A stretch of DNA of 64,000 nucleotides from Ranitomeya imitator (GCF_032444005.1 NC_091288.1:44826001-44890000); one strand, 5' to 3'; counted from the stretch's first letter, positions 1 to 64,000 are shown. The notes: generated from the letters alone by a model not told the origin. Made by a program: numbers and translations.

Positions 1-117
1 GACGGTAGATAACGTGGCCATTATGGAGCCCGTGAGCTGAGGTGGTGCTTGGTACCACATTTGACAACAGGTCCCAGCACCCTATGTGGGGTCCTAATTT
101 CAACAATATGAACATTC

Positions 118-370
118 TTCTGTGCTGGGAGGCACTGTGGGGGCATTTTTCTATGCTGAAAGCACTGTGGGAGCATTATACTATGCTGCAGGCACTGTGG
201 GGTCATCATAATGTCTAGGGGAAGGACTTTGGGGAATTATACTGTGGATGTAGAGGGTACTGTGGGGGGCAAATTGTGTGCAGAAATTTACTGTGGGAAA
301 GTCATTCTGAATGGGGACAGTAAAGGGGGATCATAGTGGGTGGGAACGATAAGGGGCATCAGTAGGGGTA
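118..370. repeat. Degenerate ~30-bp tandem repeat (gcactgtgggg...)
   Basis: Recurring gcactgtggg/tactgtggg units; boundaries approximate. Confidence 0.6.
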
Positions 371-1694
371 ATTTGTGTATGCGTGCTGCAATATAGTTGC
401 CGCTTATCTGTCTTTAAAAGCATTATCTTTTGAGACTGCGCCTATGCACCATGAACCTAACTGACCCTCAGAATAATTATTTTTTTGAAGGGGGATTCAG
501 ACTTTTTCTATGGAGCCCCATGATTTCTATATACCCCCCTTGCCTCTCCACACAGCATTAATCTTTCAATAATTTCATTCTGTGAGTACAGAAGACTCAG
601 GTATGAAAATTTGCTTATAAATACAGCATTTGGTTCCTTGAAGAAAGCAGAGACATTACTGTAATGAACTACAAATCCAGGAAACTTAAACAAAACCAAG
701 ACATTGTCGCTCATTCCTGCACAAAAGTTCTCTTTTAATACAAGCAAGTCTGGACTTTGCCAAAGTCAACAAGATACCCCCTACTGATGTAAACGAAACT
801 GAAATTAGGGTTGTATTGAATTGCTGATGACAGAGGTCCATTTTCTGTGTTCTGGGACCTATGAATAGTGTAGCGTTCAAGAGAGAAATTGTGCACTAAA
901 AAAGGAAAACTGCAAAACAAGTGAAAAATGCTAAATGCTTAAAAACCACACTCATTTGTTCAAAGCAGCTCCTCACAATGGAACTGATGGCTGTATTCAG
1001 CTCCAAACCATCAGCCCAGCAACTTTGCTCTGATTCTTGATTCTTTATTCAAACTAAACAGGAGCCGAAGCAGTTGGACATACTTAAGGAATAAGGCACC
1101 ACAGGCAAGCACTTTCTCATAAGTGTCCCTGCACTTTATGCATGTTGTCAAGCGTCACAGCTGGGTCCGAGCGCCTTCATAAAATTACCATATTTTTACG
1201 AAAGCTCCAGACGCAGTCACTTTTTTTTTCTTAAAAAAAAGCAAACTTTTCTTTCATTTATTGTTCAGCAGTACGCTTCAAAATTACACAGAATAAAGTA
1301 GTTTTCTGAAAAATGGCCAGCAGCAATAGCTTCCAATATATAACCAGAGTAGTGGCTTATTAATCATATTTATTTACTTTGGGAGCGGAGGACAAACAAA
1401 TTTTTGTAAATGCTGATAAATTTTGATTTGATATTATGTGTAGCCTTATTGTTGCCAAGTTTTATTGAGCAAACCTAATGCATTTTATATAGATTGAAAT
1501 CCACAGTCATTGGATGTAAAATTATAGTCATAGGTGTAGGTGCACTTTAAAAGGACGCTAAACTTAAAGTTTAAAAAAGTCTGCTCACTTTATCTGCAGT
1601 ATCTCATGCTCAGATATATTTGATAGTCACATCCAAAAAAAGTTGCATGATTTGATAGACAATTGCATACATTTCTAGAACCTCTGCAAATAAT

Positions 1695-2791
1695 TACAGG
1701 AAGTAGGGGAGGGTCTTTGTCTCTCTACAGGAATTAGCGGAGTGTCGTTGTCTCTCTACAGGAAGTAGAGGAGGGTCTTTGTCTCTTATCCATAGGAAGT
1801 AGGGGAGGGTCTTTTTATTTCTACAGGAAGTAGGGGACGGTCTTTGTCTCTACAGGAAGTTGGGCAGTGTATTTGTCTCTCTACAGGAAGTAAGGGAGAA
1901 GCTGTCTCTCTACACAAAGTAGAGGGTCTTTGTCTCTCTATAGGAAGTAGAGTAGTCTATTTGTCTCTCTACAGGAAGTAGAGGAGGGTCTTTGTCTTTT
2001 ATCCACAGGAAGTAGTGGAGGATCTTTTTCTCTCTACAGGAAGTAAGGGAGGGTCTTTGTCTCTCTACAGGAAGTAGGGGAGCATCTTTGTCTCTACAGA
2101 AAGTAAGGGAGAAGCTGTCTCTCTACAGGAAGTAGAGGAGGGTCTTTGTCACTCTATAGGAAGTAGCGGAGTGTCTTTGTCTCTCTACAGGAAGTAGAGG
2201 AGGGTCTTTGTCTCTTATCTGAAGGAAGTAGAGGAGGGTCTTTTTATCTCTACAGAAAGTAAGGGAGTGCCTTTGTCTCTCCACAGGAAGTAGGGGAGGG
2301 TCTTTGTCTCTCCACAGGAAGTAGAGGAGGGTCTTTGTCTCTCTATAGGAAGTAGGGGAGAGTCTGTCACTCTGCAAGAAGTATAAGAGGGTCTTTGTCT
2401 CTACTGGAAGTAGGAGAGGGTCTTTGACTCTCTACAGGAAGTAAGGGGGTCTTTAACTCTCTACATGAAGTGGGGGAGGGTATTTGATGCTACAGGAATT
2501 AGGGGAGGGTCTTTGTCACTCTACAGGAAGTAGGGGAGGGTCTTTGTTTCTCTACATGAAGTAAGAAATGGTCTTTTGCTCCCTACAGGAAGTAGGAGGT
2601 TCTTTGACTTTCTACAGGAAGTAGGGGAGGGTATTTGACTCTACAAGAAGTAGGGGAGGGTCTTTGCCTCCTTACAGGAAGTAGGGGGTCTTTGACTTTC
2701 TACAGGAAGTAGGGAAGGGATTTGACTCTTTACAGGAAGTAGGGGAGGGTCTTTGTCTCCCTACAGGAAGTAGGGTGGGGTCTTTGACTCT
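1695..2791. repeat. Minisatellite, ~30-bp unit tctctacaggaagtaggggagggtctttg, roughly 35 copies
   Basis: Directly visible tandem array; copy number estimated from length/unit. Confidence 0.95.
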
Positions 2792-3293
2792 GCTCTAATT
2801 CTCCTGTTTGTCAGTCTGCATATAGACATAACAGGGGCATGCTTTTAGTTTAGGGCAAGTAAACATTAGATGATGGCAGGAGCAAAGTAACCTGTGAAAA
2901 GAGGAGAAAGGAAGTTTCAACTCCTATAGTGCTAGCAGAATGCTGATGAAGAAAACTTAACCACTCAAAAAGTAAAAAATAGTAAAAAAAATAGTTGATA
3001 TCTAGTACAGTACATGAGAAATGGGACAGTTCATTGTATATATGCAAATGTGCTGCTAATCTGCCAACACTTCTATTTATTGTGAATTTTGTATAGAATG
3101 GTAGATACTGTGGTGCTGGGTTAAGCTACACTAATTGAAGATGTACTTGGACTGTGAGTCCTTCTGAATTGCTGATCATAGAATCTTCAAATGCATCATA
3201 TAAGCTCCAAAGTTTAGATTGAGCCGTATTTTAAAATAATATTTTATTTTCAAGGTTTGCACAAAGAGAATATGGAATGCATATCAAATTCAC

Positions 3294-3416
3294 CTGATTG
3301 TCTTCAAGTGTCTCTATCAGATTCTCATCGGATTTTAACAGTGGTGTTCCAGTTGCCAGATGCTTCTCATAAGAAAACTGCATTGTGCTCCACGTATGGT
3401 TAATCTCAACAAGAAC
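3294..3416 (-). CDS. DNAH11: Window exon 16 (VLVEINHTW...LEDNQ), 123 nt
   Basis: Absent from ORF track. gctcag|GTT acceptor, CAG|gtgaat donor; PLLKSDE.L.ETLE.NQ motif. Confidence 0.93.
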
Positions 3417-6400
3417 CTGAGCAATAAATATAGAGGAATGAAAACTTCATCATATCAGGCACTGCAAAATATCAAAAGCATTTCTTTCAGAGCATTGTAT
3501 TGGATTTCCAAGATTATGGAAGCCACCTCCAAATATAGTCCCGGATATCAATACGGAAAGGAAAGTATTGTAATAAAGAACATTGAAAATTAGATTATCA
3601 GTCCTACTCTATTATTTCAGCTTTACTAATACTCTCTGAGAAACCCGCTCTGCCTGCTACTGCTGGCTAAAGTGTTATTCTAAGACTTTTTGGTGACGCC
3701 AAGAAACCCATGATTTGCTTCAAAATTGAACAATGTTTTCATATGGTGAAAAAGATTTAGGGATTTGGAGTTGCAGTCTTCCAATAATTGGCCAAATTTG
3801 TAAATTAGGTTACACTGTTTTTTAGAACTGATAACTAAAAAGTAAAAAATTGTGCATTAGAAAAATGTTCAAAAAAATTGCAAACTGTACAAAAGTTTAT
3901 CTTATGTGTATTGCTTGACAAAGGAATTTCATATGGGAAAAATTGTTGAAATTGCAATTACTCGTGTTTGATTACATTTAGGAATTAGGGCACACCAGTT
4001 TTGGAAGAAAACTGACCCTCAAATAAATTACAAGTTATGTAAAAATAAGTTTAAAAAGGTTGCAAAATGTTCGCTTTTTGTACCTGTTGAAAGCAGGTGT
4101 GGTTTATCTGTAGGGGGCACAGCCAACAACTGCCAGACAGATTTCATAGAATCCTAGAACATTAGAGTTGGAAGGGACCTCCGGGGGTCATCATGTCCAA
4201 CCCCCTGCTCAATGCAAGATTCACTAAACCATCTCAGACAGATGTCTGTCCAGCCTCTGTTTGAAGACTTCCATTGAAGGAGAACTCACCACGTCTCATG
4301 GCAGCCTGTTGCACTCATTGACTACCCTCACTGTCAAAAAGCTTTTTCTAATATCTAATCTTTAAGCCTACTGCAGATATGGATTTCATTTATTGACTTT
4401 CTGACAATCCAAAATGCAAACAAAATACCTAAAAATGCACACACCTCTTAATACATTAGGCACAGTTTAATCCAACAACCTTTTTTTCAGAGGAGTATAT
4501 GGAACGCCATCATCCTTAATAAATCTGACCCATCACCTCAAAATTATGATGTTTATTGTGAAACCATTACATCACTCCCCTTAAAAGAAGACTCACCTTT
4601 TCTATTGCCATCTCCTTCACTGCCTTGTCCACAATGTTCTTCACCTCGTCCTCCACCCTATGTAGTTGCAGGGCCAGGAGATCCCCAAGAACGGTCTTTT
4701 CATTCATTATAAACCTCACCTTGAAAAGAAAACACATAACATTAAGTCAATAGGTGTCAGGTTTATCATATCTGTAGAAGAACATGAAGAACTGATCGAC
4801 ACAAACCCCCGTCTTGCTCATTAACTGCAACCAGTGTCTCTTCCTGACTGCAGGGTTCTGCAGCTCGTTTACTGCTCTCAGACTTGTTATTAGATTTTTA
4901 ACAGTAGACTCCAAGCCCAAATAAACATCCCATGTTCTTATCTCTTTATCAAGGGTCTTCATTTCCTAAAAATGATAAGAGCCACATAAATATGCAATAA
5001 TCATTCGAAGAATGTGTAGTAGACATTGCAGCATGCATAAGAAATGTTCTGCAGTAGGACCTTGACTAAGAAAAGCCGATAGCTGAATTGCGAGGCCTGA
5101 GCATGGAATTTTTTAGAACTAATATTCTTTAGTTTTGTATATATTGACTAATTCCATTTTCCATTGTAGCAACTGAAGTGTCCTAACCTTACTTCTTTCT
5201 CAATACGAAACATCTCAAGAAAAATAACGTAACATGTCATTTTTTTTTATATACTACTTTTTTCTACAGCGCCATCATATTCCACAGCGCTTTACAGACA
5301 TAATCATCACTGCCCCCTTTAGGGCTCACAATCTGCGTCTGAGTATCTACCTCCAGTAGGTGTATACGCCCAACAATTATGCATGATAGAGCACAAGGTG
5401 AAAAGGTACCTTCACACTAAACGATATCGCTAGCGATCCGTGACGTTGCAGCGTCCTCGCTAGCGATATCGTTCAGTTTGACACGCAGCAGTGATCAGAA
5501 TCCTGCTGTGATGTCGTTGGTCGGGGCTAGAGGGCCAGCACTTTCTTTGGTCGCTGGACTCCCGCTGACATCGCTGAATCGGCGTGTGTGACACCGATTC
5601 AGCGATGTCTTCGCTGGTAACCAGGGTAAACATCGGGTTACTAAGCGCAGGGCCGCTATTAGTAACCCGATGTTTACCCTGGATACCATCCTAAAAGTAA
5701 AAAAAAAAAACGCTTCATACTTACCTTCAGCTGTCTGTCCCTCGTCGCTCTGCTTCTCTGCCCTGTGTAAGCACAGCGGCCGGAAAGCAGAGCGGTGACG
5801 TCACCGCTCTGCTTTCCGGCCGCTGTGCTCACAGCCAGTACAGAGAAGCACAGCGCCGAGGACAGACAGCCGAAGGTAAGTATGAAGCGTTTGTTTTTTT
5901 TTACTTTTAGGATGGTAACCAGGGTAAACATCGGGTTACTAAGCGCGGTCCTGCGCTTAGTAACCCGATGTTTACCCTGGTTACCGGCATCGTTGGTCGC
6001 TGGAGAGCTATCTGTGTGACAGCTCTCCAGCGACCAAACAGCGACGCTGCAGCGATCCGGATCGTTGTCTGGATCGCTGCAGCGTCGTTTAGTCCTCCGC
6101 CGGAGTACAGACAGCGGAAGGTAAGTATGAAGCGTTTGTTTTTTTTACTTTTAGAATGGTAACCAGGGTAAACATCGGGTTACTAAGCGCGGCCCTGCGC
6201 TTAGTAACCCGATGTTTACCCTGGTTACCAGCGAAGACATCGCTGAATCGGTGTCACACACGCCGATTCAGCGATGTCAGCGGGAGAGCCAGCGACCAAA
6301 TAAAGTTCTGGCCTTGTAGCCCCGACCAACGACATCACAGCAGGATTCTGATCGCTGCTGCGTGTCAAACTAAACGATATCGCTAGCCAGGATGCTGCAA

Positions 6401-9400
6401 TGTCACGGATCGCTAGCGATATCGTTTAGTGTGAAGGTACCTTTAAGTTTGCACCATTATAGCAAATGGGCCAGTAGGGCATGTGCTAAAATCTCGTTTT
6501 GGGGGGATGTTCAAACGTTAGCCCCAACAGGAACACTGCATGTGGCGAAGAATGCAGTGCATCTGTACGTTCTCCCTGTGTTTGTATGGTGCATACGCCC
6601 AAATCATGTTTTGCAGGAAGTTTAGACATAAGCCCTGACTGGACCACTGAACGTAGTGAAGAATGTAGTGTGAAAGCACCCTTACAGGAAATTCTCCATG
6701 GGAGCAAAATTAGCAAATTAGCTTTCTTGCAAAACAAATAAGTCTATTTTGCGAAGTAGCACCTAGGTGAGACGGCTGTCCTATGAATCAATATCTGACC
6801 CTTTATCGAGCCTTCAAACATAACCAGGAATAAAAGTCAAGCCAGAAACTCATCTACAAACAGCCTGCTTCGGTTGCACCTAATCGGTGTAAAGGCCCCC
6901 ACACACATTAGACCAAAGTTGTACAAAGTAGACGATTTCAACCAAATTGACCATTCGACATTTGGATTTTTAAGTGGCAAGTCATTGACTTTTATGCAGC
7001 GAACGTTCATATTCATCTGAAAGAACGATCGGGCATATCTGATAATATCATTCATGGCATAATGTGTGTTTTTTTGTTTACTATTTATCGAAAATATATG
7101 TCTTAATCTAAAATATATTTCTACAACGTAATTGGACATGTGTATGATGTAGTCGGGCAAACAAAGATACGTACAAAGACCATCTGTTGGTGAAGCAAAG
7201 ATTTCTGGCTAACGATCTCATTGTTCTCCCGAAGATAAGCGACCACCAGAAATGTCTGTTAGCAGCTCCATCATAGAGAATATAGGAACGCTTGACCAAT
7301 GAATCACTTCCGTGTGAAGGAAAGATGGCTGAGATGGCTGTCGGCCAAACATTTGGCTGAAGTATCGTTCATTTGACAGCCATCTAATGAGCATGGGAGA
7401 ATAATGAACTAACATCACCTCACTGGTGTGAAGAGCACCCTTAATGAGGGTTCGGTCCACAGAGGCATCATTTTTGCTCCTGAGCTGGGAAACCATGGAT
7501 AAGGAGAGAAAATCCAGCAACCGCAAACATACTGTATATAAAACATCACACTTATTAACATAATTAAAAAGGAAAAGTTGTGAAAAGATATTAAAATACC
7601 ATAGCAAGGCTGGGTCTAAGTGTTTAGAGCGTTCACAGCTCTTAGTCAAGACTGGCAGCTCACTTTCTCATGATTACTTACACGTCCAAAGACAGGGACA
7701 TTGATACCGACACTGACTGAGCACACGGCTCAGGAGACTTAACAACCTCACGTGAGTTGCGGAAATGCAAATGCCGACACCACTGGAAGAGAACGGACAC
7801 GGGAGATGAGTGTTTTTATTTTAATGGGGGGCAAAAACTCAGAATGAGAAGGGGTTGTCCTAGTAGTGGACAACTACTTTAAACTAAATTTCCAATAATG
7901 TATTTAAAAGCCATAACTGTGTCTCAACCATGTGGTTGGCCACTAAGGGAGATCCTACCCTTAGATACCTATTCAGAAGACATTACCAGTGCATGGCTCT
8001 CTTGCGAGACATTTGTGGGCAAGGAGATGTTTTCTTCCCACCATTGATGAGGGTCTCCTTGATGGATAAAGGTACCGTCACATTAAGCGACGCTGCAGCG
8101 ATATAGACAACGAGCCGATCGCTGCAGCGTCGCTGTTTAGGTCGCTAGGAGACGTCAAACACCTGCAACAGCTGAGCGATTCAGGAGCGATCCAGTGATG
8201 TACTTATCATTCTCGCTGGTTGTTGCTCCATGAAAAAACATTGCAGGCATCGTTGCTTTTGCTGTCAAACATGATGAACCACGCCGACCTGACGACCAAA
8301 TAAAGTTCCGGACTTTCAGCGACGACCAGCGATGTCACAGCGGTATCCTGATCGCTGCTGCGTGTCAAACACAACGAGATCGCTATCCAGGACGCTGCAA
8401 CGTCACGGATCGCTGTCGTTCTCGTTGGAAAGTTGTTCAGTGTGAAGGTACCTTTAGACCATTTCAAACCACAGATCATTCAGTCACTGGTTTGGATAAC
8501 CAATGTGCCATCTGTTGGTGTTCACTTACTGAAAATTGAACAGTAAACAAACATTGCCTGTATAATCTACAACTTCTGTAACCCTCCTTCGATGTAATTA
8601 CCAGAATCAATGCTCTCAGGCTATACAGTATTAACACCAATGGCACAATGACCAATGGCAGATGGATCTGGATAAGTTGGAAACTTGGGCTGAAAGGTGG
8701 CAGATGAGGTTTAACAATGATAAATGTAAGGTTATACACATGGGAAGAAGGAATCAATGTCACCATTACACACTGAATGGGAAACCACTGGGTAAATCTG
8801 ACAGGGAGAAGGACTTGGGGATCCTAGTTAATGATAAACTTACCTGGAGCAGCCAGTGCCAGGCAGCAGCTGCCAAGGCAAACAGGATCATGGGGTGCAT
8901 TAAAAGAGGTCTGGATACACATGATGAGAGCATTATACTGCCTCTGTACAAATCCCTAGTTAGACCGCACATGGAGTACTGTGTCCAGTTTTGGGCACCG
9001 GTGCTCAGGAAGGATATAATGGAACTAGAGAGAGTACAAAGGAGGGCAACAAAATTAATAAAGGGGATGGGAGAACTACAATACCCAGATAGATTAGCGA
9101 AATTAGGATTATTTAGTCTAGAAAAAAGACGACTGAGGGGCGATCTAATAACCATGTATAAGTATATAAGGGGACAATACAAATATCTCGCTGAGGATCT
9201 GTTTATACCAAGGAAGGTGACAGGCACAAGGGGGCATTCTTTGCGTCTGGAGGAGAGAAGGTTTTTCCACCAACATAGAAGAGGATTCTTTACTGTTAGG
9301 GCAGTGAGAATCTGGAATTGCTTGCCTGAGGAGGTGGTGATGGCGAACTCAGTCGAGGGGTTCAAGAGAGGCCTGGATGTCTTCCTGGAGCAGAACAATA

Positions 9401-12400
9401 TTGTATCATACAATTATTAGGTTCTGTAGAAGGACGTAGATCTGGGGATTTATTATGATGGAATATAGGCTGAACTGGATGGACAAATGTCTTTTTTCGG
9501 CCTTACTAACTATGTTACTATGTTACTATGTTACATTCTTTTCATCACCTGAACCTAAAAATCTACAAATAATTACCATCTAATTAGTACAAGAAGGCTA
9601 TAAGTGGATCTTTTCACATAATTGTTAAGTGCCACTTCTTTGAAACACTCTTTATAAAGATTGAAGTGTCACAAGAAATTATATAGCTTCCCTTTAAAGA
9701 GAGAATTTTCAGCATCTTCTTACTTGAACTTTAGTTTTCTCATAGATACAAAGTCCTATAGTGACGGAATTGATGAATGTTTAATGATTAATTCTCAGAA
9801 AGAATGAGAGGTGTTCAAAGGAATGTGCAGCAAGAAACTTTTATATTTGTTCATATCATTGGAACAAATCTCAGTAACACAAATGCCTTTTGTACTTGAA
9901 ATCTACATATTGTGATAGTATCTGTCATGTGTCACAGTCAAAATTCACAATTAGTATAATGAACTTATAACCAACTATTGCTGTCAGTCAATCTGAATGT
10001 CAGATTGTCTCATTGAATTGGATCCTATGAATTGCACGCCATACGCAGTGGGATCTGGTAGAATAGATGACTTAGTTCATATAGCTACCTGTCAGAGACA
10101 TGGGGATGTGCTGAGCCTTATAATTAACCGGTGACATAACCTGAAGCTCCTGCACTCGAATGCATATTCTGTAACACAGCCTCCACCTCCTATGTGACAT
10201 TTATTATACTGGTGTCTTCTTATGTGGCTGAAAGGATCTTAGGGCTCGTGCACAAGAAGATTGCCCATGTTACTCTATGGGGATATTCACCTGACTGATT
10301 TTCTTTCTTTGAGTCCGAGGAAAAAAATGAATGACACATACAATTTTGATCCAAGTTTCAGACGTAAGTTTATGGGTCCGTGTCAAACCTTCTGCCACAC
10401 AAGGATATCATCCGAGTGCAGTTCGATTTTCACGCACTGACATAATGGAGAAGATGGAGAAACTTTTTTCTCTCCATATTCGAGAACAACTGATCCAACT
10501 CTGATCAAAATCTGATTAAAGTCTGGTCAGAGTCTGATCAGCATAATCGGACCATCTTCTAGGAAGGAGAGAAAATGGCTGTGTGCACTGTCAGGAATCC
10601 CCTGACCGCTGTCACCAATTGGTCAGGATTCACACCGTGACCGTCACCCCTACGTCACGGATTGAGGTGACTTTAGGCCAACAGACGGCTATCACATGTG
10701 CAGGGGGGGCTTATCTTAGTTATCCCTCCACTCCACGATGTGATGAAAAACCACACACAAGGCTATTGACCTCTTAGTTTACAGCAGGGGCTTATTTTAG
10801 GCATCCCACTGCTTTTCTATATACCACGAACTGCAGGGATTTATGTATATCCCGCTTACAGTTCCACTTAACACTTGCAGCTCTCTGGCGCCCCCCTTAC
10901 TCTCAGGTCAGATTAGGTACTGCACCTAGGTTAATTAGTCGCCAGACAGGCTGCCTGCTATGTACTGGCTATTGGGCACGCTGCAGCGACGCGATAACTA
11001 CTCCCACTTAGGCAGGAACAATAATTATCAACGCCGCAGTCGCTACAGCAGCACCCCAAAAGCCTGCACACGGTATCACCGCCACCAGCTTCAATTAAAC
11101 GGGTCCGAAGCTAACCCAACACAACAGTAGCGTATTTCCCTTCAGAAGACTTAGGGTACGGTTTAGAACAGGAGAAAAGATAACACTCACATGTTCAAAG
11201 CATGGCAGGCACCCAGGCTAGGGCAGTTTTCCATACGTCCGAGCTCATGGGATGTACTCAGCTCTTCCAGGAAAATAGGACAAGAAGGAAGCTGGGGATG
11301 TGTGCAGACAGTTATAGCTTAAGCCTGTAACATCCCAGAAAGGGGTTGGATCACCTCGTCCCTCCTACCTCTTCAGTTAACTCATTTTTTCTAATCTATA
11401 TCTAATTTCGATAACTCCGCTACAAAACATGTCATAGTCCTAACAAACTCATCATTCATCTCGGATTAACGTGAGCATTCTAATGAGATCAAATATGTCC
11501 TATCTGGGATACATATTTACAGAGAAAACCCTACTTCTTTACTAGATGGAGCTAGAAGCTCAGGTTTTACGTGGTGAATAGATCCACCGAGGGGTGTAAA
11601 GAATATATATTTTTCCTATTTCTAGCTTAAATCGTTTGCCTAGTATCTTACAATAACAGAACAAAGACTCTCATGGATTTCTGGAAAATTTTAAACAGTT
11701 CTCTGCAGTTCTCTGCTAGAGGAGATTTGAGCCTAGTCGTAAATTCCTTTCGGCAATAAAACCTCTCTTCCCCCATACATTGGCAAAGCAGCTCTTGGCT
11801 GAGTGAAAGGGAAGGAATTTGAAGCTACAAACTGTTGCAGCATCACTCCAAGAAGAGGGGCTTAGCCCACGCAGGCTAGCAAGAAAACTAACTTATGATA
11901 TTTCATACCATATTGTGACATGCACATAGGCTCCATCTGGCACCAGGACCCAGGTATAAGTGCTACAACTGCACCCCCTCCATAAAGAACATAATCAAAG
12001 GCATACATACAGTGACAAGTAAAAGTTTGGAAACCCCTGCTCAAAATTACTGTTATTGTGAACAGTTAAGAAAGTTGCAGATGAAATGATCTCTAAAAGG
12101 CCTAAAGTTAAAGATGACATATTTTCTTTGTAATATATATATTATATTTTATCTCTTACATTTATAAAAATTTGACAAAGAAAAATGGCTAGTACCTAGT
12201 AGCACCCCCTTTTGCAAGTATCGTAGTTCTTGCATCCAGCCAAGAGTCTTTCAATTCTTGTTTGAGGGAGTTTCATCCATTCTTCCTTGGAAAATTCTTC
12301 CAGTCCTGCGAGATGCCTGAGTCGTCTTGCATGCACTGCTATTTTGAGGTCTAACCACAGATTTTCCATAACGTTCAGATCAGGGGACTGTGAGGGCCAT

Positions 12401-15400
12401 TGTAAAACCTTCAGCTTGCACTTTTTCAGGTCGTCTATTGTGGATTATGATGTGTGTTTAGGATCATTATCCATTTGCAGAAACCATCCTCTTTTAAACT
12501 TCAGGATTTTTTATAGATGGTGTTATGTTTGCATCAAGAATTTGTTGAAATGTAATTGAATCCATTCTTCCCTCTACCCGTGAAATGTTCCCCGTGCAAT
12601 TTGCTGCAACACATTCCCTAGGCGTAATTGATCCAACCCCCTTGCTTAGTGGCTGACGAGATGTTCTTATCCTGAAATTATGTGCCCTTTTATCTTCACA
12701 CAAACATTGGACCATTGTGCCCAAAGAGTTCTATTTTACTTATTACAGGGTATTTACCCATTTTGTTATTAGTTTTTAAATGTTTTTATGTTCAGTAATT
12801 ACTAGCAATGAGCAAATGTGCTCAGATAAGGCGTTATCTGAGCATGCTCGGGTGCTAGCAGAGTGACTCCGGCGTGCTCAAATAATATGTTCTGAGTCCC
12901 CATGTCTGCCTGGTTGTTCAATAGGTACAACCCATGCAGGGATTTCCTGTTGTTAGGAAATTACTGCATGTGTTGCAGCTGTCGAACGGCCACGAGACAT
13001 GCAGCCACAGGGACTCAAACATATTTTTCCAGCATGCCAAAGACACTCGGTTAGCACCCGAGCATGCTCAGATAACACCTTATTTGAGCACGTTTATTCA
13101 CTAGTGATTAAGCATTTATGTTGTAAAATCAGCTATTTGGGTTTCAAACTTCTCCTACCTTCATTTTTTGACATAGGAAAAAATACTTCCTGTGAGCCAT
13201 ATTAAATCTCATTGCACCAATACATCCAACTCATTTTGTGTGGCAATGCAAGATATTACATAGCAATTTTGCTTTCCTATTCTTTTCTGTTTCTCCACTC
13301 TGTAAATAAAAATGCCTTTAAAGCAGGGGTGCACAACTCCAGTCCTCATGAGCCACCAACAGTGCATGTTTTCAGGATTTCCTTAGTATTTCACATGTGA
13401 TAATGCCATCACTTGCACAGGTGATGATTCCAATACCTTGTGAAATGCTAAAGAAATCCTGGAAACATGACCTGTTGGTGGCTCATGAGGACTGGAGTTG
13501 TGCATCCCTGCATTAAAGTCCCTGAAGGAAGTTGAATCTCCTCTAAAAATGTCCTTGTCATCTTAATGAGTTCTCGACGGACACTTGTCACTTGCCTATG
13601 GTCAGCTTCAGGCTCTCTTTCCATCATATTTAGTTGGAAAGTTGGACACAAAAAGTTTCTCACTGTTATCCTGTGACATGGCCTTACATATTTTTGAACT
13701 GTTGCCTTTCACTATTATCTTGTCTGTGATGATAATGAGACTGCTGAAAAGTTATCTGTACAGGACAGGAAGTTGGAATTTAGTATTAGGCCTAGTAGCC
13801 AGTGTGAAAACTGCATATGTTTTTTTAATATAGTGATAATGAAAATTTTAAAAATACAAGTTTCTCTTTTTAAATACAAATAATAACAAAAATAGTTTAC
13901 ATTTTCTGATTACATATTCCCTATAAAAGCTATATACTGTTTTTGACAGTATACATTTTACAAAAAGCCATATTTTCCAGAATAGAGATTTTTTGTGATT
14001 CATAAAAATGTTATTTTTCTTTTACAAATGTTTTTTCCATATGTTTCAAATTTTTTTTTGCAAAGTGGTAGACAACTTGCCACTCTCTTGCTGAACCATA
14101 GAGGGCCAGCAAAAGGTTAAAAAAAAAACCAAACTAATGCTCTCATCACCGCTCACTCGTCTGGCCGATCTGTCTGCTCACTGCCCGCCATCCAGGAAGA
14201 TTGGAAGGTGGACAGTGAGCAGTAGATTCAGCAGGTGAGCGGTGAGCAGTGAAGTGAATATTACGCTTTTTACAAAAAAAATGAAAAATTGTAAATTCTG
14301 CTCACCACTCCTGTGTAGACAGGATTCGCTGGTCTGACTTCCAGGTCAAATAGCTTTCAATGGTCCAAAAAGAGATGTTCTCCACCATCAAAGGAAAGTA
14401 GTTAAAATCAAATAGGATAAAAAAATATTGGCAGAATGTGCACATATTAAAAAAACCTATAACGCCTATGAGTTGCAGGTAGAAAAACCCATAATCATTA
14501 TTATTATTTTTGCTTGTTTTTTACATCCTGTATTTATCATGCTTTGGAGGTCTGTAGAGACCTCAGATCATGATAAAGAACATTCAATTAGTGGAAAAGA
14601 ACTTTGCTGTGAATTGAATTTCTTAGGAAAATCTTCGCGGTTTGGTGAATTCGAATTTTGTCGCATCCCCTTATCTCTAGTATTGACAAGTATAATCTAC
14701 CATGGCATTCAATACACATAGACTTTTTTTTCCAATGAAAACCAATGATCGACGTAAACAACTCTATTGGCAGGCGATTGCATAAATTTATTGTCTACAG
14801 TTGAGTATTTTTTTTAGAAAAAGAACAATTGATACTGCATAATCCTAAGTGGTGTGAATAGAGCCTATATGACATGTAAGAGTTTGGGCACCCCGGTCAA
14901 AATTACTGTTAGTGTAAACAGTTAAGCAAGATGAAAATTAAATGATCTCTAAAAAGACTAAAGTTAAAGAGGACACATTTCCTTTGTATTTTAGGCAAAA
15001 AAAAAATTACACTTTAAGAATTACAAAAAAGAAAACGGGCTGATTGAAGATTTGTCTGCCCATATAACTTTGACCAATGTTTCAGACCCTAATTAGCCTG
15101 TTAGGGTTATGGCTTGTTCACTATCATCGTTCGGAAAGGACAGACAATGGGAATTTCAAAGCTTTATAAAAATCCAGCCTCTCTAACCTTTTTCCAAAAA
15201 AAACTGCAGCCAGGAGTTCTTCTAAGCAGCTGCCTAGCACTCTGAAAATGAAAATAGTAGAGACTCACAAAGCAGGAGAAGGCTATAAAAAGATAGCAAA
15301 GCGATTTCAAGTTGCCCTTTCCATAGTTTGAAATGTAATTAAGAAATGGCAGTTAACAGGAACAGTGGAGGTAAAGATAAGGTCTGGAACACCAAGCAAA

Positions 15401-18400
15401 ATTTTAGTGAGGGCTGCTCGTAGGATTGCTACAGAGGCCAATCAGAACACCCACTTGACTGCAAAAGACCTTCAGAAAGAGTTGTAAGACACTAGTGTTG
15501 TGGTACATTGTTCTTCTGTTCAGAGACACCTTCACAAATATGTCCTTCATGGAAGAGTGGAAGAGTCATCAGAAGAAAACCTCACCTGCGTCCTCAGCAT
15601 AAAATTCAGTGTCAGAAGTATGCAAAACATCTAAACAAGCCTGATGCATATTGGAAACAATATTGTGTACTGATGAGGTTAAAATAGAACTCTTTGGGCA
15701 CAATGGTCCAATGTTTGTGTGAAGAAAAAAGGGCACATAATTTCAGGATAAGAAGTTAAGAACATCTCGTCAGCCACTAAGCAAGGGGGTTGGATCAATT
15801 ACGCCTAGGGAATGTGTTGCAGCCAATTGCACAGGGAACATTTCACGGGTAGAGGGAAGAATGGATTCAATTACATTTCAACAAATTCAAGATGCAAACC
15901 CACCTGTCCCCCCGCTATTCCCCAGCTCCTCCCCTCTGTCAATCCCTTCACTGGCTCCCCGTTGCCCAGAGACTCCAGTACAAAACCCTAACCATGACAT
16001 ACAAAGCCATCCACAACCTGTCTCCTCCATACATCTGTGACCTCGTCTCCCGGTACTTACCTACACGCAACCTCCAATCCTCACAAGATCTCCTTCTCTA
16101 CTCCCCTCTTATCTCCTCTTCCCACAATCGTATACAAGATTTCTCTCATGTACCACCCCTACTCTGGAACCCTCTACCACAACACATCAGACTCTCGCCT
16201 ACCATTGAAACCTTCAAAAAGAGCCTGAAGACTCACCTCTTCCGACAAGCCTTTAACCTGCAGTAACCACCGATCAACCAAACCGCTCCGTGACCAGCTC
16301 TACCCTCACCTACTGTATCCTCACCCATCCCTTGTAGATTGTGAGCCTTCACGGGCAGGGTCCTCATTCCTCCTGTACCAGTTGTGACTTGTATTAAGAT
16401 TATTGTACTTTTTTTTATTATGTATACCCCTCCTCACATGTAAAGCGCCATGGAATAAATGGCGCTATAACAATAAATAATAATAATACCAACATGTGCA
16501 TATTGCACGTATATAATAATTTTGCTATGGCTAATTTTTGGTGTTTCAATAACATATATTTCAAAGTTTCTTATTTTCACATGGACTATTGATTTATTAA
16601 ATAATAATTAAAGCAACTGTTAGTCTTTAAGTGCAATCAAGTAAGAATGAAATACTCATAAATCATGCCTTTACATACATGATTGATAATAATGGAACAT
16701 CTTTCTTTACCTTTGCAAATCTTCTCAACTCCATATCCATTTGTTCAACATTTATCTGTTTCCATGGCGTTTTCATCCAGTCCTTAATGCTTGTCTAATG
16801 CAAAAAGCAAAAATTGCAACTTTGTTTGAAACTGGGAAAATGTCACAATGTGGCATGTAATATTCTGCACTCGATAGTTATATAAAATCACGCTGTGTTA
16901 ATAGAACTACAGTGAATATTATTTTTCCATATTGATACTTTTACATTCTCTATAAAATCTTTTAAACCTCCAGATTTCAGAGGAGTTGGAAGTTCTCACT
17001 GTTATTGAAAGTAGATTGTTGACTATAATAATTTAATGATTTCAGTACATTTGCAGACGGTAGAAATGTTACTTCCTTAAGGTCCCCGTGAACATCAGAG
17101 AAATGGCGCAAATGTAGACCATAATGGACAACCATTGACTGCCTCTGACAAATGAATGATTGTTCATTTTGACTATTGGACGACAGACAAATGTTTGTTA
17201 TAGTTCACAAGGCTGATTGGGCATGTTGCCATTTTTTTCTGTAAGTTAAAATCACTGACTGTATAAGAGGGCGAAAAAATCCAACATGGCCGATGTAGTA
17301 TGGGATGGTTCATTACCTGCTGCCATGCAACCATTAGTGATGAGCGAGTGTACTTGTTGCTCGGGTTTTCTCGAGCACGCTCGGGTGATCTCCGAGTGTT
17401 TGTAACTGCTCGGAGATTTAGTTTCCATCCCGGCAACTGAATGATTTACAGATACTATCCAGCTTGATTACATGTGGGGATTCCCTAGCAACCAGGCAAC
17501 CCCCACATGTACTTAGCCTGGGTAATATCTGTCAATCATTCAGCTGAGGCGATGAAAACTAAATCTCCGTCATAAATACCACCCGAGCAACGAGTACACT
17601 CGCTCATCACTAGCAACCATTTATCGGCCCATATTTGTCTCCTGTCATGTGAATGGAGGTCTTTACTCTTTAGTCACATTATTGACAAACTTTTATGACA
17701 TTGGGTTACTATATTACAGACATGTGTATATAAGATGATGCTGTGATCAGGGCTCTAAGTGGGCCACATCATCACTTCCAAGACTCTTTGTTCTCCTTTT
17801 ATGCTAAACACAGTTCTTAATGACATCGGCTGTGTGTTTGGGATTCTTGTCCTGATGGTATTGCATGATGTACAACACAGATCAAAAGTTTGGACACACT
17901 TTCTCATTTAAAGATTTTTCTGTATTTTCATGACTATGAAAATTGTACATTCATACTGAAGGCATCAAAACTATGAATTAACACATGTGGAATTATATAC
18001 TTAACAAAAAAGTGTGAAACAACTGAAATTATGTCTTATATTCTAGGTTCTTCAAAGTAGCCACCTTTTACTTTGATGACTGCTTTGCACACTCTTGGCA
18101 TTCTCTTGATGAGCTTCGAGAGGTAGTCACCGGGAATGGTCTTACAACAATCTTGAAGGAGTTCCCAAAGATGCTTAGCACTTGTTGGCCCTTTTGCCTT
18201 CACTCTGCGGTCCAGCTCACCCCAAACCATCTCGATTGGGTTCAGGTCTGGTGACTGTGGAGGCCAGGTCATCTGGCGTAGCACCCCATCACTCTCCTTC
18301 TTGGTCAAATAGCCCTTACACAGCCTGGAGGTGTGTTTGGGGTCATTGTCCTGTTGAAAAATAAATGATCGTCCAACTAAACGCAAACCGGATAGAATAG

Positions 18401-21400
18401 CCTGCTGCTGCAAGATGCTGTGATAGCCATGCTGGTTCAGTATGCCTTCAATTTTGAATAAATCCCCAACAGTGTCACAAGCAAAGCACCCCCACACCAT
18501 CACACCTCCTCCTCCATGCTTCACGGTGGGAACCAGGCATGTAGAGTCCATCCGTTCACCTTTTCTGCGTCGCACAAAGACACGGTGGTTGGAACCAAAG
18601 ATCTCAAATTTGGACTCATCAGACCAAAGCACAGATTTCCACTGGTCTATTGTCCATTCCTTGTGTTCTTTAGCCCAAACAAGTCTCTTCTGCTTGTTGC
18701 CTGTCCTTAGCAGTGGTTTCCTAGCAGCTATTTTACCATGAAGGCCTGCTGTACAAAGTCTCCTCTTAACAGTTGTTGTAGAGATGTGTCTGCTGCTAGA
18801 ACTATGTGCGGCATTGACCTGGTCTCTAATCTGAGCTGCTGTTAACTTGCAATTTCTGAGGCTGGTGACTCGGATAAACTTATCCTCAGAAGCAGAGATG
18901 ACTCTTGGTCTTCCTTTCCTGGGGCGGTCATTAGGTGAGCAAGTTTCTTTATAGCGCTTGATGGTTTTTGCCACTGCACTTGGGGACACTTTCAAAATTT
19001 GCACAATTTTTCGGACTGACTGACCTTCATTTCTTAAAGTAATGATGGCCACTTGTTTTTCTTTACTAAGCTGTTTTTTTCTTGCCATAATACAAATTCT
19101 AACAGTCTATTCAGTAGGACTATCAGCTTTGTATCCACCAGACTTCTACACAACACAACTGATGGTCCCAACCCCATTTATAAGGCAAGAAATCCCACTT
19201 ATTAAACCTGACAGGTCACACCTGTGAAGTGAAAACCATTCCCGGTGACTACCTCTTAAAGCTCATCAAGAGAATGCCAAGAGTGTGCAAAGCAGTCATC
19301 AAAGCAAAAAGGGGCTACTCTGAAGAACCTAGAATATAAGGCATAATTTCAGTTGTTTCACACGTTTTTGTTAAGTATGTAATTCCACATGTGTTAATTC
19401 ATAGTTGTGATGCCTTCAGTGTGAATGTACAATTTTCTTAGTCATGAAAATACAGAAAAATCTTTAAATGAGAAGGTGTGTCCAAACTTTTGGTCTGTAC
19501 TGTATTTCTCAGCATTGAGGACACATTAATCCTGACCTAACTCACAGCTCCACTTGCTGAAGTGCAGATACAAACTTGTATCTTCCACCATGCTTTACTG
19601 TTGTCTGCAGACACCCATTATTGAAACGCTCTTAGCCGTTCAGTGAACAAACTGCCTTCTGTTACAAACAGACATTTCACGTTTTAATTTATCAGTACAT
19701 AACACCTGTGGCCATTTTTCTGCATCCCAGTTCCTATGTTTTTGTGCATCCTTGTTTCGATTTCAGTATGGATTTCGGCCACAGTTCTTTCATGAAGACC
19801 AATTTTGGCTATAGTACACTGAATAGTAGATGTGTGTAGCTGAGTCCCAACAGTTTCTGGCAGTTCTGAGCAGATGGGCTTTACATACAGAAATTATCCA
19901 TGTTTGATTCTACAAGATATGGATTGTTTTCCCATAATCTTAACTGCTTACATCAATTTTGTGGCCTTGTTTGGCTGTTTCTCATGTTAACTTAGTCACA
20001 TATAAAATCTTGCTGTCGGTGCAATTTCACACCAAGGTAATGACTATGCAATTATAGCAATGATGAAAAGCAAATAGCCAAACTTATCAACGTCAGTGTG
20101 TAATTGGCCAGAGCATGTTGATGTCAACTAATTTAGTAGAATCTCAGCAGCAACTATTTCTATGCAGTTTATTAATTGAGGATGATAAAATATGAGCAAA
20201 TGAAGTGATCCCATTGTGGGTCACACAACCGTATAAAAAAAAAAAAAATCGCCTGATTTTCAGCCTTAAAATCCAAACAATTTTTTCATCATTTTTGTCA
20301 TCTGTTTTAATACATCAGCAGCTAATAACATTTACAAGACCAAATACAGTTTTCAATGTTGATAATCATAATGTTATATGGATGATCCGTATGGGATTCA
20401 TTTTTTTTAGCACACCCAAAGATTTGAATAGTGGAGTCCCATCCAAAATACGGAAAAAATAGTAGATGCTGCAATCTTTTTCCCACGTACGTTTGGTCCG
20501 TGTGACCAATCTTCATTCTTCCCCTGAGTAATCCAGTTTTGTCATTTTTAAAATTCACCATACGGTTCCAGAGATATGAGACTTTTTATTTATTGCTAAT
20601 TTTTACGGTATTTACCAAGGGGCGTGGCACTCAGTGTAATTATGCAGAACAGTCTTAACATACGCCCCCAAGGAACCATGCGAGCCACACCTCCTTATCA
20701 AGACCATAAAAATAATTAAATAAAAATACTCATATCTCTGTATGGTGGATTTGAAAAAAAGACAAAAAAATGATTACTCTGGGAAGCGGCAGGAATAAAA
20801 TAAGAGCAAAAACTGGGAACTTTTGAACTTGTGACGATTTTAAGCATAATACTAAAATTTTGGAGATTCAGTTGAACACTTTTTTAATTTTTTCACAAAA
20901 AATGCCAATCATTAGTTTCACCTTACCCGTACAAATATTACCATATCCCATACAGACTTCAGTAAGATACTGGCAGCCCGGCACTGACGTAGTTGTTTAT
21001 ATTCTGGGATGCCGACTTCAAAAAGGTCTGCTGTGTCCTGCAGTTTTCTCATCTCATCTTCCAGCCTTGAGATATTTCTGTGGGTCTACAGAAAAGAATA
21101 TAGTCATTCCGTCAAAAGAAGCCGCATCTCAGTTGTGACAGTTTGTTTCCAAGAAGTGTGAATTATCTGCTGTTACACTTGACTATGTCGGAAAGTGCTT
21201 GTACTATATTTACAGGGGATGATTCATTGCTCGGATTGCCGAAGTCCTACTTAACACTAACAGTTACAACACTGTCAAACGGTGGCTGGGAATTTCATAG
21301 ACATGTTCCGGATGAGTGGAAGTAATTCATATCTCACTTCTTCCAAGACTATACAGAATATGGTTTTGTCTAGTAGCCAGAAAATAGTTGTATATCAAAT

Positions 21401-24400
21401 GTTAGGTTCCGTACGTGCTTCACGTTTTTCTTTTTTTTTTTTTTTTATAGGCAAAATGTGCTAACATTTGTCACATTTGACACAGACTACATTTTATAGA
21501 TTTTAATGTCTCGCCCTCTTCAGATTTTCAGGCTACTATCTCAGAAATACCATCACACTGAAAAGTCATGTTTAATGTATTTGTCTATATTTGCCCCGTA
21601 TTCACATGTAAAGCGCCATGGAATAAATGGCGCTATAAAAATGTATAATAATAATAATAATAATAAAAAGTTAAAAAAACCTTTGATCTTGTCAAATAAT
21701 ACTTTTATTATAGCATTATTGTAGAGCATACTAGTCCTAGACAAGTAAAACGCCAGGTAGATCGTAAACCAATAAAGGAATAAGTATACACTTTAAAATA
21801 TATATATTTTTTTAAAGGGAACCTGTCACCCCCCTCAGGCGTTTGTAACTAAAAGAGCCACCTTGTGCAGCACTAATGCAGCATTCTGACAAGGTGGCTC
21901 TTTTAGTTATGATGCCTGCACACACAGAAATAAACACTTATAAAATGTGTCCCCTCATACCCTGAAATTGCCAGGGAGGCGGGTCTTTCCTTCCTAAGCC
22001 AGATGCAGCACAGCCGTCACTCCGGGCCTGTGCGCTCCGGGCGCCACCTCCTCTTGCTTTATTATCGTCCCTGGCGCCTGCGTTGTAAGTACGAAGGGCA
22101 GCGCAACTGCGCATGCCCGAAAAAAACTTAATGCGCAGGCGCCGCAGACCAAATATGCATAGTTTTATTTAAGTAGTGGAAATTTTGGGGAAAACTCGTA
22201 AAAGAAAAAAACAAAAGGTTTCTTGTGCCTTAAACTGACATTTTTATTGATACCATTTTGTGGTAGTTACGATATTTTGATAGATCAGACTTTTATGCCA
22301 AATATGCACGTTATGTGTCCTTAAGGGGGTTAAATAAAGCCACTCCCCCACCGCCACCAGAGTAAAGTCATTAAATAACACCCCCTGGTGTAAAATCACG
22401 TTGTAACTTGTAAAATAACACCCGCCTGGAGTATAGTCATATACACCCCTATGATGCTCCCCTGGAGTGTAATATGTTCTTCTGTGGGCATATATAAAAA
22501 AAACCACTGTTGCAAAATTTTGAATGTTTGCGATTTTTCAATTCAATAAAAAAAAAAAAATGAAAATACATGTAAATAAATTGTAAAATATATAAACGAT
22601 GTTTCCTATAACGATGTGTGGAGGTTATTTGTTCTATGAACCCATTTAAAACTTCATAAAAGAAAAAAAAATAGATATAATACCTTATCCAAATGTTTGT
22701 ATGGATCTTCTGCATCAAACTTGAAGATAATTTCATTTTTAAATCGATTTCTAAATTCATGCTGCTTAACCTGGGTGGGAAAAAAATAAATAAATGAAGT
22801 GACGCAATCTATAATCATAAGGATATCACCCAATTGTTTTCATTGCAAAAATCAAAAATTCCGCATCTTGTAAATCAAATATTTTTCTTCCTCGACTCAA
22901 AGGTTAAGAACCGTTTGGAAACTAATTACGCTTTAATGACGCGGATCTGGCAGGTGATGCTCTCCTGCGGAATGAAAATATTTAAAATCTATGTTTTTGA
23001 TCTTACAAGAGTTATGCAGCGTTTGAATTGGAAAAAGATTAGACATAATTGAAGATAAAAGACGCGCGGGGCTTCACTAGCATTTTACTGAAGTGGGCTT
23101 TAAATTATCAGATCCATCCAGAGAGTGCATTACCAAGAAACATTGAATTGTTATCTTTAGACACCCTTTTTTTCTAAGAGTTTACAATTTCTCAGTTCAG
23201 TGAAGCTTAGCTGCAGCCTGTTATCGGAACACAAAAAAAAAAGAGAAAAAAATCATTTGCTTCAGAGAACAGAACTGATCTCACCTCGAAAAGGACACAT
23301 TTCCTCCTGATAACAGATACTTCATTTGCCTGCAGAGGAGACACTTCATGCTTTACTATGAATGCAATCTTTTTCAGATTTTTCCACTTCTCTGGCAATT
23401 CCTAAGAATGGAAAGAAGCAGATAGTTTACCTGGGTCTATTCTGCAGTCAGAATCAATAATGTGGACTGAAGATTACAGCAGCATGGGCCATGTATCGAC
23501 AAAAAAAAAAAAATGAAAAATTGTTAAGAAAAAGAACATATTTTTATTTTTCAGTGTCATCGTTATTATTCTCGATGTTTCTAGACTGGAATGTATCCCT
23601 AATGGCTCGATTTTCTCGTGCGAGTGCGATATTCTATGAGGTTGGACACATGTCCGATATTTTCCGCGGGACAGATCAGCGTCATATCCGATTTTGATCA
23701 AAATGGGCAATACAAGTCAATTGGTTCGTGAAAAAAATCTGACTGTACTCGGATGACATCCAATTTTCACAGACAGACAGAATGGACAAACTTTTTTTTT
23801 TTTTTTCTCCAGTTGCGAGAAAAACTGATTACACTCGGACCATACTCTGATCAAACTCTGATCAGAATAATCGGACCATTTTTTTCGTACCAGGGAACAT
23901 CAGACGTGTGAATGAGACCTTGGAGTGAAATGTATCCTCGGAAAATGTCTTCGTATTTAAAGGGAATCCATCACTTGTTTTTTGTTATACTGTCTGAGAG
24001 CAGCATAATTTAAGGGAGGAGACCCTGATTCCAGCGATATGTCACTTACTGGGCTGCTTGCTGCAGTTTTGAAACAGTCACAGTTTTATCTGCTGCAGAT
24101 CTAGCAGTTCTCTGAATGCTGAGCCCTGAATAACTCCGCCCACACCACTGATTGGCAGCTTTCTGTGTACACTGTGCATAGTCAGAAAGCTGCAAAAGGT
24201 AGAAATCGACCAATCAGTGTTGGGGGCGGGGTTATACAGAGCTCATGAATATGAAGGACTACATGGCGGCAGGTTGACTAGTCCTCTAGTGATAAGTTAA
24301 TATATTTTATACACATTTTCTACTTTTTGGCAGGCATCTTTCATTTTTCACACCAGTCACTGAGCTACTCTTACAATACACTCACACTTCTTGTTCTCTG

Positions 24401-27400
24401 CAGTCATCTCAACATCACAGGCCAGATAGCAATGAAAAGAAACACTCCTATGTATATATAATCTGGTCCGTGTTCTGTTATGAATAAAATATGGCTGCGA
24501 TTTCTCAAATCTTTGCATTCCTGTTTTCTTTACAATTTGCATTCTGGGATCTTGGGTTGTATTAAATAGGAATATTAATTCTTGAAAATAAATACTCAGT
24601 GAAATACTTTTATTAATACAGAAGTGCATTGTACTGCACATTGTACCAGAAATAAGATCATACTGCATTTATGCAAACTATGGGGTTTGGGGATTTTTTT
24701 GGCAAGGGGGGTTGGTTTGGATTAAAAAGTTGAGAGCATATAGCTGCGCTCCACGTTAGAAGCACTGCAACATGGCAGCACTGTATTGAGGCGCCATACG
24801 GCAGCACACAGACTGCTTACAGCCCCGTAGTGCAGGCATTTGTACGGCGTCCATGCACAAGGCTCATAGATTCCCTGCACACAAGAGTTTTACACTGTTC
24901 CTCAGTACAGTAGTCAGTGGCGGACACAGATAGCAGAGGCCCCTGTGCAAGAACAATCTATGGACCCTCCAGTAAGTCATCATAATGCACAATTCCACCG
25001 GCTTTGGAGGAAAGAGTGTCCCCCTTACCTCTTGGGTCCTTGTGTAAGTGCACAGGCTGCACCAATGTTCTGCCCCTGACAGTAATGATATATTTAGAGC
25101 CATGTATAGAAGCCATTACAGCGAGAGACGTCCAAGCTCATTTCATCTAGCCTTACTTGTTGTATTAAAAAGGTTGTTCACTTTTAAATTTAAATAGTCT
25201 TCAGGCTTGCCATATTTAAAGGGAACCTGTCATGTGAAAAAACGCTATTACCGACATGTGATTAATCTGCAGGCTAATAATATTCAAAATCTATGCGGCT
25301 AGCGCACTAAAAACCCGGCTGTTGAGAGGAAATGAACTCCCGGTATATCAGTACAGAGTCAGCTGTCAGTCAGCGCTAGGGTGTGGTTACAGCCACTGCC
25401 CACTATACACTGAGCGGTGACTGAAGACCGGCTGGCCACGCCTCTATGACTGAAAGCCAGAGGCTGGTGAGAAGAAGTTAATTTCCTCCCAGTAGCTGGG
25501 CTTTCAGCGGCCGCACAGTGTCAGCATGCTATTAAACTGCAGATTAACAGCATATCTGCAGGTTAATAGTATTTTTTTACATGACAGGTGCCCTTTAAAA
25601 AGATTAGCTATAATTACAGAACATTTCTCCATGGCATCTTTACTTCCAGACCAGTCTTTGCTGCCACAGTTGCAGTGGCGATGCCATGACTTCATCACGT
25701 GACCACTCCAGCCAATCACTGGGGCATCACAGGCGAGCCCAGTGATAGGCTACAATGGTCACATGCTTCAGATGTGATGTCACCGCTGCAGCTGAACACC
25801 GAGGAAGATGTAGAGAGTCCGAGCTGCAGTGGCGGTCAGTGTGCAAAGCTAGTTTTCTTCTTTTTAAACAAGGCACTCCTATGGACTATTGAAATATAAA
25901 AGTGGACAACCCATTAAAATTTATTGTTTAATTCATTTATTCATTCATTCATTCAAGCATGTAGATTAAAAACTAAACTATTGCAAATATTGACTATACA
26001 TAAATACAAACACATACAAAAATATACAATAAAATATATATTTTTTTTATATTATATACTTTATTTATTTTTCTTCCTACAGCGGCATTTTTTTTTTTGG
26101 CCTGTACCTTTTCGTGATTTGCATTTGGCATCGGATTGAAGGTGAATACAAATGAGACAGTACAATTGTGTAGGGGAGAGGCAGGGAATCACCAATTGTG
26201 GAAATTCAGCTTTTTTGAAAGAATATTACCATAGTGGAACATGTTTTCACGGGAGGCATTTAATCGCTATGACAGAGATCTGAATTCAAAAGCAAGTAAT
26301 CAGTTTCAAAGGTCAGTCACTAAGTTAGCCGCACAGCATAGGTCTGTATATTTGCAAAGAAATTAGACATCAAAAACCTTTCTCCCTTACTACAAAAAAA
26401 AAGCTTTACACAAGGCTTAACTCAGTAGTAAAATTGAGCCCATACAATTTAAAGCAATTTGAAATAATTAGTAAAATAACCCAGGCTCCTAACGAGGTAT
26501 TCTTCTCCTCTCCGGGGCTAGCTTGTGTTTCTGCCCATGGTTTGAGATATTTAGGCGAGGGAATTTTAATGCGTGTATTACATGTGGATTTTCCGCTTAG
26601 CTGCTTTCCATATCATTTGAAATTTGTCCATCATGTTTCATGATATGAAAAAAAAGGAAAAAGTGACATTTTACAAGTGTGGAATGCATTGTCACCAACT
26701 TTAAATACGAGTGAAACATGGGAGACGAGCACGAGATGGAAGAAAAGGGTATTTTGAATAAATACACTTTGGATCACACTGAGAATCTGAATGATTTCAA
26801 TGTTTTGTGTGGTAACTGCATCTCGGAGGATTTAATCTTTATTTATGGGTAGGATTGACACCAGGAGAAAATGACTATTTTTGTGTATGGAGTATCACTA
26901 CCTACAATTAACAATTGTCTATAATTTCTATGAACAATTAAAGAGCCGTTTCAGGAGTCATCGCATATGTCGCAGCATTGCCTACTGATCATAATAACAC
27001 AATAATGCCGGGAAAAAATAAATAAATGTAGCCATCTCACCATTTACATTCGCCTTTTCTGTCCCCCCCCCCCAAAAAAAAAAAAAAAAAAAAAAAAATT
27101 CAGGAATTCCACTATAAATGTTAGCATTCAGAATTGCTTTCACTTAGATCTGTAGCCAGATGTCATATTACAAAGTGTATGCATTATTAAATAAATATCC
27201 TAGACCTAATGAGAACGGTGCTCTTACATAGCAAATTGATTTCTTTTCTTTCCTTTTCTTGCTCAATGTTAAAGGCATTCTCCACTACGCGGACCACCTC
27301 TCCCGAATCCCTATGTATCTCCCCATAGTAAAATAATAACATAACACCTATACTCACCTCCGATGCCGCCACTGCCGTTCTAGCGGTGTCAGCATTGGCT

Positions 27401-27460
27401 CTCCCAGGGATTGCATGACATTCTTATGCCAACTTGTTCATTCCAGGCTTAGAAGACTTG

Positions 27461-27524
<64 letters not shown>

Positions 27525-30500
27525 GGGGTCATGTGTTGGCCAAAGGAGCAAACAGCCATCAGTTATCTAATATCAGCACCTTGGTGGATCTCACTGCAGA
27601 CAATATGTCGTTAATTGTTGGCCTGCACATGGAAGGACACTTGCCAAATTATTCATACTGTTAGAGTGGATGCATGAAAACCCAATTAAAGGGAATCTGT
27701 CTTCCTTTTGAGCTTTCGAGTTAATAATATGGGCATGCAGGTTGCATACAGCTGAAATTAGTCCAACCTGTATGCCACCTTGATGCTAACTTGTTTAGTA
27801 AAAATCATCTTTCATAGCTTCGATCTTGCCGTTGGTCCTCTGCTCTGTTCCACCTTTTTGTGGGCATTGTCTTCAATTTTGATGTGCCCAAGGGCTGGAG
27901 GGTCACTAACTTCTGGTCCCAGCGATCTCCGGCGCACAGTGATGGTGAATTCCCTACATTGCAGAGGGGCAATGGCAGAAAGAATGCGCAGGTGCAGGAT
28001 TTCAAAGGGACGTCTGTAGAGAAGGGGGGAGAAATCTTATAGTGAAGACCGGAGGCAGTCTAATCTTCTGGGCAGCCTACATCCCACAGCCTGGAAGATC
28101 AAGGCTTTTTACTAAACAAGGCCACATACAGAAGGCATACAGGTATGACTAATACAATACAACACAACCTGTATGCACGTATTAGTAACTTGAAAAACTC
28201 AAAAGTGACAGATTCCCTTTAAAACATTAAAACATAAACTGTATAAACTGCTACATATTTTAAAATGTAAACTGAAAAAAATGTGTTAATAATAATAAAT
28301 ATAGTGCTGAAAGTGATTTGTATTATTTGTTAAAGAGACACTGTCACCTGAATTTGGAGGGAACAATCTTCAGCCATGGAGGCGGGGTTTTTGATTCACC
28401 CTTTCCTTACCTGCTGGCTGCATGCTGGCTGCAATATTGGATTGAAGTTCATTGTCTGTCCTCCGTAGTACATGCCTGCACAAGGTGCAATCTTGCCTTG
28501 CGCAGGCGTGTACTATGGAGGACAGAGAATGAACTTCAATCCAATATTGCAGCCAGCATGCAGCCAGCGGGTAAGGAAAGGGTGAATCAAAAACCCCAAA
28601 ACCCCGCCTCCATGGCTGAAGATTGTTCACTCCAAATCCAGGTGACAGTGTCCCTTTAAATCTAAAAGCAAAAGTCGCCTAATGTAAAACTGATGAAATG
28701 CTGTAAAGCAAACCTTCTCACTTACTTCTAGCTGGGCGTAGATATGGTCAGGTAGTTGCTGTCCGTAGGTTCGCAGAAGCTCAGCCATAGATCTAAGATA
28801 TCTGAAATGCTCCTCAGTGGAAGGTCTATCCCGAATTGCCATCAGATGACCCATAGTTTCCACAAGCACATCATAGTCCTCACCCTTTACTTTCTTAGAG
28901 AAGCCTTTCTCGGTATTTTGAATGAATTCGTCAAGTTCATTAACACTGAGTATGAATAGTAAAATGAAGAAATTTATAGCATTTTTAGTTTGGAAAATAA
29001 ATATATAATTAGAATTTAAACAGGGGTAAACAGCCAATCACTGGCCTCAGTAAATTGTGAGGCTAATGATTGGCAGCAGTGGTCAGGTGGGTAGATGGCG
29101 ATGTCATCACTGCAGTGTAGTAAAGACCGGTGGGAACCACGGGAAGCAGCAGTGGATGTATAAGAAAAATATTGGTTCTTTTCTTATTTTATTAAATTTC
29201 TTGCAGTTGCACCAATTTTCTATTGATCTCAGCTCAAGCGATGTTGATTCACACAACTGCTTGCTTCTTTCTGAACTTGACCACACACAATCACAGGCTG
29301 ATGCTTTAACGTCATCAAATCTCACAATTGGATGCTAAGGTTACGGAAATTATCGATAGTATGATCAGTACATCATCATTGTCCAGAGGTAATGTGGGGT
29401 AATTGGGATTGATAGTACAGACAAGTACAACGTCGAAGTCATAAAGTACATTAAAAAGTGTTAATGATATTTTCAATAGCTTCTCATCAACTATGTCAAG
29501 AGAAAAAGAAGGTTTCATGATCATCATTGAAGTGGTTACTTTATGGGTATGTGCTTACTGAGTCTTTTTGGTGAGTTTTTGGAACGGAAACTTAACAGAA
29601 ACTCTCAAAATCCTCAAAACTCCCCCAAAACTCAGTAAAAAAAGGCTCAATGATCCCATGTCCCAAAGCTGTGTGCGCATAGAGATTTTTTTAAAGAGTT
29701 TTGAAGAGCAGATATGCTCAAAAAATGCCTAAAAAAAGCTACCGGTAAGTAGACAAATGAAAAGATGGATTTGGAAGTGGTTTTTAATTGTCAAGGCGGT
29801 TCAAAGCATACAATACTTCTTCATCAGGAAATCTAGAACAAATGGAGGGCACCACCACTAATCAGTCAAATACGCTTAGTAACAAACCCCGAATCTACCA
29901 CAACATGAAAGAGGACCACAAACCAAATAGTAGAAAAAGGCATGTTGTAATGGAGATCAACGGGATAAACACAAAAAAATACCAAATATAGATTTTTATT
30001 AGAGAGCAAAGAGCAAGCTTAAATATTAAAAACAATTAAAAAGCAGAACAAAACTCTCACAATGACAAAGGGAAAATTGCACACCCCACCAGACGATCGT
30101 ATGTTTTTGGCACCTGAGAAGGGGAAAAAAAAAGTACCCCGATGAAGAAACAAGGAACCTTACCCTATAATGCACACAGTTTATTGATAGGTAAATTATA
30201 CCAAAAGTTCAATTAGCATACATGCAAAGGCATAATCCCCCTGTTACCTCATTCACATCAAGCTACAATAAGCTAAATGATTGAGTAGTATTCATACAAC
30301 AAGATTATCATATCAATAAGGGGAAACCACCATAACCAAAACCTCTATAATATAGAGGAATAGTACCCAATGTATAAGCAATATAAGATACAGTTACCCC
30401 TTAATATATAGAGCTCCAAGAGGTTGCATAAGGGACCATAGTAGACCACCAAATGCTCAACAAGGTTGTCCCAGCCAGGACCTATATAAGACAGAGGACA

Positions 30501-33500
30501 CCATACTCATGTATGTTGGTCGGGTAAAAGATCCCCAGATATGGTAGAGTTGTCTCTAGTCAGCCCACCAGTCAATCCCATCAATAAAGGTGCCAAAGAG
30601 TCTATGGGGCTATGACAAATATCTATAGTGGTTTGTCCAAATATCCTTTCAGATCCATCTTTCCATTTGTCTACATTTTATCTGCCTTGATGGACCGGCA
30701 GCAGCCTTCTGCTCTGACAAGCTCAATCGGGATTTGAGAATGTCACAACCCGACAAGATGAGCATAAACTGTTTTTCTGTTTTCTCTCTTTTCTACTGGA
30801 TAAGACCCTATTTGTGCTTCATTGTCTCCCCAGCCTATTTTTATCCGTAAAAAAAGAGCTTGGAACAGTCTTTAAAAGGTCTCTAAAAAAATAATTCTTT
30901 GAAGACTCTTGCTATTCATTTCTATTAAAATTATATTGATGTTCAGTCTTCTGTGCATTTTTAATTATTAATTTACTTTAATTTTGTTTAAAACACGTCA
31001 ATCAGATAAAAAAAAAAGAGACCTGTCAATCCTTCCGTTTGGAAACTGCTCCATACTTTGCAATAGAAGTCAATGAAAAGACAAGAAAAAAAGCCACAAA
31101 AACACCTGCATTTCCTTTTGAACATTTTGTAATCATCTTTTAGATGTTTTTGCCTAACAAACTATTAGCGTTTTATTAATTGCTTAACAGATCAAAAAGT
31201 GAGAAAATCGCCCACAAAAATGCTAAAAAATGTTAAGAAAATTTTATCAAAAACACCTCCAAGAGAACGTTAACAAAACGCTAACAAAAAAACAGCTTGG
31301 GCTACGTTCGCATTTGCGTCGGGCGCAACCGCGGCAACGCATGCGCCATGCGCCCCTATATTTAACATGGGGGGCGCATGGACATGCGTTTTGTGATGCA
31401 TGCGTTTTTTGGGCGCAAGCGTCAGGGCGCAGAGGACGCTGCTTGTTGCATTTTTTTTGCGCTATAAAAATGAACGCATGCGTCACAAAACGCAGCGTTT
31501 TGCATGTGTTTTTGCATGCATTGTGCGTTGCGTCGCCGACGCAGCACACAACAACGCAAATGTGAACGTAGCCTTAAGGACAAAAAAGGTCTAAAAAACG
31601 CTAAATAGGAAACTCTCATGAGGCAGGTTCTGCTTGAAAAACTCATCATTTCTGACCACATCAACAAAGCTCAGGGTGCACATACCGTTCAAGTATGCAC
31701 CCAGTGGTCTTTGTGATGTTTTTTATGCTTAAAATTGCCTTCTATTGTAAAGTATGGAGCGGTTTCATATCGGAAGACGCCTGAAAAGGTTACAGCACGC
31801 TTTTTTTCTTAAATGCTTGGCACTTTTGATTACCTGAAGCAAATAGAAATGCTCAAAAGATTGAGCATATGAACAGGAAGATTTTGTCAACAGAAATGAA
31901 TGGGAAGGGTTTTTCGTACATTTTTTGAGCTATCTTTTAGCAGTTTTTCGGGGTGGTCCCATTCCAAAAAACTCTTAAGAAAACTATTTGTTCCTTAGAC
32001 ATCTCTGTGCAATGATGTTTTCATTGTTACTTCATTAATTAATTACAAGGGCTCTACCTTTCCTAAAAGTATTATCCATTTTGCTCAGTAGACTTTTGGA
32101 GACGGGTCATCGTTCTATTGTAGAAGACGATATAACGTTGAACAGGCTGCGCTGCTGTAAACGAGAGGCCTTTTGTATTTCAAAATGGTTCTTTATTGTT
32201 CCAACTTGTTTTGGCACCGTACTAGTGTCTTTCTCATGTTAAGTGAGTCAATGATTTAGGAACTTATTCTTATAATCAAATGCCCTGACCCCCTGCCAAT
32301 AAAGCTATATCCATGGACTGCAATGGGACTGCAGTGCTTAATGAGCCTGCTTCTAGAACGGAATGTAACCACTGCCATCTATAAGCAGAATTTCCCATGA
32401 ACTATGTTTTATTTTGAAGGAGGCTGATGAAAGTGTCTGGTCACGTGCCCCTCCATCAGTGGGAACATTATGAATGGCAGTACTGTTGCAGCACTTGCTT
32501 TATTAATGAGGGTCAAAAGGATTGGTCCTGAAATTGCATTAGATATACTAGTCTGAAGCCCAAAATGGGTAGCAAAAATATATTGAAATGCGGAAGTTAC
32601 CTGCATGTAACATCATTTACTAAGTGATCTTTAAACATCCAACTCCATCTCTTGACGGCATTCATCAGAGAGATTTTAAAAGGTCTTATATCTACGAGGA
32701 GCCACCCATTAAATGTCCGTTCATCTTCAAACTCCTCAACTTCATCATAAAGTGACTCATAAATATTGATCTGAGGAAACATAACAAATCAATATTCAAT
32801 AATACATAAAATGCAAGGAACCAGTGGAGAAACATTGGAAATGCAAACCGCCTGATAACAGATACTTCACTATGAGATGTATGTCGATCCCCTTAATGAT
32901 AATGATTTTTTATAGAAAGCACTCTATGTGCCATCACAGGGCCTCAATGTCCTTCCTGCTATCAAGTATGTTTTTTTTCAGGAACCTCCCCAATAGAGTG
33001 GTCCCCAGTATTAATAGAAGAGGAATCCGTAGAGGATTTACTAAGCTACAGTTATATGAAAAAGCTTGGGCACCCCTATTAATCTTAAGCTTAATGTTTT
33101 ATAAAAAAATTGTTTTTTTTTTTGCAACAGCTATTTCAGTTTCATATATCTAATAACTGTTGGACACAGTGATGTTTCTGCCTTGAAATGAGGTTTATTG
33201 TACTAACAGAAAATGTGCAAACTGCGTTCAAACAAAATTTGACAGGTGCATAAGTATGGGCACCTCACCAGAAAAGTGACATTAATATTTAGTAGATCCT
33301 CCTGTTGCAAAAATAACAGCCTCTAGTCACTTCCTGTAGCTTTTAATGAGTTCCTGGATCCTGGATGAAGGTATTTTTGACCATTCCTCTTTACAAAACA
33401 ATTCCAGTTCAGTTAAGTTTGATGGTTGCCGAGCATGGACAGCCCTCTTCAAATGATCCCACAGATGTTCAATGATATTCAGGTCTGGGGACTGGGATGG

Positions 33501-36500
33501 CCATTCCAGAACAGTGTAATTGTTCCTCTGCATGAATGCCTGAGTAGATTTGGAGCGGTGTTTTGGATCATTGTCTTGCTGAAAGATCCATCCCCTGTGT
33601 AACTTCAACTTTGTCACTGATTCATGAACATTATTGTCAAGAATCTGCTGATACTGAGAGGAATCCATGCATCCCTCAACTTTAACAAGATTCCCGGTGC
33701 CGGCATTGGCCACACAGCCCCAAAGCATGATGGAACCTCCACCAAATTTTACTGTGGGTAGCAAGTGTTTTTCTTGGAATGCTGTGTTTTTTGGCCACCA
33801 TGCATAACGCCTTTTTGTATGACCAAACAACTCAATCTTGGTTTCATCAGTCCACAGGACCTTCTTTCAAAAAGAAACTAGCTTCTCCAAATGTGCTTTT
33901 GCATACCTCAGCCGACTCTGTTTGTGGCGTGCTTGCAGAAACGGCTTCTTTTGCATCACTCTCCCATACAGCTTCTCCTTGTGCGAAGTGCGTTGTATAG
34001 TTGACCGATGCACAGTGACACCATCTGCAGCAAGTTGATGCTGCAGCTCTCTGGAGGTGGTCTGAGGATTGTCCTTGACTGATCTTGCCATTCTTCTCTG
34101 CCTTTCTGATGTTTTTCTTGGCCTGCCACTTCTGGCCTTAACAAGAACTGTACCTGTGTTCTTCCATTTCCTTACTATGTTCCTCACAGTGGAAATTGAC
34201 AGGTTAAATCTCTGAGACAGATTTTTGTATCCTTCCCCTGAACAACTATGTTGAATAATCTTTGTTTTCAGATCATTTGACAGTTGTTTTGAGGAGCCCA
34301 TGATGCCACTCTTCAGAGGAGATTCAAACAGGAGAACAACTTGCAAGTGGCCACTTTAAGTAGCTTTTCTCATGATTGCATACATCTGGCTATGAAGTTC
34401 AAAGCTCAATGAGGTTAGAAAACCAAAAAAAAGTAAGTCAGTAAAAAGTAGGTAGGAGTATTTAAAACAAGAAAATGATAAGGGTGCCCATACTTATGCA
34501 CCTGTCAAATTTTGTTTGAATGCAGATTGCACATTTTCTGTTAGTACAATAAACCTCATTTGAAGGCAGAAACATTATTGTGTCCAACAGTTATTAGATA
34601 TATGAAACTGAAATAGCTGTTGCAAAACAAAACAATTTTTATAAAATATTAAGCTTAAGATTAATAGGGGTGCCCAAACTTTTTCACATAACTGTAAATA
34701 TGACAGAATTCTGTGGTAATGTGTAACGAATATAACTATCTAACATGGCTTACACCACATATGTTAGGTGTTTCAGACATTTTTTCATGCTTACTCGACA
34801 CGGACACGTAGTTTCTTTTGAAAGGGGATATCTCACAATTCTTTTGTCGGGTATCACTAGGACCAGTGTCTCATTCCCTGTTCCTGTTCAACTGATTACT
34901 TTTAATGGTGAAGATGCCGGGCCACGTACCTTGCTTTAGCTCCTGAATCTGCCTTAATTCAGTACCCTTCACCCACCCAAAGAAGAAGAGAGTAGTAGTG
35001 TAACGTAATACACTAACCAGACTAACAAGGTAATATGAAAAGGGATAAAGGAAAATACTACTTATACATTCATAAACAGAGTGCTAGCCAGGACAGAGAA
35101 GGGAGTGGCTAACAGGGCACATCTGAGAGCCTTAATGCAGGAAAGCATCCAGGAGCTATCAACTGAGCAGATTAACTCTTGCACTGCAAAAAGAAATTTA
35201 CACCATTTAGTATGAAGGTGAAGTGATTCTAATCAGTGCAGAAGTAGGAGAAATCAGACGCTGCGGTCTTCTGGCTCCTCTCTGCTGCGGTAAACCCTTG
35301 ACAGGATATGACTTCACAGGAAAGAAACGTGGCCTGAGATGCCACACACAAAGTGAAAATTTTGCTCTTAGCGTAAGTCAACTAATAGGTGTTGTACACA
35401 TAGACTAGATAGTCCAAAGATACAATTTATCAAACCACAGGAGCCATTTTGATAAAATTGTCTTATTTTCATACTGTCAAAAAGTTTGCCTTGTATAAAA
35501 ATTAGCAAGTCGTAGTAAATCTGTCGCTATATTTGTGTGTGGGATTTTTATGAATGATTGTTTGGGGCAAAGATTTTCCAATAAAGCAATTTATAAAAGC
35601 AAATGTAGTAACCCTTATCAGTATGCAGAAGACCTGCAGTGCCCCTATTTTTATATTATGGCCAAAGAAAAGTGATACTAGGTCCTATTCAATATGTAAA
35701 CTATACAATCTATATATATAATTGCCTAAGGGTTTTTCTGTCTGTCTGTCTGTCTGTCCTGGAAATCCCACGTCTCTGATTGGTCGAGGCCGCCAGGCCT
35801 CGACCAATCAGCGACGGGCACAGCATGGCGACGATGATGTCATAAAGGTTGCCTCAACCAATCAGCGACGAGCACAGTCTGCCGCGAATTCACCTCGACC
35901 AATCAGCGACGGGCACAGTATCGACGTAGATGTCATAATGGTTGCCATGGCGACGATTATGTCATAAGGGTTGCCTCGACCAATCAGCGACGGGCACAGT
36001 CTGCCACGAATTCTGGAATCATCATTGTCCATATACTACGGGGACATGCATATTCTAGAATACCCGATGCGTTAGAATCGGGCCACAATCTAGTATTAAA
36101 TAAAGCCTTATCCACAAACAGGGCTGCCATCAGGGCATTGGTGTTGTGAATTCTGTTGTCGGGCTCCCTCCTGTGGTCATGAATGGTACTTCGGCTGGTT
36201 CTGTCCATGGACTTCCTCTGGTGGGTGTTTCTGAGTTTCCTTCCTCAGGTGACGAGGTTAATTCGTTAGCTGGCTGCTCTATTTAACTCCACTTAGATCT
36301 TTGCTCCATGCCACCTGTCAATGTTCCAGTATTGGTCTAGTTTACTCCTGGATCGTTCTTGTGACCTGTCTTCCCAGCAGAAGCTAAGTTCCAGCTTGTA
36401 TTTCTTTGGTTTGCTATTTTTCTGTCCAGCTCGCTATTTTTTTGTTGTCTTGCTTGCTGGAAGCTCTGGGACGCAGAGGGAGCGCCTCCGCACCATGAGT

Positions 36501-39500
36501 CGGTGCGGAGGGTCTTTTTTGCGCCCTCTGCGTGGTCTTTTTGTAGGTTTTTGTGCCGACCGCAAAGTAACCTTTCCTATCCTCGGTCTGTTCAGTAAGT
36601 CGGGCCTCACTTTGCTAAATCTATTTCATCTCTGTGTTTGTATTTTCATCTTTACTCACAGTCATTATATGTGGGGGGCTGCCTTTTCCTTTGGGGAATT
36701 TCTCTGAGGCAAGGTAGGCTTTATTTTTCTATCTTCAGGGCTAGCTAGTTCCTTAGGCTGTGCCGAGTTGCATAGGGAGCATTAGGCGCAATCCACGGCT
36801 ATTTCTAGTGTGTTTGATAGGATTAGGGATTGCGGTCAGCAGAGTTCCCACATCCCAGAGCTCGTCCTTTATTATCAGAAACTATCAGGTCATTCCGTGT
36901 GCTCTTAACCACCAGGTCCATTATTGTCCTGACCACCAGGTCATAACAGTTGGTGAGCAAAAGCAAGGAGGGGGGTCACAGACAGGGGCCACCCTTTTTT
37001 TGCTTCTGCTCACTGGGCCCCAGTGGCAGGATTCAGCAGGTTCAGTTTCTAAATGTGAATCGTCAGATGCACATTCAGTTGAAATCTATTGCTGCGCAGG
37101 AAGCCACCAGCTTTCTGCACGCCAATAATTATCAGCCTCCAGGAAAACATAGGCCTGCAGCCGATGATGTCACTGCCAAGTGTTGGCGTGTTCGCGCATC
37201 AAATGGATGAGGTAGATGGCGCCGCTGAACTGTAGCCAGGGTCGGAGAACATGGGAGAACATATTGGGGCAGGATGAAGACACATGGGGACTGGATGGGA
37301 GAACATATGGGGCAGGATGGGAGAACATGTGAGAGCAGGATTGAAACCCATGGGGCCAGAATGGGAAAACATATGAGGCAGGATTGAGACACATGGGGCC
37401 AGGATGGAAGATCATATAGTAGCAGCATGGGAGAACATATATTGGCAGGATGGGAGAACATATGGGGGCAGGATGAAGGCACATGGGGCCAGGATGGGGG
37501 GACATATGGGGGCAGGATGGAGACATTTGGGGCCAGGATGGGAGAACATATGGGGGCAGGATGGAGACATATGGGGCAAAGATGGGAGAAAATATGGGGG
37601 CAGGATGGAACTGTATGGGGCCAGGACAGGAGAAGATATGGGGGCAAGATGAAGACACACAGGGCCAGGAATAAAACACATAGGGCCAGGAATGAGACAC
37701 ATGGGGGCCAGGAATGAGACACATCAGGGCCAGGAATGATACCAGTGGGGTCCAGAATAGAGTAAATATGGGGCCAGTATGTGGGACATTATTACAGGAA
37801 GGGACCAGGATGTGGGACATTATTATTGTAGGAGCTAATTAAGGGATATTATTACTGCTGTGATGTATTTTATTTTTGAGGATACTGTTTTCAGTAGGGC
37901 GGAAGTCCTGTTACCGTGCATGGCAACACTACGTCGCTTTTTTCTTCATAGGTCGCAGTGTTGAAGTTGGGGAAGAATTGGAGAATATGATCTGGAAACT
38001 GGAAGAAGTGATGGCGGTCTGCACTGGATGTAGATAAAAGCAAAGATGAATGTCTTTAACTAGAGACATCAGTGTGTTACCTGTACACTTACACTATACA
38101 CTACATAGCATACACAGACCTCCTGTTTATAATGTCACTGGTGATACCTGTATTATCCATACATTGACACTATATACACATACTAATGAGTTACTGTGTT
38201 ACTTGTACACTGACACTGTAAACTTTGTACCGTGTACAGAGCTCCTTTGTATAAAAGCACTTATGGTAATTTTAGTATTGTGGGTTTTTTTTTTTATTAA
38301 TGATCAGTATTGTAGTATTCAGTCACTATGTGATGGTATCATGTGATTTGGTCATGGTGTGGTGGTATTTGTTCCTCGTATGTGGTATTATTTAGTTACT
38401 ATGGGGCTGTAATTTATGATCTGGTCAAGGTGTATGTATGTATGTGACACATTCCTGTAAAGAAAAATAAATAAAAAATATACCTAAAAATAGCTAATGG
38501 ATATGTATGTGATATGGTGTTCTATTGGAACTGTTAATGTGTGATTGGTGAGGACATTGTGCAGGAGTGGAGATTTTCCAAGAGTGGGTGGTGGGACTGT
38601 GGAAGGTTTGAGGGGTGTATGCAGAGCTGAGGTGGAGCCTGGGTGGAGTCTCAATGGGGTCTAAAAATTTGCCAGTATGGGGCCCTGAAATTCCTGGTGG
38701 CAGCCATGTGAACACGGCAGAGCCACATGCTGCTTTACTGTATGTCACATGTACAGAGCTATTGACCTACAAAAGCAATATGACATCCAAAGTGCCATGC
38801 CATAATTTCTTCTGATGTGTGATTTCAAAAATCCCAAAACTTCTGTGCCTACATGTGAAATTAGAGGTACAGAAAGAGCCCATTCAAGTTGATTCAACAC
38901 TTTTGGAGGTCTTTTATAAATACTACCTGAAGTATATTTCTTACATCATCTCCAGCCAGCTTAGTAGTATTATGTAGTCAGAGTCCTAACTTTTTCCCCC
39001 AACGTATGATGATGACCACACGTCTTGCATAGAATGATTTTATGATGCTTTCTGAAGAATGAGACACTACCTCTCAGATCCTAAACCATAGAAGCAGATG
39101 ATGAGGCACGTAGAAGCTGAGGGTTTCATAAATGGTAAGGAGGCAGAGAACCTGTAAAACACCTCGAAAGATTTTGACCTGTGGGAGATGAGTTTGTTTT
39201 CAGGGAAGAAATTAAAAGGCTTTTTAAGAAATTAAGGACAAAACAGCACCGCAATCTGAGGACTTCGATGTTGGAGCTTGAATTTCCCTTTAAAGAAGCA
39301 ACCACCATCCCAACCCGACCCTATAAATCTTCGCTTTACGGAGACAATGAACGGTAGCAAACAATTCTCCTGGAACAAAGGTTAAAAATGTCTTCTCCAA
39401 CATCCATCTTACTGTTCCTCACTCTGTTCTTCTTCATTTAATACCAATTACTCAGAAGAACAGGGGTTATATACATTTTGGTATATGATGGTTTTCCAGT

Positions 39501-42500
39501 TAAAACAGAGAGATGATGTTCAGCTTCAGGGCGGCGGTTACCCGTGTATATCAGCGAGAAGCCATAATATTTTCCACTGGATGACAATTCAAATTGAGTC
39601 ATTTTGTTTCTGCAGCGCTTTACCTGTTTCTTGAAGTGCTCTAACTGCGGAGAACATTCCTGCAGCTCATAATCTGCATACAATTCCATCTCCTCGGTGC
39701 TAAGAAAGCGGCCGTACTGGAGGAACTGCTTCATGAATTCAGTTTTATCATCCGTCCACAAATAGCTGTACTTTTTAAAGCGTCTCTGATACTCTTTTAC
39801 ATTAACAATGGTCGAGTGCACCCTTCTCATAATTTCTCCATGCATTTCTTTCAACTCCTCCATCTCATCAACGTCGAGCTACATGCAAGACATAAAAATG
39901 AGCTGTATGTGAAAGACTGTGATTATTTTTTTTCCCCAATAAAGAGAGAAATGTAGAATTGTCTCCACAAAGAACAGGAGAAAAAAAAAAGTACTATTCA
40001 ATTTTGAGAGTGGCGGAGAATTCAATCATAACCGATACTGACCACATTTTTAGGCTGAAATGGTCTACTTTGAATTAATTATTATTTCATGCTTTACACA
40101 CCACTAGCGGTGGTGCTGTATACCATAAAATGACAGACAAGATGCCATATTCCACTAAAATATATGCAGAGAGACTCCTTGTACTTGTAGAGCACATATT
40201 GCTGGACGCTTATAAATGTGTTTGCACCAAAATTTTGGTGCAAATTTCGATAATCTAATTGCTGTAAATGCCTAAGCCCAATATACCAGTGTTTTATGCA
40301 TTTATTACACAATTTTTAGCACTCACACCAAAACTTAACCCCTTCACCCCCAGGGCAATTTTCCATTTTACCATTTTTCCTTTTTCCAAGAGCCATCTTT
40401 TTATTTTTCCATCCATATAACCGTATGGGGGCTTGTTTTTTGGCGACACGAGTTATAGTTTGTCATCAGGTTTTTGTGCTTTGCAGTGTCTTTGGACATA
40501 GAGCATGTCACTTCTTTCAGCGTTTTTTCAGCATGTTTGCAGCGTTTTTCACCCATTGAATGGATGCTGAAAAATCGCTGAAAATAAGCAGGATGACTTT
40601 TTTTGCCGCATATTTGCTGCAGAAAAGTCAAGGACAGCTGGATGTGACCTCAAAGTCAGCTCCGATACATCTAGATGGCAGGCTGCATGGTTGCATGATG
40701 CGTACATACAGCCTGTCATCCAGAGACACTGAGCAGCAGACCCGAACCCCATTTACTTGAATGGGGGGCCAGACCATACAGTGTTTGACATGCTGTCATA
40801 TGCATGACAGTGTGGCAAACACTGCTTATGATCGGCAGTGAAACCATCTCCACCGGTCAGAGAGCCGCGGTTCCCACGCTGTCTAAAGACAGCGGGAGCG
40901 CTCAGCTGTGGTCGGCGGTATAAAGTGCAGCGATACAAATATGTCTATTTTGTTAATTTGTGCTATTTGTAATGGGGCATAAGGGGGGGTGATAGGAACT
41001 TTTGTATTTTTTATTTTTTTCATGTTTTCAAAAACTTTTAAAAAAAACTTTTTACTGTGTTTAATAGTACTAAAAGCTGCGATCGTCTGATCGCTTGTGC
41101 TAGATATAGGGAAAATCACAATCTCCTGGCTTTCACAGGAGGATCATCATAACAAGCATGGGGATATTCAGCAGACCCTCAGCTGTCATGGCATCCTATC
41201 GGTGCCCAGGGATCACGTGATGTGAAGGACATGCTATGCTAATAGACGTGTGGAATGACATGTTCCCTCGAGGCGCGTGTTAAATGCCATTGTCAGAGAT
41301 TGACATCACCATTTAACAGGTTAACAGCCACAGTCAGATCTCCACTCACGGCTGTTAAAAGCACATGATGGCTGATTAAATCAGCCATCATTTGCTGGGA
41401 AAGATCCAGTCTCAGCCTGCAAGCCCGCATCAGAGTCAGGGGCACGAAATATGATGTAAATGTACATCACATGTCGTGAAGGGACATGAAAAGGGGTCAA
41501 GGTTACATTTTTGAACGCAAAGTTGCAAGTCATGTATATCTTTAAAAAAGCATGGAACAAGTACATTTATGCTGCAATCATTTTGTATTTACATACAGTA
41601 CAGACCAAAGGTTTGGACACACCTTCTCATTTAAAGATTTTTCTGTATTTTCATGACTATGAAAATTGTACATTCACACTGAAGGCATCAAAACTATGAA
41701 TTAACATATGTGGAATTATATACTTAACAAAAACGTGTGAAACAACTGAAAATATGTCTTATATTCTAGGTTCTTCAAAGTAGCCACCTTTTGCTTTGAT
41801 GACTGCTTTGCACACTCTTGGCATTCTCTTAATGAGCTTCAAGAGGTAATCACCGGGAATGGTTTTCACTTCACAGGTATGCCCTGTCAGGTTTAATAAG
41901 TGGGATTTCTTGCCTTATAAATGGTGTTGGGAACATCAGTTGTGTTGAGCAGAAGTCTGGTGGATACACAGCTGATAGTCCTACTGAATAGACTGTTAGA
42001 ATTTGTATTATGGCAAGAAAAAAGCAGCTAAGTAAAGAAAAACGAGTGGCCATCATTACTTTAAGAAATGAAGGTCAGTCAGTCCGAAAAATTGGGCAAT
42101 CTTTGAAAGTGTCCCCAAGTGCAGTGGCAAAAACCATCAAGCGCTACAAAGAAACTGGCTCACATGGGTACCACCCCAGGAAAGGAAGACCAAGAGTCAC
42201 CTCTGCTTCTGAGTATAAGTTTATCCGAGTCACCAGCCTGAGAAATCGCAGGTTAACAGCAGCTCAGATTAGAGACCAGGTCAATGCCACACAGAGTTCT
42301 AGCAGCAGACACGTCTCTACAAAAACTGTTAAGAGGAGACTTTGTGCAGCAGGCCTTCATGGTAAAATAGCTGCTAGGAAACCACTGCTAGGGACAGGCA
42401 ACAAGCAGAAGAGACTTGTTTGGGCTAAAGAACACAAGGAATGGACATTAGACCAGTGGAAATCTGTGCTTTGGTCTGATGAGTCCAAATTTGAGATCTT

Positions 42501-45500
42501 TGGTTCCAACCACCGTGTCTTTGTGCGACGCAGAAAAGGTGAACGGATGGACTATACACGCCTGTTCCCACCGGGAAGCATGGAGGAGGAGGTGGGATGG
42601 TGTGGGGGTGCATTGCTGGAGACACTGTTGGGGATTTATACAAAATTGAAGGCATACTGAACCAGCATGGTTACCACAGCATCTTGCAGCGGCATGTTAT
42701 TCCATCTGGTTTGCGTTTAGTTGGACCATCATTTATTTTTCAACAGGACAATGACCCCAAACACACCTCCAGGCTGTGTAAGGGCTATTTGACCAAGAAG
42801 GAGAGTGATGGGGTGCTACGCCTGATGACCTGGCCTCCACAGTCACCAGACCTGAACCCAATCGAGATGGTTTGGGGTGAGCTGGACCGCAGAGTGAAGG
42901 CAAAAGGGCCAACAAGTTCTAAGCATCTCTTGGAACTCCGTCAAGATTGTTGGAAGACCATTCCCGGTGACTACCTCTCGAAGCTCATCAAGAGAATGCC
43001 AAGAGTGTGCAAAGCAATCATCAAAGCAAAAGGTGGCTACTTTGAAGAACCTAGAATATAAGACATATTTTGAGTTGTTTTACACTTTTTTGTTAAGTAT
43101 ATAATTCCACATGTGTTAATTCATAGTTTTGATGCTTTCAGTGTGAATGTACAATTTTCATAGTCATGAAAATACAGAAAAATCTTTAAATGAGGTGTGT
43201 CCAAACTTTTGGTCTGTACTGTAAATAGTCAAAATTTGAGCTAAATTTGACGTTAACACGCAACATTTCATACAGTAGACGCCTGCTCATTTCCAACATA
43301 GGGAAATGAACCAAATAACATGAAAACAAAGTCACGATTTTAGCAAAACAATATAAGCATTGACTAGTAACATTGAGAAGTTTACATCATGCTTAAAAAG
43401 TTGCACTGGCATAATTTGCATTCAATTTATCAATAAGGCCCCACATTTGATAAATAAGGATTGGTGAAGTACACTAAAAATTTGGAGAAAATTATGCTAT
43501 CTTTGGTAAAGGTTGGCTATTATCTGAATACTGGTAGCAGAATATTTATATGTATTAGACCTCAATGACTTTGGGAACTCTATGAATTAATCTAGAATAT
43601 TCTGCCTGGCAGTACATTATAAATGGGCCATGCAAAAAATGTATGAAAAATTGCAGGATGCTACATTGAATCATTAACAGGGATAAATTGTTTCCTGGTA
43701 TATAACCTCTCGTGAGCCATGAGGTTTCAATATTATGTGATGGAATGTGTACAGTTTTGTGTGTGAGACCTAATACTGGAATTCTTGGTTTCTAGATTAT
43801 GTTTTTGCATTAGCTTTTGGGTTATGAAGGAATTTTGTAATATTTATTTCCCACAACAAAAATTTACAATTTTGATTTACATGTTTACCCCCTTGGAACG
43901 TGGAAACAGTTGATCATATAAAAAAGCAAAATTGTGATGAAAAAATATTTTTAGACATTATTAGAATGAAGTGGAAGTGTACAATAACAATCTTACAAGT
44001 CTGTGTTCTGTTTATCATGAAGGAGACAGAATGAGTCTGTGCCTGGTGACGGGGAATGATGTTCATATAATGCACGGCAGACCGATTCCAAAAATAGAGA
44101 AGAGATATGTCAGTGAAGTTACTTATCCATGGTCAATCTTGCTGTTTCTTTACCCAATGGATTACAGTTAGGGCCAGAAATATTTGGACAGTGACACACG
44201 TTTTGTTATTTTAGCTGTTTACAAAAACATGTTCAGAAATACAATTATATATATAATATGGGCTGAAAGTGCACACTCCCAGCTGCAATATGATAGTTTC
44301 CACATCCAAATCGGAGAAAGGGTTTAGGAATCATAGCTCTGTAATGCATAGCGTCCTCTTTTTCAAGGGACCAAAAGTAATTGGACAATGGACTCTAAGG
44401 GCTGCAATTAACTCTGAAGGCGTCTCCCTCGTTAACCTGTAATCAATGAAGTAGTTAAAAGGTCAGGGGTGGATTCCAGGTGTGTGGTTTTGCATTTGGA
44501 AGCTGTTGCTGTGAGCAGACAACATGCGGTCAAAGGAACTCTCAATTGAGGTGAAGCAGAACATCCTGAGGCTGAAAAAAAAGAAAAAATCCATCAGAGA
44601 GATAGCAGACATGCTTGGAGTAGCAAAATCAACAGTTGGGTACATTCTGAGAAAAAAGGAATGGACTGGTAAGCTTGGGAACTCAAAAAGGCCTGGGCAT
44701 CCACGGATGACAACAGTGGTGGATGATCGCCGCATACTTAATTTGGTGAAGAAGAACCCGTTCACAACATCAACTGAAGTCCAGAACACTCTCAGTGAAG
44801 TAGGTGTATCTGTCTCTAAGTCAACAGTAAAGAGAAGACTCCATGACAGTAAATACAAAGGGTTCACATCTAGATGCAAACCATTCATCAATACCAAAAA
44901 TAGACAGGCCAGAGTTAAATTTGCAGAAAAACACCTCAAGAAGCCAGCTCAGTTCTGGAAAAGTATTCTATCGACAGATGAGACAAAGATCAACCTGTAC
45001 CAGAATGATGGGAAGAAAAAAGTTTGGAGAAGAAAGGGAACGGCACATGATCCAAGGCACACCACATCCTCTGTAAAACATGGTGGAGGCAACGTGATGG
45101 CATGGGCATGCATGGCTTTCAATGGCACTGGGTCACTTGTGTTTATTGATGACATAAGAGCAGACAAGAGTAGCCGGATGAATTCTGAAGTGTACCGGGA
45201 TATACTTTCAGCCCAGATTCAGCCAAATGCTGCAAAGTTGATTGGACGGCGCTTCATAGTACAGATGGACAATGACCCCAAGCATACAGCCAAAGCTACC
45301 CAGGAGTTCATGAGTGCCAAAAAGTGGCACATTCTGCAATGGCCAAGTCAATCTCCAGATCTAAACCCAATTGAGCATGCATTTCACTTGCTCAAATCCA
45401 GACTTAAGACGGAAAGACCCACAAACAAGCAAGACCTGAAGGCTGCGGCTGTAAAGGCCTGGCAAAGCATTAAGAAGGAGGAAACCCAGCGTTTGGTGAT

Positions 45501-48500
45501 GTCCATGGGTTCCAGACATAAGGCAGTGATTGCCTCCAAAGGATTTGCAACAAAATATTGAAAATAAAAATATTTTGTTTGGGTTATGTTTATTTGTCCA
45601 ATTACTTTTGACCTCCTAAAATGTGGAGTGTTTGTAAAGAAATGTGTACAATTCCTACATTTTCTATCAGATATTTTTGTTCAACCCTTCAAATTAAACG
45701 TTACAATCTGCACTTGAATTCTGTTGTAGAGGTTTCATTTCAAATCCAATGTGGTGGCATGCAGAGCCCAACTCGCGAAAATTGTGTCACTGTCCAAATA
45801 TTTTTGGCCCTAACTGTATATGAGAATGGACTGAATTCCGTCATGGCCAAACGTTTTAAGCCTGATACAACTTTTGATTTTCACAGTTTACAGTTTACTG
45901 CCTCAATGTTTTTAGATCTTTTAGCTGAGATGTTTCTCTGGCACAATTAAGTACAATTTTAGCATTTTGTAAGTGTTCAAACATTTCTTTAAGTTTATGC
46001 CAAGACTCAATATTTACAGTGTTGACCCTCAGTTTTCAAGAATTCAACGCCAGCAGCTGGATATCGGTTTCCGGGATAAATTTTGACAGATGTCTGCCCA
46101 TTCTTACCTACTCAGTGCTTGGAGTTTATCACAATTTCTGTACTTTTGTTTGTTCACCTGGTTTTCGAGCATTGACCACAGGTTCTCAATGGGATTTGAA
46201 AAATGTAAATTTAAATATTTTGTGCACTGAGCCACTTCATTATCACTTTTGCCATGTGACATGGTCTCTGTCATGCTGGAAAAGGCTTTGCTCATCACCA
46301 AATTGCTCCTGGATCTTTGGGAGAACTTGTTATTGGAGGATGTTTAGATCCCATTCTTTATTCATGACAGTGTTCTTAGGCAAAATTGTGAGTGAGCCTC
46401 TCCATGGACGAAGAGCTCCCAAGCATAAATGGTCTCAGAATGCTTTACTATTGCAATGACGCAGGATTCATGATAACACTAACCTCTCTTCATCTGGAGA
46501 GTCATTTTTCCAGATGTTCCAGATTTTTCCAGATGCTTCATTAGAGCAAGTGAATTTCTGTACTTTCGGCAGAATGTCAGTCTGTCCATGATGTTTTTTA
46601 TTGGGGAGAAGTGACTTATTTGCTGCCCTTCTTGACACCAGGCTGCCTGGAAAATCCTTCATCTCACTATGCCTGAAGATGCACTGACATCTGCCTGCTG
46701 CCATTTCTGAGCAAGCTCTGCACTGGTGTTCAATTGATCCTGCAGCTGAATTTTCTTCAGCAGATGGCCCTGGCAATTGCTGGACTTTCTTGGATGCTCT
46801 GAAGCTTCTTCACAAAACCTAAACTTCTCCCTCTCTCTTGATAATCTAATTAATGGTTGATTTAGGGGCTATTTTAAAAACAGCAATGTCTGTGCCTTAA
46901 AAGCCCTTTTAATGTAAAAGCAATGATGTCTGCATGTGTTTTCTTGGATGTAACCATGGTTCACAGAGGAATACAATGATTTCAAGCACAAGTCTTCTTT
47001 TAAAGCAACCAATCTGCTGTTATCATTTAATCAGCATGACAGAGTGACATAAGCTGCCTTGTCCTTGTTGACACTTTCTTCTGAGCTATCAAGAAGGTCA
47101 CTGAAATTATGTAAGCAGGGCGTTTTGTGGCAAAGCTTAAAATCACTGGAAATGGGGGTTTTGTGAGTAAGTTAATTTTCATAGCAAGGAATGACCTTGC
47201 AATCAATCTGATCACTGAGTTAGAGGCTTCTTTGTTAAAGAGGAACATGCTGGACTATGTACCGAGCGGTGACTGAAGTCGTGCCCTATGGCTGAAAGCC
47301 AGAGCTGCCGGGGGCGAGGGGGGTTAAAGTTCATAGCGTTTTGGGACAAGAAAGGTTCCCTTTAACTTGGAAAAGTCCAAGTTGATGTTATTAGATTCTT
47401 ATCAGTGGGACGTGTACGTCTTCATCCTGAAAGAATTGCTATCAGATAACACCAACTAGGACTTAACAAAACTTATTAGGTGTCAAATACTTTGATTGCT
47501 AATGTCTCCGCAACAGAGAGGCAAAATAAAAATGTTTTACTCCGCTCTACAGTGGCATAAATACCTGATAAGTGGTTTTCCCCAGATGCAAAGCAACACG
47601 AGGTATAAAAAGTGCAATTCGAAAAGTGTCCACGAGTAAACCTTCTATGATGGTATAAAAATTGCCACTGATGTCAAGATCCAAGGACGGCGCGAAGCTC
47701 ATCTCACTTCCATTAAGGAATAGATCCACTTTAAATAGAGGCATATTTTTACATGATGGTTTGGTGTTATCAATCAGGTACTGGAGCGAGCACTTCACAG
47801 CTTGGCGCAATCCTTCTAAAATCATGTGGTCTATGTACTCAGTGTATGTCTTCCATTTATCAGAGTGTAGATCGGTCCGAAACAACTGCTGATTGCTCTG
47901 CAAAAGTAAGGTAAGTACATGAGCAAACAAACAAAATGCATCCTATGCTACTATAAGGTATATAGTGCATTTATCAGCACATTGCACTATGCCCTTCTGT
48001 AGATTACACACATAAGCACATCATTAATGCCACTTGTATATAAGTCAAAGCTAAGCATGTATTTAAAGGGGTAGTCCACTAGTCGGACAACCCCCTCTCA
48101 ATCCTCATAATTCCCCCATGTAAAATAACAACGCTTCCACTCACCTCCGCTGCCAGCACCATTCCAGCGATGTCGGCACTGGCTTTCCCGGGGGATCGGG
48201 TAACATTGTTATGTCACGAGATCTCGGTGATCGATCAGCGCTGGCTCCACTCTTCCCACCTTCAGACGTGTCACATACATCTGGAGAAAGTGAGAGGGCA
48301 GCAGCAGTGTGATTTGTCCAAAATCAGGTGAAGCCAGTGCTGATTGGACGCAGGAGTTGCATGACATTACAATGTTATGCGATCCCTGGGAAAACTATGC
48401 CGACACCACTGAAATGGTGCTGGCACCAGAGGTGAGTATAGGTGTTATTATTTTACAAGTGGAAAACATGAGGATTTAATACTATGAACCAAGAACAAAT

Positions 48501-51500
48501 TATACTATGAATGAATTAAAGGGGTTGTCCATTTTTATCTTCATTTTAACAAATGTGTTACACAGAATTTTGTGTCACTTAGTAATACATAAGTATTACA
48601 GGTTCTCCTCGTCCTTCCTCACAGACTGCACAGTTCTCCAGGTCTCAGAATGTCTGCTGATGGAGGAACATGTGACCAGACCCGCCCATCTGCCTCCTCC
48701 AATAGAAAAACAATGCAGATGGACTGGTCTGGTCACATACTTATCCATCAGCAATTATTTTGAGAACTAACAAGTGCAGGAGGAGAACCTTTAGAATTTA
48801 CATATTAGTAAGTGGCACAAAATCAGGTCCCAAACAAAATAAAAAATAAAGATAAAATGGACAACACCTTTAATTATTTTCTACTTTTGACTTTCATTTA
48901 TAAAAGGGTTGTTTAGCTCCTTGAATGTAATTTTTATTTACCAGAAGATTAGAACATTATAAATTAACAAACAAAATAATACTCGCCTTATAGATCCCCC
49001 CATCCATCATGCAGGCACTTATAAGATCCCCTCCAGTCTTGGTATTCTACCCGTCAGTGGTTCTATTATTATTTGTTTTATTCGGTTATATAACGCTGTC
49101 CCCATTGGTGCCCATAATCTATATTCCCTATTAATATATCTTTGGTGTGTGGGAGGAAACAGAAGAATCAGAGGAAATCAAGCAAACACTGGGAGAACAT
49201 ACAAGCTCCTTGCAGATGTTGTCCCTGTCTCTGTTAATCAATCACTGTGCCACCGTGCTGCCCATTGTGACGCGATAGGTGACCACTGTAGACAATAATT
49301 GGCTCCAGCGAACGGCACTGGTGCAGCTAATGTTTGTCTGCAGTGGTCACATATTTTTACTTTATTTTGATGAGCATGAAAAATTTCTAAAAATTTGTTA
49401 TATATATATATATATATTTACTCATTTTGTGACACTTTTTAATTTTCCTTTCAATAGAACAGTATGAGGGCTAGTTTTTTGTGCAGAGTTGTATGTCGTA
49501 TGTGTGGAGAAATGCAGGCACTGCTCATCACCTGCCCAATGCAATCCCAACAGTGAAACATGGTGGTAGCATCATGCTATGGGGGTGTTTTTCAGCTACA
49601 GGGACAGGACAACTGGTTGCCATTGAAGGAAACATGAATGTGGCCAAGTATAGAGATATCCAGGATGAAAACCTCTTCCAGAGTGCTCTGGACCTCAGAC
49701 TTGGCTGAAGGTTCACCTTCCAACAAGACTGACCCTAAGCACACAGCTAAAATAACAAAGGAGTGGCTTCAGAACATCTCTGTGACCATTCTTGACTGGC
49801 CCAGCCTGAGTCCTGACCTAAACCCAATTGAGCATCTCTGGAGAGACCTGAAAATGGCTGTCCACCAACGATCACCATCCAACCTAACGGAACTGGAGAG
49901 GATCTGCAAAGAAGAATGGCAGAGGATCCCCAAATCCAGGTGTGAAAAACTTGTTGCATCATTCCCAAGAAGACTCATGGCTGTACTAGCTCAAAGTGTG
50001 CTTCTACTCAATGCTGAGCAAAGGGTCTGGACACTTATGACCCTGTGCTATTTCAGTTAGTCTTTTTTAATAAATTTGCAAAAATTTCTACATTTCTGTT
50101 TTTTTTTCAGTCAAGATGGGGTGCAGAGTGTATATTAATGAGAAAAAATGAACTTTTTTGAATTTACCAAATGGCTGCAATGAAACAGAGAGTGAAAAAT
50201 TTAAAGGGGTCTAAATACTTTCCGTACCCACTGTATACAGTAATGTTATATTAAAATGGGGGCAGTAGTGAGACTAAGCGGTTAGTACAGTATAATCTGA
50301 TGAGTGATGGACTCCAAAAGTCATCTCCAAATGGGATTGTTTTCTGACGAACCTCTATTGTGACAGTGCCTTCTGTAAGATCCTATGATACTTTCAGAAG
50401 TCAGTCTATCCATACCTTGGCATTCATGATGTTCCAAAAATATAATAATAAACCACTTAGCAATGGATGAATTTGGCCTTCGTATGGGTGAACGCATGGG
50501 TAAAAGTTCAGTTGTGAGCCCACTGTTGCAGATTTTAGCTTTCAGCAGAATTATCAGTACTCAGAGATTGTGTGAGAATGAACTGTTGATCTTAAGACAC
50601 GAAGGATCACAGGAAAGAAATGACACGAACAAACCACTGAGAAGTCAAAAAGTACAGTACTAGGAAACTTTAAAAGTTATCACATCGCCATCTGCTGTCT
50701 GCTAAACACAGTCCCCCCACAGTGTATGTGCATGACATTGCATTACATGTATATGTTAGTTACGTATAAACATAATAGCAAATAAATACTTATACTATTT
50801 TCCATCATCGATAAGTGAATTAGACATCATACCATCAGAAGTCCTTGGATCTTCTGCCCGACGTCCTCGGCAATAATATAGTGTTTAGCCATTTTTTCCT
50901 TATCACCAAGACCTTGAATGAAATTGTTTCTTCCATTTTTATTTGCAATTAAATAATTTTCACTCAGCTTATTCATTAAACTTTGCATCATTTCCACGTT
51001 TTGCTTAGCTTTTAGAATCCGGCAGTCCAAATTATACACCAGTTCCTTGGCTTCTTCTATGTAATTGTCCAGATCTTGTGAATACCATGTTAGAAGGGTA
51101 AGCGCTGGCTCCAGCTTCTCATAAATTTGCTTCAGCTCATCATGTACAAGTTCCCTTTCCACTGGTAAGATCGTCTTTTGAATCCTATTGAACCATTGAG
51201 ATATGAGGTCCAGATTTCTAGTGTGCTGTTGAAAAAACATGTCCAAAATTAAGAGGCAAGGTAGCTTAAAAAAATAACATGTTATTTAAATCAGGTTAAT
51301 TTTAAAACATTTTTGTTTTTCTTATATTATTTCTCACTGGCCACTAAAGAAGACACAACAGACAGATCTATTGTGTTTCTAAAATTCAGTAGTCAGCTTT
51401 GCCGTATAGACTGGAGCTGAATAAGCAAAGTCATCTCATTACTGGTATCAACACCATTGAAGTGCCTGAGCCCTAGATAAAGCTCCCATACATATCAGAT

Positions 51501-54500
51501 AGCTGTTGACCAGAAAATAGTTTGGTTAATCGTTCAACCAGCACCTACTGCATCTCTCCCACCTATCCTATGCACAGGAATGTTCTCTCTGCTGAATGCT
51601 CCTGTGTTCTCTCTGAGAGAGCCACTGTTAGAAATCTATAACTCTCAAAATCTCTAAATGGATCAATAGTTCAAAATTGGACATGGCTGATCCTTAACTC
51701 CCCTGACAATCATGTGTCTGGGGCCCCATAAACATTAGATTTTCGTGTGAACTTGATAACAATATAGACTTAAGGGAATTCAAAGTAATCAGTTCTGTAT
51801 CCACATCTCTTGTTCTAACTAAATAGCAGTTACAAAGCATTCTATGCAACTTATTGATCCGGATGGGCACGGTGTAATAGTTGGTTTTCCCTATAGTAGC
51901 ATTTTATAAGCATGAGAAACTGCTAGCAATAATAATTTCAATAACCCACACACATGTACACACACACCTAATTTGCAGCCTTTGCCCCCACCCTGAAAGA
52001 AAGCATCATCGGTGACTTCAGTTTCAGGGCCTGTGCCTGTCCCTGTTCTATGGTTGTCAATTCCAAATGTTAAGATTCTTCTCACTGTGCAACTGTACAA
52101 TATGCACAGTGACAATGTGCTCACTTGCAGGCTCTGATCATAATCTTCTTACAATGTGCACTGACAGTGCACTCTCTTGCCATCTTGTTACTTCTGATCA
52201 GAACTGACGGGGGATTGCACTGTCATTGTACATTAAAAAGAAAAGTGAAAAGTGACAAGATTCTACTGAGCATACATCAGATTTGACAATTTTTGAACAC
52301 TCAGTAGTATAGGGATTAACCCAGCCCGTGACCTGGACATCACTGATAATGCTTCGTTCGCAGCCTCTGCCCCTTGATGACAACTTGTTTGAGTAGCCAA
52401 GAATGGATTCTCAAACTAAGCATCATTAATAAGGACGTAATAAAAACACGCAAAGCAGTTAGATAGGGTAGTGTGGGAACTAAAGGGATTTTTTAATTAA
52501 AGTATATTATTACATTAGATAGAAAGACATTTAGGATTAAAATAAATGTTAGTCTCGGACCATCCCTGTAATATGTAAAATGTTTCATAAGGTGCTCTAG
52601 AAAAGAAGCTAAGTTTTGAACACCACTATGTAATACTTTGCAACATCTGAAGTCCCAAATTGTGAACTAGTCGCAACCCTGATATGCAAACATACATATG
52701 ACCCACCTTCTTATGCAAATACACGTAATTTTTATGGTCCCATTTCTGGGACAGTCTTCTGTAAAACAGCAGTGTTGAAACAAAGGTTTTTAAGGTACCT
52801 TTTGTAGCTCTTTCCTTTTCAGGTACAAATCTTTGGCCTTCTCTGGGATGTCAGACATTTTCAGGAACTGAAGATATTTCACTTCCCGAAGAATAGCTGC
52901 GAGCTAAACGTGAGACATGAAAAATAAAAATTGTAAAGAATCTCAAGCTATAAAAAATATATCACATAGTAAATGATCCTGTGAAATCTAAAATGTATAA
53001 TGTCACAATTTCAACATATTCTGTTGTAAAACTTAGCATCAAATGTTTGTAGCCTGTAGAATTCATTTGCGAATTTTGAGCGTTCATTTCTTGGACATTT
53101 ATACTCTTAGGTAATGAATCTTTCTGCAATTGTGGACAGACGTTATGGCCACTTACATGAATGTCAGCCAGTTAAAAATTCCATACTCATGAACATTTAT
53201 ATTCTTATTGTTGAAATAGCCCCTCATGGGCGGCATCAAATTAATTTAATCAAACATAGATACTGAAACCCAGGGAATACAAGATCTATCAAGAAAGGTA
53301 TGCTCTATGCTCACTGAAATTCTAAAAATGTCACGCAAGACAGATACCGTTGGATTAAAATTAGTTTCATATAATCCATCTTCACCACATTGTAATATAG
53401 GTTGACCCAAATATGATTCACAGACGTCATATAGATTGTCCGACCAGTTGCTGAATGTTTCCTGATCATGAGCATCTAAAAGTTTCATGAATCTATCATA
53501 CTTTTCAAAAATTCTTGTTGCTTCATCATTCTGCAGAGCCCTGTATAAATGATATATACATACATTGTTATAATCTGCAGAGTCCCTGTACTGTGTATAT
53601 ATAAAACATTATTATACACCAAAAGAGCCTTGTAGAATAAATACATTTGTATAAATAAATACATTGTTACATTCTGCAGAGCCCTGTATACTGCATACAG
53701 TTGGGCTAAAAATTTTACATACCCCAGCAGAATTTTTGCTTTCTTGGCCTTTTTTCCAGAGAATATGAATAACACCAAAACTTTTTCTCCGCTCATGGTT
53801 AGTGGTTGGGTGAAGCCATTTATTATCAAACTACTGTGTTTTCTCTTTTTAAATCATAATGACAACCCAAAACATCAAAATGACCCTGATCAAAATTCAC
53901 ATACCCTGGTGATTTTGGCCTGATAACATGCACAGAAGTTGACACAAATGGGTTTGAATGGCTACTAAAGGTAACATCCTCACCTAAGACCTGTTTGCTT
54001 GTAATCAATGTGTGCATAAAAGCTAAATGGATATACTCTAGCCTGGGCATATATACAGGGGTTTAGATTAGTTGAGCTCTTTATTTCCTGCTGCTTAGAG
54101 ACCAGTGATATGAAATATAAATGCTGAAAATACAGCTCTATTAATTCATATGAAAGAGGATTATCTTCTGCCATATGCATCAATAGTGCAGCATTTGCAG
54201 TTTCAAAAAACTGATCTGTCAGTTGTAAGCAACAAACACAGCTTTGCACTGCAATTGTGGAGGATTGCAGGAGAGTTGAGCTCTGCCAGAAACCAGCTAA
54301 CAATGATGTACTACATACGACACAGGCAGCTAGAGTGATGTAGATGGTATAAGATAAATTTGGTCAGGTAGGTGTACTATACGAGAGAGCAGAGAGTGCA
54401 CAGAGACATAAGGTGAATTTTACCCTTAGATTAGCTGAATAATAGCTCAGAGAATTACAGCTAGCCGGCAAGCACACAGTAGATGGGACAGGGGTCTGCA

Positions 54501-56786
54501 GCACTGTGGAGAAGTAAGTGCTGATGGGAAATGTAGTTTTGGCGGATAAGAATAGGACTAGTGATGAGCGAGTGTACTCGTTGCTCGGGTTTTCCCAAGC
54601 ACACTCGAGTGACCTCCGAGTATTTATGACTGCTCGGAGATTTAGTTTTCATTGCGGCAGCTGAATGATTTACAGCTACTAGCCTGCTTGATTATATGTG
54701 GGGATTCCCTAGCAACCAGGCAACCCCCACATGTACTCAGCCTTGCTAGTAGCTGTAAATCATTCAGCTGCCACGATGAAAACTAAATCTCCGTGCAGTC
54801 CTAAATACTTGGAGGTCACCCGAGCGTGCTCGGGAAAACTCGAGCAACTAGTACACTCGCTCATCACTAAATAGGACCACTCATTCAGTCCTGTGAAGTT
54901 GGAGGATAGAGATATAAAAAAGACACATAGGTACAAGAAAGAAACGTTATGTGGGGCTTATTTTATGTATTAACAATAAGTATGCAGTTACTGTGCTTTG
55001 TGAAATATAATGCGAATCAGGGTATAAACTTCCAAGGAAAAAAAAAAAATGTCCCTAAAGGAAGGTGGACAAACCGTTTAGTATACATAAGAAAATACAC
55101 TGAAAATATGCTACAAAATCCATATTCAGCAATTCTCACATTATCCAAACTTTTATGAGCCACATATATGTCCTTTCTATTGCACAACTGCCTTACTCGT
55201 GATTAATGTGCTTGAATGATGATCTGTGTTTCACTAATCGCTCTCTTAATTCGTGAGACCATTTTATATTCCCAGAGATAAGAGGCATGTTTTTATGAAG
55301 CACATTTTCATTTTCTCTCTGAAAGCAAACAAATAAAAATAAATAAAAAATCAATATAAAATAATATCGTAATGTAATATGTAGCAAGAAGGTATGAGGA
55401 GAAAAGCAAAGTAATGTGTAATAAAATAAATTGTAAGATATTGTATTAAGAAGATCTAACTGTACATCTAGAAATGACTCTCTAATAACTCCACGGGTGG
55501 AAAACTTGTTCCTTCCATGGCACAGATAGGCTCAGAAGCAGCTAGACCAGTTTCACAGTGTGAGAGCCATGCTAACCACATCCTAGATCTCACCCACTGT
55601 GCGCGTGGCAAAGGAAAGGGAGTGAGATATCGGAACTGACTGAATTGACCTACATTTTCAGGCTGACCGTGGAGTGAAGCTTTCTATACTTGAATTCTGC
55701 TCAACTGTAAAATCCCTTTAATCCACAATCTGAAAAACTAATTTTGAAACTTTGATGAACTTTCAACTTTATATTTGGAATTAAACTTCAATTCCCTAAC
55801 CAATAGTTTTATCAAAAATCACTTCCTTTACAAAGGAGAGAAATCTAAAAAAAAAATATGAGAGAGCAGGAGACGAGGATTCAAATTCCTTTCACCCAGT
55901 CTCGCTCTTCAGCAAAATACAGTTTCCCATAACTCCTACATTTATTCACCACTTTGATATGCTGTCCGCCAGTCACTATGTCTGACCGTATAGTGGACAG
56001 GGGTGGCCAGATATCCTTGTTGGTCGAGATGCAAGAATTGGTAATCCTTTCTAAAATGGGAAAAAAATCCCTTAATTTTTTTTGACCTGCCTATTTTGAA
56101 GCTTAACGAGTAACCATTGTTTTTTATTTTTATCTCATAAATCAATAATACATATGAAAATAATATATCTTATCAGAGAAATCTTCTTCTCTCTCTTCCT
56201 GGATTAACCTTTTAGTTTCAAGTAGCGAGTAAAATCTGTTTTCAGTAAAGACAGATTAAAGGGCCTAGTTACAGGCTGTGGAACTAATAAATATTGCTAA
56301 AAATGCTTCGATAAATTAATAAGAAAAATCCAAATAATAAAAAAAAACAATAAAATCACTAAAAAAGTGATGTATTATAAAAAAAAATGCAAACAATAAA
56401 AACTATACAATATTGGTAATTCTGAATTCATGGTGATCTGTATTAAAAAAAATGATGGCAATAGTAATCAGTAATTAAAAATTTGCAATCCACAAAAAGT
56501 AAACGGTCGTCACGTAAAAAAAAGAAACTCCCACGTAACTCTGGTTATTGAAATATTATGCGTCTTTAAATGCGATTACCCAAATTTTTTATTGTGCAGA
56601 AATAGTAAAATAATAAATTAATTCATTAATTTGTCAGCACAGTAATTGTACTAAACCACACTGGTTAAGTCATTTACTTGCTATGGTGTTCACCCAACAC
56701 CCACAACCCCCAAAATATTGCTGAACTGATCAATTTTTTCTGCCTCTCCCTAAAAAAGAAGAGAAAAAAAATCTAAAGGTAATTAG

Positions 56787-56850
<64 letters not shown>

Positions 56851-59368
56851 GAGTATATTAACAATAAAACTATAAAACATAAGCTAAGGCTTAAACTGCC
56901 TGTTTGCCTGATTACGGACAGATCTTTGTGTCTATGATTACCTTTACTCAGAGACTAGTGTAACATGCAACCAGAGATTGTAGAATTACAAAGATTTAAA
57001 TGAAGCCTTTTTTTTACATTTGTTTTTATCAAGTTCATTTTGAAACATAAAACAGCAAAAGAAAAGAACAAAGGAAAAAAAATAAAACACATGTAATTTA
57101 AAAAAAAAATCTCAGTTTATCTGTTTCATAAGTATTCGTTAAAAAACTAAATAAAGAGTTATATAATCCTCTCATCCAATCCAATAAGGCGATTTCAAAG
57201 ATTATTGCTTTCTTGAATAAAACTTTACACATGAGGATCGTGTTGGACGTAGGGCATCCTTCTCCTACTAATCAGCAGAATATTTCTCTAGACTGACAGT
57301 GCGGACCCCACCTCCACCCAAGGCTGTGGAGTGGAGGAGTCAGAGTCGCTGTCCATTTTGGTGGAGTCGGTATAAAATGGACCAATTCCAACTCCTAAAA
57401 TATATAATAAATTGGGTTCAGTAGTACAATGCAGGATGTGCTGTTAATGTTTTCAGATGAATTTGGGAAAGTTATGAAATGTCCTATAAATGTCTGTTCT
57501 GTTCCTGATCTAAAGGTACCGTCACACTCAGCGACGCTGCAGCGATACCGACAACGATGTCGATCGCTGCAGTGTCGCTGTTTGGTCGCTGGAGAGCTGT
57601 CACACAGACCGCTCTCCAGCGACCAACGATCCCGAGGTCCCCGGTAACCAGGGTAAACATCGGGTTACTAAGCGCAGGGCCGCGCTTAGTAACCCGATGT
57701 TTACCCTGGTTACCCTTGTAAATGTAAAAAAACAAACACTACATACTTACCTTCTGCTGTCTGTCCTCCGGCGCTCTGCTTTCCTCTGCACTGTCAGCGC
57801 CGGTCAGCCGGAAAGCAGAGCGGTGACGTCACCGCTCTGCTTTCCGACGTCACCGCTCTGCTTTCCGGCTGGCCGGCGCTGACACAGGATGCAGGAGGAG
57901 TGCAGAGAAGCAGAGCGCCGGGGACAGACAGCGGTAGGTAAGTATGTAGTGTTTGTTTTTTAAACGTTTACGCTGGTAAGCAGGGTAAACATCGGGTTAC
58001 TATGCGCGGCCCTGCGCTTAGTAACCCGATATTTACCCTGGTTACCAGTGAAGACATCGCTGAATCGGCGTCACACACGCCGATCCAGTGATGTCAGCGG
58101 GAGATCCAGCGACGAAATAAAGTTCTGGACTTTCCTCAGCGACCAACGATCTCCCAGCAGGGGCCTGATCGTTGGTCGCTGTCACACATAACGATTTCCT
58201 TAACGATATCGTTGCTACGTCACAAAAAGCAACGATATCGTTAACGATATCGTTATGTATGAAGGTACCTTTAGGATCTCGGCTTTTAGTTGAGATGAAT
58301 CTGTGCTGCACTTTATGTACAGTACAGACCAAAAGTTTGGACACACCTTCTCATTTAAAGATTTTTCTGTATTTTCATGACTATGAAAATTGTACATTCA
58401 CACTGAAGGCATCAAAACTATGAATTAACACATGTGGAATTATATACTTAACAAAAAAAGTGGGAAACAACTGAAATGATGTCTTATATATACTGCCTAT
58501 AGTGAGGCAGTGCTGTGGAGTTGGAGTCGTGGAGTCAGAGTCGTGGAGTTTGAGTTGGAAGTCAGGGAAATTGAGGAGTCAGAGGTTTGGATTAATGACT
58601 CCATAGCCCTTCCTCATCCATTTGTCCTCTACATCAGGGGTCCCCAACTCCAGTCCTCAAGGCCCACCAACATGTCATGTTTTCAGGATTTCCTTAGTCT
58701 TGCCCAGGTAATAATTGCATCACCTGTGCAATGCAAAGGAAATCCTGAAAACATGACATGTTGGTGGGCCTTGAGGACTGGAGTTGGGGACCCCTGCTCT
58801 ACATGGCCATTATTGTCACAGGGGGCATCCCTTGCTACCACTCTTTCCTGATACCACACTATAGAACAAAAACATTTTTTAATATCAGTTTGCACATTGT
58901 TTGGCAATATGGTGTTGAAAGATTCCCAGGTTTTAAAAAAGTCTCTAACTCTCTGCTCCTTGGGTATTGAGGCTTCGACCTAATCCATTTTTAATAGTTA
59001 TGACGTTTTTTCCAGAAATAATTTAAAAGGCGGTAGTTGTTCCAGTAACCAAGTATGTAAAAGGCAATTTACTCCTGCAGTCACCACAAAATGGAACAGT
59101 TTGCCCTCTTCGTGCAGTGGCATGTTTTTGGGTCTAGCTAACCAAAGATGGCCCATAGAGGTTCTTGCGGTGCAAAATTAGTTAAGCGTGTCATTATAAA
59201 TAATTGAGTGTGAAGAATTTTTCTACATACTTCTTCCGTTCGGCTCAGATATATTTTCTTGCAATCATAAATTTCTTTTTCAAACATTGCAAGCAGTTTT
59301 CCATAACTTGGGCAAAAGAGAGAATTTATCACTGGACGCTCTAGTAAAGCTCCGAATATCTGCAAAAC
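3294..59368 (-). CDS. DNAH11: Axonemal dynein heavy chain, outer-arm beta type (DNAH11-like); 16 internal exons, partial at both ends
   Basis: 16 GT-AG exons splice into 927 stop-free codons with motifs [61 protein letters not shown] and PLLKSDE typical of DNAH9/11/17. The last exons best match recalled DNAH11. Family is near certain; orthology is less so. Confidence 0.7.
4145..4361 (-). mobile_element. CR1 LINE 3' fragment
   Basis: catagaatcctagaa tail followed by gagttggaagggacc...gtccaaccccctgctc, the reverse complement of a typical CR1 3' end. Confidence 0.75.
4597..4719 (-). CDS. DNAH11: Window exon 15 (VRFIMNE...AIEK), 123 nt
   Basis: Absent from ORF track. ttcaag|GTG acceptor, AAG|gtgagt donor. 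Confidence 0.93.
4807..4965 (-). CDS. DNAH11: Window exon 14 (EMKTLDKE...MSKTG), 159 nt
   Basis: ttttag|GAA acceptor, GGG|gtttgt donor; LRAV.ELQNPA.R.RHW motif. Confidence 0.93.
5258..5335 (-). mobile_element. L2-type 3' tail (SINE or LINE fragment)
   Basis: Reverse complement reads tgtaaagcgctgtggaatatgatggcgctg plus A-rich tail, like the L2 tail at 16440-16487. Confidence 0.6.
5403..6443. mobile_element. Palindromic MITE, AAGGTACC-ended family, composite copy with ~210-bp terminal inverted arms
   Basis: AAGGTACCTTCACAC...GTGTGAAGGTACCTT ends; three ~72-bp hairpins; perfect 40-bp central palindrome near 5780-5820. Confidence 0.88.
8069..8454. mobile_element. Short AAGGTACC-family MITE
   Basis: TA|AAGGTACC...GGTACCTT|TA; arms shared with 5403 and 57513 copies. 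Confidence 0.88.
8655..9534 (+). mobile_element. 5'-truncated CR1 LINE with (CTATGTTA)n tail
   Basis: ORF 8662..9420 encodes CR1 ORF2 C-terminus ([36 protein letters not shown]); octamer tail 9508-9534. Confidence 0.93.
8662..9420 (+). pseudogene. CR1 ORF2 C-terminal fragment, 252 uninterrupted codons
   Basis: ORF track; lacks endonuclease and RT core, so non-autonomous. Confidence 0.88.
10242..11932. mobile_element. Decayed PIF/Harbinger-like MITE hosting a solo LTR near its right end
   Basis: TTA|GGGCTCGTGCACA left end. Right end gtgtgcacatagg is restored when the LTR is removed. Internal ctctgatcaaa motifs also occur at 23530-23920. Confidence 0.4.
10589..11920. mobile_element. Solo LTR, 1332 bp
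   Basis: TGTCA...TGACA ends; perfect 5-bp TSD TGCAC (10584-88 / 11921-25); no coding sequence. Confidence 0.85.
12010..12738 (-). mobile_element. 3' half of a decayed Tc1 (catalytic region plus TIR)
   Basis: TA|CAGTG TIR; minus strand encodes [12 protein letters not shown]...QMDNDPKH...WPSQSPDLN remnants. Confidence 0.85.
12803..13103. mobile_element. hAT-like MITE, relative of the TAGTGATGAGC family
   Basis: TAG...CTA ends; TSD gtaattac/gtgattaa (6/8). Confidence 0.65.
13324..13510. mobile_element. hAT-like MITE (CAGGGGT...AACTCCAGTCCTC TIR)
   Basis: Whole-length inverted symmetry; TSD ctttaaag/cattaaag (7/8). Confidence 0.85.
14868..15899 (+). mobile_element. 5' half of the same decayed Tc1 (TIR plus N-terminal transposase)
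   Basis: TIR homologous to 12010 but in direct orientation; [13 protein letters not shown]...[11 protein letters not shown] remnants; ends at ...DAN. Confidence 0.85.
15900..16487 (+). mobile_element. 5'-truncated L2 LINE
   Basis: ORF 15892..16266 has LHWLPV..R...K, WN.LP..IR, FKK.LKTHLF motifs; tail tgtaaagcgccatggaataaatggcgctat(aat)n. Confidence 0.9.
16711..16794 (-). CDS. DNAH11: Window exon 13 (TSIKDW...RRFAK), 84 nt
   Basis: Absent from ORF track. cattag|ACA acceptor, AAG|gtaaag donor; [15 protein letters not shown] motif. Confidence 0.94.
17335..17612. mobile_element. hAT-like MITE (TAGTGATGAGCGAG TIR)
   Basis: Perfect 8-bp TSD GCAACCAT; long inverted ends. Confidence 0.92.
17873..19502 (-). 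mobile_element. Full-length Tc1-superfamily DD38E (Intruder/IT-type) transposon, 1630 bp
   Basis: TA flanks; ~268-bp TIRs (17873-18140 / 19235-19502); 38 residues between second D and E. Confidence 0.92.
18036..19088 (-). CDS. DD38E transposase, 350 aa, uninterrupted
   Basis: Paired-like [29 protein letters not shown] motifs. Confidence 0.9.
   Translation of the reverse strand: MARKKQLSKEKQVAIITLRNEGQSVRKIVQILKVSPSAVAKTIKRYKETCSPNDRPRKGRPRVISASEDKFIRVTSLRNCKLTAAQIRDQVNAAHSSSSRHISTTTVKRRLCTAGLHGKIAARKPLLRTGNKQKRLVWAKEHKEWTIDQWKSVLWSDESKFEIFGSNHRVFVRRRKGERMDSTCLVPTVKHGGGGVMVWGCFACDTVGDLFKIEGILNQHGYHSILQQQAILSGLRLVGRSFIFQQDNDPKHTSRLCKGYLTKKESDGVLRQMTWPPQSPDLNPIEMVWGELDRRVKAKGPTSAKHLWELLQDCCKTIPGDYLSKLIKRMPRVCKAVIKVKGGYFEEPRI
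20927..21085 (-). CDS. DNAH11: Window exon 12 (THRNISRLE...VIFVR), 159 nt
   Basis: Absent from ORF track. ctgtag|ACC acceptor, CGG|gtaagg donor; LFEV.IPEYKQL.QCR motif. Confidence 0.93.
21605..21666 (+). mobile_element. L2 3' tail fragment
   Basis: Near-identical to the 16437-16487 tail, with (AAT)n. Confidence 0.75.
22684..22770 (-). CDS. DNAH11: Window exon 11 (VKQHEFR...KHLDK), 87 nt
   Basis: Absent from ORF track. acccag|GTT acceptor, AAG|gtatta donor. Confidence 0.92.
23285..23401 (-). CDS. DNAH11: Window exon 10 (ELPEKW...CVLFE), 117 nt
   Basis: tcttag|GAA acceptor, GAG|gtgaga donor. Confidence 0.93.
24915..25078. mobile_element. Short hAT-like MITE
   Basis: CAGTGGCGGA...TGCCCCTG ends; TSD acagtagt/acagtaat (7/8). 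Confidence 0.7.
25220..25594. mobile_element. TTAA-site MITE with AGGG ends (T2/Kolobok-like)
   Basis: TTAA|AGGGAACCTGTCATG...CATGACAGGTGCCCT|TTAA. Confidence 0.85.
27463..27521. repeat. (AT)n microsatellite
   Basis: Directly visible. Confidence 0.98.
27690..28218. mobile_element. T2/Kolobok-like MITE
   Basis: TTAA|AGGGAATCTGTC...GACAGATTCCCT|TTAA. Confidence 0.85.
28334..28655. mobile_element. Whole-length palindromic T2/Kolobok-like MITE
   Basis: TTAA flanks; ORFs 28318(+) and 28370(-) give near-identical peptides because of the palindrome. Confidence 0.9.
28726..28945 (-). CDS. DNAH11: Window exon 9 (T+VNELDEFI...YAQLE), 220 nt, phase 2/0
   Basis: actcag|T acceptor completes codon AGT; GAA|gtaagt donor. 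Confidence 0.92.
29746..30693 (-). mobile_element. Non-coding Penelope-like insertion with a degenerate hammerhead and ~30-bp inverted ends
   Basis: Minus strand CTGATGA-A-GAAG..CTTT-GAAC-CGCCTTG; inverted match 29749-29775 vs 30651-30674; ACCGG at both flanks. Confidence 0.5.
31300..31573. mobile_element. Palindromic PIF/Harbinger-like MITE
   Basis: GGCTACGTTC...GAACGTAGCC ends; flanks TTG / TTA. Confidence 0.75.
32601..32770 (-). CDS. DNAH11: Window exon 8 (INIYESLY...DVTC+AG), 170 nt, phase 0/2
   Basis: cctcag|ATC acceptor, AG|gtaact donor; [11 protein letters not shown] motif. Confidence 0.93.
33049..34694 (-). mobile_element. Full-length Tc1 DD34E, 1646 bp, ~215-bp TIRs; transposase broken by two nonsense codons
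   Basis: TA|CAGTT...AACTG|TA. ORFs 33867..34346 and 33327..33830 are in one frame, with TGA at 33867-69 and 33327-29. Confidence 0.92.
35709..36093 (+). mobile_element. Non-autonomous Helitron with internal tandem repeats
   Basis: A|TC start; CCCGAT-8nt-ATCGGG hairpin at 36063-82; CTAG|T end; no TSD. Confidence 0.85.
36142..36948. mobile_element. Solo LTR, 807 bp
   Basis: TGTTG...TAACA ends; TSD attgg/gttgg; same family as 60098-60867 in opposite orientation. Confidence 0.85.
37230..37810. repeat. Purine-rich ~20-bp minisatellite (ggagaacatatgggggcaggat)
   Basis: Directly visible; source of several low-complexity ORFs. Confidence 0.92.
39624..39878 (-). CDS. DNAH11: Window exon 7 (LDVDEMEEL...HFKKQ), 255 nt
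   Basis: atgtag|CTC acceptor, CAG|gtaaag donor; YLW.DD..EFM motif. Confidence 0.92.
40339..41496. mobile_element. Non-autonomous piggyBac-like element
   Basis: TTAA|CCCCTT...AAGGGG|TCAA; no coding capacity. Confidence 0.6.
41596..43221 (+). mobile_element. Second full-length DD38E transposon, 1626 bp, frameshifted
   Basis: TA|CAGTACAGACC...GGTCTGTACTG|TA. ORFs 42010..42660 and 42597..43061 are split by a 1-bp loss near 42565 relative to the 17873 copy. Confidence 0.93.
44165..45816 (+). mobile_element. Full-length Tc1 DD34E, 1652 bp, 33-bp TIRs
   Basis: TA flanks; TIRs differ at one base. Confidence 0.94.
44524..45561 (+). CDS. Tc1 DD34E transposase, 345 aa, uninterrupted
   Basis: TDETK, MDNDPKH and SPDLNPIE with 34-residue spacing. 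Confidence 0.92.
   Translation: MRSKELSIEVKQNILRLKKKKKSIREIADMLGVAKSTVGYILRKKEWTGKLGNSKRPGHPRMTTVVDDRRILNLVKKNPFTTSTEVQNTLSEVGVSVSKSTVKRRLHDSKYKGFTSRCKPFINTKNRQARVKFAEKHLKKPAQFWKSILSTDETKINLYQNDGKKKVWRRKGTAHDPRHTTSSVKHGGGNVMAWACMAFNGTGSLVFIDDIRADKSSRMNSEVYRDILSAQIQPNAAKLIGRRFIVQMDNDPKHTAKATQEFMSAKKWHILQWPSQSPDLNPIEHAFHLLKSRLKTERPTNKQDLKAAAVKAWQSIKKEETQRLVMSMGSRHKAVIASKGFATKY
45990..47220 (-). mobile_element. Heavily decayed Tc1 remnant
   Basis: NPIENLWS remnant in ORF 46104..46301; boundaries approximate. Confidence 0.6.
47565..47897 (-). CDS. DNAH11: Window exon 6 (SNQQLF...KTTYQ), 333 nt
   Basis: ttgcag|AGC acceptor, CAG|gtattt donor; inside ORF 47547..47930. Confidence 0.92.
48520..48869. 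mobile_element. T2/Kolobok-like MITE
   Basis: TTAA|AGGGGTTGTCCATTTT...AAAATGGACAACACCT|TTAA. Confidence 0.8.
49130..49240 (-). mobile_element. SINE central-domain fragment (V-SINE-like)
   Basis: gtgtgggaggaaac...gcaaacactgggagaacatacaa resembles the recalled V-SINE core. Confidence 0.5.
49495..50233 (+). mobile_element. 3' half of a decayed Tc1
   Basis: [15 protein letters not shown] and [15 protein letters not shown] remnants; CACTG|TA end. Confidence 0.85.
50833..51225 (-). CDS. DNAH11: Window exon 5 (HTRNLDL...IQGLLM), 393 nt
   Basis: caacag|CAC acceptor, ATG|gtatga donor; inside ORF 50827..51246. Confidence 0.9.
52799..52903 (-). CDS. DNAH11: Window exon 4 ([11 protein letters not shown]...KELQK), 105 nt
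   Basis: Absent from ORF track. gtttag|CTC acceptor, AAG|gtacc donor; LREVKYL motif. Confidence 0.93.
53348..53540 (-). CDS. DNAH11: Window exon 3 (G+ALQNDEA...NFNPT), 193 nt, phase 2/0
   Basis: atacag|G acceptor completes codon GAG; ACG|gtatct donor; open frame. Only partly caught by the ORF track. Confidence 0.88.
53698..54040. mobile_element. Tc1-like TIR/subterminal fragment
   Basis: TA|CAGTTGGGCTAAAAATTTTACATACC; no partner end found. Confidence 0.55.
54559..54869. mobile_element. hAT-like MITE (TAGTGATGAGCGAG TIR)
   Basis: Perfect 8-bp TSD AATAGGAC; same family as 17335. Confidence 0.93.
55197..55318 (-). CDS. DNAH11: Window exon 2 ([12 protein letters not shown]...HINH+GA), 122 nt, phase 0/2
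   Basis: ctttcag|AGA acceptor, GA|gtaagg donor; HKNMP motif. Confidence 0.92.
56793..56847. repeat. (AT)n microsatellite
   Basis: Directly visible. Confidence 0.98.
57513..58271. mobile_element. AAGGTACC-family palindromic MITE, 759 bp
   Basis: TA flanks; two ~72-bp hairpins; duplicated central GTCACCGCTCTGCTTTCCG. Confidence 0.9.
58320..58488. mobile_element. Solo DD38E TIR fragment
   Basis: TA|CAGTACAGACCAAAAG followed by ~170 bp matching the 41596 end. Confidence 0.9.
58635..58796. mobile_element. hAT-like MITE, 13324 family
   Basis: Perfect 8-bp TSD CTCTACAT. Confidence 0.92.
59231..59368 (-). CDS. DNAH11: Dynein heavy chain window exon 1 ([12 protein letters not shown]...SRTEE), 138 nt, phase 0/0
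   Basis: tttcag|GTT acceptor, GAA|gtatgt donor; inside ORF 59138..59377. Confidence 0.9.
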
Positions 59369-60012
59369 CTGAAACATAGGAAGATTTGAGGTGTATTTTT
59401 ACAAATATTGCATTTACATATGGCACATAAATCATGTTTTACTACCATTTCCTGCAGTCATACAGCACTTTGAAAAGTATTCATACCCCATACATTGCTT
59501 CATGTTACACCCACAATTTGAAATGTTTTTATTGGTATTTTATGTGATATACCAACACAAAGTAGCACGTGTTTGTAAAGTGTAAAGGAAAGGATACATA
59601 GTTTTTAAAATATTTTAGAAATATCAATCTAAAAATTGTGACGTGCATTTGTATTCAATCCCCAGTAGGCTGATACCCCTAAATAAAATCCTGGGAGTGA
59701 CTAATTGCCTCCAGAAGTCACATAATTAGTCAATTGAGTCCACCTGTGTGTAATCTATTTAATTATTTAATTTATTCTGAATATAACTACAGCTGTTCAG
59801 TGAAGACCTCAGAGGTTTGTTTGGGAACATTAGGGATCAAACAGCATCATGAAAATCAAGGAACACGCCAGACACGTCAGGGATAAAGTTGGGGATACAA
59901 GGGAAACAGGGTTAGATAATGAAAAAATAGCCCAAATCTCTGAATATCTCTTGTAGTACTATTCAATCAATCATCTAAAATAGCAGGAGTATGGCACAAC
60001 TGCAAATATACC

Positions 60013-61325
60013 TGTAATAAAACCTCCACCAGGGGGAGCTGGTGAGGGAAGAGAGGTTAAACACTAAGCGAAGTAACACAGAGCTCAGGCACAGGTATGT
60101 TATGATCAGGTGGCCTTGGAGCAGCATGAAAACCTTCACTGGAGTAGGTGGTAACTTACACTGACCGCAAACCCTGATCTTATCACCGCAACTAGAAGTA
60201 GCAGTGGGGTGTGCCTAACAAAACCTAGACACCTCGACACAGCAGGAGGACTAAATACCCCTAAAGATGGAAATAGGAAAACTATCTTGCCTCAGAGTAG
60301 ACCCCCAAAGGATAGGCAGCCCCCACAAATAATGACTGTGAGTTGGAGAGAAAAAGACACACGCAGGCAGAAAACAGGCTTAGCAAAGGAGGCCACTTCT
60401 AGCTAAATAGAAAAGGACAGGACAGGATACTAAGCGGTCAGCATAAAAATACTACAAAAATATCCACAGCAGAAAATACAAAACTCCACCACCTAACTAA
60501 AGATGTGGAGAGTATAACTGCAACTCCAGAGAATCCAACCAGACTGAGAAAAACAACTGACACAGTCTAAGCTGGACAAATAGAAACAAAAGATCAGCAC
60601 TGACAATAAGCACACAGTAAGTGTGCTTCAGAAAAAGAAACAGACACTTATCTTTGCTGAACTGGCAGCTAAGCAGGTGAGGCCAGGCAGAGATCCAATA
60701 CTTCCAACGAAACATTGACAACTGGCAAGGGCTAATGAATCCTGCACACTTAAATATCCCAGTCAGAACAGCAATTAGCAGATACACCTGGCCAGGACTG
60801 TGACTCAGAGACAACTGCATTCCCACCTACAACCACTGGAGGGAACCCAAGAGCAGAATTCACAACACTGGTAATAAGAGAAGTCAGACAAGCAAAGGTC
60901 ATACACAGAGATGTCAGCACTGTACACAGGGTCAGTCAGGAGAATAGTCAGGGACACGCAAGGAATCAGAGCCTACCGGGAACGTGGTAACCAAAACGTG
61001 AGACGTAAGACAAAGTCGGGGAACAAGCCAAAGTCAGAACCAGGAGGGGAGCGTGGTATCAGAGACCGAAAACAAGAGCCGAAGTCCAGGGATCAGATCG
61101 AGTCATACACGGGTACGGGCAATCAGAGACACAAGGATCACCAAAATCAGGATACAGGTCAGGGACTCAAGCTGGGAAGCATGAACTATCACTAACAGCG
61201 GTAGGCAGGCTGTGAGGGACTGAAATAGCCCAGCTAGCTCAAGAACGAGGCTGAGGACATTAACCCCCGCATGACCAGTCTCAAAAGGGGAAAGATGAAA
61301 ATAAACTCCGGACTGGACCATGACA
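60013..61325. mobile_element. Outer solo LTR (~540 bp plus nested LTR)
   Basis: TGTAA...TGACA ends; TSD atacc/gtacc; removal restores Tc1 continuity. Confidence 0.75.
60098..60867. mobile_element. Inner solo LTR, 770 bp
   Basis: TGTTATGA...CACAACA, a reverse-complement relative of 36142-36948; flanks caggta/ctggta. Confidence 0.85.
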
Positions 61326-62205
61326 GTACCAATACATGGCCATCCACCTAAATTGACACCCCAAGCAAGGAGAGCACAAATTGGAGAAGCAGTCAAGTCA
61401 TAGTCACCTGGAGGACCTGCAGAGACCTAAAACTTGGGTGGAAGAATCTGTCTACAGAACAACTATTAGTGGTATACTCCACAAATCTGGCCTTTATGGA
61501 AGAGTGGCAAGAAGAAAGCAATTTTTTTAAAGTCTTATTTGCAGTTTACAAAAAGCCCTGTAGGGAACACAGGTAGCATGTGGAAGAAGCTACTCCAGCT
61601 GGATGAAACCAAAGTAAAACTTTTTGGACTAAAGGTAAACACTATGTGTGGCAAAAAACTAACACTACACATCACCCTAAAAATCACCATCTCCACCGTC
61701 AAACATGGTGGTGGCAGCATCATGCTGTGGGGAGGCTTTTCTTCAGCAGGAACAGGGAAGCTGGTCAGAGTTAATGGGAAGATGGATGGAGCTAATTACA
61801 GAACAATCCTGGAGGTAAACCTGTTAGAGGTGGCAAAAGACTTGAGACCGGGGTGTAGGTTCACCTCCCAGCAGGATGACGACTCTAAACATACTTCCAG
61901 AGCAACAAAGGCATGGTTTAGATCAAAGCATATTCATGTATGTGAATGGCCCAGTCACAGTCCAGACCGAATTCCTATTGAAAATTTATGGCCAGACTTG
62001 AAAATTGCTGTATACAGACACCTCCATCCCATCTCCCTGAGCTAGAGCTAGTTTGCAAAGATGAATGGGCAAAATGTCAGGTTCTAGATGCAGAAAAGAT
62101 AAATATCTTTGTACCATGTTAGCCAGTAGATAGAAAAATATTTAGAATTGAGAGTCCTCAGTGGTTGATACCTTTTAATGCATAACTGAAATGAAGGTAA
62201 CAAAT

Positions 62206-62244
62206 TGCAAGCTTTCGAGACTACTCAGGTCTCTTCATCAGGCA
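62206..62244 (-). ncRNA. Minimal type I hammerhead ribozyme motif, sense to the dynein pre-mRNA
   Basis: UGC-CUGAUGA-A-GAGAC-loop-GUCUC-GAAA-GCUU-GCA: complete core, 5-bp helix II, palindromic AGCU helix III, 3-bp helix I. Activity untested. Confidence 0.75.
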
Positions 62245-62509
62245 TTGACTAATACAAAATCTGAAGAATCACATATTTATACACAACACAACAGAAAGAT
62301 AATGCAATGGATAATAAGAAAAAAAATTGTGCACGTTTCTTCAGAAGTGGTTTTAGTTCCATAAAGATGCCGTATATTCTGGTATCCTCCATTTTGATAC
62401 AGAAAAGATACATATTTTTGTACTGTGTTAGCCAGTAGATTATCCATTGCATTATCTTTCTGCTGTGTTGTGCATAAATTTGTGATTCTTCAGAAGTTGT
62501 ATTAGTCTA

Positions 62510-62548
62510 TGTCTGATGAAGAGACCTGAGTAGTCTCGAAAGCTTGCA
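62510..62548 (+). ncRNA. Minimal type I hammerhead ribozyme motif, antisense to the gene
   Basis: Identical core; helix I UGU/GCA with one G-U pair. Confidence 0.72.
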
Positions 62549-64000
62549 ATTTGTTACCAACTTTTCAGTTAGGCATTAAAAGGTATCAATTACTGAGGAC
62601 TTTCAATTCTAAATATTAGGCTCTAGAAGGACAGCTAATTAACAGAAGAGCTGTGGATGCCGTCAAGTAAGAGGTGGTACTCCCACTCCCATCCAGCGGC
62701 CACAGACAGCTGTCGTGGCCAATGGACTTGGATTTGCCAATCGATTCCCACCAACTCTAATGTTCAGTTTTCACAGACTATCCGACAAATGTCAGGGTAC
62801 ACCCAAACATCATTATGTTCATATTTTCATATTTTATGTTATCCTTATTTCTCTCACAATTGTTGGAGAACAAGAGTCGTGGGAAAAGTTGCTCCTGCTC
62901 GAAAAGGAAGTCATCGAGGTATCATCAAGAGTATGTTAGGAAATTGCTGTGTGTGTAGTTCCCCAACGTACCAGCAAAAGGACACTGAAGTACAAATAAA
63001 ATCGTAAAGCGCAATCATAACACTTGTATTTTTTTTATTCTTCCATTTCTGTAATCAGTTCAGACGCATAAAGGCGAGAATGATATGCTAATCGAGTCTA
63101 ACATTTTTTTAAAAAGAGGATTAATTTCCGCCGTAATAACACTCCAAATATTTATTTTCATGTGCACAATGTGAAGGGGGCTCCGCCAGGAAAGCGGGAT
63201 CTGCCAAAGATTCTGAGCTTTTTTTTTTTCTTCCGAACAAACGCACTCAGTGGCTTTCAATGGAACATGAAACCAAGCACTTCACTCAGATGTGTGTCAG
63301 CTTTCATCAGAGCTCAATACAAGCGGCTTGACTCTTGTGTAGATAAGGTTTCAAGCACTTTTCAGAGAGCCTCTTTATCCAGTAAAAATGAAGACACATT
63401 ATGGCTGTTATTAAACTATTGTGCCGGAGTAATATGCTGATAACGTGCAGTCAATGAGCAGCCAGCTATTTCACCGCGCTTCTTCTGATTGCGTTTCCTT
63501 TGTAACAGGATGAGATGTTGCAGATTGCTGAAGGCTTTGAATGTGGGATGTAGGAGGTCACCTATCCTACAAGTACTTTGCACTAAACCGCTTGGCGAGA
63601 ATCTCTTTGTCAGCCTGTGTCCATCAAAACAAAATCATCTTCCAGAAATGTTTGTTCTATTCCTGCAGACTTGGATATGCAGCAATCATTTAGATGTTTA
63701 GCAATGCTCGCCATCCTAAGAAGCCTGGCAGCTGGAGAACATACGAGAAAAGGGTCCTCTTTTTGATCTACCTTCAGTATCGTACATGGAGCGGATTAAA
63801 AGAAAGGGAGAGTTTGCATTAAGATGCCGACTAGGAAACTTTGCGATACTGGTGAAAGATATAACTACCGGTATTTGTCACACAACCAAAAACAATCCAT
63901 TACTGCTATAGAACCAGGAGGATAACGCATGTTCAATTGAAATCCTTTCACGGGAACCTGTCAGGAACTTTAGGGTTAGCAAACTCATTACATTACTGGG

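What the first reader, a model, noticed from the sequence alone, without database searches (positions are those of the whole stretch)
62091..62617. 527-bp fold-back element with hammerhead ribozymes in both polarities
Seen: two 179-bp inverted arms, each with a complete core (CUGAUGA / helix II / GAAA / palindromic AGCU / CUU site). Arms differ at ~14 positions by hand count, but the 46 nt covering the core are identical. There is a 40-bp internal direct repeat, a candidate 12-bp TSD (10/12) and no ORF. Established: Penelope-like elements and retrozymes carry minimal type I hammerheads that cleave as dimers, and dual-polarity hammerheads in rod-like RNA typify viroid-like replicons. Inference: the simplest origin is a PLE insertion with an inverted end. 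Even so, any transcript, including the dynein pre-mRNA, carries one ribozyme plus its exact antisense, a self-masking switch that could cut the intron co-transcriptionally before the second arm is made. If the whole unit is multicopy, it is a candidate new non-autonomous ribozyme-driven element.
Basis: partly seen in the sequence, partly recalled or inferred. Interest (0 to 1): 0.75.

Follow-up and report, generated by a model that had tools for sequence, protein, structure and literature searches.

The report
Head-to-head Penelope-type hammerhead repeat insertion
This is one old, non-coding insertion of a small frog repeat that carries a minimal hammerhead ribozyme motif, laid down as two inverted copies in the way Penelope-like retrotransposons insert; it is an ordinary example of a known kind, and nothing suggests the ribozyme cuts the dynein pre-mRNA here.

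Summary
There are two 179-nt inverted arms (165/179 identical). Each carries a complete minimal type I hammerhead, with an identical 46-nt stretch over the core. There is also a 45-nt direct repeat, a 10/12 target-site duplication and no coding capacity.

The better parse is asymmetric. On the minus strand, 62440→62091 is about 1.13 units of a ~309-nt repeat: one full monomer plus a 46-nt "tail". On the plus strand, 62439-62617 is a 5'-truncated 179-nt copy of the same repeat. Both 3' ends point outward, 72 and 118 nt past the predicted cut site.

That is the published signature of Penelope-like element (PLE) integration: both target strands are nicked and extended, and reverse transcription starts at two sites that bracket the tail. 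The host site is a decayed Tc1 transposon in an intron of a minus-strand dynein heavy-chain gene.

The "self-masking switch" idea fails. In both transcript directions the antisense arm is made first. The motif also has no helix III of its own and needs a same-sense partner.

Core conservation between the arms is not significant. Copy number could not be tested. The scan has already noted many such elements on other DNA of this frog genome.

The parts
62079..62090 (.). Left copy of the target-site duplication (AGGTTCTAGATG), inside the decayed Tc1 transposase sequence
   Evidence: 10/12 match to 62618-62629. Offset (0,0) ties for the top score of 10/12, with (-2,-2), among 289 offsets. Chance is about 1e-4 per 12-mer pair.
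62091..62136 (-). The 46-nt 'tail': the 3' extension of the minus-strand copy beyond the end used by the plus-strand copy. It repeats the start of the unit, as direct repeat copy D1a plus the pentamer read as AGAAA on the plus strand.
   Evidence: Direct repeat 62087-62131 / 62396-62440, 40/45 identical, spacing 309. It is present at one end only, as described for PLE tails (PMC8557442, PMC11167929).
62137..62315 (-). Left arm: the 179-nt part of the monomer in sense orientation on the minus strand. It contains the hammerhead with the better helix I (C2.1-G1.1).
   Evidence: Inverted repeat I1; alignment; local fold forms helices I and II.
62209..62241 (-). Minimal type I hammerhead core, minus strand. 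The predicted cut is 3' of U17, between 62209 and 62208.
   Evidence: Exact pattern match; descriptor scan.
62316..62395 (-). 80-nt part of the monomer upstream of the arm. It includes a 21-nt stretch complementary to the sequence just 5' of the hammerhead.
   Evidence: Inverted repeat I2, 62248-62268 / 62337-62357, 81% complementary. Its place in the monomer is inferred from the 309-nt period.
62396..62440 (-). Start of the minus-strand copy (direct repeat copy D1b). It is one unit upstream of the tail and meets the plus-strand copy with a 2-nt (AT) overlap.
   Evidence: D1 coordinates, and the arm start at 62439 overlaps the D1b end at 62440.
62439..62617 (+). Right arm: a 5'-truncated 179-nt copy of the same monomer in sense orientation on the plus strand. 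It ends at ...TAAATATT, 72 nt past the cut site.
62513..62545 (+). Minimal type I hammerhead core, plus strand. The predicted cut is between 62545 and 62546. Helix I is weakened by two substitutions (alignment columns 70 and 74).
62618..62629 (.). Right copy of the target-site duplication (AGGCTCTAGAAG).
61470..62090 (+). Host sequence: a decayed Tc1/mariner transposase gene. It continues after the insertion at 62630 onward in the same reading frame.
   Evidence: Pfam DDE_3 hit below the gathering score. It is 67% identical to another Tc1 copy at 49499-49919. The frame is kept across the excised site.

Best explanation
This is a single, old retrotransposition event of a small non-coding repeat with a hammerhead motif and a monomer of about 309 nt. 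Such repeats are called non-LTR retrozymes, or non-autonomous derivatives of the Penelope-like element (PLE) terminal repeat. The PLE machinery integrated it.

Steps, with their basis:
1. A staggered double nick about 12 bp apart was made in a Tc1 remnant. This is inferred from the target-site duplication.
2. Reverse transcription was primed on both target strands from a tandem or circular template RNA. This is inferred from the outward-facing 3' ends; PMC11167929 shows it in vitro for an Anolis PLE.
3. One cDNA started at a site 72 nt past the hammerhead cut position and ran 179 nt. The other started 46 nt further downstream, giving the tail, and ran 350 nt, or 1.13 units. These lengths are read directly from the sequence.
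4. The two cDNAs were joined at a 2-nt AT microhomology at 62439/62440. The sequence shows the junction; the joining mechanism is inferred.

Since then the duplicated parts have drifted about 9% apart.

The hammerheads are family baggage. In the dynein pre-mRNA (minus strand) and in any plus-strand transcript, the antisense arm is made first. The RNA is therefore predicted to fold into a 179-bp hairpin, not an active ribozyme.
For: Ribozyme type. All core positions are present: C3-A9, G12-A14, A15.1/U16.1 and U17. So are the four traits that Cervera & de la Pena list for PLE minimal hammerheads: an extra nucleotide between A9 and G10.1 (an A here), a G10.1-C11.1 pair, a palindromic 15.2-16.2 pair (AGCU), and no helix III loop. 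The same paper reports pairs of minimal hammerheads 100-700 bp apart on opposite strands.

Architecture. The inverted arms have outward 3' ends. The 45-nt direct repeat with 309-nt spacing makes the minus-strand copy longer than one unit. The extension sits at one end only, matching the 30-40-bp PLE tail. That tail corresponds to the stretch between the two reverse-transcription start sites, and both strands are cleaved and extended.

Insertion. The 10/12 duplication abuts the element exactly. The Tc1 frame is kept when the element is removed.

Geometry. The 3' ends lie 72 and 118 nt past the cut site, against about 85-92 nt in the Anolis PLE. An AUG lies inside CUGAUGA, as in that PLE, but here the frame closes after five codons.

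Size. Amphibian retrozyme consensus sequences average 316 bp.

Folding. The whole element folds at -299 kcal/mol, z = -27.
Against: No second copy of the family could be retrieved, so the 309-nt monomer and its multicopy status rest on this locus alone.

The tail is 46 nt, a little longer than the published 30-40 bp.

The target is not the AT-rich ATT site preferred by the Anolis enzyme.

Rfam covariance models do not recognise the motif.

As a circle, the inferred monomer is no more stable than shuffles (z = +0.36), unlike the well-paired circles reported for retrozymes. This copy is decayed, however.

No PLE reverse-transcriptase ORF was looked for or noticed in the window.
Confidence: 0.8

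Rival explanations
1. The 527-bp fold-back is itself the mobile unit. It would be a multicopy, non-autonomous inverted-repeat element, MITE- or Foldback-like or a new ribozyme-driven one, that transposes as a whole.
For: It has long inverted arms and a flanking duplication. Copy number could not be tested.
Against: The inverted repeat is not terminal on the left, where 46 nt of non-inverted tail lie between the duplication and the arm. DNA transposons have symmetric termini. The asymmetry and the 309-nt direct period fit PLE integration. No transposase-type terminal motif was seen.
Confidence: 0.05
2. A solo copy inserted first, and a later DNA-level inverted duplication (replication template switch or repair) created the second arm.
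For: Fold-back duplications do arise at the DNA level. The arms differ by 8%, so the timing is not fixed by the arms alone.
Against: The 10/12 duplication flanks the composite and not one arm. The divergence of the arms (7.8%), the direct repeat (11%) and the duplication (2/12) is mutually consistent with one event. The 3' ends of both copies abut the flanks, as expected for priming on both strands.
Confidence: 0.08
3. The element works. Either it is a ribozyme switch that cleaves the dynein intron co-transcriptionally, or it is a relic of a viroid-like replicon with hammerheads in both polarities.
For: The 33-nt core has 0 mismatches against 14/146 elsewhere (Fisher P = 0.051). The probability of no mismatch in a pre-specified 46-nt window is 0.013. 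In isolation, the local 55-nt fold forms helices I and II.
Against: The antisense arm precedes the sense ribozyme in both transcript directions (coordinates; gene strand).

There is no helix III without a same-sense partner, and none lies within the 64-kb window, so none is near it in the same transcript. Single minimal hammerheads were inactive in vitro, and dimers were only weakly active.

A 46-nt clean run somewhere in the arm has P = 0.19. With helix I included, the ribozyme is not better kept than the rest (P = 0.28).

The element has a target-site duplication and sits in a Tc1 remnant, so it is integrated DNA.
Confidence: 0.03

Closest known systems
Minimal hammerheads (min-HHR) in the pseudo-LTRs of metazoan Penelope-like elements (Cervera & de la Pena 2014, PMC4209133)
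   Same: Type I topology with the full catalytic core. It shares the extra nucleotide between A9 and G10.1, the G10.1-C11.1 pair, a short helix I (3 bp, or 5 bp with one bulge), the palindromic 15.2-16.2 pair with no loop 3, and the occurrence as opposite-strand pairs 100-700 bp apart.
   Different: Helix II is 5 bp, against the 7-8 bp of the Schistosoma consensus families. No PLE ORF is attached to this copy. Cleavage was not tested.
Non-LTR retrozymes of amphibians and other animals (Cervera & de la Pena 2020, PMC7229834; Li, Clavereau & Pollet 2026, bioRxiv 10.64898/2026.07.22.740005)
   Same: A small non-coding unit (about 309 nt here; amphibian consensus sequences average 316 bp) that carries a type I hammerhead needing a dimer. 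The more-than-unit-length copy implies a tandem or circular template. These elements are proposed to be non-autonomous derivatives of PLE terminal repeats.
   Different: Axolotl and newt retrozyme hammerheads keep a 1-2-bp helix III with a palindromic tetraloop and loop 1-loop 2 contacts; this one has the barer PLE-type core. There is no tandem array here, and no sign of a well-paired circle (z = +0.36). Expression and circular RNA were not tested.
PLE integration signature: tandem/inverted copies plus a one-sided 'tail' (Craig et al. 2021, PMC8557442; Frangieh et al. 2024, PMC11167929)
   Same: An inverted 5'-truncated copy lies next to a longer copy. The extension is present at one end only and corresponds to the stretch between two alternative 3' ends. 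Both copies end about 70-120 nt downstream of the hammerhead cut site. There is a target-site duplication.
   Different: The tail is 46 nt, not 30-40. The target site is not obviously AT-rich. The mobilising enzyme is unknown.
Avsunviroidae and other viroid-like circular RNAs with hammerheads in both polarities
   Same: A hammerhead motif can be read on each strand, and the two ribozyme regions face each other in a long hairpin.
   Different: Here the two are one sequence duplicated in inverted orientation within integrated DNA that has a target-site duplication. Each RNA strand holds a ribozyme plus its exact antisense. There is no sign of an RNA replicon.

Membership tests
Hammerhead ribozyme, PLE-type minimal variant (min-HHR) | Conserved catalytic core: C3 U4 G5 A6 N7 G8 A9, G12 A13 A14, A15.1-U16.1, and H17 at the cut site | tested here: met
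   CUGAUGA ... GAAA-GC-UU is present on both strands. The descriptor scan gives 0.017 chance hits per window.
Hammerhead ribozyme, PLE-type minimal variant (min-HHR) | Helix II closed by G10.1-C11.1, with an unpaired nucleotide between A9 and G10.1 | tested here: met
   A, then GAGAC / GUCUC (5 bp) with a 7-nt loop. The traits are listed in PMC4209133.
Hammerhead ribozyme, PLE-type minimal variant (min-HHR) | No helix III of its own; palindromic 15.2-16.2, so that two copies form helix III as a dimer | tested here: met
   A15.1-G-C-U16.1 reads AGCU, a 4-nt palindrome with no loop.
Hammerhead ribozyme, PLE-type minimal variant (min-HHR) | Helix I of about 4-5 bp flanking the core (type I topology) | tested here: inconclusive
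   There are 3 contiguous pairs, or 5 in the left arm and 4 in the right arm if A1.4 is bulged. The right arm has U.G at 2.1-1.1. An unrelated AT-rich metagenome contig (L013) has the same core with a different, paired helix I.
Hammerhead ribozyme, PLE-type minimal variant (min-HHR) | Recognition by curated covariance models (Rfam hammerhead families) | tested here: not met
   No hammerhead hit at the gathering score or at E<=10, even on 71 nt. This is expected for a motif without helix III; the min-HHR needed its own descriptor in PMC4209133.
Hammerhead ribozyme, PLE-type minimal variant (min-HHR) | Self-cleavage at the predicted site | not testable with these tools
   Needs in vitro transcription of a same-sense dimer, or mapping of RNA ends.
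PLE-mediated insertion (autonomous PLE fragment or non-autonomous retrozyme) | Tandem and/or inverted copies with 5' truncation, flanked by one target-site duplication | tested here: met
   A 350-nt minus-strand copy and a 179-nt plus-strand copy lie head to head, with a 10/12 duplication.
PLE-mediated insertion (autonomous PLE fragment or non-autonomous retrozyme) | One-sided 'tail' that corresponds to the sequence between two alternative reverse-transcription start sites | tested here: met
   The 46-nt extension at the left end only is homologous to the start of the unit one period (309 nt) away.
PLE-mediated insertion (autonomous PLE fragment or non-autonomous retrozyme) | Telomerase-like RT and GIY-YIG endonuclease ORF in the element or elsewhere in the genome | not tested
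   The element has no ORF with a Pfam match. The genome could not be searched.
Non-LTR retrozyme | Multicopy family of tandem monomers, each with a hammerhead | not testable with these tools
   There is no other copy in the window, and none in metagenome or viral collections. Only the more-than-unit-length copy hints at a tandem template.
Non-LTR retrozyme | Expression as linear and circular RNA of monomer length | not testable with these tools
   No read data could be reached.

The most novel reading that the evidence does not exclude
The fold-back may be more than debris. One reading is that the 527-bp unit is a multicopy element in its own right. Another is that the intronic 179-bp hairpin is kept because it does something, such as serving as a source of small RNAs or an editing substrate. 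A third is that the mismatch-free ribozyme core (0/33 against 14/146 elsewhere) reflects constraint on a protein-assisted hammerhead.
Probability: 0.05. Interest if true: 0.5.

Novelty: already known. Interest (0 to 1): 0.12.

Why it matters
It matters little on its own. It is a tidy single-locus illustration of how Penelope-type machinery pastes in small hammerhead-bearing repeats: priming on both strands, two start sites 46 nt apart, and a template longer than one unit. Copies like this could be used to map reverse-transcription start sites genome-wide in a frog with a very large repeat load.

It also gives a general caution. In head-to-head PLE insertions, every read-through transcript makes the antisense copy before the ribozyme. 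"Dual-polarity hammerheads" of this kind should therefore not be read as viroid-like or as intron-cleaving switches.

Tried and rejected
Rfam at the gathering score and at E<=10, on 901 nt and on 71 nt, gave no hammerhead family. The MIR8562, snoRNA and MIR1023 hits are hairpin or chance artefacts.

BLAST of the element against the window found no other copy.

Exact-pattern scans of metagenome and viral contigs for the core found none. A relaxed pattern gave 16 loci: 15 chance matches, most of them in GC-rich, apparently bacterial contigs, and one AT-rich contig (L013). L013 has a similar minimal hammerhead but no clear homology outside the core.

Earlier scan notes were searched by sequence and by place; both came back blank.

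The supplement of PMC4209133 is not held, so I could not compare with the Xenopus consensus families.

I tried to fix the insertion boundaries by aligning the flanks to other Tc1 copies at DNA and protein level. The alignments are too weak to separate one duplication copy from two (scores 42-44). They show only that the Tc1 frame continues across the site.

A rod-like or viroid-like fold of the inferred monomer was rejected (z = +0.36).

Special conservation of the ribozyme was rejected as not significant.

Full report
**What is in the sequence**

The repeat finder gives an inverted repeat with arms at 62137-62315 and 62439-62617. The arms are 179 nt, 92% complementary and 123 nt apart. It also gives a 45-nt direct repeat at 62087-62131 and 62396-62440, with 40/45 identity and 309 nt start to start.

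Aligned without gaps, the arms differ at 14 positions, and columns 75-120 (46 nt) are identical. The 33-nt string CTGATGAAGAGACCTGAGTAGTCTCGAAAGCTT occurs exactly twice, at 62513-62545 (+) and 62209-62241 (-). Shuffles of the window gave no match. The whole 554-nt stretch folds into one long hairpin at -299 kcal/mol, z = -27.

**Is it a hammerhead?**

Read as RNA, the motif is: helix I 5' strand, then C3-U-G-A-U-G-A9, an extra A, G10.1-AGAC, a 7-nt loop, GUCU-C11.1, G12-A-A14, A15.1-G-C-U16.1, U17, the cut site, and the helix I 3' strand.

Cervera & de la Pena (PMC4209133) defined the minimal hammerhead of Penelope-like elements (PLEs) by four recurring traits beyond the core:
- a conserved G10.1-C11.1 pair;
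- a palindromic 15.2-16.2 pair;
- no loop 3, so that helix III forms only between two copies.

All four are present here.

A descriptor written from that paper finds only these two sites in the window. About 0.017 hits are expected per random 64 kb on both strands. In isolation the 55-nt segment folds into helices I and II as its minimum-energy structure.

Helix I is short. It has 3 contiguous pairs, or 5 with a bulged A in the left arm. The right arm has two substitutions there.

Rfam's hammerhead models do not see the motif at all, even at E<=10 on 71 nt. That fits a motif without helix III, but it means membership rests on the descriptor alone. A relaxed pattern scan of metagenome contigs turned up one AT-rich contig (L013) with the same core design and a different but paired helix I. 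This is weak outside support.

**A better parse of the element**

The direct repeat is the key. Read on the minus strand from 62440 down to 62091, the order is:
- repeat copy D1b (45 nt);
- 80 nt;
- the arm (179 nt);
- TTTCT;
- repeat copy D1a.

That is one 309-nt period followed by the start of the next, or about 1.13 units of a tandem or circular template. On the plus strand, 62439-62617 is a 179-nt, 5'-truncated copy of the same unit.

Both copies have their 3' ends at the outer edges. The plus copy ends at ...TAAATATT, 72 nt past the predicted cut. The minus copy ends 46 nt further along the unit, 118 nt past the cut. The two meet at 62439/62440 with a 2-nt AT overlap.

Flanking the whole are AGGTTCTAGATG (62079-62090) and AGGCTCTAGAAG (62618-62629), a 10/12 match. 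Chance is about 1e-4 per 12-mer pair, and offset (0,0) ties for the top score of 10/12, with (-2,-2), among 289 offsets.

The arms differ by 7.8%, the direct repeat by 11% and the duplication by 2/12. Pooled, that is 8.9%, consistent with one old event.

**How it got there**

This layout is the published signature of PLE integration. Insertions are 5'-truncated, often in partial tandem, and often have an inverted 5'-truncated copy alongside. A 30-40-bp tail is found at one end only (Craig et al. 2021, PMC8557442).

Frangieh et al. 2024 (PMC11167929) showed that an Anolis PLE protein cleaves and extends both target strands. It starts reverse transcription at two adjacent internal sites about 85-92 nt past the hammerhead cut site, and the tail is the stretch between those sites. 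Here the two 3' ends, 72 and 118 nt past the cut, bracket a 46-nt tail.

As in that PLE, an AUG sits inside CUGAUGA. Here the frame closes after five codons, and no frame in the element has a Pfam match. The 309-nt period is far too short for an autonomous PLE. It is in the range of amphibian non-LTR retrozymes (mean consensus 316 bp), which Li, Clavereau & Pollet argue are non-autonomous derivatives of PLE terminal repeats.

I therefore read the locus as one PLE-mediated, double-primed insertion of such a repeat (confidence 0.8). The monomer, its copy number and the enzyme are inferred.

**Context**

The host site is a decayed Tc1 transposase. It has a Pfam DDE_3 hit (below the gathering score), is 67% identical to another copy at 49499-49919, and keeps its frame across the excised site.

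The surrounding gene is a dynein heavy chain on the minus strand. Exons match these Pfam model positions:

| Pfam model | Model positions | Window coordinates |
|---|---|---|
| DHC_N1 | 317-367 | 59141-59398 |
| DHC_N1 | 363-404 | 55196-55531 |
| DHC_N1 | 408-475 | 53249-53608 |
| DHC_N1 | 505-562 | 50830-51285 |
| DHC_N2 | 52-104 | 4750-4965 |

Positions 1-316 of DHC_N1 must lie further upstream, so the element is intronic by inference.

**Why the switch idea fails**

With the 3' ends outward, the first arm transcribed is the antisense one on either strand. The sense hammerhead lies in the distal arm: 62513-62545 on plus and 62241→62209 on minus. The dynein pre-mRNA therefore makes the mask about 270 nt before the ribozyme.

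The motif also cannot form helix III alone. The transcript holds no second same-sense copy nearby: none lies within the 64-kb window. Single minimal hammerheads were inactive, and dimers only weakly active, in vitro.

The identical core is not good evidence of constraint:
- a 46-nt clean run somewhere in 179 nt with 14 mismatches has P = 0.19;
- the 33-nt core alone gives Fisher P = 0.051;
- the ribozyme with helix I included gives 2/44 against 12/135, P = 0.28.

As a circle, the inferred monomer folds no better than shuffles (z = +0.36), so nothing points to a viroid-like rod.

**Earlier notes of this scan**

Earlier notes describe the genome as a poison frog. They list many hammerhead or Penelope-type insertions on other DNA of it, several with the same head-to-head layout. 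I used them only as leads. None overlaps this locus, and none was tested here.

**Verdict**

This is a real feature of an already described kind. It has low interest beyond being a clean example.

Noticed in passing
window:44515-45558 (+) and window:18039-19106 (-): Two Tc1-like transposase frames are open over 348 and 356 codons, with full HTH_Tnp_Tc3_2 and DDE_3 matches. They may be young or intact Tc1 copies. A further copy at 41992-43058 (+) closely resembles the second one.
   Followed up: partly
window:5460-6390, 8210-8540 and 57400-58350: Stop-free frames in several places share near-identical peptide strings such as [22 protein letters not shown], on both strands. This suggests a short interspersed repeat family present many times in the window.
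   Followed up: no
window:8635-9417 (+): A 261-codon open frame looks like the C-terminal part of a LINE reverse transcriptase but gave no Pfam hit at E<=0.001.
   Followed up: partly
window:37135-37840 (both strands): Long open frames on both strands have a repetitive, proline/serine-rich or glycine/tryptophan-rich periodic pattern. This is probably a tandem minisatellite.
   Followed up: no
L013:130-164 (-): An AT-rich (30% GC) 1-kb metagenome contig carries a minimal hammerhead with the same helix II stem and AGCU/U17, but a different paired helix I and a different loop 2. It lies next to TGT/TGG-rich microsatellite-like repeats and is probably eukaryotic DNA.
   Followed up: partly
window:62248-62268 / 62337-62357: Within the inferred monomer, a 21-nt stretch just 5' of the hammerhead is 81% complementary to a stretch about 70 nt upstream. 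It could be an alternative pairing that competes with helix I, or chance.
   Followed up: no
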